A DNA stretch of 64,000 bases, taken from positions 21 through 64,020 of the forward strand of contig JBKDXM010000051.1 in the NCBI GenBank assembly GCA_046306335.1, given 5' to 3'. The translations under genes were made by a program, and so were the position numbers. Origin of the DNA: Planctomycetota bacterium. Lineage in GTDB: Bacteria; Planctomycetota; UBA1135; UBA2386. This document shows, one piece after another, positions 1 to 64,000 of this stretch. Positions within the stretch are counted from its first letter, which is position 1. The number at the start of each line of letters is the position of its first letter. A model generated the notes under the pieces. It searched no databases. It saw nothing but the letters and a program-made list of their open reading frames with translations, and was not told the origin of the DNA.

Positions 1-2
1 GA

Positions 3-1070
3 CCCGATGGCGCGCCCGCGTCCGGCGCTTCGATCTGGCACTGTGAGCCGACGCCCGCTGGCCGCCGCGAGTTCGCGGTCGACGGGGACGGCAACTACGA
101 AGCGGACGTGCCGGCGGGCGAGGGCGTGCCGTTCGTCGCGCGCGCGCCCGGCTGCGCCACGCAGGCGCGCGTGCTCGCCGTCGGTGACGGCGCGGTCGCC
201 GACGCGCGGCTCGAGCCCGCGTGCGTGCTGGAGGTGCAGATTGCCGCGGTCGCCGAGCACTTCGGCTTCGTTCGCGTCGACCTGCTGCCGACGGCGGAGG
301 TCAGCACCGGCCTCGCGCAGTGGCCGTTCTACCTTGCGGCGCTCGACGGCGGCGCCGCGGTCGACGCCAGCGGTCGGGCGACGTTCGACGACCTGCCCCG
401 CGAGGCCGAGGTCGGCGTCGTGGTGGCGCATCCGCTGGTCGCACGCATGGCGCCGCAGGTCGTGCGCACGAAGGGCCGGCGCGCGCGCGCCGTGGTGGCG
501 CTGCCGGCCTACGTGGCGCGGTCGTTCGCTGGCGTCGTGGTCGACGTGGACGGTGCGCCGGTGGCCGGCGCGACGGTGCGCGTGGCGGCGGCGGGCGGGG
601 CGGCGTGGCCGCGCGCGCCGCGGTTGGCGAGCGCGGCGGCGGCGTGGCGCGGGACCTTCGCCGTGGCGAGCGACGGCGACGGCGCGTTCGTGGTCGGCCT
701 GCCGGCGGGCGATGGCCCCGTCGTCGCCGAGGTGCGGGCGCCGGGCCACGCGGGGCGCGACGTGCCGATCGCGGGCCTCCCGCCGGCGGCGCGCATCGTG
801 TTGCCGCGCTGGCGCGGCGGCGAGATCGGCTTCGCGCTGGCGCCACCGCGGCCCGGCGCGGCGTGGACCGCGTCGGCGGACCTCGCGGGCGGCGTGCGGG
901 CGGTGCTCGCCGCCGACGAAGCTTGGCGCGTCAGCTTGCCGCAGGCCGGGCGCTACGACTTCACCATGACGACGACGCGTCCGGGCGAACAGCCGGTCGC
1001 GCGCACGGTGCGCGACGTCGTCGTGACCGGACCGATCGAACTCGCCAGCGCGCCCGCCGCCGGGCGTTGA
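3..1070 (+). CDS. Partial (5' end outside the window) secreted/surface protein with carboxypeptidase-regulatory-like beta-sandwich repeats
   Basis: Frame 3 is open from the window edge to TGA 1068-1070 with G/C-dominated third positions. Repeated pattern 'VVDVDGAPVAGATVRV...SDGDGAFVVGLPAGDGPVVAEVRAPGH' is typical of CarboxypepD_reg-like domains. Confidence 0.5.
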   Translation, partial: PDGAPASGASIWHCEPTPAGRREFAVDGDGNYEADVPAGEGVPFVARAPGCATQARVLAVGDGAVADARLEPACVLEVQIAAVAEHFGFVRVDLLPTAEVSTGLAQWPFYLAALDGGAAVDASGRATFDDLPREAEVGVVVAHPLVARMAPQVVRTKGRRARAVVALPAYVARSFAGVVVDVDGAPVAGATVRVAAAGGAAWPRAPRLASAAAAWRGTFAVASDGDGAFVVGLPAGDGPVVAEVRAPGHAGRDVPIAGLPPAARIVLPRWRGGEIGFALAPPRPGAAWTASADLAGGVRAVLAADEAWRVSLPQAGRYDFTMTTTRPGEQPVARTVRDVVVTGPIELASAPAAGR

Positions 1071-1336
1071 GCCGGGCCGCCGCGCCGCCGGCCAGGTTCC
1101 GTCCAGGATCGGGAACGGCGTGCGGCCGTTGCCACCGGCGGCGCCGCGCCGCCGGCGCGCCGCCATCGCGCGCGCGCCGTCACGTCCGGCGGCGTGGGGT
1201 ATCCTCGCCGTGCGTCGCGCGTTTGCCCGCGCGGCGCGCCTCGTGTGGCTTCGTTGTGTGGTGGGGGGATCGGGCTCGTCGCCCGATCCCCACTTTTCTT
1301 TCCGCCCGCCGCGCCCCGCGCTACGGTCGCGCGCCC

Positions 1337-2677
1337 GTGAGCATCCTGCGCGATCCCGTCCACGGCGACATCGAGCTGTCGCGCGACGAACTGCGCCTCG
1401 TCGACACGGCTGCCGTGCAGCGGTTGCGCGGCGTCAAGCAGCTCGGCAGCGCGTCGTTCGTGTATCCGGGCGCGACGCACACGCGCTTCGAGCACTCGAT
1501 CGGCACGCTGCACGTCTGCGACCAGCTGCTCGCAGCCTGCAACCGCAACGCCGCGCGCGACGCCGCCTGCCGGCCGGTCGGCGACGACGAGCGGCGGCTG
1601 CTGCGCGCCGCCGCGCTGCTGCACGACGTCACGCACATCCCGTTCGGCCACAACATCGAGGACCAGACCGGCCTGCTGCCGCGGCACGACCTGCCCGAGC
1701 GGTTCCGCGCGGCCCTCGGCGACGGCGAGCTGGGCGACGAACTGCGCCGCCAGGGCCTGCAGGACGACGTGCTGGCGATCCTGACCGGCGAGGGCCGCGA
1801 AGTGCCGCCGTTCTGGCGGCAGGTGGTCAGCGACACGATCGACGCCGACCTGCTCGACTACCTGCGCCGCGACGCCCACTACACGGGCCTCGAGCTGCGC
1901 TACGACCGCCGCGTCGTCGACTACTTCCGCGTCGACCGGGCCTCGGGCGCGATGTTCGTCGACTGCGAGAAGAACGGCATGCTGCGCGAGGACATCGTGT
2001 CCGAGCTGCTGCGCGTGCTGGAGTGCCGTTACCACTTCAGCGAGCGCGTCTACTACCACCACGCCAAGATCGCCGCCGGCGCGCTGCTCTCGCGCATGGT
2101 CGAGCTGGCGCTGCGCGCCGGCGCGCTGACCGCCGCCGACCTGCAGCAGCTGACCGACGACACGCTGGTCTACCGGCTCGGCCAGATCGAACTCGGCGAG
2201 CCCGCGGCGACCGCGCGGCTGCGCCGCTTCGTCGAGCGCTACGCCCGCCGTCAGCTGCCCAAGCGCGTGCTCGTGCTGCCGTGGCACGACAACCAGGGCG
2301 TGCAGGACGAACTGCTGGCGACGTACTTCGCGCCGGGCCGGCCCGAGGCGCGCTTTGCGTGGGAATCGGCGATGGAGCAGCAGGCCGAGGCGGCGTTCGG
2401 CCGCCCGGTCGACGTGATCCTCTACTGCCCCAAGCGCCGCATGCAGCTCAAGGAAGCGAAGACGCTGGTGCGCTTCCCCGGCGAGGGCGGCAGGCTGCGG
2501 CCGCTCGACGCCTTCACTGCGCGCATCCCGCGGCTGTCCGATCTCGCCGCCAGCTACCCGCGCATGTGGAAGCTGTACGTGTTCACGTCGCTGGCGGACA
2601 AGGCGCAGCGCGCGGCGTTGCAGCGCATGTGCCTCGCGGCGCTGCCGGCCGGCTGCCGCAACGCCTTCGTGCTGTGA
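1337..2677 (+). CDS. HD-domain phosphohydrolase (COG1078 / SAMHD1-like dNTP triphosphohydrolase family)
   Basis: GTG 1337 within track ORF 221..2677. Motifs ILRDPVHGDIEL, THTRFEHSIGT, LLHDVTHIPFGHNIED and DADLLDYLRRD match the HD metal-binding set. The upstream part of the track ORF is Arg/Gly-rich junk. Confidence 0.85.
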   Translation: MSILRDPVHGDIELSRDELRLVDTAAVQRLRGVKQLGSASFVYPGATHTRFEHSIGTLHVCDQLLAACNRNAARDAACRPVGDDERRLLRAAALLHDVTHIPFGHNIEDQTGLLPRHDLPERFRAALGDGELGDELRRQGLQDDVLAILTGEGREVPPFWRQVVSDTIDADLLDYLRRDAHYTGLELRYDRRVVDYFRVDRASGAMFVDCEKNGMLREDIVSELLRVLECRYHFSERVYYHHAKIAAGALLSRMVELALRAGALTAADLQQLTDDTLVYRLGQIELGEPAATARLRRFVERYARRQLPKRVLVLPWHDNQGVQDELLATYFAPGRPEARFAWESAMEQQAEAAFGRPVDVILYCPKRRMQLKEAKTLVRFPGEGGRLRPLDAFTARIPRLSDLAASYPRMWKLYVFTSLADKAQRAALQRMCLAALPAGCRNAFVL

Positions 2678-3606
2678 ACGCCATCGTCGGGGCTGCCGTC
2701 GTCGCGCGCGTCGCGGTCCTCGCCGTTCCGGGGCGCACGGCGCGGAGGCAGCTCGCCACCGGGCTGCGCGCGGCCATGGTCGCCGCCGCGCTCGCCGTCG
2801 CCGCGCCGGCGCAACTGCTGACGACCGACGCCGGCGTGCTGTCGCCGGCGCTCATCTCCGCGCGCGAGACCGTCGAGTGGCAGCATCGGTCCGGCGCCGA
2901 CGACCTGCGCGCGACGACGCGCGCGGCGTGGTCGCCCGACCGCCGGCTGCAGTTCGAGGCCGGCGTGCCGTGGATCGCGCGCGACGTCGACACCGCGGCG
3001 GCGCAGGGCAGCACGACCGGCTTCGGCGACCTCGAGTTCGGCGCCAAGTGGGCGCTGGTGCGCGACGACGCGGTGATGCGCTCCGAGCGCCTGTCGCTGC
3101 TCGGCAACGTGCGCCTGCCGACCGGCGACGACGACGGCCGCGTCGGCGGCGTCGACCTCGGCCGCCGCGCCGCGCTGGGGCTCGGCGTGCACGGCTTCGG
3201 CGCGGGTGTCGGTTGGACGACGGTGCGCGACCGCCACCGCGCCGCTGCGGCTCTGCGCGGTTGGACCTACACCGAGGACGGCGGCTTCGCGCCCGGCGAG
3301 GCGGTGACGTTCGACGCGGCGTGGTGGATGCGTCTTCACCCCGTGCGCTTCGAACCGGGCGTGCACGAGAACGAACTCCGCTCGGTCGTGGAGTTGATCT
3401 CCGGCTGGCAGCAGGACGACCGCCAGGGCGGCGTGGGGCAGGACAACGGCGGCTTCTACGCCAAGGCGCTGGTCGGTCTGCAGGCCAATGCCACCGCGGC
3501 GACGAGCATCGAGGCCGGCGTGCTGCTGCCGCTGTACGACGACACCGCGTCGGCGCTCGGCGGCTTCCGCGTCGGCGTGCTGGTAACCTTCCGCGTCCTG
3601 TTCTAG
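2674..3606 (+). CDS. Outer-membrane beta-barrel protein (MetA-pathway/'transporter' OMP-like family)
   Basis: GTG 2674 overlaps the HD gene stop (GTGA). Signal-like AAMVAAALAVAAPAQ and the TGFGDLEFGAKWAL motif are present. The C-terminus ...VTFRVLF ends in Phe (OMP beta-signal) followed by TAG. Confidence 0.6.
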   Translation: MNAIVGAAVVARVAVLAVPGRTARRQLATGLRAAMVAAALAVAAPAQLLTTDAGVLSPALISARETVEWQHRSGADDLRATTRAAWSPDRRLQFEAGVPWIARDVDTAAAQGSTTGFGDLEFGAKWALVRDDAVMRSERLSLLGNVRLPTGDDDGRVGGVDLGRRAALGLGVHGFGAGVGWTTVRDRHRAAAALRGWTYTEDGGFAPGEAVTFDAAWWMRLHPVRFEPGVHENELRSVVELISGWQQDDRQGGVGQDNGGFYAKALVGLQANATAATSIEAGVLLPLYDDTASALGGFRVGVLVTFRVLF

Positions 3607-3622
3607 GCCGCCGCCTGCCCCG

Positions 3623-3748
3623 ATGCGCCGCACGCTCGCCCTCCTGCCGCTGCTCGCCGCCGCCTGCCAGGCGCCGCTGCCGCAGGCCGTCGCCGTGCGC
3701 GGCCACGGCCTGCAGACCATCTGGATCGAGACGCTCGGCCTCGAATGA
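3623..3748 (+). CDS. Lipoprotein signal peptide plus first beta-strand of an HMA domain. Ends at an in-frame TGA; probably the 5' part of the same gene as 3758..4099
   Basis: ATG 3623 encodes MRRTLALLPLLAAAC (lipobox) ...GLQTIWIETLGLE-TGA. Nearly all third positions are G/C. Same frame as the downstream ORF. Confidence 0.45.
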   Translation: MRRTLALLPLLAAACQAPLPQAVAVRGHGLQTIWIETLGLE

Positions 3749-3757
3749 CTGCCTTGC

Positions 3758-4099
3758 GTGAAGGCCGTGGCCGACGGCCTGCTGCGCCTGGATGGCGTGG
3801 CTGATCTGAAGGTGGATCTGCAAGCCAACCGCTGCACGATCACGCCCGCGAGCGACCGCGTGCCGGACCTCGCCGGCGTGCCGGTCGCGGTCGATCAGGC
3901 CGGCTTCCTGCCCGAACGCATGTGGCTCGAGGCGCGCGGCAGGACGGTCGCGCGCGACGGCGCGCTGTGGTTCGCGCTCGCCGGCACGGAGTTGGCGTGG
4001 CGGTGGGAAGGGTCGGCGGCGGATGGCCTCGTGCTGGCGCGCGTCGAGCGCCGGCCGGAGGTCGTGTTGGTGCCGGACGTGCTGCCGTTCGCGCGCTGA
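3758..4099 (+). CDS. Heavy-metal-associated (HMA) domain protein. The longest uninterrupted ORF lacks strand 1 and the first metal-ligand Cys
   Basis: Track ORF: (LPC)VKAVADGLLRLDGVADLKVDLQANRCTITP...VAVDQAGF matches the alpha1-beta2-beta3-alpha2 part of the HMA fold. See the finding on TGA 3746-3748. Confidence 0.6.
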   Translation: MKAVADGLLRLDGVADLKVDLQANRCTITPASDRVPDLAGVPVAVDQAGFLPERMWLEARGRTVARDGALWFALAGTELAWRWEGSAADGLVLARVERRPEVVLVPDVLPFAR

Positions 4100-4208
4100 G
4101 CGGCGCGGCGGCGGAGCGGCGGTCGCGTCGCGGCGCGCGGGGTCGCCTGTCGGCGCGGCGCGCGGCATGATCGCGCCGTCGTCGCCCCGCCGAGCTGGAG
4201 ACCTCGCC

Positions 4209-4379
4209 ATGCCCGATCCGACCGCAGTGTCGCCATTGCCTGATCCGCAGCGCCCGGACTCGTCGCCGCCGGCGACGCCGGCCAGCCGTTCCGGCGCGGG
4301 CGCCGGCGACCGCGTGCAGTCGACGGCGACCGGCGAGCTGATGCAGCGGCTGGCGACGGCGCCGAAGCTGGACGAGTAG
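4209..4379 (+). other. 5' segment of the Ser/Thr kinase gene (SD-preceded ATG, N-terminal leader), cut off from the kinase domain by in-frame TAG 4377-4379
   Basis: GGAG lies 9 nt upstream of ATG 4209. The GC3-rich frame MPDPTAVSPLPDPQRPD...TGELMQRLATAPKLDE-TAG is the same frame as 4386..7508. Confidence 0.55.
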
Positions 4380-4385
4380 CGATTC

Positions 4386-7300
4386 GTGCTGCAGGGCGAA
4401 CTCGGCAAGGGCGGCATGGGTCTGGTGGTGCAGATCCACGACCGCTTCCTCAACCGGCGGTTGGCGATGAAGCTGCTGCTCGAGCGCAGCGCGCCGCGCG
4501 ACGACGACGAGAGGCGGTTGCTCAACCAACTGCTCGGCCGCTTCCTGGAGGAAGCGCAGGTCACCTCGCAGCTCGACCACCCCGGCGTGGTGCCGGTGCA
4601 CGAACTCGGTCTCGATCAAGTCGGCAAGGTGTACTTCACCATGCGGATGGTGAAGGGCCGCACGGCGAGCGAGGTGTTCGCCGACGCGCACGCCGAGCGC
4701 AACGACTGGACGATCCCGAAGGCGCTGGAGGTGCTGCTCAAGGTCTGCGACACGATGAGCTACGCGCACGACAAGGGCGTGCTGCACCGCGACCTGAAGC
4801 CGGCCAACGTGATGGTCGGTCGCTTCGGCGAGGTGTACGTGATGGACTGGGGGCTGGCGAAGGTAGTCGGCCAGCAGGACCGGCACGACCTGCGCATCCG
4901 CCCGGACGCGGGCACGGGGGTGTCGCGGCTGGACACGGCGCGCAAGCGCGATGCCGAGCAGGCTCCGGACGACAGCGTGGTGTCGCTCGACGGGCAGCAG
5001 CTCGGCACGCCGAGCTACATGAGCCCGGAGCAGGCGCGCAGCGAGGACTTGGACGGGCGCGCGGACGTCTACTCGCTGGGCGCGATGCTGTACGAGTTGG
5101 TGACGGGCCGCGCGCCCTACACCAGCCCCGGCGTGCGGCAGCCGGCGTACCGCATCCTGCGCGACGTCGCCGACGGTCCGCCCAAGCGGGTCGAGGAGCT
5201 CGCGAAGGGCGTGCCGGCGGAGCTGGTGGCCATCGTCGACCGGGCGATGGCGCGCGAGCGCGCGCAGCGCTACGGCAGCCCGGCGGCGCTGGCGGCGGAC
5301 CTGCGCGCGTACCTCGGGCAGCGGGTGGTGGCGGCGTACCGGACCGGCGCGCTGGTGGAGCTCAAGCTGTGGGTACGGCGCAACAAGCCGCTGGCGGCGA
5401 GCCTGCTGGCGGCGGCGGCTTTGCTGGTGGCCGGCGTCATCGGCACGACGTGGTTGGCCAACCAGAATGCGGCGTTGGCGGCGGCGGAGGCGCAGGCGCG
5501 CGGCGAGGCGCAGCAGCGGGCCGAGGAGAACGCCAAGCTCGCCGAGTCCGAAGGCCGCGCCAAGGCGGAGTCGCAGCGCACGGTCGCCAACTTCCACGAG
5601 TTGTCGGCGGTGGTGCGGCTGCAGGACGTGTTGGCGCAGCAGGAGGCGCTCTGGCCGGCGTGGCCGGACAAGGTGGATGCGATCAAGGCGTGGCTCGCCG
5701 GTCCGTGCCAGCAGTTGCTCGACCAGCGGCCGCAGATCGAGGCGACGATCGCGGCGCTGCGGGCCAAGGCGCTGCCGCAGACACCGGAGCAGATCGAAGC
5801 GGACCGGCGGGCGTCGGCTTCGTTCCCGTCGTTCGAGCGGCAGCGGCAGAACGTGGCGGCGCTGCGTCGGGCGCAGGCGATCCGTGCGGGCGCCAGCCCG
5901 CTGGAGTTGCCGGCGTTGCCGGCCGCGCTGCAGGACGTCGATGCGTCGGCGCTGAACGCGTTCGCGTGGCCGCGCGTCGCGCCTGAGAAGGCGGGTGGTG
6001 AGAAGCCGGATCGCACGAGGTTCGGCGAGGAGGCGGTCGCGTTGGTGGCGGCGCGGGCGGCGGTGGCGAAGTCGACGGGCACCAAGGCGGCGTTCCAGAT
6101 CCTCGACACGCTGGCGTGGGCGGCGTTGGCCAACGGCCAGGACGGCGAGGCGACGCAGGCGGCGGCATCGGCGTTGGCGCAGGCACCGAAGGAGGAGCGG
6201 GCGGCGTACGAGGGCTACCAGCGGGCCATCGCAGCGGCGATCGCCGAGGCGCCGGCCCGTCTGGCGGCGGCAGAGGCCAAGCTGGCCGAACTGGACGCGG
6301 CGGTGTCGGTGCGTCGGACGTGGACGTTCGGCACGGACGAGGACAGCGAGTCGGCGCGGTTCCTGCACGCTGCGCTGGTGGACGTCGTGGCGGGTCTCGA
6401 CGGGTTGGCGAAGCGCGAGCGAGCGGACGTGGCGCAGCGGCTCGCATGGGCGCAGCAGGTCGCGTCGGCGAGCGCGGGCCATCCCAAGGCGCGGGTCACG
6501 TGGGCAGCGGCGCGGGAAGCGATCGCGAAGGCCGACGGCGTGGTGGCGAGCGAGTTGTACGCCGGCCGCGGCATCGTGATCCCGGACGGCGGCTGGGTCG
6601 GCTTGGTGCCGATCGGGATGAACCCGGTGACCAAGATGTGGGAGTTCTACGACCTGCGGAGCGCGTGGGACGGCGAGCAGGCAGCGAGCGAGATCGCGAT
6701 CCCGACGCACGCAGCGGACGGCAGCATCCAGGTTCAGGCCGGCACGGGGATCGTGTTCGTGCTGCTGCCGGGCGGCACGGTGACGTTGGGTTCGCAGAAG
6801 GACGACCCGAACGCGCCGTACTACGACCCGCAGCGCCAGGACGACGAGACGCTGCACGAGGTGACGTTGTCGCCGTTCTTGTTGGCGCGGCACGAGCTGA
6901 CGCAGGGCCAGTGGTCGCGGCTGTGGACGTGGGACGCAGAGCTGCGGGACCCGAGCCAATACAAGGCGGGCAAGAGCTTCAGCGGCAGGCGGATCACGTT
7001 GGCGAACCCGGTGGAGACGGTGGACTGGGGGATGTGCGATCGTCTGCTGACGCGTCACGGCATGGCGCTGCCGACGGAGGCACAGTGGGAGTACGGGTGT
7101 CGAGGCGGGACGACGTCGGCGTGGATCGAGCCGTTGGAGGAGTTGAAGAAGGTAGCGAACGTGGCGGACGCGGCGGCCAAGCGGGCGGTGCCGTCCTGGA
7201 ACTGCGAGACGTGGTCGGATGGCCACGCCGTGCACGCGCCAGTTGGCACGTTCGCGGCGAATGCGTTCGGCCTGCACGATGTGCATGGCAACGTGTGGGA

Positions 7301-7508
7301 GTGGTGCCGGAACTGGTACTGGGACTACGGCCGCGATCGTGCGGGCGATGGCCTGCGATCTGTTGGTTCCCCCGCCATCCGCGCCAGCCGCGGCGGCAGC
7401 TACTTCGTCTCAGCCGTCGGCGCGCGGGCGGCCAGCCGCAACAACTACTCACCGTCGCTCCGCAGCGACAACCTGGGCCTCCGCCCCGCCAGGTTCATCA
7501 CGTTCTGA
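4386..7508 (+). CDS. Ser/Thr protein kinase - TM - coiled coil - C-terminal formylglycine-generating-enzyme (FGE/SUMF1-type sulfatase-modifying) domain
   Basis: Kinase motifs GKGGMG, AMK, HRDLKPANVMV, DWGLAK and GTPSYMSPEQ. TM segment LAASLLAAAALLVAGVIG. C-terminal motifs HEVTLSPFLLARHELTQGQW, WEYGCRGG, HGNVWEWC, RGGSY and LGLRPAR. Confidence 0.9.
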   Translation: MLQGELGKGGMGLVVQIHDRFLNRRLAMKLLLERSAPRDDDERRLLNQLLGRFLEEAQVTSQLDHPGVVPVHELGLDQVGKVYFTMRMVKGRTASEVFADAHAERNDWTIPKALEVLLKVCDTMSYAHDKGVLHRDLKPANVMVGRFGEVYVMDWGLAKVVGQQDRHDLRIRPDAGTGVSRLDTARKRDAEQAPDDSVVSLDGQQLGTPSYMSPEQARSEDLDGRADVYSLGAMLYELVTGRAPYTSPGVRQPAYRILRDVADGPPKRVEELAKGVPAELVAIVDRAMARERAQRYGSPAALAADLRAYLGQRVVAAYRTGALVELKLWVRRNKPLAASLLAAAALLVAGVIGTTWLANQNAALAAAEAQARGEAQQRAEENAKLAESEGRAKAESQRTVANFHELSAVVRLQDVLAQQEALWPAWPDKVDAIKAWLAGPCQQLLDQRPQIEATIAALRAKALPQTPEQIEADRRASASFPSFERQRQNVAALRRAQAIRAGASPLELPALPAALQDVDASALNAFAWPRVAPEKAGGEKPDRTRFGEEAVALVAARAAVAKSTGTKAAFQILDTLAWAALANGQDGEATQAAASALAQAPKEERAAYEGYQRAIAAAIAEAPARLAAAEAKLAELDAAVSVRRTWTFGTDEDSESARFLHAALVDVVAGLDGLAKRERADVAQRLAWAQQVASASAGHPKARVTWAAAREAIAKADGVVASELYAGRGIVIPDGGWVGLVPIGMNPVTKMWEFYDLRSAWDGEQAASEIAIPTHAADGSIQVQAGTGIVFVLLPGGTVTLGSQKDDPNAPYYDPQRQDDETLHEVTLSPFLLARHELTQGQWSRLWTWDAELRDPSQYKAGKSFSGRRITLANPVETVDWGMCDRLLTRHGMALPTEAQWEYGCRGGTTSAWIEPLEELKKVANVADAAAKRAVPSWNCETWSDGHAVHAPVGTFAANAFGLHDVHGNVWEWCRNWYWDYGRDRAGDGLRSVGSPAIRASRGGSYFVSAVGARAASRNNYSPSLRSDNLGLRPARFITF

Positions 7509-7514
7509 CTTCAT

Positions 7515-7574
7515 CCCCTCACGCTGCTCCACCTTCTCCGGCTGCGCACGAAGGGGGCGGAGCAGCGTGAGGGG
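7515..7574. repeat. Perfect 16-bp inverted repeat (CCCCTCACGCTGCTCC / GGAGCAGCGTGAGGGG) with an inner 5-bp stem; REP-like or terminator hairpin 7 nt after the kinase stop
   Basis: Arms 7515-7530 and 7559-7574 are exact reverse complements. Inner CCTTC (7532-7536) pairs with GAAGG (7550-7554). No T-tract follows. Confidence 0.6.
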
Positions 7575-7760
7575 GTGGGCCGCCGCCTCGCGTTCGCCCT
7601 CGCAAGGGGACAGGGGGTGGGACCCCTTGGCGGGGCGCAGGGGTGAAGGCGCACGCCGCATGGTGGTCGCCGCACGCATGGGGCCGCGAGGCGCGTGTGG
7701 TTGGCATGCCAAGGTCGCGGCCAGCGCTGCTGCTGCAATGCTCGTGCTCGGTCTCCTTCT

Positions 7761-7855
7761 GCTCTGTGCTCTCTGTGCCCTCTGTGGTTCATCTTCTGCT
7801 TCTGCTTCTGCTTCCGCAGCCGAAACAACCACCGAGAGCACAGAGCGCACCGAGC
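7761..7855. repeat. Imperfect 29-bp inverted repeat flanking a (CTTCTG)3 microsatellite, in a CT-skewed, locally GC-poorer segment
   Basis: 7761-7789 pairs with 7827-7855 at 25 of 29 positions (hand alignment). The spacer contains CTTCTG x3 plus CTTCCG at 7793-7816. Confidence 0.55.
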
Positions 7856-7916
7856 ACAGCAAGCCGAGACGGCCGACGCCCCGCCCCGCCTCACCGCCGC
7901 CGTCCGCCGCGCTCCC

Positions 7917-8990
7917 TCACTTCCGCGCCGCCGCCCAGTCGCTGCGATAGCGCAGCAGCAGGTCGCGGCAGCGCCGATACACCGCGCCGGTCGCGCGCAC
8001 GTCGTGGGCGTTGTACTCGGCGATCTTGACGAGGTCGCCGCGTTCGTACGCCGGCGCGACCATCGAACCGTCCATCTCGCCCTTGGGGCTCTGGATGCCG
8101 AGCGCCCAGCAGATGACGTCGAGCTTGCTGGGCCCGCGGCCCTTCTGGCCGAGGACCTCCAGCAGGTCGAGGTGGGGGCGCAGGCTGAAGCGCTGCGACA
8201 TCAGGTCGACGCGCACCGGCACACCGTGGATCAGGCTGCGCGCGGCCAGGAACGGCACGTCGAAGCCGCGGCCGTTGAACGACACCACCGTCTCGGCGCG
8301 GCTGCACAGCGCCCAGAACGCGCGCAGCAGCTCCGCTTCGTCCATCAACCGCAGCCACTTGGGGCAGCTGCTCGCGTCGAAGCCGGGCGGCGGCACGGCC
8401 AGCACGGTGACGTCGTCGATGCCGCCCTCGGCCTCGCCGTCGCCGATCGCCAGCGACACGACCTTGCCGAGGAACGGCGACATGCCCATCACCGCTGCCG
8501 GCTCCATCTCCTTCTGCTTGGCGGATTCGGACAGCGCCTCGGAGATCGTGGTCGGCAGCTCGCGGCGGTCGTGCGCCGGCACCGTCTCGATGTCGAACAC
8601 CAGCGTGCGGCAGCACAGGTCCTCGACCGTCGCGAGCGCCGGATCGACGATCTGCTCGGGGTCGTAACCTTCCGGCTTCTCGTCGTCCGGCACGACGCGC
8701 AGGCGGTCGACGACGAACTGGCCCTTGCCCTGGTACTCGTCGACGCGGCCGCGCAGCTTCAGCAGGCTGCCCGGCGCGGCCGCCTTCGCCGCGGCCATCG
8801 CCTCGGCGCTGTTCGACCAGACCTTGCCTTCGATCGAGCCGCTGAGGTCGCCGAGTTCGAGCACGAGGAACGGCTTGCCGGCCTTGGTCTGCAGCTCCTT
8901 GACCGTGCGCAACTGCGCGAACACGTCCCAGTCGTGGTCGGCCGGGTGCAGCGCAGCGACGTTGGGCGCCTGCGCGACGCGGCCCTTCAT
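7917..8990 (-). CDS. OB-fold nucleic-acid-binding domain fused to an RNase-H-like 3'-5' exonuclease (PolB-exonuclease-related, COG3298-like)
   Basis: ATG at 8990 inside track ORF 7917..10286. OB part: PFLVLELGDLSGSIEGKVW...LKLRGRVDEYQGKGQFVV. Exonuclease part: LVFDIETVP (ExoI), SFNGRGFDVPFL (ExoII), YNAHDVRAT (ExoIII). Confidence 0.8.
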   Translation of the reverse strand: MKGRVAQAPNVAALHPADHDWDVFAQLRTVKELQTKAGKPFLVLELGDLSGSIEGKVWSNSAEAMAAAKAAAPGSLLKLRGRVDEYQGKGQFVVDRLRVVPDDEKPEGYDPEQIVDPALATVEDLCCRTLVFDIETVPAHDRRELPTTISEALSESAKQKEMEPAAVMGMSPFLGKVVSLAIGDGEAEGGIDDVTVLAVPPPGFDASSCPKWLRLMDEAELLRAFWALCSRAETVVSFNGRGFDVPFLAARSLIHGVPVRVDLMSQRFSLRPHLDLLEVLGQKGRGPSKLDVICWALGIQSPKGEMDGSMVAPAYERGDLVKIAEYNAHDVRATGAVYRRCRDLLLRYRSDWAAARK

Positions 8991-9001
8991 CTCGCGTTCG
9001 T

Positions 9002-10189
9002 TCACTTCGTCTCCGCGAAGGCTGCCAGCCGGTCGGCGGCCTTGCGCAGCGCGTCCATCGACGCCGCATAGCTGAGGCGCACGAAGCCCGGGATCGCGAA
9101 CGCGCTGCCGGGCACCGCCGCCAGCAGGTGGCGGTCGAGCAGGCGCTCGCAGAACACGACGTCGTCGATGCCACGCTGGCGGCAGAACTCGCGCGCGTCG
9201 ATCAGCGCGTAGAAGGCGCCGCGCGGCGGCGCCAGCTTGAGGCCGGGGATGCGGTTGACGCGGTCGAGCAGGAAGGCACGGCGCTCGTAGAACGCCGCCA
9301 TGCGCTTCTCGTGCTCGCCGGGCACGGGCACCTGGCACGCGGCGAGGGTCGCCGCCTGGCTGATCGTGCACGGATTGCCGAGCACCTGGCTCTGGATGCG
9401 GCAGGCGGCGTCCACGACGGCGCGCGGGCCGGCGAGGAAGCTCGTGCGCCAGCCGGTCAGCGTGTGGCTCTTGGTGAAGCCGTTGACGACGATCGTGCGT
9501 TCGCGCGCGCCGGGCAGGGCGGCCGGCGACACGTGCGTCGCGTCGTCGTACAGCAGCGTCGCGTAGATCTCGTCGGAGACGATCCACAGGCCGTGGCGCA
9601 GGCAGGTCTCGACGATCGCCTGCAACTGCGCGCGCGTCGGCACCATCCCCGACGGGTTGTTCGGGAAGTTGAGGATGATGCCCTTGGCGCCGTGCTGCGC
9701 GATCGCGGCGGCGATCTGCTCGGGCGTGTGCACGAAGCCCTGCTCGGGCACCGCCGGCACGATCGCCGGCACGCCGTCGGACATGGTGACCAGCGCCGGG
9801 TAGCTGACCCAGTACGGCGCCAGGATCAGCACGCGGTCGCCGGGCTCGACGATGGCGTCGAGGGCCATGTGCAGCGCCGCCTTGGCGCCGGCGCAGACCA
9901 TCACCTCGTCCTTGCCGTACGACAGGCCGAAGGCCTGCTGCAGCCACGCCGCGCCCGCGGCGCGCAGTTCGGGCACGCCGGGCGCGGGCGTGTAGCGGTA
10001 GTTGCCCTGCTGGATCGCGCGCACGCCGGCGTCGGCGATCGGCGCCGGCACCGGGAAGTCGGGTTCGCCGGCGCCGAGCGAGACGACGTCCTTGCCCTCG
10101 GACTTCAGGCGCGCGGCCGTTGCCGAGATCGCGAGCGTCGCGGATTCCTCGATGCGGCGGGAGCGGGCGTTGGGCTGCAGGCCGGACAT
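9002..10189 (-). CDS. Class I/II pyridoxal-phosphate aminotransferase (aspartate aminotransferase-like)
   Basis: ATG at 10189. Motifs GEPDFP, NFPNNPSGMV and the NGFTKSHTLTGWR PLP-Lys motif. Confidence 0.9.
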   Translation of the reverse strand: MSGLQPNARSRRIEESATLAISATAARLKSEGKDVVSLGAGEPDFPVPAPIADAGVRAIQQGNYRYTPAPGVPELRAAGAAWLQQAFGLSYGKDEVMVCAGAKAALHMALDAIVEPGDRVLILAPYWVSYPALVTMSDGVPAIVPAVPEQGFVHTPEQIAAAIAQHGAKGIILNFPNNPSGMVPTRAQLQAIVETCLRHGLWIVSDEIYATLLYDDATHVSPAALPGARERTIVVNGFTKSHTLTGWRTSFLAGPRAVVDAACRIQSQVLGNPCTISQAATLAACQVPVPGEHEKRMAAFYERRAFLLDRVNRIPGLKLAPPRGAFYALIDAREFCRQRGIDDVVFCERLLDRHLLAAVPGSAFAIPGFVRLSYAASMDALRKAADRLAAFAETK

Positions 10190-10328
10190 TGGCCCGGCAG
10201 TAGAACTCCGTCCGCCGTCGAAGGCAAACGGCTCGCTCGTACGACCCGGGGAAGAAACCCGTCCATCCGGCGTCGGTGTCGCGCATCGTGCTCCCGGCGC
10301 GTCGCCGGGCTCGTTACCCTCCGCCGCG

Positions 10329-12461
10329 ATGGCCAAACCGAAGCCCAGGGGTTCGCGACGCATCCTCCGCAAGGTCGGGATCGCGCTCGGCGGGCTCGTG
10401 CTGTTCCTGCTGTTGTTCGTCGCCGCCTTCGTCTTCAACCCGTTCGAAGGCGCGGCCGGCGAACTGCGCGACGTGGTGCCGCGCGGCGTCAACTTCTTCG
10501 TGCGCAAGCAGCGCCTCGCCGACGACTTCGCCGAGTTCCCCAAGCCCCGCTTCTGGGACGGGTTGGCGGAGTTGCGCGGTTTCGCCGCGCTGGCCGACGG
10601 CGAGTTGGGCAAGGCCTGGGAACGCGCCGGCGTCACCCGGCTCTGCGAGCAGGCGGCGGCCGAGGTCGCGCGCGTGCGCGCCGACTCGGGCGGCTTCCTC
10701 GACGTGCTGCGCGACCTCGTCGGCGACGAGTTGCTGGTCGCGGGCTACGAGCAGGACTACTCGCAGCAGCCGCCGCGGCCGCTGGCCGAGCCGCAGTGGT
10801 GCGCCTACATGCGGGTGACGTGGCGCGTGAAGGCCATCGCCGGCCTCGCCCGCTTCGGCTTCGTGCAGTCGCAGATGCGGCAGGCCGGCGTCGACTGCGC
10901 CGTCGACGGCCCCGACCTCGTCGTCAAGCTGCCCGGCGCCGCCGCGCCGCTGCGCGTGCGCCGGCACCTCGACCTGCTGATGGTCGGCAACGACAAGGCG
11001 CTGTTCGAACAGAGCCAGCGGCTCATCGACGGCAACCGCGACGAGGAGCCGGTCGGCCGCATGGCGGCGTACACGGACGGCGCCGAGAAGCGCATCGAGC
11101 GCTGGGCCGACGTCAACGACGCGGCGCCGGCGAACGTCGCCGAGTTCGTCGTCGAGCCCAACGCCTTCGACGGCTTCCGCCGGTTCGCGGCGTCTTGGCC
11201 CGATCCGCAGGCCAAGGACAGCATGAACGAGCGCGTGCTCGCCGCGTTCCTCAACCTGCGCGGCTGGCAGCAGATCTCCGGCGGCGCGATGTTCGCCGAC
11301 GGCGCCGTCTGCGCCACCGGCCAGATCGGGCTCAACAGCCGCCAGCACACGACGTTCCAATCGAGCTTCTACAAGGCCGAGGTCGAGCCGCGCGAGAAGT
11401 GGCTCGATCCGTTCCTGGCGATGGTGCCGGAGTCGGCGTGCGCGGCGGCGGCGCTGCGCATGCCGGCGGGCGAGTTCCTCAACGCCATGTTCGACGCGCT
11501 CGACGAGAAGGAGCGCCAGCTGTTCGACGAGATGGTCGCGCGCACGAGCTTCCTCGGGCAGAACGTGCCGAACGTGCGCGAGTTGATCGAGCGCATCCGG
11601 CCGGCGCTGCTGCCGCGCACGGGCTTCGTCTTCCGCCAGAACGACCCGGTGACGGAACGCGAGGACAACGGCGAGCTGAAGATCCCGGTGGCGGCGCGGT
11701 CGCCGGTGCCGCAGGTGGCGTGGGTGTTCTGGCTGCAGCCCAACGGCAAGCCGATCGCCGACGAGGTCGTCACCCTGCTGCGCACCTACGCCAGCACGTT
11801 CGGCTTCCGCAAGCAGTGGCTGCTGTCGGTGCCGTTCGGCGGCGGCAAGCTGCCCGAGCCGGTCAACGAGTTCACCAACCCGCAGATCCCCGGCACCGGC
11901 GAGCTCGCGGTCATCGTCTTCCGCGAGTTCTTCGTGCTGTCGAACTCCGGTCCGCTGATCTGCGACATCCTGCGCGCCCGCTATCCGAGCCTGACCGGCA
12001 GTCGCTCGATCCGCGACCTGCCCGGCTTCGCCGCGGCCGAGCGCGAGCTGCCCAAGGACCTCAACGGGTTCGTCTGGCTGCACGGCGGCAACATGCAGCC
12101 GTTGCTCGACGACTACCTGGCGTTCGCCGAGGCGGACAGCGAACAGGCCGATCCGGAGTGGATGATGCAGAACCGCCCCAACGCCGAGGACCAGGTGCGG
12201 CGGCAGCGGTTCCCGCAGTACGCCAGCAAGGCGAGCATGCCGAAGAAGATGACCGAGCCTGGCGGCGACTTCGACGCCGCGGTGGTGGCGTGGTTGCGCG
12301 AGCAATGGCGCAAGGAGCGGTCGAACTTCACCGCCGAGGGCCGCGACCGCCTGCGGACCTTCCGCGCGGTCGCCGGTCTGCTCGACAGCGCCTACCTGCA
12401 GCTCGAACTGGAGAACGGGGCGATCCGCTTCCAGGCGCGGGTCGCGACGTCGGAGCGCTGA
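10329..12461 (+). CDS. Hypothetical membrane-anchored periplasmic protein (711 codons)
   Basis: ATG 10329 within track ORF 10002..12461. Basic N-terminus plus TM segment (IALGGLVLFLLLFVAAFVF), then normal composition over about 680 aa. No motif recognised. Confidence 0.6.
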   Translation: MAKPKPRGSRRILRKVGIALGGLVLFLLLFVAAFVFNPFEGAAGELRDVVPRGVNFFVRKQRLADDFAEFPKPRFWDGLAELRGFAALADGELGKAWERAGVTRLCEQAAAEVARVRADSGGFLDVLRDLVGDELLVAGYEQDYSQQPPRPLAEPQWCAYMRVTWRVKAIAGLARFGFVQSQMRQAGVDCAVDGPDLVVKLPGAAAPLRVRRHLDLLMVGNDKALFEQSQRLIDGNRDEEPVGRMAAYTDGAEKRIERWADVNDAAPANVAEFVVEPNAFDGFRRFAASWPDPQAKDSMNERVLAAFLNLRGWQQISGGAMFADGAVCATGQIGLNSRQHTTFQSSFYKAEVEPREKWLDPFLAMVPESACAAAALRMPAGEFLNAMFDALDEKERQLFDEMVARTSFLGQNVPNVRELIERIRPALLPRTGFVFRQNDPVTEREDNGELKIPVAARSPVPQVAWVFWLQPNGKPIADEVVTLLRTYASTFGFRKQWLLSVPFGGGKLPEPVNEFTNPQIPGTGELAVIVFREFFVLSNSGPLICDILRARYPSLTGSRSIRDLPGFAAAERELPKDLNGFVWLHGGNMQPLLDDYLAFAEADSEQADPEWMMQNRPNAEDQVRRQRFPQYASKASMPKKMTEPGGDFDAAVVAWLREQWRKERSNFTAEGRDRLRTFRAVAGLLDSAYLQLELENGAIRFQARVATSER

Positions 12462-12540
12462 CGGGCCGCGCGCGGGCGGCCGTGCCGGTTCGCGGTTGCA
12501 AACCGCCGGTCGGCCGCTAGTCTCCTCGCCCTCGCTGGAC

Positions 12541-12628
12541 GCCCAGGTGGCGGAATTGGCAGACGCACTAGCTTGAGGTGCTAGCGCCCCAAAAGGGCTT
12601 GCAGGTTCAAATCCTGTCCTGGGCACCA
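12541..12628 (+). tRNA. tRNA-Leu (anticodon GAG), type II with long variable arm, CCA encoded
   Basis: Acceptor GCCCAGG/CCTGGGC. Anticodon stem CTAGC/GCTAG with loop TTGAGGT. Variable arm GCCC-CAAAA-GGGC. T-arm GCAGG-TTCAAAT-CCTGT. Discriminator A followed by CCA. Confidence 0.9.
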
Positions 12629-12708
12629 TCGTCCAGCGGCCGCGAGTCGCCCCCCTCCGCTCGATTCCCGACTCAGGACGGCCGGCCGCCAGCGCCGATA
12701 GCATCGGC

Positions 12709-13347
12709 ATGACGGCAGGTCGCAGCGAGCGCGGGCGCGGGCACGACGGCGGCTTCACGCTGATCGAGTTGTGCATCGTCGCGACCGTTCTGGCGATCCT
12801 GGCCGTGGTCGGCGTTCCCCAGTACTCGGCGGCGCTGCGCACCGCGCGCATCGGCAAGGCCAAGTACGAGCTGCGGACGATCGCCTCCGCGGTCGACACC
12901 TACCGCGCCATCAACGGCGAGTTGCCGCTGGCGTTGGGCGTCGTCGGCTTCGGCGGCAAGGCCGACCCGTGGGGCAATCCGTACTGTTTCCTGAACTACG
13001 AGCACGGCACCGGCGACGGTTGGGCGTGGGCGGTCGACCAGGGCCTGCTGGACGAGAACGCCGGCAAGAACGCCAAGGGCGCCGAGTTCATCGGCGACCT
13101 GGCCCTTCGCGAAGTCGCCATGGCGCAGGCGCAGGGCGTGATGCAGGACTTCGTGATGCTGACGGACCTGCCGGTCCCCACCATGCAGCGCAGCGACCAG
13201 TTCAGCTTGCCGCTGAACTCCGACTACGACCTGTTCAGCATCGGGCCCGATTGCCGATCGTCCAGTTCGCTGGCCAACGAGTTCTCCCTGGACGACGTGA
13301 TCCGGGCCAACAACGGCGGCTACTTCGGTTTGGGCAAGGACTACTGA
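12709..13347 (+). CDS. Prepilin-type N-terminal cleavage/methylation domain protein (type IV pilin / T2SS pseudopilin-like)
   Basis: MTAGRSERGRGHDGG|FTLIELCIVATVLAILAVVGVPQY is the canonical G|FTLIE leader and hydrophobic helix. Confidence 0.8.
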   Translation: MTAGRSERGRGHDGGFTLIELCIVATVLAILAVVGVPQYSAALRTARIGKAKYELRTIASAVDTYRAINGELPLALGVVGFGGKADPWGNPYCFLNYEHGTGDGWAWAVDQGLLDENAGKNAKGAEFIGDLALREVAMAQAQGVMQDFVMLTDLPVPTMQRSDQFSLPLNSDYDLFSIGPDCRSSSSLANEFSLDDVIRANNGGYFGLGKDY

Positions 13348-13366
13348 CGTGGACCAGCAGGAGACC

Positions 13367-14005
13367 ATGACCGCACGCCACAAGCGCAGGCGCTACCTCG
13401 TCGACACCGGGCTCCAGGGCCGCATGCTCCTCGCCGGCCTCGTCCATGGCGGACTCGTGCTGGTGGCGCTCGTCTGCGGCGTGCTGGCGCCGGTCGTCTT
13501 CGATCTGTCGGCGTCGCCCACGCGCCGATTCGAGGAAGAGGCGCTGATCATGCTCTACCTGCACGACCGGATGCCATGGATCGTGCTGCTGTGCGTGGCC
13601 GTCGTCAGCCTGACGAGCATCCGCCAGTCGCACCGGATCGCCGGGCCGATGGTGCGCTTCAAGCGGCATCTCCGCAGTCTCGCCGCGGGCGAGGTGCCGC
13701 CGCCGCTGCGGACGCGCCGCAACGACATGCTGAAGGAGGAGGTCGCCTGCCTCAACGAAGCGGTCGACGGCATCGCCGCCCGCATCGACGGCGTGCGTGC
13801 CGCGCAACGGGCGGTGCACGGCGCCCTCGACCGGCTCGACGGGGGCGCTGACGACGCCGCCGACGGTTCGCGCGCGGCCCTGCTCGCCGCCGTGCGCCAG
13901 GTCGACGCGGCGCTGGCCGCCTTCGCCCAGGCCGGCGCCGCGCCCGGGCCGTCGCTCGCGGCCGCCCGGACCGAAGCGATCAGCCCGGGCTGCGCCGTGT
14001 CATGA
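13367..14005 (+). CDS. Small two-TM membrane protein with a HAMP-like linker
   Basis: AGGAG lies upstream of ATG 13367. Two hydrophobic segments are followed by SHRIAGPMVRFKRHLRSLAAGE (HAMP-like). The stop overlaps the next gene's start (ATGA). Confidence 0.6.
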   Translation: MTARHKRRRYLVDTGLQGRMLLAGLVHGGLVLVALVCGVLAPVVFDLSASPTRRFEEEALIMLYLHDRMPWIVLLCVAVVSLTSIRQSHRIAGPMVRFKRHLRSLAAGEVPPPLRTRRNDMLKEEVACLNEAVDGIAARIDGVRAAQRAVHGALDRLDGGADDAADGSRAALLAAVRQVDAALAAFAQAGAAPGPSLAAARTEAISPGCAVS

Positions 14006-15783
14006 ACAAGGCCGGCGGCGAGGCGATGGCGCTGCGCGACATCCTCGGCTCGCGCATCGGCCGCCGTTTCTTCGCGATGTTCGCGGCCTGCGCGCTGCTG
14101 CCGATCGCCGCCTTCGCCGTCTTCGCCGTCGATCGCACGACGTCGTTGATGCACGTCGAGGCCACGGCCGCGCTGCACGGCGCGGCCAAGTCGGCGGGCT
14201 CCCAGATCACGATGCGGCTCGGCCGCGTGGCGACCGACCTCGCGCTCGCGCGCGCCTTCGCCACCGAGGCGCTGCCCGACCGGTCCGTGTTGCAGGCCCT
14301 GGTCGAGTCGCGGTGCGAAGCCGCGTGGACGGTCGTCGACGGCGTGGTGGCGCCGCTGTTCGGCCGGCCGACGCCGATCCTGCCGCTCGACGACTCCGGC
14401 AGCGGGCACCTCGCCGGCGGGCGCCCGGTGGTCCGGGTCGTCGCGGGCGGCGCGCTGCTGATGCTGAGCTCGCTGCGCGAGCGCGATCCGGCGAGCGGGC
14501 TGGTCGCGGTGCGCCTGCGCATGGCGAGCTTCTGGAACGGCAACGAGCTGCGGGGCGTCGGCGCCGACGTGTTCGTCTGCGACGAACGCTGGAGCCCGCT
14601 GTTCCGCACCGACGACGCGGCGTCGGACCTGTCGCCGTTCGCGCAGGGCTCGCTGACGTCGCCGTCGTCTGGCACCGTGGCGTGGCGTCCGGGTGGCGAG
14701 GAGCATCTCGCGCGCTACTGGAACGTCTTCCTGGAGCCGCAGTACGGCTGCAACTTCTGGGTCGTGCAGTCCCGTCCGACGCGACTCGCCCTGGCCGTCA
14801 GCGACCAGTTCGCGTTCTGGTTCTCGGCGACCGCCGCGATGACCCTGCTGCTGGCGCTGCTGGCCGGACTCGTGCAGATCCGCCGCACGCTCGTCCCGGT
14901 CATGTCGCTGCGCGAGGCGACGAGGCGACTCGCCGCCGGCGACCTGTCGGCCCGCACGGGCGTCGATGGCCGCGACGAGATCGGCGCCCTGGGCATCGCC
15001 TTCGACGCCATGGCGGCGCAATTGCAGGAGAACATCCGGCGCCGCGAGGACACGGAACGCGAGCTCATCCGGTCGCGCGACGCCGCGCTCGCCGCGGTCA
15101 AGGCGAAGGAGGAGTTCGTCGGCCACATCAGCCACGAGTTCCGCACGCCGATGACCGAGATCCTCGGGGCAGTGGAGATCCTCTCGGGCATCGACGAGGA
15201 AGACGCCGGCGCCCGGGTCGAGTTCTCCGACATCGCCCTGCGCGGCGCGCGCCGCCTCGCCCGCCTCGTCGACGACGTGCTCGAACTCACCGTCAACGAA
15301 TCGTGGACGGCGGCGCCGGTCGACGTCGGGGTCACGATCACCGAGGCCGTCGCGGGCTTGCCGGCGGAGGCGCGCGCGCGGATCCGCGTCGACGAGTCGC
15401 CCGGCGCCTTCGTGCTGGGCAACGCCGACAAGCTGCGCGAACTGTGGAGCCGATTGCTCGACAACGCCCTGAAGTTCAGTCCGGCGGGAGCCCCGGTCGA
15501 CGTCTCGGTCACCGCGGGCCTGCACGAGGTAATGGTGGCCGTCGCCGACCGTGGGTCCGGCATCGCGCCCGAGCACCTCGACCAGGTGTTCGAGCCGTTC
15601 CGCCAGGTCGGGCGCGACCAGATGATCGACAAGGCGAACGGCGCCGGGCTCGGCTTGACGCTCGTCCGCCGCATCGTCGAGCGCCACCAGGGCCGCGTCG
15701 AGGTGTGCAGCGAGATCGGGCACGGCGCCACCTTCCGGGTGCGGTTGCCCGCGCTCGTCGAGGCGCCGGCGGCCCGCGTCTGA
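14002..15783 (+). CDS. Membrane sensor histidine kinase (extracytoplasmic sensor - HAMP - HisKA - HATPase_c)
   Basis: HAMP: LREATRRLAAGDLSARTGVDGRDEIGALGIAFDAM. H-box: FVGHISHEFRTPMT. N-box: LLDNALKF. G-boxes: DRGSGI and GAGLGLTLV. Confidence 0.85.
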   Translation: MNKAGGEAMALRDILGSRIGRRFFAMFAACALLPIAAFAVFAVDRTTSLMHVEATAALHGAAKSAGSQITMRLGRVATDLALARAFATEALPDRSVLQALVESRCEAAWTVVDGVVAPLFGRPTPILPLDDSGSGHLAGGRPVVRVVAGGALLMLSSLRERDPASGLVAVRLRMASFWNGNELRGVGADVFVCDERWSPLFRTDDAASDLSPFAQGSLTSPSSGTVAWRPGGEEHLARYWNVFLEPQYGCNFWVVQSRPTRLALAVSDQFAFWFSATAAMTLLLALLAGLVQIRRTLVPVMSLREATRRLAAGDLSARTGVDGRDEIGALGIAFDAMAAQLQENIRRREDTERELIRSRDAALAAVKAKEEFVGHISHEFRTPMTEILGAVEILSGIDEEDAGARVEFSDIALRGARRLARLVDDVLELTVNESWTAAPVDVGVTITEAVAGLPAEARARIRVDESPGAFVLGNADKLRELWSRLLDNALKFSPAGAPVDVSVTAGLHEVMVAVADRGSGIAPEHLDQVFEPFRQVGRDQMIDKANGAGLGLTLVRRIVERHQGRVEVCSEIGHGATFRVRLPALVEAPAARV

Positions 15784-15829
15784 TCGCCGCACGATTGCCG
15801 TGGGATCGCCGCGGGCGGCCGCCCTGCGG

Positions 15830-17278
15830 TCAGCCGACCGCGTCCGCGAGCAGGCGCCACAGCGCGGCGACGTCCGTCCGACCGGTCGTGAGCGCGCCGA
15901 TCGACACCCGCACGGCCCAGCGACCGTCGACCTGCGTCGCGGTCAGCCACGCCGCGCCGGTCGCGTGCACGCGCGCCAGCCATGCCAGCGTGTGGCGGTC
16001 GAGGTCGTCGCCGACCAGCCCCGGCGGCTCGTGGCGCAACACCACGGTCTGCAGCGGCACGGGCGCGAGCACGCGCCACGGCGGCGCGGCCGTCGCCTGG
16101 TCGGCGAGCCAGCGCGCGTTGGCGAGGTCGCGCCGCAGGCGCGCGCGCAGTCGTTCGGCGCCGTGCGTGCGCAGCAGGCTCCAGAGCTTCAGCGCGCGGA
16201 ACCGGCGACCGAGCGCGATGCCCCAGTCGCGGTAGTTGCGCACGCGGTCGTCGACGTCGGTGCGCAGGTAGCTCGGATTGGTGCTGAGCGCGCGCACCAG
16301 CAATTGGTCGTCGCGCACCCAGAACACCGAGCAGTCGAAGGCGGCGCCGAGCCACTTGTGGGGATTGACCACGATCGAGTCGGCGCGTTCGACGCCGTGC
16401 CACAGCGGCCGGCACTCGGGCAGCAGCATCGCGCTGCCTGCCATCGCCGCATCGACGTGCAGCCACGCGCCGTGCGCGGCGGCGGCGTCGGCGCAAGCCG
16501 CGATCGGGTCGATCGCGGTGGTCGCCGTCGTGCCGGTGGTGGCAACCACGGCGCACGGTCGCAGCCCGGCGTCGGCGTCGGCGCGCATCGCCGACGCCAG
16601 CGCTTGCGGGTCGATCGCCCGCGCGCCGTCGACGCCGATCCTGCGCACGTGTTCGCGTCCGAAGCCGGCCAGCAGCGCGGCCTTCTCGATCGAGCTGTGC
16701 GCCTCGGCGCTCGTGTACACGACGAGCGGGGCGCTGCCGTGCTGCATGCCGGCGCGCGCGGCGCCGTGCGCGCTCGCGCGCTCGCGCGCGCACACCATGG
16801 CGAGGAACGAACACGTCGACGCCGTGTCCTGCAGCACGCCGCGCCACGCGGACGACAGTCCGCACAACTGCGCCAGCCACTCGGTCGCGCGCTGCTCGAG
16901 TTCGGTCAGCGCCGGCGCGGTCTGCCAGGACAGCCCGAGCGCGCCGATGCCCGTGCTCAGGAAGTCGCCCAGCACCGACGCGAGGTCGCCGTTGGACGGG
17001 AAGTACGCGAAGAAGCGCGGGTGCTGCCAGTGCGACAGCGCCGGCAACAGGACGGCGTCGAGGTCGCGCAGCACCGCCCCGAAGCCTTCCGGGCGCTCGG
17101 GGGGCTCCTTCGGCAACGCCGCGAGCACGTCGCCGGGTCGCGCCGTCGTCTGCACCGGCAGGCCGGCGACGCGCGAACGGTAGTCGGCGATCCAGTCGAC
17201 GACCTGATGGCCGAGTCGACGGAACTCCTCGGGCGACATCCCGGCGGCAGTCGCGTCGTCGTTCGGATCGATGGGCAT
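15830..17278 (-). CDS. Pyridoxal-dependent (group II) aromatic-L-amino-acid / tyrosine decarboxylase-like enzyme
   Basis: ATG at 17278. Motifs HWQHPRFFAYFPS, TSAEAHSSIEKA, HVDAAMAGS and the NPHKW PLP-Lys motif. Confidence 0.9.
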   Translation of the reverse strand: MPIDPNDDATAAGMSPEEFRRLGHQVVDWIADYRSRVAGLPVQTTARPGDVLAALPKEPPERPEGFGAVLRDLDAVLLPALSHWQHPRFFAYFPSNGDLASVLGDFLSTGIGALGLSWQTAPALTELEQRATEWLAQLCGLSSAWRGVLQDTASTCSFLAMVCARERASAHGAARAGMQHGSAPLVVYTSAEAHSSIEKAALLAGFGREHVRRIGVDGARAIDPQALASAMRADADAGLRPCAVVATTGTTATTAIDPIAACADAAAAHGAWLHVDAAMAGSAMLLPECRPLWHGVERADSIVVNPHKWLGAAFDCSVFWVRDDQLLVRALSTNPSYLRTDVDDRVRNYRDWGIALGRRFRALKLWSLLRTHGAERLRARLRRDLANARWLADQATAAPPWRVLAPVPLQTVVLRHEPPGLVGDDLDRHTLAWLARVHATGAAWLTATQVDGRWAVRVSIGALTTGRTDVAALWRLLADAVG

Positions 17279-17451
17279 TGGGTTGGTCCGGCGTGCTCGC
17301 GGCGGTGGCATGGGGCGGTCGCGGCGCGGGTGCGCGCGCGGCGGCGACGCGCCGGGCGCGCCGCGAACGCTGGCGTACCCGCGCATGTTCTTGCCGGCAA
17401 CTCCGGTCGCTATGCTCGCCGCACCCACGACCGAAGCCGCCACGACTCGAG

Positions 17452-18333
17452 ATGCACCGCGACACCGAAGCCGATCCGCCGCCACTGCCGACCGCGGCCG
17501 AACTGGCGGCCGTCGTCGACCTGCTCGCCGACGGGCAGGCCGTCGTCGCCGCGGCGGCGCGGGCGCGCGTGCTGCGTTGGGGCGACCACGCCCTGCCGGC
17601 GGTCCGCGCGGCGGCGGAGGCCGGTGACGCGCGCTTGCGGGCGCGCTGCCGTTCGCTGTTGCGCTCGCTCGAAGTGCGCGATTGCCTCGTGCGCCTGAGC
17701 CGTCTGCGGCTCGTCGCCGCCGGCCGCGGTTCGCCGACCACGCTGCTCGTCGGCGCCGCGCTGCTCAGCCGCATGGCCCGCACCTTCGTGCCGACGGACG
17801 GCGAACTGATCGCCGGGTTGCACGAGCATGCGCGCGCGGTCGCCGCCCGCGCCGAGGGCCGCAGCCTGCCGTACGCCGCGCGCGCGTTGGCGGAGCGGTT
17901 GCACGGCGACGCCGGCTGGCGCGGCGGCCTCGGCGGCGCGGCGCCGGTCGAGCAGGTCGCCGTCGACGGCGTCCTCGCCACCGGCGAGGGCGCGCCGGTC
18001 GCGCTGTCGCTGCTCTACCTCGTCGTGGCGCGCTGGGCCGGCTTCTCGGCTGCCGGCGTGGCGATGCCGGGCCACTTCCTCGTCCGGCTGCACGGCGTTC
18101 GGCCGGTGCTCGTCGACCCGTTCCACGGCGGCCGCGTCGTGACCAAGCTCGATTGCATGCGCTTGCTGCGCCGCGCCGGCCATCGGCCCGTTGCGCCGCT
18201 GGTGCGCGACCTCGGCGATCGACCGGTGCTGCGCGCCTACCTCGATTGCCTGCGGGCCGCGGTCGCGCAGCGACCGCTCGAACATGCGGCGCAGGCGCTC
18301 GAACACGCGGCGGCGCTGCTCGCCGGCGCGTGA
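17452..18333 (+). CDS. Transglutaminase-like / SirB1 (UPF0162) family protein
   Basis: ATG 17452. PVALSLLYLVVARWAGFSAAGVAMPGHFLVRL...VLVDPFHGGRVV resembles the UPF0162 core. Confidence 0.55.
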   Translation: MHRDTEADPPPLPTAAELAAVVDLLADGQAVVAAAARARVLRWGDHALPAVRAAAEAGDARLRARCRSLLRSLEVRDCLVRLSRLRLVAAGRGSPTTLLVGAALLSRMARTFVPTDGELIAGLHEHARAVAARAEGRSLPYAARALAERLHGDAGWRGGLGGAAPVEQVAVDGVLATGEGAPVALSLLYLVVARWAGFSAAGVAMPGHFLVRLHGVRPVLVDPFHGGRVVTKLDCMRLLRRAGHRPVAPLVRDLGDRPVLRAYLDCLRAAVAQRPLEHAAQALEHAAALLAGA

Positions 18334-18349
18334 GCCCCGCGGCGGCCGG

Positions 18350-18982
18350 TCACCGTGGCAGCAGGTCTAGCACCGCGCGCAGCAGCGGCGACAGCGCCTC
18401 GTCCAGGAACATCGACGCGAGCACGAACACGACGACGAAGCTGTACGGGATCGCCGCGAAGGCATCGAGCCAGCGGCCGCTCCGCGGCCAAAGGCCGCGC
18501 ACGACGCCGGCGCCATCCAGCGGCGGCAGCGGGATGAAGTTGAACAACGCCAGCAGCAGGTTGAGGTACAGGAACTCGTAGGCCATCCGCTGCAGCGCCG
18601 TCGCCGTCGCGAAGCTGCGCGGCAAGCCGACTGCCGCCAGCACCGCGAACGCGGTCGCCGCGAGCAGCAGGTTGCCGATCGGCCCGGCGGCCGACATCAG
18701 CGCGGCCTTGCGCGGATTGCGCGCCGCCCAGACCGGGTCGTACGGCGCGTGCGCGAAGCCGATGCACGACGTGCCGTTGCTCGCCATCAGGCTGACGAGC
18801 GGCAGCACGAGCATGCCGAACGGCTCGCGCCGGATGTGCGGCACGGGGTTGAGGGTGACCTGCCCGGTGCGGTAGGCGGTGAGGTCGCCGGCGAGCATCG
18901 CCACCCAGGCGTGCATGGCCTCGTGCAGCGTCAGGCTGACGATCAGCGCGCCGAACGTGAGGACGACCTGATCCCAGTTCAT
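18350..18982 (-). CDS. Site-2 protease family (M50) membrane metalloprotease
   Basis: HEAMH zinc motif in the first TM, a downstream NLLLALFNFIPLPPLDG motif, and multiple TM segments. Confidence 0.8.
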   Translation of the reverse strand: MNWDQVVLTFGALIVSLTLHEAMHAWVAMLAGDLTAYRTGQVTLNPVPHIRREPFGMLVLPLVSLMASNGTSCIGFAHAPYDPVWAARNPRKAALMSAAGPIGNLLLAATAFAVLAAVGLPRSFATATALQRMAYEFLYLNLLLALFNFIPLPPLDGAGVVRGLWPRSGRWLDAFAAIPYSFVVVFVLASMFLDEALSPLLRAVLDLLPR

Positions 18983-19260
18983 GCGTCGTCGCCGCCGGCG
19001 TCGTCGTCGCGACCGTTGTCGTCCTTGCCGGGGCCCTCCAGTGCGGCGGCGATCTCGGCGGTGACCTTCCGTACCTTGGTCTCGGTCGCCGCGAGCCGTT
19101 GCCGGCAGATCGTCAGCAGCGCCGCGGCGCGCTCGACCTTCTCGGCGAGCACGTCGAGGTCGGCGTCGCCGCTCTCGATGTCGGCGAGGATCTGCTCGAG
19201 TTCGGTGGTGGCGGCGGCGTAGGTCGGCTGCTCACCCTTGTTCGGCTTGCTGCTGCTCAT
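18979..19260 (-). CDS. xseB: Exodeoxyribonuclease VII small subunit
   Basis: ATG at 19260. TYAAATTELEQILADIESGDADLDVLAEKVERAAALLTICRQRL matches the XseB helix-hairpin. Overlaps the xseA stop and the M50 start by 4 nt each. Confidence 0.85.
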   Translation of the reverse strand: MSSSKPNKGEQPTYAAATTELEQILADIESGDADLDVLAEKVERAAALLTICRQRLAATETKVRKVTAEIAAALEGPGKDDNGRDDDAGGDDA

Positions 19261-20954
19261 GGTCGTTCTTCCTGGGCGTCGACGTCGTCCACGCGGGCGC
19301 GGGCGCGGCCGTCGCGGAATTGCACCTGGATCTGCTGGCCGGGGCGCACGCGGGCTGCCGCGGGCAGCACCGCGCCGGCGGCGTCGCGCACCAGCGCGAA
19401 GCCGCGGGCCAGCACGGCGCGCGGATCGAGCAGGCGCAGGCGCATGGCCTGCTGCTCGAGACGCGCGGTGCCGCGGTCGAGCGCGCGCGTCGCGCCGGTC
19501 GTCGCCCGCACGCCGGCGGCGCGCAGGTCGGATGCCTGCCGCTGCAGTCGCAGTGCCGTCGCCGCGACGATCTGCCGCCCGGTCGCCGTCAGTTCGGCGC
19601 GCGATCGGTGCAGTCGCTCGGCGACGAGCCGCTGCAGGTCGCGGCCGCCGCGGGCGAGTTCCTCGCGGGCCGCCGCGACGCGATCGGCGACCGCGGCGAG
19701 CAGCCGCTGGCCGCGGTCGCGCACGTCGGCGCGGGCGTTCTCGACGCCCTGCACGAGCCACTGCGCGACCGCCGTCGGGGTCTTCTCGGAGTGGGCGATC
19801 ACGTCGAGCACCGACTGGTCGCGTTGGTGGCCGATGCCGACCAGGATCTTGAGCGGATGGCGGGCCACCGCGAAGGCCACCTCGCGGTCGTCGAACCACG
19901 CGAGGTCGGTGCGCGAGCCGCCGCCGCGCACGATGCACAGCACGTCGAAGTCGTCGGCGCGCTCGGCGAACCAGCGCAGGCCGGCGAGCATCTTCGGCCG
20001 CAACTCGGCGCCCTGCACCTTGACCGGCACGAGCGTGACCTCGAAGCCGCAGCCGGACTCCTGCAGGTGGCGCAGGAAGTCGTTCCAGCCGTCGGCGTCC
20101 GGGCTCGTCAGCACGCCGATGCGCAGCGCCGGCGTCGGCGCGCCGAGCATGCGGTTGCGCTGCAGCAGGCCCTTGTCGGCGAGTTCGCGCAGCACCTGCT
20201 CGCGCGACAGCGCCAGCTTGCCGAGCGTGAAGCTCGGGTCGATGTCCTGCACGATCAGCTGGAAGCGCCCCGATTGCGGGTAGAAGTCGACCTTGGCCTG
20301 CGCGCGGATCTCCAGGCCGTCGCGCAGCGTCAGCGGCGGCTCGTGGCGTTGCAGCGCCGTCAGCAGCCGTTCGGCGACGCCCGCGAACAGGGCCACCTCG
20401 ACCGTCGCGACCACGCTGCCTTCGCCGGCGGCCTTCTCGACCAGCTTGAAGAACCGGTGCGGGCGGCCGGAGCTCTTGTCGAAGTCGACGACCTCGCCGA
20501 CGACCCACAGCGACTCGGGGAACAGCTGCCGCAGGCCGTCGCGCACGCGTTCGTTGAGTTCGCGCACGGTCAGCGCCGGCGCGCCCGACGGCGCCTTCCC
20601 CGCCGCGTCGCCCACCGTCGCGGCGAGCGCGGCCGCCGGCGCTGCCGCGCCGGCGGCGTCCGTCGGCGCGGCCGGCGCGCCCGTGCGGCTGCGGCCGCCG
20701 CCGGTCGCGCGCGGCGTCGCGGGGCGCAGCGTGCCGGCGAGCAGCGACGACACTTCGGGCGCGAACTCGAACAGGTGGCGCGTCAGGACCGCGTAGACCT
20801 TCTCGACCTGCGTCGCCGGCACCCGCCAGACCTTGTCCTTCGGGTCCCAACGACGACCGGGAATGTCCTTCACCGCGGCGACGAGGTCGGGCCGGTAGCC
20901 GAACCGGATGCACAGGTTCGCCCCGTCGCGATCCAGTTCGACGCTGCCGCTCAT
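19257..20954 (-). CDS. xseA: Exodeoxyribonuclease VII large subunit with an N-terminal extension of about 130 aa
   Basis: The canonical XseA core starts near LTVRELNERVRDGLRQLFPESLWVVGEVVDF (OB fold), followed by the catalytic and coiled-coil regions. Start is uncertain: ATG 20954 or GTG 20975. Confidence 0.85.
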   Translation of the reverse strand: MSGSVELDRDGANLCIRFGYRPDLVAAVKDIPGRRWDPKDKVWRVPATQVEKVYAVLTRHLFEFAPEVSSLLAGTLRPATPRATGGGRSRTGAPAAPTDAAGAAAPAAALAATVGDAAGKAPSGAPALTVRELNERVRDGLRQLFPESLWVVGEVVDFDKSSGRPHRFFKLVEKAAGEGSVVATVEVALFAGVAERLLTALQRHEPPLTLRDGLEIRAQAKVDFYPQSGRFQLIVQDIDPSFTLGKLALSREQVLRELADKGLLQRNRMLGAPTPALRIGVLTSPDADGWNDFLRHLQESGCGFEVTLVPVKVQGAELRPKMLAGLRWFAERADDFDVLCIVRGGGSRTDLAWFDDREVAFAVARHPLKILVGIGHQRDQSVLDVIAHSEKTPTAVAQWLVQGVENARADVRDRGQRLLAAVADRVAAAREELARGGRDLQRLVAERLHRSRAELTATGRQIVAATALRLQRQASDLRAAGVRATTGATRALDRGTARLEQQAMRLRLLDPRAVLARGFALVRDAAGAVLPAAARVRPGQQIQVQFRDGRARARVDDVDAQEERP

Positions 20955-20964
20955 CGTTCGCGGT

Positions 20965-21612
20965 TCATACCGCACCGTCCGGATCGACCAGCACGGAAAC
21001 CTCGGCCGCGGCGGCGGCGGCGGCGGCGGCCATGGCGATCGGTCGCCTGGCCGCCCGCGACAGGTCGGTCATCACGTCGGGCGCGAGGCCGCAGGGGCGC
21101 ACCGCGTGCCACGGCGCCAGGTCCATGGCGACGTTCACGCCGATGCCGTGCAGATTGACCCAGCCCTTCACGTGCACGCCGATCGAAGCGAACTTGCGGT
21201 CGCCGACGAAGACGCCGGTGCCGTCGACCGACGGCGTGGCGGCGAGGCCGAAACGGGCGGCGATGCGGACCCCGAAGCGTTCGAGCCGTCGCAGCCAGTC
21301 GCGCACGTCCCGCCGCGGCAGGCGCACGAGCGGATAGACGGTCAGTTGGCCGGGGCCGTGGTAGGTGATCTTGCCGCCGCGTTCGATCGGCACGATCCCT
21401 GGCCGCAGGTCGCCGGCCGGCGTCGCCCGTCCGGCGGTGTACACCGGCTCGTGTTCGACGAGCCACACGACGCCATCGGCTTCGCCGCGCTGCACGGCTG
21501 CGTGCCGGGCACGCATGCGTTCGAGCACGTCGCCGTACGCGGCGCGGCCGAGGTCGATCACCTCGACCCGCCGCGCGTCGGCGGCGGCGCGGGGCGGCGT
21601 CGGATCAGGCAA
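20965..21612 (-). CDS. lipB: Octanoyltransferase (lipoyl(octanoyl) transferase)
   Basis: Motifs WLVEHEPVYTAG, RGGKITYHGPGQL and KFASIGVHV. The track start at 21612 is TTG; an internal GTG (VEVIDLG) is an equally plausible start. Confidence 0.85.
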   Translation of the reverse strand: MPDPTPPRAAADARRVEVIDLGRAAYGDVLERMRARHAAVQRGEADGVVWLVEHEPVYTAGRATPAGDLRPGIVPIERGGKITYHGPGQLTVYPLVRLPRRDVRDWLRRLERFGVRIAARFGLAATPSVDGTGVFVGDRKFASIGVHVKGWVNLHGIGVNVAMDLAPWHAVRPCGLAPDVMTDLSRAARRPIAMAAAAAAAAAEVSVLVDPDGAV

Positions 21613-21925
21613 GCACGCGGTCGATCTGGCTCTTGATCGCCTGCATCGGCTGGTTGCCGAGGAAGCGGCCGACTTCCTTGCCGCCCTTGAAGAAGATGCA
21701 CGTCGGCACGCTCTGGATGCCGAACGAGGCGGCCGACTCCTGGGCGTTGTCGATGTCGACCTTGTAGACGGCGAGCTTGCCGTTGTACTCGGTCGCGACC
21801 TTGTCGATCGTCGGCGCGAGCGCCTTGCAGGGGCCGCACCAGGTGGCGGAGAAGTCGACGAGCACCGGCGTCTTCGCGCTCTGCACGGTGCTCTGGAAGT
21901 TGCTGTCGGTGAGTTCGGTGACCAT
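21605..21925 (-). CDS. trxA: Thioredoxin
   Basis: ATG at 21925. VLVDFSATWCGPCK active site; 106 aa. Confidence 0.9.
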   Translation of the reverse strand: MVTELTDSNFQSTVQSAKTPVLVDFSATWCGPCKALAPTIDKVATEYNGKLAVYKVDIDNAQESAASFGIQSVPTCIFFKGGKEVGRFLGNQPMQAIKSQIDRVLA

Positions 21926-22162
21926 GGAGTGGAGGGGCTGGCGCAATCGCGTCGGCGCGGATTCTGGCCGCTGCGAGGGATGGTGCAAGGACCGCTGTCG
22001 CGAGACGGCGATCGGGAGGTGCGACCGGACGGTCGGCCGCGACGGGCAGAAGACGAATGGCAGGCGGCGGCGCGGGTTCGGCGCCACGGTCCGCGCGTTC
22101 ACCCGGGGCTCGGCGAGGTCCTGGCGGACGACGTCGCCCCGGTGGCCGCACGGTGCCGGCGG

Positions 22163-22399
22163 TCAGCCCTGCCGGTTCATCGCCGCCAGCAGGCGATCGG
22201 TCGGGATGCCGTTCTGCGTCGCGACGGTTTCGATCGAGTCGTGCGGGTTGAAGCCGCAGTTGCGGCAGCCGCCGAGGTGGAAGTCGCGCATCAGCACCAT
22301 GCCGAGCGACGGGTCCGCCGTCAGGCACTCGAGCATCGTCGACTTGGTGGTGAAACGGGCCTGGGCGGCCGTCGGGGTCGTGTTCGTCGGGTTGTTCAT
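22163..22399 (-). CDS. DUF1858 / hybrid-cluster-protein-associated redox disulfide domain protein
   Basis: 78 aa. FHLGGCRNCGF motif and ...TIETVA...GI-type tail. Confidence 0.65.
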   Translation of the reverse strand: MNNPTNTTPTAAQARFTTKSTMLECLTADPSLGMVLMRDFHLGGCRNCGFNPHDSIETVATQNGIPTDRLLAAMNRQG

Positions 22400-22403
22400 G
22401 GGT

Positions 22404-23468
22404 TCACTCTGCGTTCAGGATGCTGATGCGTTGGGCGATCTTGCCGGCGATGTCGGTCATCGCCTTGGCGCTCGCCGAGGCGGGGGCCGCGACGACGATC
22501 GGGTTGCCGCCGTCGCCGCCTTCGCGGACGGCGATCTCGATCGGGATCTGGCCGAGCAGCGGCACGCCGAACTCGCGTTCGATCGCAGCGCCGCCGCCTT
22601 GGCCGAACAGATGGTATCGCTCGCTGCTGCCCGGTGGGCTGAACCAGGCCATGTTCTCGACCACGCCGAGGATCGGCACGTTGACGGTCTGGAACATGCG
22701 GATCGCCTTCTTCACGTCGAGGACCGAAACGTCCTGCGGCGTGGTGACGATCACGGCGCCCATCAGGTGGGCCTGCTGGCTCAGCGACAACTGCGCGTCG
22801 CCGGTCCCCGGCGGCAGGTCGACGACGAGGTAGTCGAGGTCGTGCCACGCCACGTCGAAGAGGAACTGGCGCACGGCGCTGTGCAGCATCGGGCCGCGCC
22901 AGATCACCGGCTGGTCCTCGGCGACCAGCAGGGCCATCGACATGATCTGCAGGCCGTGGCGCTCGAACGGCACGATCTTCTTGTCGACGACGGCGGGCTG
23001 GCCGCGGACGCCGAGCATCAGCGGCACGTTCGGGCCGTAGACGTCGGCGTCGAGGATGCCCACCCGGGCGCCGGTCTGCCGCAGGGCGCACGCCAGATTG
23101 ACGGCGACGGTGGACTTGCCGACACCGCCCTTGCCCGATGACACCGCGACGACGTTCTTGACGCCGGGGATGACGCCCTTGTTGCCCAGCACGGGCCGGC
23201 TGGCCGTGACCCGGGCGGTCATCTCGATCGCCACGCCGGCGACGCCGGGCAAAGCCCGGACGGCCCGTTCGGCCTGCGCCTTCATCAGGTCCTTCACCGG
23301 GCAGGCGGGCGTGGTCAGCTCGATCTGGAAGGCCACCTGGTCGCCGCAGACGCGCAGGTCCTTGATGAACCCGAGCGTGACGATGTCCTGGTGCAGGTCC
23401 GGGTCTTGGACGGCGCGCAGGGCGTCGAGGACGGCGGCTTCGGTCGGCGAGGCAGTCGGAACAGGCAT
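22404..23468 (-). CDS. apbC: Iron-sulfur cluster carrier ATPase (Mrp/ApbC/NBP35) with N-terminal DUF59
   Basis: ATG at 23468. DUF59 part: VLDALRAVQDPDLHQDIVTLGFI. Deviant Walker A: SGKGGVGKST. Also DLPPGTGD. Confidence 0.9.
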   Translation of the reverse strand: MPVPTASPTEAAVLDALRAVQDPDLHQDIVTLGFIKDLRVCGDQVAFQIELTTPACPVKDLMKAQAERAVRALPGVAGVAIEMTARVTASRPVLGNKGVIPGVKNVVAVSSGKGGVGKSTVAVNLACALRQTGARVGILDADVYGPNVPLMLGVRGQPAVVDKKIVPFERHGLQIMSMALLVAEDQPVIWRGPMLHSAVRQFLFDVAWHDLDYLVVDLPPGTGDAQLSLSQQAHLMGAVIVTTPQDVSVLDVKKAIRMFQTVNVPILGVVENMAWFSPPGSSERYHLFGQGGGAAIEREFGVPLLGQIPIEIAVREGGDGGNPIVVAAPASASAKAMTDIAGKIAQRISILNAE

Positions 23469-23636
23469 GCGGGGGGACCTGACTAGCCACAAAATGGGGC
23501 CCTTTCAAGGCAGGAAGTCGGCGGCGGTGCCCCAGACCGGGAAGAAGCGGCAGTCCGCCGCGTCTGAGTCCCCGCGCCGCCAGCTAGGATTGCGGCGCTG
23601 CGTCCCGACGCCCTCCCTGTCCCACACCACCCTGCC

Positions 23637-24557
23637 ATGTTGTTGCTCCGCACGTGCGCTGCCGCCGCCATCCTGGCGGTGCTGATCCCTGCCCAGGTCG
23701 AAGAGGTCGGCGGCGAGTCCGATGTCCGCGGCGCGGAAATCGAGCGCCGCATGAAGGAGGGCAAAGGCCAGCGGGGGGAAGGCGAGAAGGAGAACGAGGA
23801 GAACCTGACGCCGGAGCAGCGGTTGGCTCGCAACGTGACCAGTGGCGCGGGGGCGTATTGCCGCTTCCAGGCCTCGCTGGTGCCGGCGAAGTTGCTGCCT
23901 GGGCAGTCGGGCATGCTGAAGGTGCTGGCGACCCTGCAGGGCAACGCCGTGATCCCGGCACCAGCGCCGATGGAGATGGTCGGGCTGATGCAGCAAGGCA
24001 GCGTGGTCCTCGGCCCGCTGTCGCCGTTGCCGGCCGAGCCGGGCCGGCTGGCCGCCGCGTACCTCGGCCGACCGGTCTACGACAACTACGCGATCTTCGA
24101 CGTGCCGGTGACGATGGCCGCCGACGCACCGCTCGGCAGCAAGCACGTCGCGGCGGTCGACATGCGCTTCGATCTCTACGACGGCAACACGGCGCAACCG
24201 ATCGGCCGCTTCGTCGACCGGGTTTCGCTCACCATCGAAGTCGGGGCCGTGCCGGATCCGCAGGTGCGCGGTCTGGCCGCGCCCGACGCGGCACCCGCTG
24301 CCGTCGCGCCCGCCGCCGCGCCGCCCGCTGCCGCGCCGTCTGTCGGCGCGGCGGGTGGCGCCGCCAATCTGCCAGTCGACGGCCAGGTGCGGACGCCCGA
24401 GCCGGCGACCACCGCGCCGGCGGCGGCGGTCGAGGCGCCCGCTGGCGACGGCCCCGTGCCGTCGGCGGACGGAGCCGAGGGCGTGCCCATGCCGCTGCTG
24501 CTGGGCGGTGGCGTCGCCCTGGCCGTGCTCGGCATCCTGCTGCTCCGTCGCAAGTAG
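23637..24557 (+). CDS. Hypothetical secreted protein with a C-terminal TM/basic anchor
   Basis: Signal peptide MLLLRTCAAAAILAVLIPAQ, an acidic/Lys-rich linker, a globular middle and an Ala/Pro linker. The tail is GVPMPLLLGGGVALAVLGILLLRRK-TAG. Confidence 0.5.
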   Translation: MLLLRTCAAAAILAVLIPAQVEEVGGESDVRGAEIERRMKEGKGQRGEGEKENEENLTPEQRLARNVTSGAGAYCRFQASLVPAKLLPGQSGMLKVLATLQGNAVIPAPAPMEMVGLMQQGSVVLGPLSPLPAEPGRLAAAYLGRPVYDNYAIFDVPVTMAADAPLGSKHVAAVDMRFDLYDGNTAQPIGRFVDRVSLTIEVGAVPDPQVRGLAAPDAAPAAVAPAAAPPAAAPSVGAAGGAANLPVDGQVRTPEPATTAPAAAVEAPAGDGPVPSADGAEGVPMPLLLGGGVALAVLGILLLRRK

Positions 24558-24699
24558 GGATTCCAGCCGCAGTCGGGGAGTACGGCACGGCACTTGTTCG
24601 TGTCGGTCGCGTTCGCGGCGAATGGGCGTCCGGTCAGTCCGATCGGATGGCTGCATCCGCCGCACAGGAGAGGTCGAACGCGCCCCTCAAGGTGCCGCC

Positions 24700-25908
24700 A
24701 TGGTGCTCGCCAAACTGCTCGCTGCCGTAACCCCCGCGCGGCTGCAACCCGGTCAGAAGGTCCAGGTTGCGGTCCTCGATACCATGCTCGACGTGGCCAC
24801 GGATTGCTTCGCGGCGACGACTGCCCAGTGGGCGGCCGCCTTCCGGCGGGCGAAGGCGACGATCGACCTCGACGCCTACCGCGCCGACCGGCAGGAGGGT
24901 GCCAAGACGGCAGGCCTGCCAGAAATGCCGGATGTCCGCGAGGCGATGTACCAGCACGACCTCCGGCGCGTGGCGGCGATGGATCGGGCCGAGGAGTTCC
25001 GCATGGCCCGCCGCCACGAGTTCCTGGCGGCGATCGTGCGCGACGGCTTCGTGCGCACCGGCATGCCCAAGGCCGAAGTCGACGCGTTGCTCAAGCAGCC
25101 GGCCCGCGATGTCCTCGCCGCCGCTGCAGCTCGCCCGTCCGTCCGCGGCCTCGACGCCGCCTGGTTCGTGACCATGGTCGGCCAGTTCGAGGAACTGCGC
25201 CAGATCTACGTCGAGGGCGCGCTGTACCTCGTGCTCACCACGGTCAATCGCTACCGCGGGCTCGGCGTCGACACCGCCGACCTCGTGCAGGAGGGCAACG
25301 CCTCGCTGTTCCAGGCGATCGACGGCTTCGATTGGCGCCGCGACGTCCGATTCCGCACCTACGCCCAGTTCTGGGTGCACCAGGCGGTGCTGAAGATGCT
25401 CTACAACAGCTCGCGCACCGTGCGCGTGCCGATCTGGGTGCAGAAGGTGCTCGGCAAGATCCGGCGCGCGCAGGAAGAAGGCAGCCGCATGGGGCGGTCC
25501 TTCACGCCGGCCGAGATCGCCGAACGCATCGGCGTGCCCGTGAGCAAGGTCGAATGGGTGCTCGCCACGCGCCGCTACGCCGTGAGCCTCGATGCCGAGC
25601 AGCCCGGCGAGCAGGGCGGTTCGCTGGCCAGCCGGCTGCCGGACGAGAACGCCGTGCCGGTTCCGGAGTCGGTGCCCGTCGGCGACCTCGGCAAGGCCCT
25701 CGCCGGCGTGATGGCGGACCTGCCCGAGCGGGAGCAGCGCATCCTGTCGCGGCGGTTCGGCCTCGACGGTGGCGAACCGCAGACGCTCGGCGAGATCGCC
25801 ATCGACCTCGGCATCACGGCCGAGCGCGTGCGCCAGCTGCAGAACGCCGCCATCGGGCGCATCAAGCGGCCGGCGAAGCTGCGCCAGCTGCAGGCCTTCG
25901 TCGAGTGA
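24700..25908 (+). CDS. RNA polymerase sigma-70 family factor (regions 2-4) with an N-terminal extension of about 150 aa
   Basis: ATG 24700. Region 2: DLVQEGNASLFQAIDGFDWRRDVRFRTYAQFWVHQA. Region 3: TPAEIAERIGV. Region 4: LPEREQRILSRRFGL...TLGEIAIDLGITAERVRQLQ. Confidence 0.85.
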   Translation: MVLAKLLAAVTPARLQPGQKVQVAVLDTMLDVATDCFAATTAQWAAAFRRAKATIDLDAYRADRQEGAKTAGLPEMPDVREAMYQHDLRRVAAMDRAEEFRMARRHEFLAAIVRDGFVRTGMPKAEVDALLKQPARDVLAAAAARPSVRGLDAAWFVTMVGQFEELRQIYVEGALYLVLTTVNRYRGLGVDTADLVQEGNASLFQAIDGFDWRRDVRFRTYAQFWVHQAVLKMLYNSSRTVRVPIWVQKVLGKIRRAQEEGSRMGRSFTPAEIAERIGVPVSKVEWVLATRRYAVSLDAEQPGEQGGSLASRLPDENAVPVPESVPVGDLGKALAGVMADLPEREQRILSRRFGLDGGEPQTLGEIAIDLGITAERVRQLQNAAIGRIKRPAKLRQLQAFVE

Positions 25909-25944
25909 CCGCGCCGCGCGTCGGCGCCGTGGCCGCGCGGGCCT

Positions 25945-26868
25945 TCAGTCCGCGTCGCCGTCGGTCGTCCGCGGTGCGCGCTGCTGCGACTGCATGATCG
26001 GCAGCGTCTCGGCGAAGATCCGCGCGTAGACGTCGGGCCGGACGTCGCGCGCGATCGGCAGGATGCGGCGCATCGTGCGCACCTTGCGCGGCTCGACGAG
26101 GGCGACGATCGCGCCGGCATCGCCCGCGCCCGCGGCCAGCACGTCGCCGATCGGATCGACGATGCGGCCGTCGCCGGGGAAGGTCATCGGCTCGCCGTTG
26201 CGCTGGGACGGCTCCTGCCCCGTGCGGTTGCACCCGATCACGAAGCACTCGTTCTCGATCGCGCGGGCCCGCAGCAGCGTGCGCCAGTGCTGCGAGCGGG
26301 CTTCCGGCCATTGGCCCGGCACGGCGAGCAGTTCGACGCCGCGATGGAAGTAGTAGCGGGAGAGCTCGGGGAAGCGCAGGTCGTAGCAGATCAGCACGCC
26401 GACGCGGCCGAGCGACGTCTCGGCGACGCACGGCGCGGCGCCGGCGGCGTGGCGGCGGTGCTCGAGGTTGGGCGAGAAGAGGTGGATCTTGCGGTACGAA
26501 CCGCGCAGGTCGCCGCCGTCCCAAACGCGCGCGGTGTTGAAGGCCTCGCCGCCGACCACTTCGAGGTTGCTGCCGACGACCACGAGGCGGAGGCCGTGCG
26601 ACAGTTCGCGCAGTTCCGCCTCGGCCGCCTCCGCCTGTTGGACTACGTCGTCGTCGAACTGCGGCAGGAAGGACGTGGCCCAGAGTTCGGGCAGCACGCA
26701 GAACCGGGCGCCGGCGGCGGCCGCTTCCTCGATGCCGGCGCGCATCGCCGCGACGTTCGCGGGGACGTCGCCGGGGCGAACGTCGAACTGCACGCTGGCG
26801 GACTGGAAGTCGCGGTCGGCGGCGGTTGGCACGGACCGCACGATATCGGCGGTCGGCTGGCGCGCCAC
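25945..26868 (-). CDS. Carbon-nitrogen hydrolase (nitrilase superfamily)
   Basis: LPELW (catalytic Glu), YRKIHLF (Lys) and ICYDLRFPE (Cys) form the catalytic triad. Confidence 0.85.
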   Translation of the reverse strand: MARQPTADIVRSVPTAADRDFQSASVQFDVRPGDVPANVAAMRAGIEEAAAAGARFCVLPELWATSFLPQFDDDVVQQAEAAEAELRELSHGLRLVVVGSNLEVVGGEAFNTARVWDGGDLRGSYRKIHLFSPNLEHRRHAAGAAPCVAETSLGRVGVLICYDLRFPELSRYYFHRGVELLAVPGQWPEARSQHWRTLLRARAIENECFVIGCNRTGQEPSQRNGEPMTFPGDGRIVDPIGDVLAAGAGDAGAIVALVEPRKVRTMRRILPIARDVRPDVYARIFAETLPIMQSQQRAPRTTDGDAD

Positions 26869-26981
26869 TTGGCGGCGACGCCGCCGTCGCCGGGGCCCGC
26901 AAGCGACAGGGGAGGCGCAGCCCGCGGCAGCGCCTCCCCCGTGCTGGCGGCGCTCCGCGCGCCGCGTCCCGAACGACGACC

Positions 26982-27395
26982 TCAGCCCTGGAACAGGATG
27001 TCGTCGGTGCTCGAGCCCGGCGTCCGCTTCGGCCGCGCCGGCGCGTCCGTGCGGGTGTCGATGATCAGTTGGTCGCTGGGCTTGAAGATGATCGTCTCCT
27101 TGTTGGCGACGTCGATGCTCTCGCCGGTCAACGGGTGCTTGTACGCGCGGCCCTTGCGGATGCGCCGCTCGAACGTCCCGAAGCCCTTCACTGCGACCTT
27201 GCCGCGGCCGCGCAGCAGATCGCTGACCGCGTCGAGAACCGCGTCGAGCACGCGGGCCGCAGTGCGGCGCGGAACGTTCAGCTCTTCGGCGACCTGGTCG
27301 GCGAGGATGCCCTTGTTGGCCTGCCGGCCGAACGCGTCGGCGTCGGCGGCGGTGGCCGTGTTCTGCACTGCATTCTGGTTGGTGGTGCGCGTCAT
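26982..27395 (-). CDS. HU/IHF-family DNA-binding protein with N- and C-terminal extensions
   Basis: Core: ILADQVAEELNVPRRTAARVLDAVLDAVSDLL..GKVAVKGFGTFERR.RKGR...P.TGE.I. About 27 extra aa at the N-terminus and about 25 at the C-terminus. Confidence 0.8.
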   Translation of the reverse strand: MTRTTNQNAVQNTATAADADAFGRQANKGILADQVAEELNVPRRTAARVLDAVLDAVSDLLRGRGKVAVKGFGTFERRIRKGRAYKHPLTGESIDVANKETIIFKPSDQLIIDTRTDAPARPKRTPGSSTDDILFQG

Positions 27396-27460
27396 GAAAC
27401 TCTCCGTTGCCTCTTGATGCGGGCTCTCGCCCCTTTGCCCAATGTCGGATGCCCCTTCCC

Positions 27461-28291
27461 TCAGGCCTTCGCCGCCGGCTGCGCCGGCTGCGCCGGCTGC
27501 GCCGGCTTGCCGTCGCCGACGTAGCGTTCGAGCGCGGAGACCAGTTTGCCCAGGTACCGCGACGCGACGCTGTTCGGGAAGACCTCGCTGAAGGGCGCGC
27601 GCTTCAAGACGGCGCCCTCAACGGAGCTATCTTCCGGCATCAGACCGAGCCAGTTGAGGTCGAACTGCAAAAAGCGCTCGGTGCAACCCTTGAGCTTGAG
27701 GAACACCTGCTCGGCCTCCTCGGGCGAACGGACGCGGTTGGCGACGCAGTGGATCGGTTTGCGGTATCCGTCCTGCACGATCACCTTGACGATGCCGTAG
27801 GCGTCGGCGATGGCCGCGAAGTTGCTCGTGGTGACGAGGATCGTGTGGTCGGCGATGCTGACGAAGTCGGTGACGCCCTTCGACACGCCGGCGCCGGTGT
27901 CGAGCAGGATCACGTCGCAGAACGGCGAGAGCTCGTCGACGGCCAGGCAGATGCGGGCGCGGCCGTTGTCGTCGAGGTTCGCCATCTCCTTCACGCCGCT
28001 GCCGCCGCTGATGAACTTCACCTTGCACGGGCCCGTCTCGATGATCTCGGCGAGTTCCGCCTTGCCGTCGATGTAGTCGGAAAGCGTCCGCGCGGGCTTG
28101 ATGCCGGCCAGGATGTGGGCGTTGGCGAGGCCCAGGTCGGTGTCGATGATGATGGTGCGATGCCCTCGTCGGCTGAACTCGCACGCGAGGTTGACCGACA
28201 GCGACGTCTTGCCGACGCCGCCCTTGCCGGACGTGACTGCGAAGATCGTCGCCTTCTTCCCCGACGTCGACGGTTGCGCTTGCTCGGCCAT
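27461..28291 (-). CDS. MinD/ParA/FlhG-family P-loop ATPase
   Basis: ATG at 28291. Deviant Walker A TSGKGGVGKTS, then IIIDTDLGLAN and ILLDTGAG. C-terminal (PAQ)3 repeat. Confidence 0.85.
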   Translation of the reverse strand: MAEQAQPSTSGKKATIFAVTSGKGGVGKTSLSVNLACEFSRRGHRTIIIDTDLGLANAHILAGIKPARTLSDYIDGKAELAEIIETGPCKVKFISGGSGVKEMANLDDNGRARICLAVDELSPFCDVILLDTGAGVSKGVTDFVSIADHTILVTTSNFAAIADAYGIVKVIVQDGYRKPIHCVANRVRSPEEAEQVFLKLKGCTERFLQFDLNWLGLMPEDSSVEGAVLKRAPFSEVFPNSVASRYLGKLVSALERYVGDGKPAQPAQPAQPAAKA

Positions 28292-28683
28292 GGTTGCTTG
28301 CTGGATTCGTTCCCCTCGGACCCTCCGTTGATCGGCAGCCGCCGTCGCCGACCTTGTGTCCAACTCGCCGACGGGTGGCTTGCCCGGTCCTGCCGTCGTG
28401 TCCGCCGTGGCGGTCCGGCACGGGACGTGGCGGTGTCCGGGGCGCAAAGGACCTCGGGAGCGCGAGGTCGACGGGCAGCGGCGCCGGCCGCCCGCGGCGT
28501 CCGGTCCCTGTTGCCGCCGCAGGTCCAAGCCATCGGCCGGATGGCGCCATTCCGCTGGCTGGCGCCTGGTTCGTCGCCGCCGTCTCGAAACGAGCCGTCG
28601 CGGGGCGCGCACCCGCTGCCGACGACGAGGATTCCCTTTACCTTGTGGCGGTGGGTCGCTACCGTCTCGCGCCCGATCGCTAC

Positions 28684-28759
28684 GGGGTCGTAGCTCAGTT
28701 GGTAGAGCGACGCGTTCGCAATGCGTAGGTCAGGGGTTCGACTCCCCTCGACTCCACCA
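28684..28759 (+). tRNA. tRNA-Ala (anticodon CGC), CCA encoded
   Basis: Acceptor GGGGTCG/CGACTCC includes the G3:U70 Ala identity pair. D-arm GCTC-AGTTGGTA-GAGC. Anticodon loop TTCGCAA. T-arm AGGGG-TTCGACT-CCCCT. Confidence 0.9.
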
Positions 28760-28766
28760 GATCGAA

Positions 28767-28805
28767 GAGCCCCCGGTCCACAAGGCCGGGGGCTCGTTCA
28801 TTTTT
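28767..28805 (+). terminator. Rho-independent terminator of tRNA-Ala
   Basis: Perfect 10-bp stem GAGCCCCCGG/CCGGGGGCTC (28767-28776 and 28786-28795), followed by GTTCATTTTT. Confidence 0.75.
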
Positions 28806-28810
28806 CGGGC

Positions 28811-28900
28811 GTTGGTGCCGTAGCGAAGCGCGGTGCCGTAACGAAGCGCGGTGCCGTAGCGAAGCGCGGTGCCGTAGCGCAGCGCGGTGCCGCAGCGCGG
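28811..28900. repeat. Tandem 18-bp direct repeat, about 5 copies (consensus CGCGGTGCCGTAGCGAAG)
   Basis: Copies read directly from the sequence: GTTGGTGCCGTAGCGAAG, CGCGGTGCCGTAACGAAG, CGCGGTGCCGTAGCGAAG, CGCGGTGCCGTAGCGCAG and the degenerate CGCGGTGCCGCAGCGCGG. No spacers. Confidence 0.85.
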
Positions 28901-28936
28901 CGGCGCGCCTGGGCGGCGCGCTGCCGCGACGGCCGT

Positions 28937-30487
28937 TCAGAGGTTGCCGACCGTGCCGCGGATGCCGTTGCTGGTGATCGCGCCCAGCGCGTTGACCTGA
29001 GGCACCTGGAACACGGCCGACGTCGTGTGCAGGTTGAGGTTCAGCAAGGCGGGGTTGCTCGGGATCGGCAGGCTGTACGGGTGCGTCGCGCCCGTGACGA
29101 CCCAGCCGAGCGTGACGTCGAGGCTGGCGCGCAGCCCGCAGGTCGGCGCGCCGAGGAACGACAGGTCGTTGATGCCCGGATCCGCCAGGCCGATCACGTC
29201 GACGCCGATGAGGCCGGTGGCCGGAATGTTGCTGACCGAGAGGCCCCAGGTCGTGCCGGTGACCGGACGCGAGGTGGCGGCGAGGGACAGCGGCGGCACT
29301 TCCGGGCTGGCGTTGTTGGCGAGCAACTGGGCGGCCGACGCGGTCGGGTAGTCGATCGACCCCGGATCCAGCGAGGCGCCCGGCGCGGTGACGCCGACCA
29401 AGTGACCGGATCCGAACGTGCTGGTCGTGTTGTTGTCGATCGTGACGAACACGATCTTGACGAGGCCGCTAGCCAGATCGAACTGGAACTGCAACGTGCT
29501 CGGGTTGGCGACGCCGGTCGGGTAGTTCTCGACGCCGTTGAACGTGATGTACAGCACGCCGGAGACCTCTTCGGCGAGGATCTGGCCGCTGCCGAGCTCG
29601 GTGACGTTGTAGTCGTGCCACGCATAGATGCCGCCGAGCGCGCTGTTGAGCATGCCGTTCGCGGTCGGCGTGAAGGAGTTGGTGCCCGGGTAGTCCAGCC
29701 CGGCGCCGCCCCACGCGACGATCGCGTTGCCGCTGACCAACAAGCTGGTCTGCGGGCCCTGCGGCGTGGCGAGCGGTCCCGACGTGAGCGTGTAGGTCAC
29801 GACGCCGTCGTCCGCCGTCGCCAGCGGCGTTCCGGCGACCGGCGGCACGAAGAAGGTGCTCGCCGTGCCAGCGAGCCAGACACCCTGGTAGCCCGTGCCC
29901 GTCGGGTTCAGCAGGAGGGTGCTGCCGGCCAGGGTAGTAGCCGCTGGCGCTGACGTCGTGAAGCGCTGGGAAAAGGAGTTGGCCGAGAGCACGCACCCGG
30001 CGCCGAGTGGCGTGTTGTTGGCGGTCACCGAACCGGTCGGGCCGCCGGGGCCGCTGACGTTCAGTGAGAAGGCGCCGGTGGCCCCGTTGTAGCCGCCGAC
30101 GCGGATGTAGAAGGAACCGCCCGCGGGCAACGTCGCGGTCAGCGACGACTGCAGGCCGCACGAGTCGTCATTGCAGCCCAGCGAGGTCAGCGACCCGCAG
30201 GCACCGTCGAAGATCTGGATGCAGGTGTCGAAGCTCGCCACGCCGCAGGTGGTGACGGTCAAGGAGCCGGCCGCGCCCGAGACGTACACGAACCAGGCGT
30301 CGTTGCCACCTAGGGCGCACGGCCAAGTCGATGTCGTCGTTGCGCCGACGTTGGTGTAGGGGCCATTGACGCCGTCGACAACGGCGATCGCGCCGGCACA
30401 GTCGTCGTTGGGCACCTGGGCGAGCAAGGCCGCGGAACTGGCGGCCGTGGCCGCGAGAACGTGCAGGAGATTGACGGGGGAGCGCAT
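28937..30487 (-). CDS. Hypothetical secreted protein with a Cys-rich N-terminal domain; Thr/Ser/Gly/Asn/Val-rich
   Basis: Signal peptide [24 protein letters not shown]. The N-terminal domain is bracketed by NDDC...CNDDSC and contains 8 Cys. The rest is beta-rich with very few charged residues. Confidence 0.6.
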
Positions 30488-30793
30488 GGGGCGGGGAGAC
30501 GTCGGGGAGTGGGTTGGAGTGGGGTTCGGCGTCGAAGGACGCGGAGCGCCCGGCGCTGGACGACCGCCTCGGCGGGCAGGTTCCGTTGCCGGACCGCGCC
30601 GCGCCGGCCGCGTCCCGCCAGCGATCGACCGGGCGGGCGCTGGCGTCCCGGCGGCGAACTCCCGGACGCGAAGACGGGGGCCGGGCGGCGTGGCCTTCCA
30701 CGACGCAGACTCCTAGGATCTCCGCCCCTAGAACGCGGCGCTCGTGTCATTCGCGCGGCCCGCCGGCGTTGCACTCCTTCGACCACCTTCCCC

Positions 30794-31978
30794 ATGGGCC
30801 GACCTGTACTCGTTGCCGCCTGCCGCACCGCCATCGGCAAGTTCCAAGGCGCCTTGGCCTCGTTCTCCGCGCCGCAGCTCGGTGGCCTCGCCGTCGCCGA
30901 GGCGCTGCGCCGGGCGAAGGTCGCGCCCGACGCGGTCGAGGAGGTGCTGATGGGCAACGTGCTGCAGGCTGGCCTCGGGCAAAACCCCGCCCGGCAGTCG
31001 CTGCGCGCCGCCGGCATCCCGGACGCGGCGGCGGCGGTGACGATCAACAAGGTCTGCGGCTCCGGCCTCAAGACCGTGATGCTGGCGGCCCAGGCGATCA
31101 AGGCGGGCGACCTCAAGGTCGCCGTCGCCGGCGGCATGGAGTCGATGTCCAACACGCCGTACTACCTGCCGACGGCGCGCACCGGCGCGCGGCTCGGCCA
31201 CACCCAGGCGCTCGACGGCATCGTCTGGGACGGCCTGTGGGACCACTACAACAACTTCCACATGGGCAACACCGCCGAGCTGGTCGCCAAGAAGTACGGC
31301 GTCAGCCGGGCCGACCAGGACGCCTATGCCGCCGAGAGCCACCGGCGGGCGGTCGCGGCGCAGAAGGCGGGCGCGTTCGACGCCGAGATCTGCAAGGTCG
31401 AGATCAAGCAGAAGAAGGGCGACCCGATCGCCTTCCAGGTCGACGAAGGCCCGCGCGCCGACTCGACCGCCGAGGCCCTCGCCAAGCTGCGGCCGGTGTT
31501 CCAGCCCGACGGCGGCACGGTCACGGCCGGCAACGCCAGCACGATCAACGACGGCGCCGCCGCGGTGGTGGTCTGCGACGAGGACTGGGCCAAGGCCCAC
31601 GGCATCCAGCCGCTGGCGCGCATCACCGGCTACGCCACCGGCGGGCTCGCGCCCGAGTGGGTGATGATGGCCCCCGAGGTCGCGACCAGGAAGCTCTGCG
31701 CCATGCTGAAGGTCGCGCCCGGCGACTTCGACCTGTGCGAGATGAACGAGGCGTTCGCCGTGCAGATGGTGGCGCTGCAGCGCGAACTCGGCGTCGACGC
31801 CGCCAGGTGGAACGTGCACGGCGGCGCGGTCGCGCTCGGCCACCCGATCGGCTGCTCCGGCACGCGCGTGCTGGTCACGCTGCTGCACGCGCTCGTGCGC
31901 CACGGCAAGGCCCGCGGCATCGCCGGGCTTTGCCTCGGCGGCGGCAACGCCGTCGTCCTGTCCGTCGAGCGTTGCTGA
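30794..31978 (+). CDS. Acetyl-CoA C-acetyltransferase (thiolase II)
   Basis: ATG 30794. Motifs [10 protein letters not shown] (active Cys), [17 protein letters not shown] and GLCLGGG. Confidence 0.9.
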
Positions 31979-32016
31979 GTCCCCGCGTCCCCGAACCGCA
32001 CCCAACCCGGATCCCC

Positions 32017-32880
<864 letters not shown>

Positions 32881-32902
32881 GCCGGCCGCCGCTCCGGACG
32901 AT

Positions 32903-32952
32903 CCCGCCGCCGAACCGATTCCCGCCGCCGAACCGATTGCCGCCGCCGAACC
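32903..32952. repeat. Direct repeat CCCGCCGCCGAACCGATT x2 plus partial third copy, just upstream of the acyl-CoA dehydrogenase SD/start
   Basis: 32903-32920 and 32921-32938 are identical 18-mers. 32939-32952 repeats the first 14 nt with one change. GGAAG lies at 32954-32958 and ATG at 32964. Confidence 0.8.
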
Positions 32953-32963
32953 AGGAAGATGCC

Positions 32964-34139
32964 ATGACTGCCACCGCCGCCGCGCTGTCGCCGCAGATCA
33001 CCGACTTCCAGCTGTCGCCCGAGCTCGCGTCCTTCCGCGACTTCGTGCGCGACTACTGCCGGAAGCACCTCGGCGACGCCGCGCGCTACGACGCGAAGGT
33101 CGAGTTCCCGCGCGATCCGGTGGCCGCCGCCGCCAAGCTCGGCCTGTTGCGCACGACGGTGGCGAAGGAGCACGGCGGCACGGCGATGGGCAACCTCGCC
33201 AGCTGCGTGATGCTGGAGGAGATCAACGCCGTCTGCGCCTCGACCGGCGTCACCATCAGCGTGCACAACTCGCTGGTCAACTCGCTGCTGGGCAAGTGGT
33301 GCAGTGAGGAGCAGAAGCGCCGCTGGTTCCCGAAGCTGGTCACCGGCGAGTGGCTCGGCGCGTACTGCCTGTCGGAGGCCTTCTCCGGCTCCGACGCCGC
33401 GGCACTGCGCTGCGAGGCCCGCAAGGAGGGCGACCACTTCGTGATGAACGGCGCCAAGCTGTGGATCACCACCGGCAGCGAGGCCAAGCTGTTCGTCGTC
33501 TTCGCGCGCACGGGCCCCGACCGCGTCAAGGGCATCTCGGCGTTCGTCGTCGAGCGCGACTGGCCCGGCGTCGGCGTCGGCAAGAAGGAACGCAAGCTCG
33601 GCCTGCGCGGCTCGCCGACCACCGAGATCGTGCTGGAGAACGTCAAGGTCCCGGCCGACTGCCTGATCGACAAGGAGGGCAACGGCTTCCCGATCGCGCT
33701 CGACACGCTGGACGGCGGGCGCCTCGGCATCGCCTCGCAGGCGCTCGGCATCGCGCGCGCGGCGGTCGACCTGATCCGGACCTGCCTCGCCGCGCAGGTC
33801 GACGCCAAGGGCCGGCCGACGGCGACGCAGCCCGACCAGTGGACGTTGGCCGACCTCGCCGCCGACCTCGACGCCTACCGCTTCCTGACGTGGCGCGCCG
33901 CGATCCTGCGCGACCAGGGCGTGCGCTGCGGCACCGAGTCGGCGATGGCGAAGCTGTCGGCCTCGCGCCTCGCCAACCGCGCGGCGCGCGCCGCCGTCTC
34001 GATCCTCGGGCAGGCCGGCGTCGACGGCACGACCGCCGCGGAGCGCATCCTGCGCGACGCCCGCATCACCGAGATCTACGAGGGCGCGACCGACATCCAG
34101 CGCCTCGTCGTCGCCCGCGGTCTGGTGGCCCCGGCATGA
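32964..34139 (+). CDS. Acyl-CoA dehydrogenase (short/butyryl-chain type)
   Basis: ATG 32964. Motifs GAYCLSEAFSGSDAA, WITTG, GIASQALGIA and EIYEGATDIQ. Confidence 0.9.
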   Translation: MTATAAALSPQITDFQLSPELASFRDFVRDYCRKHLGDAARYDAKVEFPRDPVAAAAKLGLLRTTVAKEHGGTAMGNLASCVMLEEINAVCASTGVTISVHNSLVNSLLGKWCSEEQKRRWFPKLVTGEWLGAYCLSEAFSGSDAAALRCEARKEGDHFVMNGAKLWITTGSEAKLFVVFARTGPDRVKGISAFVVERDWPGVGVGKKERKLGLRGSPTTEIVLENVKVPADCLIDKEGNGFPIALDTLDGGRLGIASQALGIARAAVDLIRTCLAAQVDAKGRPTATQPDQWTLADLAADLDAYRFLTWRAAILRDQGVRCGTESAMAKLSASRLANRAARAAVSILGQAGVDGTTAAERILRDARITEIYEGATDIQRLVVARGLVAPA

Positions 34140-35236
34140 GCGCGCTGCCGCCGGACGCCGGCGCACCGCCGCCGGGAGTGCCGCCGCAGTCGCCGCAGTG
34201 GCCCGGGCAGGCGCCGCCGCCGCGCGAGGCCCGCGGCGTGTCGTTCTTCGTCGCCATCTTCCTCGGCATCCTGCTGGTGGCCTCGGGCGGCCTCAACGTG
34301 CTGCTGCTGCTGGTCAGCGTCGGCAGCCTCGCCGGCGCGGGCCTCGGCGCCGACGCCGACGGCGTCGCCTACGACGAGGTCCACATCGCCGGCGAACGTG
34401 GCGCCAAGCACAAGGTGCTGCAGATCGGCGTGCGCGGTGCGATCGCCGAGGGCAGCTCGCCGCTGATGGGCGCGCCGGGTGGCACGGTCAGCCACATGAA
34501 GCGCGCCCTGCGTCGGGCCGCCGACGACGACGTGCTCGGCGTGTTGCTCTACGTCGACTCGCCCGGCGGCGGCGTCACCGACTCCGACGTGATCTACCGC
34601 ATGCTGCGCGACTTCCGCGGCAAGCACCCGGACAAGCCGGTGCTGGCGCTGTTCGGCGACCTCGCCGCGTCGGGCGGCTACTACGTCGCCGTCGCCGCCG
34701 AGCGCATCGTCGCCCGCCGCACCACGATCACCGGCAGCATCGGCGTCATCATGAGCAGCTGGAACTTCGCCGAGCTCGCCAAGCGCCACGGCGTCGACCA
34801 GATCGCGATCAAGTCGGACCGCACGCCGTACAAGGACATGCTGTCGCCGACGCGCGCGATGACCGGCGAGGAGAAGGCGATGCTCACCGGCATCGTCGAC
34901 GAGCTGTTCGACCAGTTCGTGTCGGTCGTCGACGAAGGCCGCGACAACCTCGACCGCCAGGGCGTGCTGAAGGCCGCCAACGGCGGCGTCTACACCGCTA
35001 CGCAGGCGCAGGCGCTCGGGCTGATCGACGAGATCGGCGACCACGACACCGCGCTGGCGTGGTTCCAGCAGAAGCTCGGCAAGCCGGTCGCGGTCGTCGA
35101 GCCGCGCCGCCGTGCCAGCCTCGGCGACCTGCTGTTCGGCGCCGTCGCCGCCCGCCAGGGCGCCGACCCGGTCGCCGCATTGCTCCGACAATCCACCGGA
35201 CCCCGCTTCCTCTACTACTGGGAGGGCGGCCGCTAG
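34136..35236 (+). CDS. sppA: Signal peptide peptidase SppA (36K type)
   Basis: ATG 34136 overlaps the acd stop (ATGA). TM segment FFVAIFLGILLVASGGL, then VDSPGGGV, ASGGYYVA and TGSIGV. Confidence 0.85.
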   Translation: MSALPPDAGAPPPGVPPQSPQWPGQAPPPREARGVSFFVAIFLGILLVASGGLNVLLLLVSVGSLAGAGLGADADGVAYDEVHIAGERGAKHKVLQIGVRGAIAEGSSPLMGAPGGTVSHMKRALRRAADDDVLGVLLYVDSPGGGVTDSDVIYRMLRDFRGKHPDKPVLALFGDLAASGGYYVAVAAERIVARRTTITGSIGVIMSSWNFAELAKRHGVDQIAIKSDRTPYKDMLSPTRAMTGEEKAMLTGIVDELFDQFVSVVDEGRDNLDRQGVLKAANGGVYTATQAQALGLIDEIGDHDTALAWFQQKLGKPVAVVEPRRRASLGDLLFGAVAARQGADPVAALLRQSTGPRFLYYWEGGR

Positions 35237-35249
35237 CCGCACGCACCGC

Positions 35250-36308
35250 ATGCACAACCTCCAGCTGACCGAAGACCAGGACATGATCGTCGACACCGTC
35301 CGCAAGTTCGTCGCGGACGAGGTCGCGCCGAAGGCGCAGGAACTCGACGAGCACCGCACGTTCGCGCGCGAGCACTTCGACGGCCTCGCCGGCCTCGGCG
35401 TGTTCGGCCTCTGCGTCGGCGAAGCCGCCGGCGGCGTCGGCATGGGCCTGCTGCCCTTCGTCGCCGCGCTCGAAGCGGTTGGCGCGCAATCCGGCTCGCT
35501 GGCGCGATTGTGGATCGGCCAGGCCCAGGCCGCCGCGGCGCTCGAAGCCGCGGGTGGCGACGCCGGCAGCGCCGCGCTCGGCGACGTGGTGGGCGGCGCG
35601 CTCGCCGCCTTCGTCGGGCCCGAGCACGGCGTGACCGTCGCAGGCGGCCGGCTGAAGGGCATGGCCCGCCTCGTCCCCGGCGGCGAGGCTGGCCGCTTCG
35701 TCGTCGCCGCGAGCGACGCCGGCGCGCCCGTGCTGCTGCTCGTCGACGCCGCCGCGTGCAAGCGCACGGCGCTGCGGGCGCTCGGCCTGCAGAGCGCGGC
35801 CTGCGTCGCGGTCGACTTCACCGGCGCCACGGCGACGGTGCTCGCCACCGGCGCAGCCGCGGCTTCAGCCGTCGCCAAGGCGCAGCTGGTCGGCTGGGTC
35901 GGCGTCGCGGCGGCGGCCATCGGCGGCGGCTTCGGCGCGATCGCCGCGGCCAAGAAGCACGCCGGCGAGCGCATCGCCTTCAACAAGCCGCTGCTGGCCC
36001 AGGAAGCCGTGCAGCGCAAGCTGGTCGAGTGCCGGCGCGCCGTCGACGGCGCCCGTCAGCTCGCGTGGCACGCTGCGCGGCTCTGCGACCTCGGCCAGGA
36101 CGCGACCGAGGCCGCCATCTCGGCGCGCGTCGCCGCCGTCGACGCGATGGTCGCCGCGGCCGACGAGGCGATCCAGATCCACGGCGGCTTCGGCTACACC
36201 GTCGAGTACCACGTCGAGCGCCACGACCGCGACGGCAAGGTGTTCGAGGTCCTCGACGGCGGCGGCGAAGCGCTGCGCAACCGGCTCGCGGCGCTGCAGC
36301 TCGCCTGA
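35250..36308 (+). CDS. Acyl-CoA dehydrogenase family protein (short, Ala/Gly-rich middle domain; possibly non-canonical)
   Basis: ATG 35250. N-terminal LTEDQDMIVDTVRKFVADEVAP and C-terminal AIQIHGGFGYTVEYHVERHDRD are ACAD-like. The central domain is poorly conserved. Confidence 0.6.
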   Translation: MHNLQLTEDQDMIVDTVRKFVADEVAPKAQELDEHRTFAREHFDGLAGLGVFGLCVGEAAGGVGMGLLPFVAALEAVGAQSGSLARLWIGQAQAAAALEAAGGDAGSAALGDVVGGALAAFVGPEHGVTVAGGRLKGMARLVPGGEAGRFVVAASDAGAPVLLLVDAAACKRTALRALGLQSAACVAVDFTGATATVLATGAAAASAVAKAQLVGWVGVAAAAIGGGFGAIAAAKKHAGERIAFNKPLLAQEAVQRKLVECRRAVDGARQLAWHAARLCDLGQDATEAAISARVAAVDAMVAAADEAIQIHGGFGYTVEYHVERHDRDGKVFEVLDGGGEALRNRLAALQLA

Positions 36309-36325
36309 GGCGATGGCGGCGGCCG

Positions 36326-37705
36326 CTACGGCCCGCCGCCCGCCGCCGTCGCGTCGACGCCGCGCGCTGCGCGGTGGTCGGCGAGCGCGCGGTGCCAATC
36401 GAGCCAAGCCTCGACCGCGAGCGCCTCGGCGTCGGCGAACTGCAGTTCGCGCAGCTGCACGCGGAACATGTCGCTGCGACCGAGCTCGAAGGCGCGCTTC
36501 TCGGCGTCGACGACCTGCCTCGCGAGGTCGGCGTTGCGGCGGCCGGCGACGTACTGCGCGTGCGCGGCGCGCAGGGCGGAGCGCGCGTCGGCCACGTCGT
36601 TGACGATGCGATCGCGCGTGAAGCGGTTGTCGATCTGCAGCCGCCGGATCGCGGCCTCGGCCTGCGCCAAACGGCCGTAGGCGTCGCGCTGGCGCAGCGG
36701 CAGGCGCAACTCGCCGCCGACGAACAGCTCTTCCTGCGACGGATCGAGGTAGGGGTCGGAGCTCAGCGACCGGCTGGCCTCGACGACGACGTCGAGCTGC
36801 GGTTGGGTCTGGTTGCTGGCGAGCTGGCGATCGGTCTCGGCCCGATCGAGTTGCAACTGCAGCCGGCGCAGCTCCGGCCGCCGCTGCAGCGCCTCCTCGG
36901 TGTCCGCCATCAGCGTGGCCTCGTCGAGCGGCTGCGGCGCGGGCACGTCCGCCGGCAGGCGCTTGCCGTCGGGCACGATCGGCGCGTCCCCGGCGTCGCG
37001 CAGGAACAGCGACAATTCCAGCGCCGCCTGTTGCAGCTGCCGCTCGGCGCGCGCGACGAAGGTCTGGCGCTGCGCGATCAGCCGTTCGTTGTCGGTGACG
37101 TCGATGGCGGCCAGGAACTGCCGCTCGACGCCGCGCTGCAGGTCGGCGACGCGCTCGGTCGCCAGCCGCAGCAGGTCGTTGGCGATGCGCAGGCGCTGGC
37201 CGGCGGCGACCCAGGCGTAGTACACGCGCGCAGCCGAGCGTACGTAGTCGATGCGCGCGCGCGCGATCGTCGGGTCGGCGAGTTCGGCGTCGATCTCCGC
37301 CTGCCGCACGACGGCGCGGCGGCGGTCGAAGCCGCGGTCGCGGAACAGCGGGATGCGACCGCCGAAGACCAGTTCGCCGGCGTCCTGCGTGCGGTCCTTG
37401 CTGTAGTCGGGCAGGCCGCCGTCGCTGATGCGGTAGCCACCGTAGACCGTGTCGCCGGTGGCGAGCGGCTGCTCCAACTGCGCGCCGAACGTGGTGGCTT
37501 CGTAGTAGCCGGCTACCTGTCGGCCGATCCGGCTGGTCAGGTTGGTGTCGAAGTTGCCCATCGCCTGCAGCAGCCGGCCGGACGCGAGGTCGCGTTCGAG
37601 CAGCGTGCTCAGCCAGGGCGGGTAGCGGCTGGTGACCGACGCGATCACCTCGTCGAGTCCGAGGGGCGCGTCGGGCTGCGGCAACGAGGACGTCGCAGGC
37701 ACCAC
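36326..37705 (-). CDS. TolC/NodT-family outer-membrane efflux protein. The longest uninterrupted ORF has no signal peptide
   Basis: Two OEP-type repeats with typical coiled-coil/Gly-Tyr beta segments (TVYGGYRISDGG..., FVGGELRLPL...). Ends in TAG. The lipoprotein signal lies upstream of in-frame TAG 37745-37747. Confidence 0.75.
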   Translation of the reverse strand: MVPATSSLPQPDAPLGLDEVIASVTSRYPPWLSTLLERDLASGRLLQAMGNFDTNLTSRIGRQVAGYYEATTFGAQLEQPLATGDTVYGGYRISDGGLPDYSKDRTQDAGELVFGGRIPLFRDRGFDRRRAVVRQAEIDAELADPTIARARIDYVRSAARVYYAWVAAGQRLRIANDLLRLATERVADLQRGVERQFLAAIDVTDNERLIAQRQTFVARAERQLQQAALELSLFLRDAGDAPIVPDGKRLPADVPAPQPLDEATLMADTEEALQRRPELRRLQLQLDRAETDRQLASNQTQPQLDVVVEASRSLSSDPYLDPSQEELFVGGELRLPLRQRDAYGRLAQAEAAIRRLQIDNRFTRDRIVNDVADARSALRAAHAQYVAGRRNADLARQVVDAEKRAFELGRSDMFRVQLRELQFADAEALAVEAWLDWHRALADHRAARGVDATAAGGGP

Positions 37706-37744
37706 CGGCGTCGCGGCGCTCGACGACGCGGCCTGCGGCGGCTG

Positions 37745-37852
37745 CTACACGTCGGCCGGCGGCAGCGCCGGCGGCCGGTAGCGCGTCGGCGCGCAACCGG
37801 CGAGCACGGCGGCTACCGCTGCGGCGAGGCCTGCCGCGCGGCGGGTCGTCAC
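37745..37852 (-). other. Lipoprotein signal-peptide segment (VTTRRAAGLAAAVAAVLAGC...) in frame with the TolC-like ORF, terminated by TAG
   Basis: GTG 37852 overlaps the HlyD stop (GTGA). Lipobox LAGC. Same reading frame as 36326..37705; 13 sense codons separate the TAG from the track ORF start. Confidence 0.6.
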
Positions 37853-39261
37853 TTGCCGTCCTCCGGCGGGTTGTCGCCGGCGTCGCGCTTCGGCGGGTCG
37901 ATCGACGGCGGGAAGCCGTTCAGCTGGCGCCAGATCTCGAAGCCGATCGAGACGCGGTCGAGCACGATCCATCCCTTGGCGCGCGTGCCTTGGCGCAGCC
38001 ACCGCTCGTCCGGCCAAGCGTGCGGATTGGCGGCGGCGCTGACCTTCTCGAAGGTGACCAGCTCGCGCAGCCAGTTGACGAACGGACCCTCGGGGCCGGC
38101 GAACGGTCGTTCGTCCGGCAGCACCAGCACGCGGAAGCGGCCCTTGCCGTCGTCGAAGCGGTCGATGAACTCGACCTTGCCGCCGAACGTGCCGACGGCG
38201 ACCGACGGCCAGCCGACCCACTGCACCGCCGGCCAGCCCTCGAACAGCAGGCGCACGTGCCGGCCGACGTCGAGGAAGTTGACGTCGTTGCCGTCGACGA
38301 ACAGTTCGACCGCCAGCTGCTTGGTGCGCGGCACGAGCAGCGCGAGCGTCGCGCCCGACTTGACGAAGCCGCCGCCCTGGCCGTTGGCGAACAGCCGCTG
38401 CACGAAGCCGTCGGCGGGGGCCAGCACGCTCTGCTGGCGCTGGCGTTCGAGGTCGCGCTCCAGCCGCAGCACCGCGCCGTCGGCGTCGGCGACGTCGCCG
38501 CTGGCGGCGTCGCGGTCGGCGAGCGCCGACTGCACCTTGGCCTGCTCGTCGTTCTCGACGCGCTCGCGGTTGCTCTTTGCCGCCTGCAGCTGCGCCTCGG
38601 CCGCCGCGATGCCGGCCGTGCGCGCGCGCAGCTCCGCGCGCGCGACGCCGGACTGCTGCTTGGCGCGCTGCAGCTCGAAGCCCGGCGCGATGCGTTCCTG
38701 CACCAGCCCTTCGAACATCGACTCCAAGAACGTGTTGAGTTTGACACTCTCCTCGGCGGCCGCGAGGCCCTGCTTGGCGACCTCGACGGCCTGCTCGGCG
38801 GCGCGGATCTGGTCGTCGGCGACGCGCATCGCGGCCGCGCGCGCCTGCGTGGCCTGGTCGACGCGGCCGGCGTACTGGTCGCGCTTGCGCACCGACGCCT
38901 CGCGCTTCTCCCGCGCGGCCGTCAGCTGGTCGCGCAAGCGTTCGAGGATGCTCGGGTCGTTGTCGGCGAGGTCGACGATCGGATCGCCGGCCTTGACGTT
39001 CTGGCCTTCGCGCACGTGCCACTTCAGCAGCACGCCGTCGGTGCGCGCCTGGATCGGCTGCGGCCGGTCGACCGGGTCGTACTCGATGACGCGGCCCTCG
39101 CCGGGCAGGTTCTGCTGCCAGGGCGCGAACACCAGCACGAGCGGGGCGACCACGAGCAGCAGCGTCATGGCGCGCGCGACGCGTCGACCGATGTGCCTGC
39201 CACCCGCCATGCCGACTGCGTCGGTGTAGCGCGCCGGGTAGCAAGGGACGTCGTGGCTCAT
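37849..39261 (-). CDS. HlyD-family membrane fusion protein (type I secretion / ABC efflux adaptor)
   Basis: ATG at 39261. N-terminal TM (MTLLLVVAPLVLVF), lipoyl-like DGVLLKWHVREGQNVKAGDPIVDL, a long coiled coil, then APADGFV and a beta-barrel domain. Confidence 0.85.
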   Translation of the reverse strand: MSHDVPCYPARYTDAVGMAGGRHIGRRVARAMTLLLVVAPLVLVFAPWQQNLPGEGRVIEYDPVDRPQPIQARTDGVLLKWHVREGQNVKAGDPIVDLADNDPSILERLRDQLTAAREKREASVRKRDQYAGRVDQATQARAAAMRVADDQIRAAEQAVEVAKQGLAAAEESVKLNTFLESMFEGLVQERIAPGFELQRAKQQSGVARAELRARTAGIAAAEAQLQAAKSNRERVENDEQAKVQSALADRDAASGDVADADGAVLRLERDLERQRQQSVLAPADGFVQRLFANGQGGGFVKSGATLALLVPRTKQLAVELFVDGNDVNFLDVGRHVRLLFEGWPAVQWVGWPSVAVGTFGGKVEFIDRFDDGKGRFRVLVLPDERPFAGPEGPFVNWLRELVTFEKVSAAANPHAWPDERWLRQGTRAKGWIVLDRVSIGFEIWRQLNGFPPSIDPPKRDAGDNPPEDGK

Positions 39262-40943
39262 CGGCCTGCCTCCGACGGCACCGCAGTGTCGCAGTCGATG
39301 GCGCGATCGCACGCGGCGACGACGTCGTCCTCCTGTGTGACGACGAGGATCGTCCACGGGCGCCTGCGGTCGAACAGGTTGCGCAGCACGAGCGCGCGCA
39401 TCGGCTTGGTCAGCACGTCGATGGCCCCGTCGAGCATCAGCAGCCTCGGCGAACGCACGATCGCGCGCGCGAGCATCAGGCGGCTCGCCTGCGAACTCGA
39501 CAGCGGGCCTCCGCGCGTCGTCAGGCGCGTGTCGAGGCCATGCGGCAACGACAGCACCTCCTCCCAGAGCCCTGCCGCCGAGAGCGCGTCGCGGACCGCC
39601 TGCGGCGACAGCTCGCCGCGCCCGAAGCACAGGTTCTCCAGCACGGTGCCCTCGACGATCTCGGTGCCGTGCACGAGCGCGAAGTCGTCGCGCGTGGCGT
39701 CGAGTCGCAGCTGCCGAAGGTCGAGGCCGTCGACGACCGTCGTGCCGCCGAGCGGTTCGCGCAGGCCGAACAGCGCGTCGAGCACGTTGCTGGCGGCGCC
39801 GCCGGTAGAGCCGACCAGGGCGATGCGCTCGCCGGGCCGGACCGAGAGTTCGAAGACGCGCCTGCCGTTGCGTTCGCCCGGCGCCGCGCAGACGAGGCCG
39901 CGCAGCTCGATCGCGACGCCCTTGTCGGTCGACGGCAGGGCGTCGCCGTCCTGGCGTTCGAGCGGCAGGTCGACGAGGTGGCCGAGCTTGTCGGCCGAGG
40001 CGCAGGCGTCGTACCAGTCCTTGAGCACGTCGGCGACCTTGACGAGGTTGCTGGCGACTGCGCTGACGATCAGTTCGCTGGCGACCAGCTGGCCCGGAGT
40101 GAGCTGCTGCTCGATGACGAGCCAGCCGCCGACGCCGAGAACCGCCGTCGCCGCTGCGACCTGCACGACGACGCTGCCGACGAACTGGCGGAACCAGATG
40201 CGGAAGTGGCGGCGGCGGGCCTCGATGTACCGGCGGCACAGCTCGTCGGTGCGCTCTGCCGCGAAGTTGGCGCCGCCCTTGGTGCAGAACGCCGTCGTGT
40301 GGCGGGCGAGCTCCTGCAGCCACGCGGCGATGTCGTACTTGGCGATCGACTCGGCGATGGCGGTGCGGGTGCCGCGCCAGCCGAACCCGAACACGATCAC
40401 CGCCACGGCGCCGACCAGCGCCAGCACCAGGATCAACAGGAACGGGTGGTAGAAGGCCAGGACCGTCATGCCGACCGCGGTCTGCAGCACGACGTTGGTG
40501 ACGGCGAGGACCAGCTTCGTGCTGCTCTTCTGCAGCGTGATGGTGTCGAAGAAGCGGTTGACCTGCTCCGGGCCGTGGCGTTCGTCGAACGCGCTGATCT
40601 GCACGCGGGGCAGCCGCCACGACAGGTCGGCGGCGACGCGCACCAGCATGCGGCGCTCGATGACCTCTGCGGCCCAGACCTGCAGTCCCCGCAGCGCGCC
40701 GTTCAGCAGCAGGCAGCCGAGCAGCACCAGCGTCAGCACCACGAGAGGCGTCAGCATCGCGCCGAACAGGATGCTGCTGACCAGCGCGTCCACCGTGAGC
40801 GGCGCGGCGAGGCTGAGCACGGCGCTGGCGATGCCGAAGACCACGATGCTCCACAGGTCCGCTGCTTCCGGCTGCAGGAAGCTGAAGTAGCGTCGCCAGG
40901 CGGGAGGGTGGTCGTGCGGCTCGGCGGCGCTGGCTTCGGTCAT
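39258..40943 (-). CDS. ABC exporter-type fused TMD-NBD protein with a fully degenerate nucleotide-binding domain
   Basis: A 6-TM exporter-like N-terminal half. The NBD fold is recognisable, but Walker A = GSTGGAAS, Q-loop = HGTE, signature = LSSSQ, Walker B = LLMLDG and H-loop = VTQE. Confidence 0.85.
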   Translation of the reverse strand: MTEASAAEPHDHPPAWRRYFSFLQPEAADLWSIVVFGIASAVLSLAAPLTVDALVSSILFGAMLTPLVVLTLVLLGCLLLNGALRGLQVWAAEVIERRMLVRVAADLSWRLPRVQISAFDERHGPEQVNRFFDTITLQKSSTKLVLAVTNVVLQTAVGMTVLAFYHPFLLILVLALVGAVAVIVFGFGWRGTRTAIAESIAKYDIAAWLQELARHTTAFCTKGGANFAAERTDELCRRYIEARRRHFRIWFRQFVGSVVVQVAAATAVLGVGGWLVIEQQLTPGQLVASELIVSAVASNLVKVADVLKDWYDACASADKLGHLVDLPLERQDGDALPSTDKGVAIELRGLVCAAPGERNGRRVFELSVRPGERIALVGSTGGAASNVLDALFGLREPLGGTTVVDGLDLRQLRLDATRDDFALVHGTEIVEGTVLENLCFGRGELSPQAVRDALSAAGLWEEVLSLPHGLDTRLTTRGGPLSSSQASRLMLARAIVRSPRLLMLDGAIDVLTKPMRALVLRNLFDRRRPWTILVVTQEDDVVAACDRAIDCDTAVPSEAGR

Positions 40944-41041
40944 GGGCGTCGGCGGAATGGGTCGTCGTCCGCGCGGCGCGGGGGTTAGTCCGTGCCACCG
41001 CCCGGTGCAACCCGGGAAACCCTACCGGAAGACGTTTGCCG

Positions 41042-42583
41042 TTACGACGGCGCGTTCGCGGCGGCGTGCGCCGACCGCCACTCGCCGGCGCGCGCCTCCG
41101 CCCGGCGCAGCAACCGCCGCAGCGGCGTGTCCTGCAGCAGCGCGCGGTGGGCGCGCGTATAGCCGCGCAGGAACGCGCGCACGGTCGCAGCGCCGCCCGG
41201 GCGTCCGGCGGCGTCGTAGGCGGCGAGCAGGCGGCCGAGGTCGGCGCCGCGGCCGCGGGTCTCGGTGGCGGCGCGGCGGCGCACCCCATCGAGGTCGACC
41301 ATGGCAAGCGCGCCGCTCGCCGGGTCGCGCACGAGGTTGCTGAACTTGAGGTCGCGGTTGCCGAGGCCGTGGGCGTGCAGGCGGCCGACGCTGCGCCCAA
41401 GGCGCGCGGCGTCGGCGACCGCCGCGGCGGGGGACGGCGGCGCCGCCGCCAGCTCGTCGGCGAGCGAGCCCGCGCCGACCCGGCGCACGAACACCAACCC
41501 GCGGCCGGCGTGCAACCGCAGCGCCACCGGCGGCGGCGCATCGACCCCGGCGTAGGCGAGCCAGTAGCTGGCGCGCCACAGCTTCCGCGCCGCGCCAGCG
41601 TCGCGGTCCTTGACCGCGAGGTCGCCGTGCAGCCAGACCGCGCCGCGCCGCCCCGACTTCGTCGGGGTGCCCGGCGCCTCGGCGAACGCGGCGCAGGCCG
41701 CACGCGCCGGCGCGTCGGCGGTCGGCAGGTGCCAGACCCAGCGCGGCGTCGCCCGCCGACGCGGCGTGGTCTCGGTGTGCGCGCAGTCGCGGAAGGCGCG
41801 GCGGCCGAAGGCGTGCAGCGACGATGCCCGCAGGCGCCGCGCCGCCGCCGCCACCTCGCCCGGGAAGGTCGCCGGCAGCGCGCCGGCCGCGAGGTAGCCG
41901 GCGAACAAGGCCGCCGCCGCCGGGTCGAGGGCCCCGCCGTCGAGCACGTTGCAGAAACGGGCCAGGCCGCGCGCGCGGTCCAGCGCCGACGCCGGTTCGC
42001 CGCGGCGCACGCTCGTCAGGTCGAGCAACCGCGGCGCGCTGGCCTCGTCGATCAGGACGTTGCCGGGGTGCAGGTCGGCGACCAGGACGCCGAGGTCGTG
42101 CAGGCGGCGCAGCAGGGTCCCGGTGGCGTGCTGTGCTGCCGCGGTCGCATGGAAGTCGAACGGCGCGCCGGGGGCGGCGCGGGTGACGAGGAAGCTGCGC
42201 AGGTGGTCGCCTTCGACCGCGAAGCCGTGCGCCAGCGGTTCGACCACCGGCAGGCCCAGGCCGGCCGCCGCGGCGAGGTGGCGGCACTCGGCGCGACCGC
42301 GGTCGGCGCGGACGAGGTCGCGCACGCGGTCGACCAGCGTGTCGGCGCGGAACACCTTGACGAACACGGGCACGCCGCCGAGTTCGCCGCGGAACACGCT
42401 GCGCACCGTGCGCTGCTTCGCGCAGCGCAGGTCGTGATCCGGCCAGCGCGCGACGTCGTGCGCCAGCAGTTCGCGCAGCGGGCCGGCGAGCGCGGGCACG
42501 GCGGCCGCCGACGCCCGGCCGGCGGCGACCGGCAGAGAATGCGGCAGCGGGACGTTGCCCGGCGACGGGATGTGCGGAACCAT
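41042..42583 (-). CDS. Tandem lipopolysaccharide-kinase (Kdo/WaaP/InaA) family domains
   Basis: Two kinase-like halves with catalytic loops DLHPGNVLI and NRDLKFSNLV, each followed by an LLDL / MVDLDG Mg-binding-like motif. Ends in TAA. Confidence 0.7.
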   Translation of the reverse strand: MVPHIPSPGNVPLPHSLPVAAGRASAAAVPALAGPLRELLAHDVARWPDHDLRCAKQRTVRSVFRGELGGVPVFVKVFRADTLVDRVRDLVRADRGRAECRHLAAAAGLGLPVVEPLAHGFAVEGDHLRSFLVTRAAPGAPFDFHATAAAQHATGTLLRRLHDLGVLVADLHPGNVLIDEASAPRLLDLTSVRRGEPASALDRARGLARFCNVLDGGALDPAAAALFAGYLAAGALPATFPGEVAAAARRLRASSLHAFGRRAFRDCAHTETTPRRRATPRWVWHLPTADAPARAACAAFAEAPGTPTKSGRRGAVWLHGDLAVKDRDAGAARKLWRASYWLAYAGVDAPPPVALRLHAGRGLVFVRRVGAGSLADELAAAPPSPAAAVADAARLGRSVGRLHAHGLGNRDLKFSNLVRDPASGALAMVDLDGVRRRAATETRGRGADLGRLLAAYDAAGRPGGAATVRAFLRGYTRAHRALLQDTPLRRLLRRAEARAGEWRSAHAAANAPS

Positions 42584-42593
42584 GGGGCGGACG

Positions 42594-43655
42594 ATGTGGA
42601 AGCTGCAGCGATACTACCTGAAGGAGGTGCTGGTCTCCGCCTGCATCACCCTGCTGGTGTTGTTCGCGGTCATCCTCGTCAGCCTCGTCTACCGCGGCAT
42701 CCAGCGCTCGCAGGGCGGCGACGCCATCGACGCGCTCAAGATCACCCTGTTCTGGGCGCTCGACTCGTTCCCGCACCTGCTGCCGATCGCCTTCCTGCTC
42801 GCCACGGTGATGACGTTCACGCGGGCGGCGCAGGACCGCGAACTGACCGCCATCCGCGCCGCCGGCGTGTCGCCGCTGGTGCCGATGTCGGCCGCCCTGC
42901 TGGTCGGCGTCGGCCTCGCCGCGGTCGGCTCGGTGGCGATGCACTACGTGTTGCCAGAGGTGCACTTCCGCAAGTACCGCGTCATCGCCGGCGTGATGCG
43001 CAACGTGTTCATGAGCATGCAGCTCGGCACCGACCGCATCGTGCTGCCGGGCGGCTACGTGATGACCTATCGCGAGCACGACGAGGGCGGCTTCCGCGAC
43101 TGCACGATCTACTGCAAGAAGCCCATCGCCGGCTTCACGTCGCCGATCCTGTTCGTCGACACGGTGCAGGATCCGACGTTCGACGAGGACGACGCCGAGG
43201 TCGTCATCGCCCTCGAGGGCATCCGCGATCCGATCGGCACCAGCGGCACGCGTGGCCGCATGGCCATCGCCATCCCGTATCCGGCCATCGCCGGCCGCGA
43301 GTCCCGCGACGAACGCGACGACGACCTGCGCAGCGACCAATTGCTGTCGGAGGTGCTGCGCGGCGTGCACCCGCAGCCGAACGGCGCGCGCTACACGCTG
43401 TTCCGCCGTTCGTGCTTCGCGCTGCTGCCGCTGCTCCTGGCGCCGATCGGTTACTGCATCGCCGAGTTCGCGCGCGACCGCGGCCGCGTCTTCGCCCTGG
43501 TCCTCGCCCTCGTGCCGCTGTCGCTGTTCTTCCTCGGCGACGTGCTCGGCGCCCGCCTGCTGTTGTCGACGCACTCGCCGTGGTGCGGCTGGCTGCCCGC
43601 CGCGCTGCTCGCGTTCGTCGGCACGCCCTTCTGCTGGCGTCAGCTCCGCCGATGA
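42594..43655 (+). CDS. LptF/LptG-family LPS export permease
   Basis: ATG 42594. MWKLQRYYLKEVL... is the YjgP/YjgQ N-terminus. The layout is 3 TM, a periplasmic beta-jellyroll, then 3 TM. Confidence 0.8.
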   Translation: MWKLQRYYLKEVLVSACITLLVLFAVILVSLVYRGIQRSQGGDAIDALKITLFWALDSFPHLLPIAFLLATVMTFTRAAQDRELTAIRAAGVSPLVPMSAALLVGVGLAAVGSVAMHYVLPEVHFRKYRVIAGVMRNVFMSMQLGTDRIVLPGGYVMTYREHDEGGFRDCTIYCKKPIAGFTSPILFVDTVQDPTFDEDDAEVVIALEGIRDPIGTSGTRGRMAIAIPYPAIAGRESRDERDDDLRSDQLLSEVLRGVHPQPNGARYTLFRRSCFALLPLLLAPIGYCIAEFARDRGRVFALVLALVPLSLFFLGDVLGARLLLSTHSPWCGWLPAALLAFVGTPFCWRQLRR

Positions 43656-44728
43656 CGCGCCTCGACCTCTACGTGGGACGCATCGCCGCCGGCGCCTTCG
43701 CCGCAGCGCTGGCGTTCTTCCTGTTCCTGGCGGTGCTCGTCGATCTGCTCGGCAACGTCGGCCGTTACGCCGACCGGGCCTTCAAGGCCGGCTTCGGCGG
43801 CTTCGACCTCGCGCTCTACCTCGCCGGCTACTACCTCAAGCTGCTGCCGGTCCTGGCGACGACGGTCGCGCCGTTCGCGGTGGTCATCGCCGGCATGTTC
43901 GCGGTGGCGCGCCTGCAGCAGGCCAACGAGATCGTGCCGATGCTGTTCGTCGGCCGCAGCATCCGCCGCGTGCTGCAACCGATCGTGCTGCTGGCGGCGT
44001 TCGCGGGACTCGGCATGGCCGGGTGCTGGCAGTGGATCGTGCCGCACGTCGGCGCCGACCTCGCGAATTCGGAGACGTTCCTGCGCGAGAGCCGGACCGT
44101 CTACCGCAACCTCGTGCACGAACTGCGCGCCGAGGGCCGCCGCCTGCAGATCATGGAGTTCGATCCGGTCGCCCGGACGCTCGCCGACGTGCGCATGATC
44201 GAGGAGGACGCCCTCGGCGCCGACGTCACGCTGACCAGGGCCCGGGCCGCCAACTGGGACCCGGCGCGCGGCGACTGGCGTCTCGTCGACGGCCGCGTCG
44301 ATCGCACGCGCCGCAGCGAGCCGGTCGAGTGGCTCGGCCGGCCCGACCTGACGCCCGAGGTGCTGATCGCGCAGAGCCGCGACACGATCGACCCGGAGAT
44401 GCTCTCCTACGGCGACCTGCGGGCGTTGATGGTGGCGCGCCCCAACCGCGCCGACGTGCGGCTCGCGTTCCACCGGCACCTGACGTGGCCGCTGGCGAAC
44501 GTGTTGCTGCTGCTGCTCGTGCTGCCGCTGGCCGTGCACTACGAGCGCGGCAGCCGGCTCTGGCGCGTGCTCGCCGCCATCGGCCTGTGCGCGGCCTACA
44601 TGGTGTTCGACCTCGCCTGCCAGAGCCTCGGCAAGCGCGGCCTCGTCGATCCCGTCTTCCTGGCGTGGGCGCCGCCGATCGTGTTCGGCTCGCTCGGCGT
44701 CGTCCTCTACGGGGGCACCCGCTCGTGA
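43652..44728 (+). CDS. LptF/LptG-family LPS export permease (second subunit)
   Basis: ATG 43652 overlaps the upstream stop (ATGA). MTRLDLYVGRIAAGAF...; same architecture as the preceding gene. Confidence 0.8.
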   Translation: MTRLDLYVGRIAAGAFAAALAFFLFLAVLVDLLGNVGRYADRAFKAGFGGFDLALYLAGYYLKLLPVLATTVAPFAVVIAGMFAVARLQQANEIVPMLFVGRSIRRVLQPIVLLAAFAGLGMAGCWQWIVPHVGADLANSETFLRESRTVYRNLVHELRAEGRRLQIMEFDPVARTLADVRMIEEDALGADVTLTRARAANWDPARGDWRLVDGRVDRTRRSEPVEWLGRPDLTPEVLIAQSRDTIDPEMLSYGDLRALMVARPNRADVRLAFHRHLTWPLANVLLLLLVLPLAVHYERGSRLWRVLAAIGLCAAYMVFDLACQSLGKRGLVDPVFLAWAPPIVFGSLGVVLYGGTRS

Positions 44729-44838
44729 GTCCTTCTCCCGCCGTTCCGCCGCGCCGCGTCTCCGGGCGCGTGATCCTGATCGTGCTCGTGGCGCTCGTCG
44801 TCGCCATCGGCCTCGCCATCCGGCTCAACGTGCGCTGA
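44725..44838 (+). CDS. Possible 37-aa single-TM peptide coupled to the second lpt permease
   Basis: GTG 44725 overlaps the lpt stop (GTGA). VSPSPAVPPRRVSGRVILIVLVALVVAIGLAIRLNVR. Support is only geometry and hydrophobicity. Confidence 0.25.
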   Translation: MSPSPAVPPRRVSGRVILIVLVALVVAIGLAIRLNVR

Positions 44839-44858
44839 CGCGCCCGCCGGCCGCGCGG

Positions 44859-45854
44859 TCACACGAGGTCGGAGTCGCCGAGCGTGTGGTACCAGTGTTC
44901 CTTGTAGAACGCCGTCTCGTGCACGTCGAACGGGATGACGACCTGGAAGTAGATGGTGCCGTAGACGAAGAAGCCCAGCCGCTGGAAGCCGAGGAAGCGC
45001 GGGTCGCGGTGCTGGAACAGCGTCACCAGCGCGCCGGCGCGCAGCGCGTTGGCGCGGCGCTCGGCGGCGGCGACGAGCGCGACCGTCGCGTCGGTGTCGT
45101 CGGCCGGCGCGAGCCAGTCGACGACGAAGCAGGTGTTCGGCATGACGAAGTCGCGCAGCGCCACGACCATCACGCCGCGCAGCCGGCCGGTGGCGCGCTC
45201 CCGGCACTCGTGCAGTTCGTAGCGGGCGTCGTGCGCGTCGGCGTAGCGCCAGTTCATGTAGCGCGCGTCGCGGACGGCCGAGAGCTGCGTCGACTTGGCG
45301 AACTCCGCCCACAGCGCGTCGAGGTCCGGCCCGAAGCGCGCGACCGCGCGCACCTCCAGGTCGCCGGGCGTCGCGCGCGGCGGCAGCCCGCCGGGCGGCA
45401 GCTCGCGGAACAGGAAGTCCCAGTCGCGCACCATCTCGTAGCGCAGGTACTTCTGGCCGATGCGCCATGTCGCGATCGGCCAGCCGTGGTGGAACGAGTT
45501 CTGCGTCGCGCCCTTGCCGCCCCATTGCTCGTAGTGCGCGAGCGCGAGGTTGACGAACAGGCCCGGCCGCGGGCCGGCGCGCCGGTGCTCGGGCAGCACC
45601 CACAGGTCGACGCACTGGCCGACGATGCGCGGCTTGCCCTCGATCAGGAACGGCGCCGGCAGCGTCACGTACGCGCCGACGATGCCGTCGGTCGCGTGCT
45701 CGGCCAGCATCACGTGCACCTGACCGGTGGGGTTGTCGCGGAACTTCCACAGCCAGTGCGCCATGCTGCGCGCCGGGAAGATCCGGTTGTGCCCGGCTAG
45801 CACGCCGGCCTCGTCGCCGGGGCGGTAGGGCCGGATCGTGATGCCGTCGCTCAT
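44859..45854 (-). CDS. GNAT-family N-acetyltransferase (two-domain)
   Basis: ATG at 45854. IRPYRPGDEAGV... start and a VLPEHRRAGPRPGLFVNLA motif-A-like segment. Confidence 0.6.
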   Translation of the reverse strand: MSDGITIRPYRPGDEAGVLAGHNRIFPARSMAHWLWKFRDNPTGQVHVMLAEHATDGIVGAYVTLPAPFLIEGKPRIVGQCVDLWVLPEHRRAGPRPGLFVNLALAHYEQWGGKGATQNSFHHGWPIATWRIGQKYLRYEMVRDWDFLFRELPPGGLPPRATPGDLEVRAVARFGPDLDALWAEFAKSTQLSAVRDARYMNWRYADAHDARYELHECRERATGRLRGVMVVALRDFVMPNTCFVVDWLAPADDTDATVALVAAAERRANALRAGALVTLFQHRDPRFLGFQRLGFFVYGTIYFQVVIPFDVHETAFYKEHWYHTLGDSDLV

Positions 45855-45960
45855 GCGGGCGAGGCTATCGGCAGGGGGCGGGGGGCGACCAGCAGCCGAC
45901 CGCGCCGCGCGCGCCTGGGCCGGCTTCGGCCAAGCACCGCCGGCCCGGCGGCGCACGGCG

Positions 45961-48570
45961 TCACTTCACCTCGCGACCGCCGCCGGCGCGCTGCTGCAGG
46001 CCGCGCAGCAGGTCGAGCGCCTGCCGCGGCGAGACGTCGTCGAGGTCGAGCCGGCGCAGGTCCTCGACCACCGGATCGGGCGGCGGCGCGAACAGTTCCT
46101 TCTGCTTGAGGCCGGGCCGCTGGCGGTCGCGCGCCGCGACCAGCGCCTCGCGCATCGCGCCGCCTTCCTCCTCCAGCTTGCCGAGCACCTGCCGCGCGCG
46201 CTCGATCACGCCCTTCGGGACGCCGGCGAGGCGGGCTACGTGCAGGCCGTAGCTGCGGTCGGTGCCGCCCTCCTCGATGCGGTGCAGGAAGGCGACCTCG
46301 TCGCCCCATTCGCGCACCGCGACGCGGCAGTTGACGATGCCGCGGCCGGGGCCGGCGAGGTCGGTCAGCTGGTGGTAGTGCGTCGCGAACAGCGCCCGGC
46401 AGCGCACGCGGTCGTGCAGGTCCTCGGCGATCGCCCACGCCAGCGACATGCCGTCGTACGTGCTGGTGCCGCGGCCGACCTCGTCGAGCACGACGAGGCT
46501 GCGCGCGGTCGCGTTGTTGAGGATATTGGCGGTCTCGGTCATCTCGACCATGAACGTCGAGGCGCCGCGGCTGATGTCGTCGGCGCCGCCGACGCGGGTG
46601 AAGATGCGGTCGACGACGCCGATGTGGGCGGCGCGCGCCGGCACGAAGCCGCCGATCTGCGCGAGCACGACGATCAGCGCGTTCTGCCGGATCCAGGTCG
46701 ACTTGCCCGCCATGTTGGGGCCCGTCAGCAGCACCAGCCGCCGGCCCGGCGGGTCGAGGTCGGTGTCGTTGGCGACGAAGGAGCCGGCGGCGTGCGTCGC
46801 CTCCAGCACCGGATGCCGGCCGTCCTCGATGCGCAGCGTCAGCGAGTCGTCGACCTCGGGCCGGCAGTAGTCGCGTTCGCGCGCGACCGTCGCCAGCGAC
46901 ATGCAGGCGTCGAGCTCCGCCACCGCCTGCGCGGTCGCCTGCAGCGGCGCGATCGCCGCGGCGACCTTCTCGCGCAGCGCCTGGAACAGCTCGTACTCCA
47001 GCGCCTTGCCGTTCTCCTCGGCCTTCAGCACCTTGCTCTCGAACGTGCGCAGGTCGTCGGTGACGTAGCGCTCGGCGTTGCGCGTCGTCTGCTTGCGCTG
47101 GAAGTCCGGCGGCAGGGCGACGTCGCGGTGCGTGTGGGTGACCTCGATGTAGTAGCCGAAGACGCGGTTGAATCCGACCTTCAGGCTCGGCACGCCGGTG
47201 CGCTCGACCAGCTGCTGCTGGTAGCGCGCCAGCCACTCGTTGCTGTCGCGCGCCAGCGTGCGCAGCTCGTCGAGCGCGGCGTCGTAGCCGGCGCGGATCA
47301 GGCCGCCGTCCTTGATCGCCAACGGCGGCTCGTCGACCAGCGCCGCGCCGATGGCGAACGCCAGCTCGGGCAGCGGATCGAGGCGCTGGCCGAGCGCGCG
47401 CAGCAGCTCGCTGCGGCCCTCGCGCAGCAGCTCGCGCACGGCGGGCAGGCGGTCGAGGCTGGCGCGCAGGCCGACGAGGTCGCGCGCATTGGCGCGGCCG
47501 AAGGCGGCGCGCGCGCCGAGGCGTTCGAGGTCGAGCACGGCGGCGAGCTGCTGCGTCAGCGCGGCCAGCAGCGCGCTGTCGCCGTGCAGCTCGGCGACGG
47601 CGTCCTGACGGCGGCGGATCGCGGCGACGTCGGCGAGCGGCGCCAGCAGCCAGGTGCGCAGCAGCCGCGCGCCCATCGGCGTCGCCGTGCGGTCGACGAC
47701 CGCGAGCAGCGTCTTGCCCTCGGCGTCGCGCATCGTCTGCACCAGCTCCAGGCTCTGCCGCGTGGTGCGGTCGAGGCGCATGAAGGCGCCGTCGTGCCAG
47801 ACCTCGGGGCCGCGGAGGTGCGGAAGCGCGCACAGCTGCGTCTCCTGCAGGTAGGCGACGAGCGCGCCGGCGGCGCCGACGGCCAGCGGCATGTCCTGCA
47901 CGCCGAAGCCGGCGAGCGTCGACACGCGGAAGAACTGCTGCAGCAGCCGCGTCGCCGTCTCCGCGCCGAAGTCGTAGGCGGCGCGGAACGTCGTCGGCGT
48001 GCCGTCGGCCGGCTGCCATGGCCGCGCCGCGCCGCGCTGTTCCTCGGCCAGCAGCAGCTCGCCCGGCTCGATGCGCGCCAGTTCGTCGCCGAGCCGCTCG
48101 GGCGCGCACTCGTGCACGTGGAACGCGCCGGTCGACAGCTCGACCCAGGCGACGCCGACGCGGTCGCGGCCGAAGGCGATCGCGGCGAGGTGGTTGTCGC
48201 GCTTGCCGTCGAGCAGGTTGTCCTCGGTCAGCGTGCCGGGCGTGACCACGCGCACGACCGCGCGTTCGACGACGCCCTTCGCCTCCTTCGGGTCCTGCAG
48301 CTGTTCGCAGATCGCCACCTTGTGGCCGGCGCGCACGAGCCGCTGCAGGTAGCCGTCGACGGCGCGCGCCGGCACGCCGGCCATCGGGATCGCCGACTCG
48401 CCCTTGCTGCGGCTGGTCAGCGTCAGGCCGAGCGTCTTCGCCGCGAGCTTCGCGTCGTCGAAGAAGAGCTCGTAGAAGTCGCCCATGCGGAAGAACAGCA
48501 GCGCGTCCGGATGGCGCTGCTTCTGCGCGTGGTACTGCGCCATCGCCGGCGTCGCGGCCGCGTCGCTCAT
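45961..48570 (-). CDS. mutS: DNA mismatch repair protein MutS
   Basis: [30 protein letters not shown] mismatch-binding motif, Walker [10 protein letters not shown], and [12 protein letters not shown]. Confidence 0.95.
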
Positions 48571-49766
48571 CGCCCCGCCGCTCCCGCCGCCCCGCGCGGG
48601 CGCGCGCCGAGCAGCCGCCGCGACTCGTCGGCGATCGCCTCGGCGGCGAACGCGACCTCGTCGTCGGTCGTGGCGCCGCTGAACGACACGCGCACGACCT
48701 CCCGCGCGGCGGCGCGATCGAGGCCGATGGCCGCCAGCACGTGGTTGTCGGCCTGCTTGCCGCCGCCGTCGTCGCCGTGCGCGCCGTGGCAGGCGGAGCC
48801 GGTCGAGAACGCCACGCCACGCGCGTCGCAGCGCATGGCCAGCGTCTGGCCGACGATGCCCGGCAGGCGCAGCGACAGGATGTGCGGCAGGCGGCGGTCG
48901 GCGTGGCCGAGGCGCTGCGCGTCGGGCACGGCCCCTCGCACCGCCGCGAAGACGCGTTCCGCCATCGCCGTCGTGCGGGCCGCGATCGTCGTCTGGTGGG
49001 TGAGCACGTGCTCGGCGGCGACGGCGAGGCCGACCGCGCCGGGCACGTTCTCGGTGCCGCCGCGCAGGCCGCCTTCCTGGCCGCCCGCGGGCAGCAGCGG
49101 CGCCACCTCGGCCGTGCCCGCGAGCGCCAGGAAGCCGGCGCCGCGGGGGCCGTGGAACTTGTGGCCGCTGACGGCGACGGAGTCGACGTCGTGCGCGTCC
49201 ATGTCGAAGGGCAGCTTGCCGTAGGTCTGCACGAGGTCGACGTGCACGTGCGCGCCCGGCGCGGCGCGGCGCACCAGTTCGACGAGGTCGTCGAGGCGCG
49301 ACAGCGTGCCGAGTTCGTTGTGGCCGTGCATCAGCGCCACCGTGCGCACGTCCGGGCCCAGGTGTTCGAACAGCGCTTCGGGATCGAGGTCGCCGTCGCG
49401 CGTCGTCGGCAGCACGGTGACGTGGTGCCGTAGCCGGCCGAGCAGCCCCTGGCAGTTCAGCAGCGCCGGATGGTCGCTCGCCGCCATCAACACGCGGCCC
49501 GGCGCGCGCGCCATGGCGCTGCCGACGATGCCCAGCTGGTCGGCCTCGCTGCCGCCGGACGTGAACACGACGCGGCCGGCGCCGACCGTGCCGCGCAGGA
49601 ATTCGCGGGCGTCGTCGAGCAGCCGGCGCGCCGGCGGGCCGAAGGCGTGGCCGCTGCTCGGATTGCCGAAGCAGTCGCGGGCCGCCGACGCCATCGCTGC
49701 GACGACCGCGGGCAGCGGGGGCGTGGTGGCGGCGTTGTCGAGGAAGATGCGGCGGACGCCGGGCAT
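48567..49766 (-). CDS. Cysteine desulfurase (class V aminotransferase, NifS/IscS-like)
   Basis: ATG at 49766. Motifs [30 protein letters not shown] (PLP-Lys) and STGSACH (active Cys). Overlaps the mutS start by 4 nt. Confidence 0.85.
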
Positions 49767-49888
49767 GCGCCGATCATGGCCCGCCGCCGTGCCCGTGGCC
49801 ACACCTGGGCGATCGCAGCCGGAGCCACGCTTGCGCGGCGACGGGGCCCGGCCTTCAGGCGGCGCGACGGCCGGCCGATACCAACCGC

Positions 49889-50755
49889 ATGTGGACGTGG
49901 ATCGCGACGGCTTGGCTCGCCGCGGCCGGCGTGGCGCTCTATGCCCACGCCCGCCTGCGTCGCGGCCTCGTCGCCGTGCCACCCCACGACGCTGCGTTCC
50001 TGCTGCGGTTCGAGAACGAACTCGCCCGCTGCCACCGCGAAGTCGGCTTCCTCGGCCTGCTGCCGGACCGGCTCGCGTGCCTGCTGTGCGTCGACGGGCA
50101 GGAGACGGTCGTGTCGTTGCACGGCCTGCGGCAGTTCGCCGACGCGCCTGGCGACGAGTTCACGCGCCGTGTCGCCACGTTGCTCGGCGAGGTGCGCGAC
50201 GTCGGGCTGCATCGCGTCGACGGCCTCGGTGGCGACTTCGCCGACGCCTGCCGCAACCTGCTGCCGCAGGTGCGGACCCGCGCCTGGCTCGAAGAACACG
50301 GCGCGTTCGGCGATTCCGGCCTCGTGCACCGCCCGCTCGCCGATGGGCTCGTCGTCGTCTACGTGATCGAGGACGGGGCGGACCTCGTGTTCGTCTGCCG
50401 GCGGCACCTGCAGCGCTGGCGCCGCAGCGAGTCCGACCTGTACTCGCTCGCGTGCGCCAACCTGGCGGCGACCGGGGAACCGATGCCAGCGGCGCTGCCG
50501 GACGAGGGCCTGCTGCTGCGTTCGGGGGACGGCTTCGACGCTGCGCGCGTGCTCCTGCTGCTCGACGCGGCGATCGAACTGGTCGTCGCCCTGCCCGACC
50601 GCGACACGCTGTTCGTCGGCGACCCGCAGCGCATCGACGTCGGCCGCGTCGGGTCGGCGGTCGCCGCCGTCGCCGCCAACGCGCCGCACCCCGTGAGCGA
50701 CTCGCTGTACCGGCTCAGCGACGGCCGTCTGGAACCGGTCGCGTCGGCGCGCTGA
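49889..50755 (+). CDS. Hypothetical protein with an N-terminal TM anchor
   Basis: MWTWIATAWLAAAGVALYA anchor, normal composition and GC3-rich frame. No motif recognised. Confidence 0.45.
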   Translation: MWTWIATAWLAAAGVALYAHARLRRGLVAVPPHDAAFLLRFENELARCHREVGFLGLLPDRLACLLCVDGQETVVSLHGLRQFADAPGDEFTRRVATLLGEVRDVGLHRVDGLGGDFADACRNLLPQVRTRAWLEEHGAFGDSGLVHRPLADGLVVVYVIEDGADLVFVCRRHLQRWRRSESDLYSLACANLAATGEPMPAALPDEGLLLRSGDGFDAARVLLLLDAAIELVVALPDRDTLFVGDPQRIDVGRVGSAVAAVAANAPHPVSDSLYRLSDGRLEPVASAR

Positions 50756-51521
50756 CGACGACGTCCGTCGTCTCGGGAACGCGGAACGCGATGTCGTCGC
50801 CGGCGCCGCTGACGTCGACCAGCCGGTAGCTGCCGGCGCCGAGCCACAGGCGCACGGGAGCCGCCGCCTGCACGCCTGCGGGCGCTTCCGCCGGCAGCCA
50901 CGCGTCGTCACCTTCGCGCTGCAGCCGGAACGGGCCGCGGCGCGCGCCATCGGCTGCGCCCCGGATCGCCACTTCGGCGCTGCGCGCGTCCAGCCGCACC
51001 GTGGTCGCCGCCCCGACCGCCGCCGTGGTGCGCGCGAGGTAGCTGCGCAGCGCGTTCGTGCGCGTCGGCGCCAGCGCGACGACGACTTCGTCGCCGAGGA
51101 CGCAGGCGCGCCGGAACCGCAGCGTGCCGGCGTCGCCGCTGCCGCTGGTCAGCGGTAGCCAGGCGATGCCGTCGCCGCCGCGGCGGGAGACCACGGCGAC
51201 GCCGGCTGCGGGCGGCTGCCACGCCGGCGGCACGTCGACCACCTCGATCGTCAGGTCGACCAGGGCCGGGTCGCCGCGTTCGGGCGCTGGCGCCAGCTTG
51301 CGCGCGAAGTCCGGGCTGTCGGCGAGGCGCTCGGGCGTCGGCAGCGTCGGCGCCGGTCGGATCGGTGCCGACGGCAATTGGGGGTGCGGCGCGCGGCGCA
51401 GCGACCACGACGCGGCGTAGGCGCCGATCGCGAGCGCAGCGGCGAGCAGCAGGGCGAACAACACGGACGCGAGGTGGCGCACGCGGACGATGCTAGCCGC
51501 CGCGGCCGCCGACGCGCGCAA
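50715..51521 (-). CDS. Hypothetical membrane-anchored protein
   Basis: TM segment HLASVLFALLLAAALAIGAYAA followed by a beta-rich domain. The 3' end overlaps the convergent gene by about 40 nt. Start uncertain. Confidence 0.4.
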   Translation of the reverse strand: MRASAAAAASIVRVRHLASVLFALLLAAALAIGAYAASWSLRRAPHPQLPSAPIRPAPTLPTPERLADSPDFARKLAPAPERGDPALVDLTIEVVDVPPAWQPPAAGVAVVSRRGGDGIAWLPLTSGSGDAGTLRFRRACVLGDEVVVALAPTRTNALRSYLARTTAAVGAATTVRLDARSAEVAIRGAADGARRGPFRLQREGDDAWLPAEAPAGVQAAAPVRLWLGAGSYRLVDVSGAGDDIAFRVPETTDVVVSAPTRPVPDGRR

Positions 51522-51597
51522 CCCGCGCCAGCGCGGTCAGCGCGGGCGACCACCAAGGGCGATCCCAGACGCTGCAGAAGGACGCCTTCTCGGGCGA

Positions 51598-52659
51598 TCA
51601 GGGCTCGGCTGCGAGCGACAGCCGCAGCGTGTGCGCAGCGCCCGCCGGCAGCGACACGGTCGCCTCCCGGACGTTCGCCGACTCGACGCAGCAGAACCGT
51701 TGCCAGTCGTCGGGGCCGAGCCCGGACAGGCGCGCGGCCTTGGTCGGCCACGGCGTCCACACGATCGTCGAGCGCGCGCCGAGCGTCGCCAGGCGCACGC
51801 ACCGCGCCAGCGCCGGCGCGCGCAGATCCAGGCGCTCGGGCACGCCCTGGAACACGCGATCGGTCTCGGCGCGGAAGGCGAGCGGCGCTCGCGGGTCCCA
51901 CGCCGGCTCCGGCGCTTGCGCGTGTTCGCGGCACGGCACGCCTTCGAGCCCGTGCACCGTCGCCGTGCGCACGTCGCCGACGGCGAAGTACGTGTGCAGC
52001 GCCTCCTCGAACGGCCAGTCGACGCCGTCGGTGTTGCGGACCGTCAGCGTGACGTGCAGCCGGTCGGCCAGCGCGACGTCGAGCGCGAGCAGGAAACGGC
52101 GCGGCCACATGGCCCGCGTCCGCTCGTCGTCCGCCAACGTCAGCCGCAGGCGCGCGCCGGGGCCGAGCGACGCGAGCTGCCATTCGGCGGTGCGCGCGAA
52201 GCCGTGGGCCGGCAGGCCGCGGTCGGTGGGGTGCTCGTTGAACCAGGGGAACACGATCGGAATGCCGCCCCGCACGGCCTTGCCGGCGGCGTATGGCTCG
52301 GTCGAGCCGGTCCACAGCACGTCGCCGTCGGCGCGCCGCCACGACAGCACCTGCGCCCCCGTGCGCGCGACCAGGGCTTCGCCGTCGCGCGAGCGCAGCC
52401 GGTACGCCGGCCGGCCTCCCGGGTCGGTGGCGGGCTCGGCCGAGCCCTCGGTGTCCGCCGCGGCCGGTGCTGGCATGGTCGCACAGACGCGACAAAGGCA
52501 GGCCCGGCCGCGCGCGGCGTTCGGCGTCTGCGCGACGTTGGCCTCGGCGATGGTCACGCCGCCGCACCAACAGTCTTCGCAGCGCGTGGCGCCGGCCGCC
52601 ACGGCGCACGCATTGGCCAGGCCGCACAGCGGGCAGAGGGACGGGTCGACGCGGTCCAC
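51598..52659 (-). CDS. Cysteine-rich CWC domain fused to D-hexose-6-phosphate mutarotase (aldose 1-epimerase family, YeaD-like)
   Basis: N-terminus: CPLCGLANACA...CEDCWC...CLCRVC. Epimerase part: GGIPIVFPWF, HGFAR, EEALHTYF and the WTPW...ESAN-type tail. Confidence 0.75.
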   Translation of the reverse strand: MDRVDPSLCPLCGLANACAVAAGATRCEDCWCGGVTIAEANVAQTPNAARGRACLCRVCATMPAPAAADTEGSAEPATDPGGRPAYRLRSRDGEALVARTGAQVLSWRRADGDVLWTGSTEPYAAGKAVRGGIPIVFPWFNEHPTDRGLPAHGFARTAEWQLASLGPGARLRLTLADDERTRAMWPRRFLLALDVALADRLHVTLTVRNTDGVDWPFEEALHTYFAVGDVRTATVHGLEGVPCREHAQAPEPAWDPRAPLAFRAETDRVFQGVPERLDLRAPALARCVRLATLGARSTIVWTPWPTKAARLSGLGPDDWQRFCCVESANVREATVSLPAGAAHTLRLSLAAEP

Positions 52660-52690
52660 CGCGGCAGACTACGGGCCGCCGCGCGCTGCG

Positions 52691-53851
52691 TCAGCCCTTC
52701 ATCTGCTTCAGCCGCGCGATCGCGCCGAGCACGTTGCGCCCCGAACTGCTGCGCGCGCCGGTCTGGTAGCCGCCGCCGCCGCCGTTGCCGCTGTTGCCGC
52801 CACCCTCGGTCGGCGGCGTCGCCGGGGCCGGCGCCGGGCTGGCGGCCGGGGCCGCAGCCGCCGGCGTCGGCGCCGGCTCGGCGCGCGGACCGTTCTTCAC
52901 CGCGGCGTTGATCTGCGCCACCTGCGTCGCGACGCCGTTGACTTCGCGCTGGATGTCCCGCACGACGGTGGCGAGTTCGCCGATGTTGCTCTCGCCGAGC
53001 CGTTGCAGGCCGTCGGCGAGGGTCGCGGCGGCGCGATCGACGCGCGCCTGCAGTTCCATGCCGACGTGCCGCAGTTCGTCGCCCTTCTGCAGGTGCGCCA
53101 GCGTCGCGAGCCCCTTCTGCGTCGACTCCTCCAGCCGGAAGAGCGACGTCCGGGTCTCGGCGTCGTCGAGGCGCTGCGCGATCGCGGCGATGCTGACTTC
53201 GATGCGGCCCAGCGCCTGGGCCAGCGGTTCGACGCCGGACGTCGCCGGCCTGGCCGCGAGTTCCTCGACGCGCCGCAGCAGTTGCTGCATCGACGCGACG
53301 AGGTCCGTCGTCTGGCCGGAGATCTCGACCAGCGGCTGGCCGTACATCTTCACGGCGCGCGACAGGTTGGACGTCTTGTCGTCCTGCTTCTGCAGGGCCA
53401 ACAGGACCTGGTCGAGTTCCGCGCCGCCCTGCCCGGCGGCCCCGTTCGTCGCGACCTGCGCGTGCAGGGCCGCGGTCGCGGACTGTTGCGCATGCGCGGT
53501 GTCCGCCATGCGCGCGAACTCGCGAGCGACGCGGGCCTGCGTGGCGGCGGCGGCCGCGAAGGCTGCGGCGCACGCCAGCAGCGCGCCGGGGGCGATGCCG
53601 AACGCCGTCGCCTGCGCCTGCCAGACGATGGCGAGTGCGGCGCCCACCAAGCAGGCGGCTGCGAGGCCCCACGCGGCCCGGTTCGTCGTCGCCGGAGCAG
53701 GCGCGGCGTCGCTGCGCGCGGCCGCGGCTTCCGCGGCGTGGGGGTGTTCCCCGGCGTGGCCTCCGCCGGCCGTCGACGCCGCTGCCTCGTCCGCTCCATC
53801 GAGGAAGTCGGGCAACTTGTTGGCGGTGCGCGCGGCGGTAGTCTTGGTCAT
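52691..53851 (-). CDS. Hypothetical membrane protein with a coiled-coil region and a Gly-rich tail
   Basis: GGAGG lies 9 nt upstream of ATG 53851. Two hydrophobic segments are followed by long heptad-like helices. The tail is GGGNSGNGGGGGYQTG...ARLKQMKG. Confidence 0.5.
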   Translation of the reverse strand: MTKTTAARTANKLPDFLDGADEAAASTAGGGHAGEHPHAAEAAAARSDAAPAPATTNRAAWGLAAACLVGAALAIVWQAQATAFGIAPGALLACAAAFAAAAATQARVAREFARMADTAHAQQSATAALHAQVATNGAAGQGGAELDQVLLALQKQDDKTSNLSRAVKMYGQPLVEISGQTTDLVASMQQLLRRVEELAARPATSGVEPLAQALGRIEVSIAAIAQRLDDAETRTSLFRLEESTQKGLATLAHLQKGDELRHVGMELQARVDRAAATLADGLQRLGESNIGELATVVRDIQREVNGVATQVAQINAAVKNGPRAEPAPTPAAAAPAASPAPAPATPPTEGGGNSGNGGGGGYQTGARSSSGRNVLGAIARLKQMKG

Positions 53852-53952
53852 GTTCCTGGCCTCCGACGAGACCATGGATCGGCATCCGTGCCCGGCCCGG
53901 TGAAGCGCGTGTTGCAAACTGCCTTGCCGTCGCTGAAAACGCGACGCCACCG

Positions 53953-55716
53953 ATGGCTCGGAAACTGAAAGGGATCGCGGCAGCGCGCGGCATCGCCATC
54001 GCGCCGGTCGTGCACTTCCATCCGACCCTGGATCACATCCCGACCTGGAAGGTGCCGGAGGATGCCGTCGACGCCGAGCGGTCCCGCTTCAGCAACGCCG
54101 TGGCGACGGTGGCCGCCGGCCTGATGGCCCTGCAGCAGGAACTGGCCGGCGCGATCGGCAAGAACGAGGCGCGCATCTACGACGCGCAGATGGCGTTGCT
54201 GCAGGACCCGCAGTTCCGGCGCGACGTCGAGGCCGAGGTGCGCGCGCACCGCGTCAACCTCGAGGTGGCGCTGCAGCGCGTCGTCGCCCGCTACGAAGGC
54301 GTGTTCGCGGCGATGGAGAACCCGGCCATGCGGGAGCGCGCCGCCGACCTGCGCGACATCGGCCGCCAGTTGCTGGGGGCGCTGATGGCGCAGGCGCGCC
54401 ACAAGTACACCGCCAACGGCGCCGACTACCTGTTCGCGGCCGAGGAGTTCCTGCCGAGCGACGCGGGCATCCTCGATCGTGCGCACATCCGCGGCATCGT
54501 CACCGCGCACGGCGGCAAGTACTCGCACGGCGCGATCCTGGCGCGCTCGCTCGGCATCCCCGCCGTCGTCGGCGTCGACCAGGTCATGCTGGAGTCCAAC
54601 ACCGGCACCCTGGCGGTCATCGACGGCGACGCCGGCGTGGTGTTGCTCGATCCGACCGCCGACGAACTGCGCGAGTACGAAGCGCGGGCGCGCGAGCAAC
54701 GGGCGGTCGATCGACGCATCGCGGAGGTGCGGTTCCAGCCGTCGGTCACCACCGACGGCGTCGCCGTCCAGCTCTTCGCCAACGTCGAGGGCGTGCGCGA
54801 CCTGGAGAGCCTGGAGATCGAGGCGACCGCGGGCATCGGACTGTTCCGCACCGAGTTCGCCTTCATGGAACGCCGGCAGTTCCCCACCGAGGACGAGCAG
54901 GTCGGGATGTACCGGCGGGCCGTCGACGGGTCCAAGGGCAAGCCGGTCACCTTCCGCACGCTCGACGTCGGCGGCGACAAGCCGCTCGGTTACTTCAGGA
55001 TGCCGGAAGAGCGCAATCCGGTGCTCGGCTGGCGGGGCATCCGGCTGTGCCTCGACTGGCCGGACATCCTCTATTCGCAGCTGCGGGCGATCCTGCGCGC
55101 GAGCGCTCTCGGTCACGTGCGCATCCTGCTGCCGATGGTCAGCTCGCGCTCGGAGCTGGCGCGCTGCCGCGATGTGCTCGACCAGATCGTCGCCGACCTG
55201 CGCGCCACCGGCGTGCCGTACGACAGCCGTGTCGAGCTCGGCGTGATGGTCGAGGTGCCGGTGCTCGTCCACGTGCTGCCAGAGGTGCTGCCGCTGGCGG
55301 ACTTCGTCTCGGTGGGCACCAACGACCTGGTGCAGTACCTGCTCGCCGTCGATCGGGACAACCAGCGTGTCGCCAAGATGTACGACCCGTTCCACCCCGG
55401 CGTGCTGCGGGTGCTGGAGCAGATCGCCGTGGCCGCCCGCGCCGCCGGCAAGCCGGCGTCGGTCTGCGGCGAGATCGCCGGCGACCAGTGGTTCACCCCG
55501 CTGCTGGTCGGGCTCGGTTACCGCGAGCTCTCGATGGCGCCCGTGTTCCTGCCGCGGGTCAAGCTGATGCTGCGCAGCATGAGCGTGGCGGAGTGCGAGG
55601 ACCTCGCGCAGCGCGCCCTGGCCATGCATTCGACGACGGCAGTGCGCAAGCTGGTCCACGACGAGCTGGACTCGCGCTGGCGCAGGCAACTCGGCGGCGA
55701 GGAGCCGCAGCGATGA
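53953..55716 (+). CDS. ptsI: Phosphoenolpyruvate-protein phosphotransferase (PTS enzyme I)
   Basis: TAHGGKYSHGAILARSLGIPAVVG (phospho-His region), GLFRTEF, RTLDVGGDKP and SVGTNDLVQY. Confidence 0.9.
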   Translation: MARKLKGIAAARGIAIAPVVHFHPTLDHIPTWKVPEDAVDAERSRFSNAVATVAAGLMALQQELAGAIGKNEARIYDAQMALLQDPQFRRDVEAEVRAHRVNLEVALQRVVARYEGVFAAMENPAMRERAADLRDIGRQLLGALMAQARHKYTANGADYLFAAEEFLPSDAGILDRAHIRGIVTAHGGKYSHGAILARSLGIPAVVGVDQVMLESNTGTLAVIDGDAGVVLLDPTADELREYEARAREQRAVDRRIAEVRFQPSVTTDGVAVQLFANVEGVRDLESLEIEATAGIGLFRTEFAFMERRQFPTEDEQVGMYRRAVDGSKGKPVTFRTLDVGGDKPLGYFRMPEERNPVLGWRGIRLCLDWPDILYSQLRAILRASALGHVRILLPMVSSRSELARCRDVLDQIVADLRATGVPYDSRVELGVMVEVPVLVHVLPEVLPLADFVSVGTNDLVQYLLAVDRDNQRVAKMYDPFHPGVLRVLEQIAVAARAAGKPASVCGEIAGDQWFTPLLVGLGYRELSMAPVFLPRVKLMLRSMSVAECEDLAQRALAMHSTTAVRKLVHDELDSRWRRQLGGEEPQR

Positions 55717-56510
55717 GCCAGCGGCCGCTCCGCCGCGGCAACTGGTCGGTGCAGGAGCTGGCGCGCCTGCGCCAGTTGCTCCCGTGGCGGGGCGTGGCGG
55801 CGACGGCGCTGCTGCTGCGGCGATCGCCGGAGAGCGTCGAGCGCAAGGCGGTCGAACTGCTGCGGGCGCCCGCCCGCCGCGGCGCATTCCAAGCGGCGGA
55901 GGACCAGTTGCTGCGCGATGCGTGGGGCGCCGTCGACCATCGCCTGCTCGGCGTCATGCTGGGGCGCACGCCGGCAGAGGTGCGGGCGCGCGGGTTCGAG
56001 TTGCGCGCGCACCCGGTGGCGGGCCCGTGGTCGTCGAAGGAGCGCCTGCGGCTCAAGCGTTTGTTCGGCACCCGCAGCGATCTCGACCTGGAGGTCTGCA
56101 TGCAGCGCCGCGTCGCCGACGTCCAGGCGATGGCCAGGTCGCTGTGCCTCGCCAAGGACAAGCGCCATGCGGCGGCAGCGCGCCGCCCCGGACCCGCCGC
56201 GCTGCCCGGCGAGGCGCGGACGCGGATGCCGCGCTGGTCCGCGGCCGAGGTGGCGCGGCTGCGCGAGGTCTACCCGACCCACGACAACCTGGCGGTGGCG
56301 CAGGCGCTGGGCCGCACCGTGACCGGCGTCGCCAACAAGGCGAACCAGCTCGGCCTGCACAAGAACGCGGACGTGCTGGCGGCGATCGGTCGGGCCAACG
56401 TGGCGCGGCGCGGCCGCCGTTCGAGGCGCGGCGTCGTGCTCGGCGTGACGCCGGCGGCAACGACTGCTCCGCGCCAGGCTGAAGCCGCCGCCGCCGCCGA
56501 CGGCGGCTGA
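55713..56510 (+). CDS. Protein built of four Myb/SANT-like helix-turn-helix repeats
   Basis: ATG 55713 overlaps the ptsI stop (ATGA). The four repeats are GNWSVQELARLRQL..., GAFQAAEDQLLRDAW..., GPWSSKERLRLKRLF... and PRWSAAEVARLREVY...LAVAQALGRTVTGVANKANQLGL. Confidence 0.55.
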   Translation: MSQRPLRRGNWSVQELARLRQLLPWRGVAATALLLRRSPESVERKAVELLRAPARRGAFQAAEDQLLRDAWGAVDHRLLGVMLGRTPAEVRARGFELRAHPVAGPWSSKERLRLKRLFGTRSDLDLEVCMQRRVADVQAMARSLCLAKDKRHAAAARRPGPAALPGEARTRMPRWSAAEVARLREVYPTHDNLAVAQALGRTVTGVANKANQLGLHKNADVLAAIGRANVARRGRRSRRGVVLGVTPAATTAPRQAEAAAAADGG

Positions 56511-56639
56511 ACGCGGGCGGCTGCGGCCGCCCTTGCCGGCGATTCCGCGGGCTCGACTCAACTCGCAGGCGACCGGCGGACGATGCTCGTCCCACAAGCC
56601 CGCGCGGAACCGGCGCGGGCACGCTTACCGAGGCAAACC

Positions 56640-57029
56640 ATGGAAATCGTGGGCAAGAAGAGCCAGGGCCTTTCGGTCACGGCGCTCAAGGACGACAAGA
56701 CCGTCATCATCACGTTCAACGACCGCAGCTTGAACTTCTACGTGACGGACTCGCTGAAGGAGTCCTTGAAGGAGACGATCAACGGCAAGATCGAGGAGGG
56801 CTATCAGCACTTCGTGCTCAACCTCGACAACGTCAAGATCATCGACTCGTGCGGCGTCGGGCTCGTGATCGTCGCCAACAACGTCACGTCGTCGCGCAAC
56901 TGCAAGCTCTACCTGAGCAACATCAAGCCGTTCATCGTCAAGATCTTCGAGATCATGCGGATCTCGAAGCACCTGTCGATCTTCGAGCGCGAGGACGACG
57001 CGCTGCAGGCCATCAAGGCCGCGAAGTGA
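56640..57029 (+). CDS. STAS-domain protein (anti-sigma-factor antagonist, SpoIIAA/RsbV-like)
   Basis: ATG 56640. FVLNLDNVKIIDSCGVGLVIVA core motif; 129 aa. Confidence 0.8.
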   Translation: MEIVGKKSQGLSVTALKDDKTVIITFNDRSLNFYVTDSLKESLKETINGKIEEGYQHFVLNLDNVKIIDSCGVGLVIVANNVTSSRNCKLYLSNIKPFIVKIFEIMRISKHLSIFEREDDALQAIKAAK

Positions 57030-57200
57030 CCCGCAGGCGGGGCCGATGCCCGACCTCGCCATGATTCACGACGCCCCGCTGGCGGCGCCGCGACGCGATC
57101 GGCGCGCAGCCGCGCGTCGGCCAGCGCACGCAGGCGCGACGGTTCCACGCGCCCGCCTGACCGCCGACTCGCCGGTCGGCGCGCCCCCGGGGGCGGTCCG

Positions 57201-58289
57201 ATGACCGCGATCGCAGGGCTGCTGGACGGGGTCGTGTTCACGGACTCCGGCGGCAACGTGTCGCTGATGAACTCCGTCGCGGAGGATCTCGTCGGCGCGC
57301 GCTCGCTGGTCGCCCTCGGCAAGCCGCTGCGCGACGTGGCCGGCAGGCCGGAGCTGGTGCGGGCGCTGGCCGGCGACCTGCTGCAGTTGGCGACGGAGCG
57401 CGAAGCGGTCCGCACGGTCGAGGTGCACCACGACCTGCGGGACCTCATCTACGTGCGCTGCACGACGAGCCGCGTCAACGACCACCGCGGCGAGGCCGCC
57501 GGCGCACTGACGGTGCTCCGCGACGTCACCGACGAGTTCAAGGCCGACCAGCTGCGCAACCAGTACCTCTCGATCGTCGCGCACGAGCTGCGCACGCCGC
57601 TGACCGGCATCAAGACCTTCGCGACGATGATGGCGAAGGGCGCCCTGGGCGCGCTCGGCGACCGCCAGCAGCGCGCCTGCGACTCGATCCGCGAGCAGGC
57701 GCTGCGTCTGGAGCAGCAGATCGACAAGCTGATCAACCTCGGCACGCTCGACGTCGCCGCCTACGGCCAGCAGAAGGAGGACTTCCCCGCGGCGCAGCTC
57801 GCCGCCGGGCTGCTGGCGCCATTCGAGCAGCCGGCGCGGGAGCGGGGCATCGCCATGTCGCTCGCCGTCGACGGCGGCGACGCGATGCTGCACGCCGACC
57901 GCGAGGACCTCCGCCGGGCCTGCCAGGCGTTGATCGAGAACGCCATCAAGTTCGGGCGCGACGGCGGCTCGGTCGCCGTCCGCATCGAGCGTTGCGATGG
58001 CGGCCTGCGATTCCGGGTCGACGACGACGGCATCGGGATCGACCCCAGGTACCACCGCCGCATCTTCGAGAAGTTCTTCCAGGTCGAGGATCCGCTGACG
58101 CGCCACCACGGCGGCGCCGGACTGGGTCTGTTCGTCGCCAAGGGCATCGTCGAGGCCCACGGCAGCCGCATCGAAGTGGCCAGCAGGCTGGGGGAGGGTG
58201 CAAGTTTCGTCTTCCAACTGCCGATGCAGGCCACGAAGCCGCCGGAGTCGGACGACCTCGCCGTGCTGCCTACCGGAGACAAGCCATGA
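57201..58289 (+). CDS. Cytoplasmic PAS-domain sensor histidine kinase
   Basis: PAS part: GVVFTDSGGNVSLMNSVAEDLVG...VLRDVTDE. H-box: SIVAHELRTPLT. N-box: IENAIKF. G-boxes: DDGIGI and GAGLGLFVAKGIV. Confidence 0.85.
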   Translation: MTAIAGLLDGVVFTDSGGNVSLMNSVAEDLVGARSLVALGKPLRDVAGRPELVRALAGDLLQLATEREAVRTVEVHHDLRDLIYVRCTTSRVNDHRGEAAGALTVLRDVTDEFKADQLRNQYLSIVAHELRTPLTGIKTFATMMAKGALGALGDRQQRACDSIREQALRLEQQIDKLINLGTLDVAAYGQQKEDFPAAQLAAGLLAPFEQPARERGIAMSLAVDGGDAMLHADREDLRRACQALIENAIKFGRDGGSVAVRIERCDGGLRFRVDDDGIGIDPRYHRRIFEKFFQVEDPLTRHHGGAGLGLFVAKGIVEAHGSRIEVASRLGEGASFVFQLPMQATKPPESDDLAVLPTGDKP

Positions 58290-58663
58290 CGCGTACCGTC
58301 CTGATCATCGAAGACGAGAAGCTGATCGTCGTGTCCACGCAGATGGTGCTCGAAGCCGCGGGGTTCCGCGTCGAGTCGGCCAACAACGGCGAAGACGGGC
58401 TGAACAAGGCCCGTGACGTGACTCCCGACCTCATCCTGCTCGACATCATGATGCCGGGCATCGACGGCTGGGAGACGCTGACCCGCCTGAAGAGGGATCC
58501 GGCCACTTCGCGCATCCCGGTGATCGTGTTCACCGCGCGCGAGCACTCGCGGGGTCACCAGCGCAGCGCCGAGCTCGGCGCGGTCGACTACTTCCGCAAG
58601 CCGTTCGAGCCCGACGAACTGATCGAGCTGGTCGGCAAGTACGCCGGCGAGCCGTCGTCCTGA
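58286..58663 (+). CDS. Single-domain response regulator (CheY-like receiver)
   Basis: ATG 58286 overlaps the kinase stop (ATGA). Motifs LIIEDE, DLILLDIMMPGIDG, PVIVFTA and KPF. Confidence 0.9.
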   Translation: MTRTVLIIEDEKLIVVSTQMVLEAAGFRVESANNGEDGLNKARDVTPDLILLDIMMPGIDGWETLTRLKRDPATSRIPVIVFTAREHSRGHQRSAELGAVDYFRKPFEPDELIELVGKYAGEPSS

Positions 58664-58703
58664 GCCGCGCCGGCGGCGCAGCCGCCGCGGCGCCGACGCC
58701 GCT

Positions 58704-59954
58704 TCACTCGTGGCGCAGCGCCTCGACGGGGTCCATGTTGGCCGCGCGCCACGCCGGGTAGAGCCCGAACACGACGCCGACCAGCGCCGAGATGCCGAAG
58801 GCCATCAGCACGTGCTGGGTCTTCACCTCCGTCGGCTGCTCGAAGTACTTCTCGATGCCGAGCGGCACCAGCAGGCCGAGGCCCACGCCGACGAGGCCGC
58901 CGAGCGTCGCCATGACGCCTGCCTCGACGAGGAACTGCTGCACGATGTGCTTCTTCTTGGCGCCGAGCGCGCGCCGGATGCCGATCTCGCGCGTGCGCTC
59001 GGTCACCGTCGCCAGCATGACGTTCATGATGCCGATGCCGCCGACCAGCAGGCTGATGGAGGCGATGACGGCGAGCACGAGGCTGAACATGCGCTCGGCG
59101 CGCTCCTCCTTGCGGAGCAGCTCCAGCGGCACCGTGATCTCGTAGTCCTTCTTGCTGCCGTGCGCCGGCTTCAGCATCAGGTCGACGACCCCGGCCGCCG
59201 ACTCGACCCACTCGGGGCCGGGCATCTTCACCTTGATCTCGTGCAGTTCGATGTTCTCCCAGCGGTTGGTCGACGGGTTGCGGATCGTGTCGCCGAAGCG
59301 CCGGCGGCTGCTCGTCAGCGGGATGAAGGCGCACTCGTCGAGCGTCGTGCCGTTGGGGGAGGCGGCGCGGCCCTGGTACGCCAGCACGCCGACGACCTCG
59401 AAGCGGTCCTCGACGCCGATCAGTACCGTCTGGCCGATCGGATCCTCCAGCGGGAACAGCTGGCGCGCGAGGCTCTCGCCGAGCACGACGCAGTTGGTCT
59501 GCCTCTGCATGTCGAGGTCGGTGATCCACCGGCCCTCGCGCACCTGCATGTTGGTGACCTCGAGGAACGGCGGCTCGGTGCCGACGATCATCGTGCTCGC
59601 CCAGTGTTCGCCGTGCACGACGCCGCGCTGGAACTCGCGCGAACGCACGACGACGCCCTGCGGCAACAGGTTCTGCACCCGGTCGGCCTCCTGGTACAGC
59701 AGGCCGTAGCCGAGCACGCTCCACATGCTCGACGCGTTGGTCGACTGCTGCGTCTCCTCGGGCTTCTTGCTACGGACCAGGACGTTGGTGACGCCCATGT
59801 CGCGGTACTGCTGCAGCGTCTCCTTCGACGCGCCCTCGCCGACGGCGAGCATCGCGATGACCGAGGCGACGCCGAACAGGATGCCGGCGGTGGTCAGCGA
59901 GCTGCGGAGCTTGTGCAGCAGCAGGCTCTTCAGGCCGAGCCGAACGATGCGCAT
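58704..59954 (-). CDS. ABC transporter permease (MacB/FtsX family)
   Basis: MRIVRLGLKSLLLHKLRSSLTTAGILFGVASVIAM is the MacB_PCD N-terminus. C-terminal FtsX: IGIMNVMLATVTERTREIGIRRALGA. Alternative start GTG 59969 overlaps the ATPase stop. Confidence 0.85.
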   Translation of the reverse strand: MRIVRLGLKSLLLHKLRSSLTTAGILFGVASVIAMLAVGEGASKETLQQYRDMGVTNVLVRSKKPEETQQSTNASSMWSVLGYGLLYQEADRVQNLLPQGVVVRSREFQRGVVHGEHWASTMIVGTEPPFLEVTNMQVREGRWITDLDMQRQTNCVVLGESLARQLFPLEDPIGQTVLIGVEDRFEVVGVLAYQGRAASPNGTTLDECAFIPLTSSRRRFGDTIRNPSTNRWENIELHEIKVKMPGPEWVESAAGVVDLMLKPAHGSKKDYEITVPLELLRKEERAERMFSLVLAVIASISLLVGGIGIMNVMLATVTERTREIGIRRALGAKKKHIVQQFLVEAGVMATLGGLVGVGLGLLVPLGIEKYFEQPTEVKTQHVLMAFGISALVGVVFGLYPAWRAANMDPVEALRHE

Positions 59955-59965
59955 CGTGTCGCCGA

Positions 59966-60700
59966 TCACGGCTGGCCTCCGGTCGCCGCGGCGGCGCGGT
60001 TGTCGACCATCTTCTCGACCTGCCCGTCCTTCAGCCACAACGTGAAGTCGGCGCGTTCGGCGACCTTCGGGTTGTGCGTGACGATCACGATGGTGACGCC
60101 GTCCTTGCGCAGGTCGTCGAACAGGTCGAGGATCTCGCGCTCGGTGTTGCTGTCGAGGTTGCCCGTCGCCTCGTCGGCGAGCAGGAACAGCGGGTCGTTC
60201 ATCAGGGCGCGCGCGATGGCGACGCGCTGCTGCTGGCCGCCGGACAGCTCCATCGGCTTGTGCTCGAGGCGCTTGCCCAGGCCGACGCGGTCGGCGAGGT
60301 ACTGGGCCTTCTTGCGCGACTCGGGGCCGACACGGCCCTGGTAGAACAGCGGCACCTCCAGGTTCTCCAGCACCGTCAGCTGCGGGATCAGGTTGAACGA
60401 CTGGAAGATGAAGCCGATCTCGCGGCCGCGCACGTCGGACAGCGCGTCGTCGTCGAGCTTGCTGACGTCGCGGCCGCCGACGCGGTACTCGCCGGTGGTG
60501 GGGCGGTCGAGGCCGCCGAGGATGTTGAGCATCGTGCTCTTGCCCGAGCCCGAGCGGCCCATGATGGCGAGGTAGTCGCCCTTGCGGACCTGCATCGAGA
60601 CGCCGTTGAGTGCGCGCACGACGTTCTGCTTGCCCATCACGTAGTGGCGATGGACGTCGACGAACTCGGCGATGATCGGACGCTCGTTCGGGTCGGTCAC
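59966..60700 (-). CDS. ABC transporter ATP-binding protein (MacB/LolD-type)
   Basis: Walker A GRSGSGKST, Q-loop FQSFNL, signature LSGGQQQR, Walker B LLADEATGNLD and H-loop VTHN are all intact. Confidence 0.9.
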   Translation of the reverse strand: MTDPNERPIIAEFVDVHRHYVMGKQNVVRALNGVSMQVRKGDYLAIMGRSGSGKSTMLNILGGLDRPTTGEYRVGGRDVSKLDDDALSDVRGREIGFIFQSFNLIPQLTVLENLEVPLFYQGRVGPESRKKAQYLADRVGLGKRLEHKPMELSGGQQQRVAIARALMNDPLFLLADEATGNLDSNTEREILDLFDDLRKDGVTIVIVTHNPKVAERADFTLWLKDGQVEKMVDNRAAAATGGQP

Positions 60701-60710
60701 GCGTTGGCCC

Positions 60711-62864
60711 TCAGTTGCCGCCGTCCGGCCTGCCGCCGCCGGGGCCGCCGCCCGCGCCGCCGCGCCCGCCGCCCATGATCCTGCCCATCGCCGCGGTGAT
60801 CTTGTCCTGCTGTGCTTGCGCCGCGGCGAGGTCGTTGGCGTCGAGCGCCTTGCGCAGTGCCGCGATCGCGGACTCCAGCTCCTTGACCTTGGCCTCCTCC
60901 ATGCGGTCGCGGAAGCGGTCGATCATCGCCGGCATGGTGTCGAGCCGGTCCTTGGCCTGCTGCAACTCCTCGGGGGTCATGTCGGCGAACTTCTTGCGCG
61001 CGCCCATGCCGCCGCCGCGGTTGCCGCGCTGGCGCTCGCCGCCGGCGGCGGCGTTCGCCGGGTCGCCGGCTCCGGCGGTTACGGCGGCGCCGGCCGGCTT
61101 GACGCCTTCCTTCTCCTTCAGCGGCGCTGCCTGCGGCGCCACCGGCTGCTCGAACTTCGGCGTCGGCACGCCCGTCGGCGGCTTCAGCCGCAGCACGTCG
61201 CCGGGGGCGACTCCCGCGAGGATCTCGACGCGTTCGCTGTTCTGGCGGCCGCACTGCACCGGCGTCGCCGTGGCCCCGTCCGGGCCCGTCTTCCAGACGT
61301 AGTTGACGGCGCGGTCGCGGTAGACGGCCTGCAGCGGCACGGGCAGCGTGTCCTTCACCACCTCGACCATGATGGTCACGTTCGCGGCCATGCGCGAACG
61401 CAGGCGGCCGTCGGGGTTGTCCGAGTCGAGGTCGACGATCGTGGTGTAGACCTTGCGGTCGCTGGTCATCCAGCCGCTGTTGCTGTCGGCGACCGGCGCG
61501 ACGGTGGTGACGCGGCCGGCGAACTGTTCGCCCTGAAAGGCCTCGACGGTGACCACCGCCGACTGGCCGCGCACCACCTTGTCGACCTGCGCCTCCTGCA
61601 CCTTGATGAGGCAGCGCATCTTGGTCGTGTCCGGCAGGATGATCAGCTCCTGGCGCTCGCGCACCTGCACGCCCTCGCGCACGGCCTCGCCGCCGCCGCG
61701 GTTGCGGTCGATGCGCGCGTACACCACCGTTCCCGGCGTCGGCGCGTAGACGACCGCGCTCTTGATCTGGCGGTCGAGCACGTCGAGGCGTTCCTTCGCC
61801 AGCTCGAACTCCAGCCGCTTGGACTCCAGGTCGCTGGTCGACTTGATCTCGGCGGCGGCGTTGGAGCCCTTGACGCGCTCGAGCTCCAGTGCTGCGTTGT
61901 CGCGGTCCTGGGTCAGCTTGATGCGGTCCTTGGCGAGCGTGTAGTTGACCAGCAGGTCGAGGTCGTTCCACGCCAGCGACACCTTGCTCATCTGCGACTG
62001 GTACGACAGCTGGTCGGAGTCGAGCTGCGTGCGGGTGATGAACTGCCGGGCGGCGAGGCGGCGGCTGTAGCCGTAGGTGTCCTCCTTGACCTTCAGTTCG
62101 GACATCGCGACGCGGATCGCGTCGGTCTGGGCCAGGATCTTGTTGCCGATCTCGCCCATGTCGCGCGTGGCCGCGGCCGCGCGGTCGCCGTCGACGGCCA
62201 GCAGGTCGTAGACCTTGTCGACGAGGCCGACGTACTTGCGCGGATCGACCTGCGTCGCCGCGATCTGCGGCGGGATCGGCGGGATGTCGGCGCCGTTCGC
62301 GGTCGTCGTCGACGCCGCGTCGGCGGGCTCGGCCGGCGGCGGGTTCACCAGCGACAGCAGGCGGGCGATCATGTCGCCGTTCTTGCCCTCGCCGCCGTCC
62401 GACCTGCGGCCGAGCAGCTTCTCCAGGTCCAGCTCGGCGATGCGCAGGTTGGAAGCCGCCGTGTTGAGGTTGGTCGTCAGCTGCTTCTGCAGGATCTCCT
62501 GCTCCTTGCGCGCCTGCACCAGGGCCGCTTCCGCCTTGCCCACGGCGATGCCCTGGTTGGCGCGCTTCTCCACCAGCTCGCTGACGTCGAGTTCGACCAG
62601 CTTGTCGCCCTGCTTCACCTGCGTGCCCTCGGGCACGATGAAGATGATGGTGGACTGGCCTTCGACCTCCGAGCGGACGATCGTCTCGCGCAGCGCCTGC
62701 AGCTCGGCGTTCTCGCGCACGGTGATCGGCAGGTCGTCCTTCTTCACCGTGAACAGGTCGGGGTCCTGCGTCGGGGCGCCCGCGGCGTTGCCGCCGCACG
62801 CGGCGAGCAGGGCGGCGAGGGCGAGCAGGCGGAGTCGGGCTTGGGCGGCGTTCATCGAAGTCAT
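60711..62864 (-). CDS. Efflux periplasmic adaptor lipoprotein (MacA/HlyD family) with a C-terminal extension of about 150 aa
   Basis: Lipobox LLAACGG; lipoyl-like EGTQVKQGDKLVELD; long coiled coils; APTPGTVVY; beta-barrel and MP domains. The tail is Gly/Arg-rich. Confidence 0.8.
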   Translation of the reverse strand: MTSMNAAQARLRLLALAALLAACGGNAAGAPTQDPDLFTVKKDDLPITVRENAELQALRETIVRSEVEGQSTIIFIVPEGTQVKQGDKLVELDVSELVEKRANQGIAVGKAEAALVQARKEQEILQKQLTTNLNTAASNLRIAELDLEKLLGRRSDGGEGKNGDMIARLLSLVNPPPAEPADAASTTTANGADIPPIPPQIAATQVDPRKYVGLVDKVYDLLAVDGDRAAAATRDMGEIGNKILAQTDAIRVAMSELKVKEDTYGYSRRLAARQFITRTQLDSDQLSYQSQMSKVSLAWNDLDLLVNYTLAKDRIKLTQDRDNAALELERVKGSNAAAEIKSTSDLESKRLEFELAKERLDVLDRQIKSAVVYAPTPGTVVYARIDRNRGGGEAVREGVQVRERQELIILPDTTKMRCLIKVQEAQVDKVVRGQSAVVTVEAFQGEQFAGRVTTVAPVADSNSGWMTSDRKVYTTIVDLDSDNPDGRLRSRMAANVTIMVEVVKDTLPVPLQAVYRDRAVNYVWKTGPDGATATPVQCGRQNSERVEILAGVAPGDVLRLKPPTGVPTPKFEQPVAPQAAPLKEKEGVKPAGAAVTAGAGDPANAAAGGERQRGNRGGGMGARKKFADMTPEELQQAKDRLDTMPAMIDRFRDRMEEAKVKELESAIAALRKALDANDLAAAQAQQDKITAAMGRIMGGGRGGAGGGPGGGRPDGGN

Positions 62865-64000
62865 TCGGCGGTCTTCGCCTGCGGCATCGGCAGGCTGGTG
62901 TCGAAGCGGAAACCCTGCGGCTCGAGGCGGATCGCCTCGAGGTCGTTCATCAGCTGCAGACGGGCGATCGAGAAGTCGACGATCGCGGCGTTGCGGGCGA
63001 GCTGGGCGTTGAGCAGCGAGCGCTGCGCGTCGAGCTTCTCCAGCACCTGGATGCGCCCGGCGTCGTAGAGGTCGGTCGTCGCCTGCACGCGGCTGTCGGC
63101 CACGTCGACGGCGGTCGTCTGGATGCGGAAGGTCTGCAGCGCCGCCTGGATGTTGCGCAGCGAGTTGCGGACGTTGAAGGTCAGCTGGTCCTCGCTCTGC
63201 TCACGGGCGCGGATCGCCTGGTCGAAGGTGATCAACGCCGCGCGGTAGACGTTGCGCGAGGGCACGCGGTTGAGCGCGAGGTCGAGGTCGAAGCCGGCGC
63301 GCCAGTTGATCCTCGACCAGTCGAGGTCGAGGCCCTTGCCCGACTCGGACGGCACCTGCACGTTGGTCGTCAGGTCGAGCTGCAGGTTGAGCGCGTCCTC
63401 GGCGACGAACACCCGGCGGCCGGCGTCGGCGACCTCGTCGATCGTCGTCAGGTGGTCGTAGCGGCGCGTCAGCGACAGATCGATGGCGCGCTCCTCGGGC
63501 AGGTCGATCGGGCTGACGCCCTGCTCGACCAGCGCGTCGAGCTCGCCGACGTCGAGCTGCAGTTGCGCCGCGGTGGGCAGGCCGAGCGACAGCTTGAAGC
63601 GGTCGAGCGCGGCCTGCAGGCGGATGCCGGCGTTGACACGCTGCGCGTCGGCGGTCAGCACGTCCTGCTGCGAGCGGCCGAGGTCGGTCACCGTGCGGCG
63701 GCCGGCGTCGAACAGCGCCTGTACCTGCGTGCGCAGGTCGCGCAGGCGCACGTAGTTGGCCTCGACGTTGACGAGGTCGCGCATCTGGCGCGTGATGTTC
63801 CAGTAGTCGCTGGCCAGCTGGACGACGAACTGCGCGCGGAAGCGCTCGTAGTCGCGCAGCGCGTAGATCACGTTGCGCTCGGCCTGCGTCAGCGGCTCGC
63901 GCGCGACGCGGCGGCCGGCGGTGCGCAGCAGCGGCTGCGTGATCGTCAGGTCGAGGATCGAGCCGCCGTCGAAGCTGCCGCCGGAGAGCACCGAGCGCAG
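62861..64000 (-). CDS. TolC-family outer-membrane efflux protein (5' end outside the window)
   Basis: The frame is open to the window edge. OEP-type repeats are present (AERNVIYALRDYERFR..., LYDAGRIQVLEKLDAQRSLLNAQ...). The stop overlaps the adaptor start by 4 nt. Confidence 0.75.
   Translation of the reverse strand: MRSVLSGGSFDGGSILDLTITQPLLRTAGRRVAREPLTQAERNVIYALRDYERFRAQFVVQLASDYWNITRQMRDLVNVEANYVRLRDLRTQVQALFDAGRRTVTDLGRSQQDVLTADAQRVNAGIRLQAALDRFKLSLGLPTAAQLQLDVGELDALVEQGVSPIDLPEERAIDLSLTRRYDHLTTIDEVADAGRRVFVAEDALNLQLDLTTNVQVPSESGKGLDLDWSRINWRAGFDLDLALNRVPSRNVYRAALITFDQAIRAREQSEDQLTFNVRNSLRNIQAALQTFRIQTTAVDVADSRVQATTDLYDAGRIQVLEKLDAQRSLLNAQLARNAAIVDFSIARLQLMNDLEAIRLEPQGFRFDTSLPMPQAKTAE

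What the first reader, a model, noticed from the sequence alone, without database searches (positions are those of the whole stretch)
3623..4099. In-frame TGA at the first Cys of the CxxC metal site of an HMA-domain lipoprotein, with a SECIS-like hairpin: candidate selenoprotein
ATG 3623 opens a GC3-rich ORF encoding a lipoprotein signal (MRRTLALLPLLAAAC) and then ...GLQTIWIETLGLE. It stops at TGA 3746-3748, and the same frame continues LPCVKAVADGLLRLDGVADLKVDLQANRCTITP...VAVDQAGF (track ORF 3758..4099). Read through, this is a complete beta-alpha-beta-beta-alpha-beta heavy-metal-associated fold. G-L-E-[TGA]-L-P-C lines up with the canonical G-M-x-C-x-x-C loop, so the stop codon sits exactly where the first metal-ligand Cys belongs. 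That is the classic Sec/Cys signature. The downstream RNA can fold into a hairpin spanning 3756-3787. Its upper 7-bp stem is 3762-3768/3774-3780, the apical loop is GGCCG, and U3783 is bulged. The upper stem starts 13 nt after the UGA, roughly the geometry of a bacterial SECIS. The alternative is a TGC/TGT-to-TGA nonsense mutation, making this a pseudogene.
Basis: partly seen in the sequence, partly recalled or inferred. Interest (0 to 1): 0.72.

Follow-up and report, generated by a model that had tools for sequence, protein, structure and literature searches.

The report
Selenocysteine copper-chaperone-like lipoprotein gene
The in-frame TGA is very probably not a mutation but a conserved selenocysteine codon at the metal-binding site of a secreted heavy-metal-binding lipoprotein. 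It is followed by two conserved RNA hairpins, and the gene belongs to a selenoprotein family that no public source searched here lists or annotates.

Summary

- **One gene across the TGA.** ATG 3623 to TGA 4099 reads as one 158-codon gene. The 14 codons before TGA 3746-3748 show no amino-acid changes but normal synonymous change.
- **TGA conserved.** It is kept in all 22 distinct homologous genes read, down to about 38% identity. Most also have TGA at the second ligand position (UxxU). The window has TGC there (UxxC), a change that arose at least three times in the close clade.
- **Cys homologues exist.** More distant full-length homologues carry CPFC or CPSC at the same place.
- **Two hairpins, not one.** They lie at 3762-3780 and 3781-3801, are 97.8% paired across 18 sequences, and show four compensatory pairs. 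Synonymous change there is 11-fold lower than in the rest of the gene. A Cys-form homologue cannot form them.
- **Protein and partners.** It is a lipoprotein with a CopZ-like HMA domain and a small beta domain. It is always next to an outer-membrane barrel gene. A Cys form sits between a MerR regulator and a multicopper oxidase.
- **Gaps.** selA, selB, selC and selD could not be checked. UGA-to-Cys recoding is not excluded.
- **Novelty.** HMA selenoproteins are known; this family fits no curated model.

The parts
3623..4099 (+). Complete selenoprotein gene: 158 codons plus the terminal TGA, with one in-frame UGA at codon 42.
   Evidence: One continuous frame with continuous GC3 phase. The 159-codon layout is identical in 12 distinct close relatives. 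The allele is identical in 5 independent assemblies.
3623..3667 (+). Lipoprotein signal peptide MRRTLALLPLLAAAC. Cys15 (3665-3667) is the predicted lipidation site.
   Evidence: Read from the sequence. A hydrophobic stretch followed by an [AG]-C box is present in every homologue: LAAAC, LAVAC, FAGC, VAGC, LLGC, LTGC. Cys15 is invariant in the close clade. The signal peptide evolves almost neutrally, pN/pS 0.91. No signal-peptide predictor was available.
3707..3907 (+). Heavy-metal-associated (HMA, ferredoxin-like) domain, residues about 29-95. Strand beta1 lies upstream of the UGA.
   Evidence: Pfam PF00403 scores 26.3 bits against a gathering score of 24.8 with Cys substituted. PDB sequence matches to ATP7B, CopA and CopZ cover query residues 29-95. 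The AlphaFold2 model of residues 43-158 gives alpha-beta-beta-alpha-beta. Foldseek matches CopZ 2qif with probability 1.00 and rmsd 2.2 A, although its E-value of 0.024 is not significant.
3746..3748 (+). UGA codon 42, the predicted selenocysteine. It is the first metal ligand of the U-L-P-C motif.
   Evidence: TGA in all 22 distinct homologous genes read. It aligns with the first Cys of GMTCxxC and with the first Cys of CPFC/CPSC in Cys-form homologues.
3755..3757 (+). TGC codon 45 (Cys), the second metal ligand. It is TGA in most relatives.
   Evidence: TGA in L006-L013, L015-L019, L021-L033. TGC in the window, L001-5, L014 and L020. L019 differs from the window by 1.1% of gene nucleotides yet has TGA. 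The UxxC state is polyphyletic in the neighbour-joining tree.
3762..3780 (+). Hairpin 1: 7-bp stem, loop GGCCG. Candidate SECIS for UGA 3746.
   Evidence: -13.1 kcal/mol, with the loop starting 20 nt after the UGA. It meets every bSECIS criterion in 18 of 19 sequences (criteria from PMC13188914). One pair (3765/3777) changes from C-G to G-C in L030 and L032. L033 keeps a hairpin in a shifted register.
3781..3801 (+). Hairpin 2: 8-bp stem, loop UGGAU. A second SECIS-like element. It is at a SECIS-compatible distance from the second UGA of UxxU relatives.
   Evidence: -14.4 kcal/mol. The loop starts 31 nt after the second ligand codon and 40 nt after UGA 3746. Three pairs show two-sided compensatory changes and two show one-sided changes. 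RNAalifold predicts it independently.
3920..4096 (+). C-terminal beta-strand domain of about 60 residues; function unknown.
   Evidence: The AlphaFold2 model has five strands after the HMA part, with pLDDT 88-93 over residues 61-110 of the model. Foldseek gives only weak OB-fold-like matches, E >= 0.03. The domain is present in both Sec forms and Cys forms.
4097..4099 (+). Terminal TGA, read as a true stop.
   Evidence: The stop position is conserved in all 12 close relatives. TGA ends 23 of 25 genes checked in the window, so there is no genome-wide reassignment of TGA.
2674..3606 (+). Upstream partner gene: predicted outer-membrane beta-barrel related to Pfam PF13557 (Phenol_MetA_deg). Its stop lies 16 nt before ATG 3623.
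   Evidence: Called as a 310-aa gene in public assemblies of this allele. Its last 277 residues are 33% identical (E 2e-38) to the L030 neighbour and 28% identical (E 4e-12) to the L036 neighbour. Both of those pass the PF13557 gathering score. The window protein itself gets no Pfam hit. A barrel-type gene lies next to the HMA gene wherever context was seen. The protein ends in ...FRVLF.
1337..2677 (+). HD-domain protein gene, syntenic with the pair in the close Phycisphaerales clade only.
   Evidence: The order HD (446 aa), barrel, HMA is seen in L001-L014. Translation. A terminator-like hairpin at 1265-1291 precedes it.

Best explanation
3623-4099 is one intact gene for an exported lipoprotein of the heavy-metal-associated (CopZ/MerP-like) fold. 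The first metal ligand is selenocysteine, encoded by UGA 3746-3748. The second ligand is Cys here and Sec in most relatives.

Proposed mechanism, by analogy with the established bacterial pathway:
- The ribosome reaches UGA 3746.
- SelB carrying Sec-tRNA(Sec) is held on the mRNA just downstream.
- Hairpin 1 (3762-3780) sits at the canonical distance for this UGA.
- Hairpin 2 (3781-3801) sits at a SECIS-compatible distance for the second UGA in UxxU relatives, and it persists in the window.
- After signal-peptide cleavage and lipidation at Cys15, the protein sits in the periplasm. It binds a soft metal ion, most likely Cu(I), less likely Hg(II), between the selenolate and the thiolate.
- It probably hands the metal to, or takes it from, the outer-membrane barrel encoded just upstream (2674-3606).

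Shown here: gene continuity, conservation of the UGA, Sec/Cys alternation, the HMA fold, the two conserved co-varying hairpins, and the barrel-HMA gene pairing.

Inferred: actual Sec insertion, which hairpin serves which UGA, which metal is bound, and the partnership with the barrel.
For: 1. **Translated through the UGA.** GC3 phase is continuous across it. In 12 distinct close relatives, codons 28-41 just upstream have pN = 0 with pS = 0.18. The part after the hairpins has pN/pS = 0.29.
2. **UGA conserved.** TGA sits at the first ligand in all 22 distinct homologous genes read, from 98% down to about 38% protein identity and across contigs of 61-74% GC. Most of the other library hits are 96-126 aa and begin at the same point, just after the motif.
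3. **Sec/Cys signature.** The second ligand is TGA or TGC among close relatives, with at least three independent TGA-to-TGC changes. Full-length Cys forms have CPFC or CPSC in the same columns.
4. **Local recoding only.** TGA ends 23 of 25 window genes, including this one.
5. **RNA constraint.**
   - Synonymous divergence over codons 43-59 is 0.022 against 0.246 in the rest of the gene. That is the lowest of 127 sliding windows.
   - The two-hairpin structure is 97.8% paired in 18 distinct sequences, with 4 pairs changed on both sides. Covariation exceeds all 500 shuffles and all slid registers.
   - RNAalifold finds the same structure.
   - A Cys-form gene cannot form it: +9.3 against -27.5 kcal/mol.
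6. **bSECIS criteria.** Hairpin 1 meets them for UGA1 in 18 of 19 sequences. Hairpin 2 meets them for UGA2 in 19 of 19 (criteria).
7. **Fold and function.** Pfam HMA. PDB alignment to Cu-ATPase and CopZ domains. The model matches CopZ.
8. **Gene context.**
   - A Cys form lies in MerR - HMA - PF13557 barrel - NHL protein - 74-aa ORF - multicopper oxidase.
   - A Sec form is followed by an ArsR-type regulator.
   - A ligand-less form lies next to a cupredoxin.
9. **Phylum can use Sec.** Some Planctomycetes carry complete Sec machinery (PMC4807772).
Against: - No selA, selB, selD or tRNA-Sec lies in the 64-kb window or in the fetched relatives' contigs. The protein check covered only the 20 window ORFs whose length suits SelA, SelB or SelD. 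The rest of the genome could not be examined, so the Sec machinery of this Phycisphaerales lineage is unverified.
- No Rfam SECIS family matches the region.
- Hairpin 1 of L030/L031 has loop CAG, which lacks the G in the first two loop positions.
- Hairpin 2 is 40 nt from UGA1, outside the usual 16-37 nt range. Yet it is fully kept in UxxC lineages, which the simple one-hairpin-per-UGA model does not explain.
- The metal assignment rests on three gene contexts only.
- The window's own barrel protein gets no direct Pfam hit.
- Most compensatory changes separate a few clades, so the number of independent events is small.
Confidence: 0.84

Rival explanations
1. The UGA codon or codons are recoded by SelB and the hairpins, but to cysteine. 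A SelC*-type tRNA (tRNA-ReC) would read UGA as Cys in a SECIS-dependent way, so the mature protein would carry CxxC with no selenium, or a mixture.
For: [quoted passage not shown] It states that one or both UGA codons of UxxU motifs may be read as Cys. This family is ancestrally UxxU. The second position has switched to TGC repeatedly, which shows that Cys is acceptable there.
Against: The first UGA was never replaced by a Cys codon in any of the 22 sequences of the UGA-bearing group, whereas the second was replaced at least three times. That is hard to explain if the first UGA merely encoded Cys. No tRNA of this kind was seen in any fetched DNA, though that covers little of any genome.
Confidence: 0.08
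2. Pseudogene: a TGC/TGT-to-TGA nonsense mutation has inactivated an HMA lipoprotein gene.
For: A single base separates TGA from TGC. Public gene callers split the locus into a 41-aa ORF and a 110-113-aa ORF.
Against: The TGA is conserved in 22 distinct homologous genes down to about 38% identity. A second TGA sits exactly at the other ligand position. Purifying selection acts on both sides: pN = 0 upstream and pN/pS = 0.29 downstream. There are no frameshifts or other stops. The downstream hairpins are conserved and co-vary.
Confidence: 0.01
3. Two separate genes: a 41-residue lipopeptide ending at TGA 3748, and a 113-residue protein starting at GTG 3758, as annotated in public data.
For: GTG 3758 is a possible start codon. 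Gene callers use it, or a nearby GTG/ATG.
Against: The codon at 3758 is GCG in L023-L026, and called starts differ between relatives. The downstream product would lack strand beta1, the metal-binding loop and any signal peptide, while its missing strand would be exported separately. The HMA profile and the PDB alignments span the TGA. Full-length Cys forms are single polypeptides.
Confidence: 0.02
4. SelB-independent read-through. The hairpins slow the ribosome or hinder RF2, and a near-cognate tRNA (Trp or Cys) reads UGA.
For: UGA followed by C, as here, is a weak termination context in E. coli (general knowledge). Stable structures lie just downstream.
Against: Trp would destroy the metal site. 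The hairpin positions, loop sizes and loop G match the bacterial SECIS model. UGA placed exactly at both Cys ligand positions, together with Cys homologues, is the established Sec signature.
Confidence: 0.03

Closest known systems
NCBIfam NF041115 'UxxU_metal_bind', metal-binding (seleno)protein. [quoted passage not shown]
   Same: An HMA-type domain in which both ligands of the CxxC metal site are selenocysteine. Relatives of the window gene carry exactly this UxxU motif, and weak profile similarity exists.
   Different: The window protein scores 18.4 bits, and six distant Sec forms score at most 31.8 bits (two of them do not register), against a cutoff of 95. The NF041115 model is a 74-position single domain. 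This protein has 158 residues with a lipoprotein signal and an extra C-terminal beta domain, and it is paired with an outer-membrane barrel gene. The window copy is UxxC.
Cation-transporting P-type ATPase (E1-E2, COG2217) selenoprotein with UxxC in its N-terminal HMA domain (PMC9312934, PMC13188914).
   Same: The same UxxC arrangement in an HMA domain. The best PDB sequence matches of the window protein are HMA domains of copper ATPases.
   Different: That protein is a cytoplasmic domain of a large membrane pump. This one is a small exported lipoprotein with no ATPase part.
CopZ / Atx1-type copper chaperones and MerP (periplasmic mercury-binding protein).
   Same: The fold and the metal loop GMxCxxC. 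Like MerP, the protein is exported. A Cys-form relative lies in an operon with a MerR-family regulator and a multicopper oxidase.
   Different: Sec replaces the first Cys. All curated CopZ and MerP models score far below their cutoffs, for example CopZ 25.5 against 91 and MerP 17.2 against 92.55. Other differences are the lipid anchor, the additional C-terminal domain and the conserved PF13557 barrel partner.
Bacterial SECIS element (bSECIS consensus; E. coli fdhF type).
   Same: A stem-loop inside the coding region just after the UGA, with a 3-9 nt loop, a G in the first two loop positions and 16-37 nt spacing. Hairpin 1 satisfies all criteria.
   Different: Here two adjacent hairpins are both conserved and co-vary. 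PMC13582414 suggests, as a possibility, a single SECIS serving both UGA codons of a UxxU motif. No Rfam family matches.

Membership tests
Bacterial selenoprotein gene (SelB/SECIS-dependent UGA recoding) | In-frame UGA conserved among orthologues, with coding potential and purifying selection on both sides. | tested here: met
   TGA in 22 of 22 distinct homologous genes. pN = 0 with pS = 0.18 upstream; pN/pS = 0.29 downstream. GC3 phase is continuous.
Bacterial selenoprotein gene (SelB/SECIS-dependent UGA recoding) | Homologues with Cys aligned to the UGA position (a Sec/Cys pair). | tested here: met
   CPFC or CPSC in P0032, P0047, P0050, P0056, P0058, P0064, P0066 and P0072. TGA/TGC alternates at the second ligand among close relatives.
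Bacterial selenoprotein gene (SelB/SECIS-dependent UGA recoding) | Downstream stem-loop meeting the bSECIS model: loop 3-9 nt, stem 4-16 bp, G in the first two loop positions, 16-37 nt from the UGA, MFE <= -7.5 kcal/mol. | tested here: met
   Hairpin 1 has loop GGCCG, 7 bp, 20 nt spacing and -13.1 kcal/mol. Criteria quoted from PMC13188914.
Bacterial selenoprotein gene (SelB/SECIS-dependent UGA recoding) | The hairpin is conserved in UGA-containing homologues, supported by covariation, and absent from Cys forms. | tested here: met
   97.8% of cells paired, 4 compensatory pairs, 0 of 500 shuffles reach the covariation score. RNAalifold agrees. Cys form L036 gives +9.3 kcal/mol in that register. 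Only one Cys form was examined.
Bacterial selenoprotein gene (SelB/SECIS-dependent UGA recoding) | selA, selB, selC (tRNA-Sec) and selD present in the same genome. | not testable with these tools
   None in the window or in fetched contigs of relatives (searches scanned only the 20 window ORFs whose length suits SelA, SelB or SelD). Other contigs of the source MAGs could not be read. Some other Planctomycetes have the full set (PMC4807772).
Bacterial selenoprotein gene (SelB/SECIS-dependent UGA recoding) | Selenium actually incorporated at the UGA position. | not testable with these tools
   Needs 75Se labelling or mass spectrometry.
Pfam PF00403 HMA domain | Profile score at or above the gathering threshold, with the GMxCxxC metal loop. 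| tested here: met
   26.3 bits against 24.8 with Cys substituted for the UGA. The loop G-L-E-U-L-P-C aligns with G-M-T-C-Q-S-C of ATP7B.
Pfam PF00403 HMA domain | beta-alpha-beta-beta-alpha-beta ferredoxin-like fold. | tested here: inconclusive
The model shows alpha-beta-beta-alpha-beta and matches CopZ 2qif with probability 1.00 and rmsd 2.2 A, but E = 0.024. Strand beta1 is inferred from the sequence alignment.
NCBIfam NF041115 UxxU_metal_bind (known HMA-type double selenoprotein) | Score at or above the curated cutoff of 95 bits. | tested here: not met
   Window 18.4 bits. Of six distant Sec forms, four score 20.1-31.8 bits and two do not register.
NCBIfam NF045683 MerT/CopZ fusion-like heavy metal transport selenoprotein | Score at or above the cutoff of 375 bits, with MerT fusion architecture. 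| tested here: not met
   At most 26.4 bits in relatives. There is no MerT part.
MerP (TIGR02052) and CopZ (NF033795, NF047957) equivalogs | Score at or above the curated cutoffs (92.55; 91; 85). | tested here: not met
   17.2, 25.5 and 23.5 bits for the window protein.
Rfam SECIS families | Covariance-model match at 3700-3860. | tested here: not met
   Only chance-level hits to unrelated families, E >= 1.6.
Bacterial lipoprotein | Signal peptide ending in a lipobox with an invariant Cys. | tested here: inconclusive
   LLAAAC is consistent with the lipobox pattern as recalled from general knowledge, and the Cys is invariant in the close clade; equivalent boxes occur in all homologues. No dedicated predictor was available.

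The most novel reading that the evidence does not exclude
The two tandem hairpins could be a dual SECIS. Hairpin 1 would position SelB for the first UGA (loop 20 nt away). Once the ribosome has melted it, hairpin 2 would position a second SelB for the UGA three codons later (loop 31 nt away). That would be a dedicated answer to the open question of how two UGA codons 9 nt apart in UxxU motifs are both decoded. The recurrent loss of only the second Sec (at least three times, while the first was never lost) would then reflect the cost of the second, less well-placed event.
Probability: 0.3. Interest if true: 0.75.

Novelty: new member of a known kind. Interest (0 to 1): 0.6.

Why it matters
- **Annotation.** Public gene calls for this locus and for every UGA-bearing relative fetched are truncated. 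The locus is split into a 41-57-aa ORF and a 110-119-aa 'hypothetical protein'. A widespread exported metal-binding protein is therefore missing from proteomes of freshwater Phycisphaerales and from other high-GC environmental contigs whose organisms were not identified.
- **Biology of selenium.** Most known selenoproteins are cytoplasmic redox enzymes. An extracytoplasmic, lipid-anchored Sec metal-ligand protein paired with an outer-membrane channel would extend selenium use to envelope metal handling.
- **Mechanism.** The family offers a natural series (UxxU, UxxC, CxxC and a ligand-less form), and the Sec forms carry two well-defined hairpins. This makes the decoding of closely spaced UGA codons directly testable with reporters.

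Tried and rejected
- **Sec machinery in the window.** ARAGORN and Rfam found only tRNA-Leu and tRNA-Ala. Pfam scans of the 20 ORFs whose length suits SelA, SelB or SelD found none of them. The only loosely related item is a generic class-V aminotransferase at 48567-49982.
- **tRNA-Sec in relatives.** Ten relatives' contigs held none.
- **Other selenoprotein genes in the window.** I screened for in-frame TGA with coding signal on both sides. The screen was too strict to recover even the target. Its one hit, on the minus strand at 22165, is the normal stop of a small Cys-rich gene upstream of a thioredoxin gene.
- A broad alignment was too diverse for the metagenome scan and a narrower one was used.
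- **Rfam.** A permissive search of 3700-3860 found no SECIS family.
- **Hairpin sequences elsewhere.** Pattern searches for both hairpins in the window found nothing meaningful.
Tested and rejected.
- **C-terminal domain.** Foldseek gave only weak OB-fold-like hits. I considered a CusF-like second metal site and dropped it, because no Met, His or Trp ligand set is conserved across the family.
- **Literature.** deep-Sep and BSepDB do not mention HMA, copper or Planctomycetes selenoproteins.
Full report
**1. What is in the sequence**

The window is 72% G+C. ATG 3623 opens a frame that reads MRRTLALLPLLAAACQAPLPQAVAVRGHGLQTIWIETLGLE. It then meets TGA at 3746-3748 and continues LPCVKAVADGLLRLDGVADLKVDLQANRCTITP...LPFAR to TGA 4097-4099. 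Third-position G+C stays at 0.80-0.95 in this one phase from about 3600 to 4100.

With Cys written for the TGA, the protein passes the Pfam HMA gathering score, 26.3 bits against 24.8. A sequence search of the PDB aligns TIWIETLGLE-C-LP-C-VKAV with TSTVRILGMT-C-QS-C-VKSI of ATP7B, and similarly with CopA and CopZ. The TGA therefore sits on the first Cys of the GMxCxxC loop.

**2. It is not an error and not a pseudogene**

The identical allele, TGA and TGC included, occurs in five independent assemblies from different samples. Two of them are NCBI MAGs.

A search of 5.8 billion proteins found only 110-113-aa products that start just after the motif. The DNA around them, three GTDB genomes, eleven metagenome contigs and three more distant homologues were read in frame.
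- All 22 distinct genes keep TGA at the first ligand position. They range from 98% down to about 38% protein identity, on contigs of 61-74% G+C.
- None has a frameshift or any other stop.

I ran a Nei-Gojobori calculation on 12 distinct close relatives:

| Region | pS | pN | pN/pS |
|---|---|---|---|
| Codons 28-41, just before the TGA | 0.18 | 0 | 0 |
| Codons 60-158, after the hairpins | 0.246 | 0.070 | 0.29 |
| Signal peptide, codons 2-15 | 0.154 | 0.140 | 0.91 |

So the piece upstream of the TGA is translated in this frame and is under strong selection as protein.

TGA is the ordinary stop of 23 of 25 genes checked in the window, including this gene's own end. Any recoding is therefore local.

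**3. The Sec/Cys signature**

Most relatives read G-L-E-TGA-[LMTI]-P-TGA-[VAM]-K, so both ligands of the CxxC site are TGA (UxxU). The window, L001-5, L014 and L020 have TGC at the second position (UxxC).
- L019 differs from the window by 1.1% of gene nucleotides and still has TGA there.
- In a neighbour-joining tree of the gene, the four UxxC lineages are scattered among UxxU ones.
- All outgroups are UxxU.
- So TGA changed to TGC at least three times, while the first TGA was never replaced.

An exhaustive profile search of 1.84 billion representatives returned 67 proteins, of three kinds:
- Most (about 50) are 96-126 aa and start within a few residues of the motif.
- Full-length Cys forms carry CPFC or CPSC in the same columns: P0032, P0047, P0050, P0056, P0058, P0064, P0066, P0072.
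- One full-length form, P0022, has lost both ligands (D-E-W-P-A).

This is the pattern on which bacterial selenoproteins are normally called.

**4. The RNA element is two hairpins**

The region 3746-3810 folds better than all 200 shuffles, z = -3.15. The centroid structure is two adjacent hairpins:
- H1: 3762-3768/3774-3780, loop GGCCG.
- H2: 3781-3788/3794-3801, loop UGGAU.

Among close relatives, synonymous divergence over codons 43-59 is 0.022 against 0.246 for the rest of the gene. That is the lowest of 127 windows of the same size.

Across 19 sequences, 18 of them distinct:
- 97.8% of cells pair.
- Four pairs change on both sides: H1 3765/3777 C-G to G-C, which swaps Ala and Gly in the protein; H2 3782/3800 C-G to G-C; H2 3783/3799 U-G to G-C; and H2 3781/3801.
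- Three more pairs change on one side and stay paired.
- No shuffle and no slid register reaches the observed covariation.

RNAalifold predicts the same two helices. L033 keeps H1 in a shifted register and lengthens H2. A Cys-form gene cannot form the structure: +9.3 against -27.5 kcal/mol.

One of its pairs is broken in 14 of 18 sequences and it shows no compensation, so I reject it.

I scored the hairpins against the published bSECIS model (loop 3-9 nt, stem 4-16 bp, G in the first two loop positions, 16-37 nt from the UGA, MFE <= -7.5; PMC13188914). Results are:
- H1 qualifies for the first UGA in 18 of 19 sequences. Its loop starts 20-21 nt from the UGA (18 nt in L033, where the register is shifted), and its energy is -9 to -14 kcal/mol.
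- H2 qualifies for the second UGA in 19 of 19 sequences. Its loop starts 31-32 nt from that UGA.
- H2 lies 40-41 nt from the first UGA, just outside the usual range.

Rfam has no matching family.

**5. What the protein is**

The N-terminus is a signal peptide ending in a lipobox. The Cys is invariant in the close clade, and every homologue has an equivalent box.

An AlphaFold2 model of residues 43-158 has mean pLDDT 84. It shows the rest of the HMA fold, then five further strands. Foldseek matches the first part to CopZ (2qif, probability 1.00, rmsd 2.2 A, E = 0.024). It gives only weak OB-fold-like hits for the second part.

The gene just upstream (2674-3606) ends in ...FRVLF, with its stop 16 nt before the ATG. 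Its last 277 residues are 33% identical (E 2e-38) to the neighbour in L030 and 28% identical (E 4e-12) to the neighbour in L036. Both of those pass the Pfam PF13557 threshold. The window copy gets no direct hit.

A gene of this barrel type lies next to the HMA gene in every context seen. Three contexts are informative about function:
- Cys form P0047: MerR regulator - HMA - barrel - NHL protein - 74-aa ORF - multicopper oxidase.
- Sec form L030: followed by an ArsR-type regulator.
- Ligand-less P0022: next to a cupredoxin.

From this I infer a periplasmic soft-metal chaperone, most likely for Cu(I), that works with an outer-membrane channel. The metal and the partnership are inferences from only three contexts.

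**6. Organism and the untested step**

The genome hits are MAGs labelled Planctomycetota or Phycisphaerales. The samples are mostly freshwater.

No Sec gene or tRNA-Sec lies in the window or in the fetched contigs. The protein check covered only the 20 window ORFs whose length suits SelA, SelB or SelD. Other Planctomycetes (Gemmata, Isosphaera, two Porphyra-associated strains) have complete Sec machinery (PMC4807772), so the trait exists in the phylum. For this lineage it remains to be shown.

A recent paper reports that SECIS-dependent UGA-to-Cys tRNAs (tRNA-ReC) are enriched in genomes with UxxU motifs (PMC13582414). I cannot exclude that reading. The fact that the first UGA was never exchanged for a Cys codon, while the second was exchanged repeatedly, argues that the first position is not simply Cys.

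**7. Comparison with what is known**

HMA-type selenoproteins are already catalogued:
- The UxxU 'metal-binding protein' NF041115.
- A MerT/CopZ fusion, NF045683.
- The UxxC cation-transporting ATPase.

Neither the window protein nor six distant Sec forms reach any curated NCBIfam cutoff. For NF041115 the scores are 18-32 bits against 95, and CopZ and MerP models are also far below threshold. The architecture also differs: lipoprotein signal, extra domain and barrel partner. No source in the protein collection holds a full-length version.

I therefore file it as a new member family of a known kind, the HMA metal-site selenoproteins.

Its tandem, individually co-varying hairpins are a feature I did not find described. 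PMC13582414 suggests, as a possibility, that a single SECIS serves both UGAs of a UxxU motif. Whether each hairpin serves one UGA is open. Hairpin 2 is fully retained in the UxxC lineages. That may reflect recent loss of the second UGA, or a role for H2 in decoding the first.

**8. Verdict**

I put the probability at about 0.84 that this is a SelB/SECIS-decoded selenoprotein. About 0.08 goes to SECIS-dependent Cys insertion, and a few per cent to everything else. Interest is moderate to high: a well-supported, unannotated selenoprotein family with an unusual location and a testable decoding question, but within a known category.

Noticed in passing
window 3755-3757, compared with L019:1306-1308 and other relatives: The second ligand codon has flipped from TGA to TGC at least three times independently within a clade that differs by less than 15% in nucleotides. 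One flip separates the window from a contig that differs by 1.1% of gene nucleotides. The first TGA never changes in the 22 UGA-bearing sequences.
   Followed up: yes
L034:1143-1634 (P0022): A full-length homologue with the same lipoprotein and beta1 layout has lost both ligands (GVD-E-WP-A-ARAV). It still has a partial two-hairpin potential (-16.4 kcal/mol). It lies next to a cupredoxin gene and a RoxA-like cytochrome c gene. It may be a former selenoprotein that has taken on another role.
   Followed up: partly
window 3700-3710 and 3763-3773: An 11-nt perfect complement: CGGCCACGGCC, inside codons for R-G-H-G upstream of the UGA, pairs with GGCCGUGGCCG, which is the 5' arm and loop of hairpin 1. 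It surfaced as a chance Rfam hit. It could compete with hairpin 1 on untranslated mRNA. Conservation beyond the close clade was not checked.
   Followed up: no
window 4386-7508 (+): A 1040-aa fusion of a Ser/Thr protein kinase with a C-terminal FGE-sulfatase domain lies downstream of the selenoprotein gene. In L006-L011 this position is occupied by an exonuclease-like gene on the other strand, so the downstream neighbourhood is variable.
   Followed up: partly
window 21605-22402 (-): A small Cys-rich ORF (...HLGGCRNCGFNPHD...NRQG) ends at TGA 22165-22163. The frame then stays open, with high GC3, into a thioredoxin gene (WCGPC). It looked like a second read-through candidate, but it is an ordinary stop followed by an open intergenic stretch.
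   Followed up: yes
window 48567-49982 (-): A class-V aminotransferase (the NifS/CsdA/selenocysteine-lyase family type). It is generic and not evidence for selenium metabolism, but it is the only loosely related gene found in the window.
   Followed up: no
window 58704-63991 (-), and 36326-37705 (-): A MacB-type permease, a HlyD/CusB-like membrane-fusion protein and an outer-membrane efflux protein (OEP) form an efflux cluster. A second OEP gene lies at 36326-37705. No link to the HMA gene was examined.
   Followed up: no
window 1265-1291 (+): A strong terminator-like hairpin (11 bp followed by a T-rich tail) lies just upstream of the HD-domain gene. This suggests that HD, barrel and HMA form one transcription unit starting after it.
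   Followed up: no
L030:3412-3717 and L036:2564-3004: Metal-type regulators flank family members in other organisms: an ArsR/SmtB-like HTH protein after a Sec form, and a MerR-family protein before a Cys form. The window has no such regulator adjacent to the gene.
   Followed up: partly
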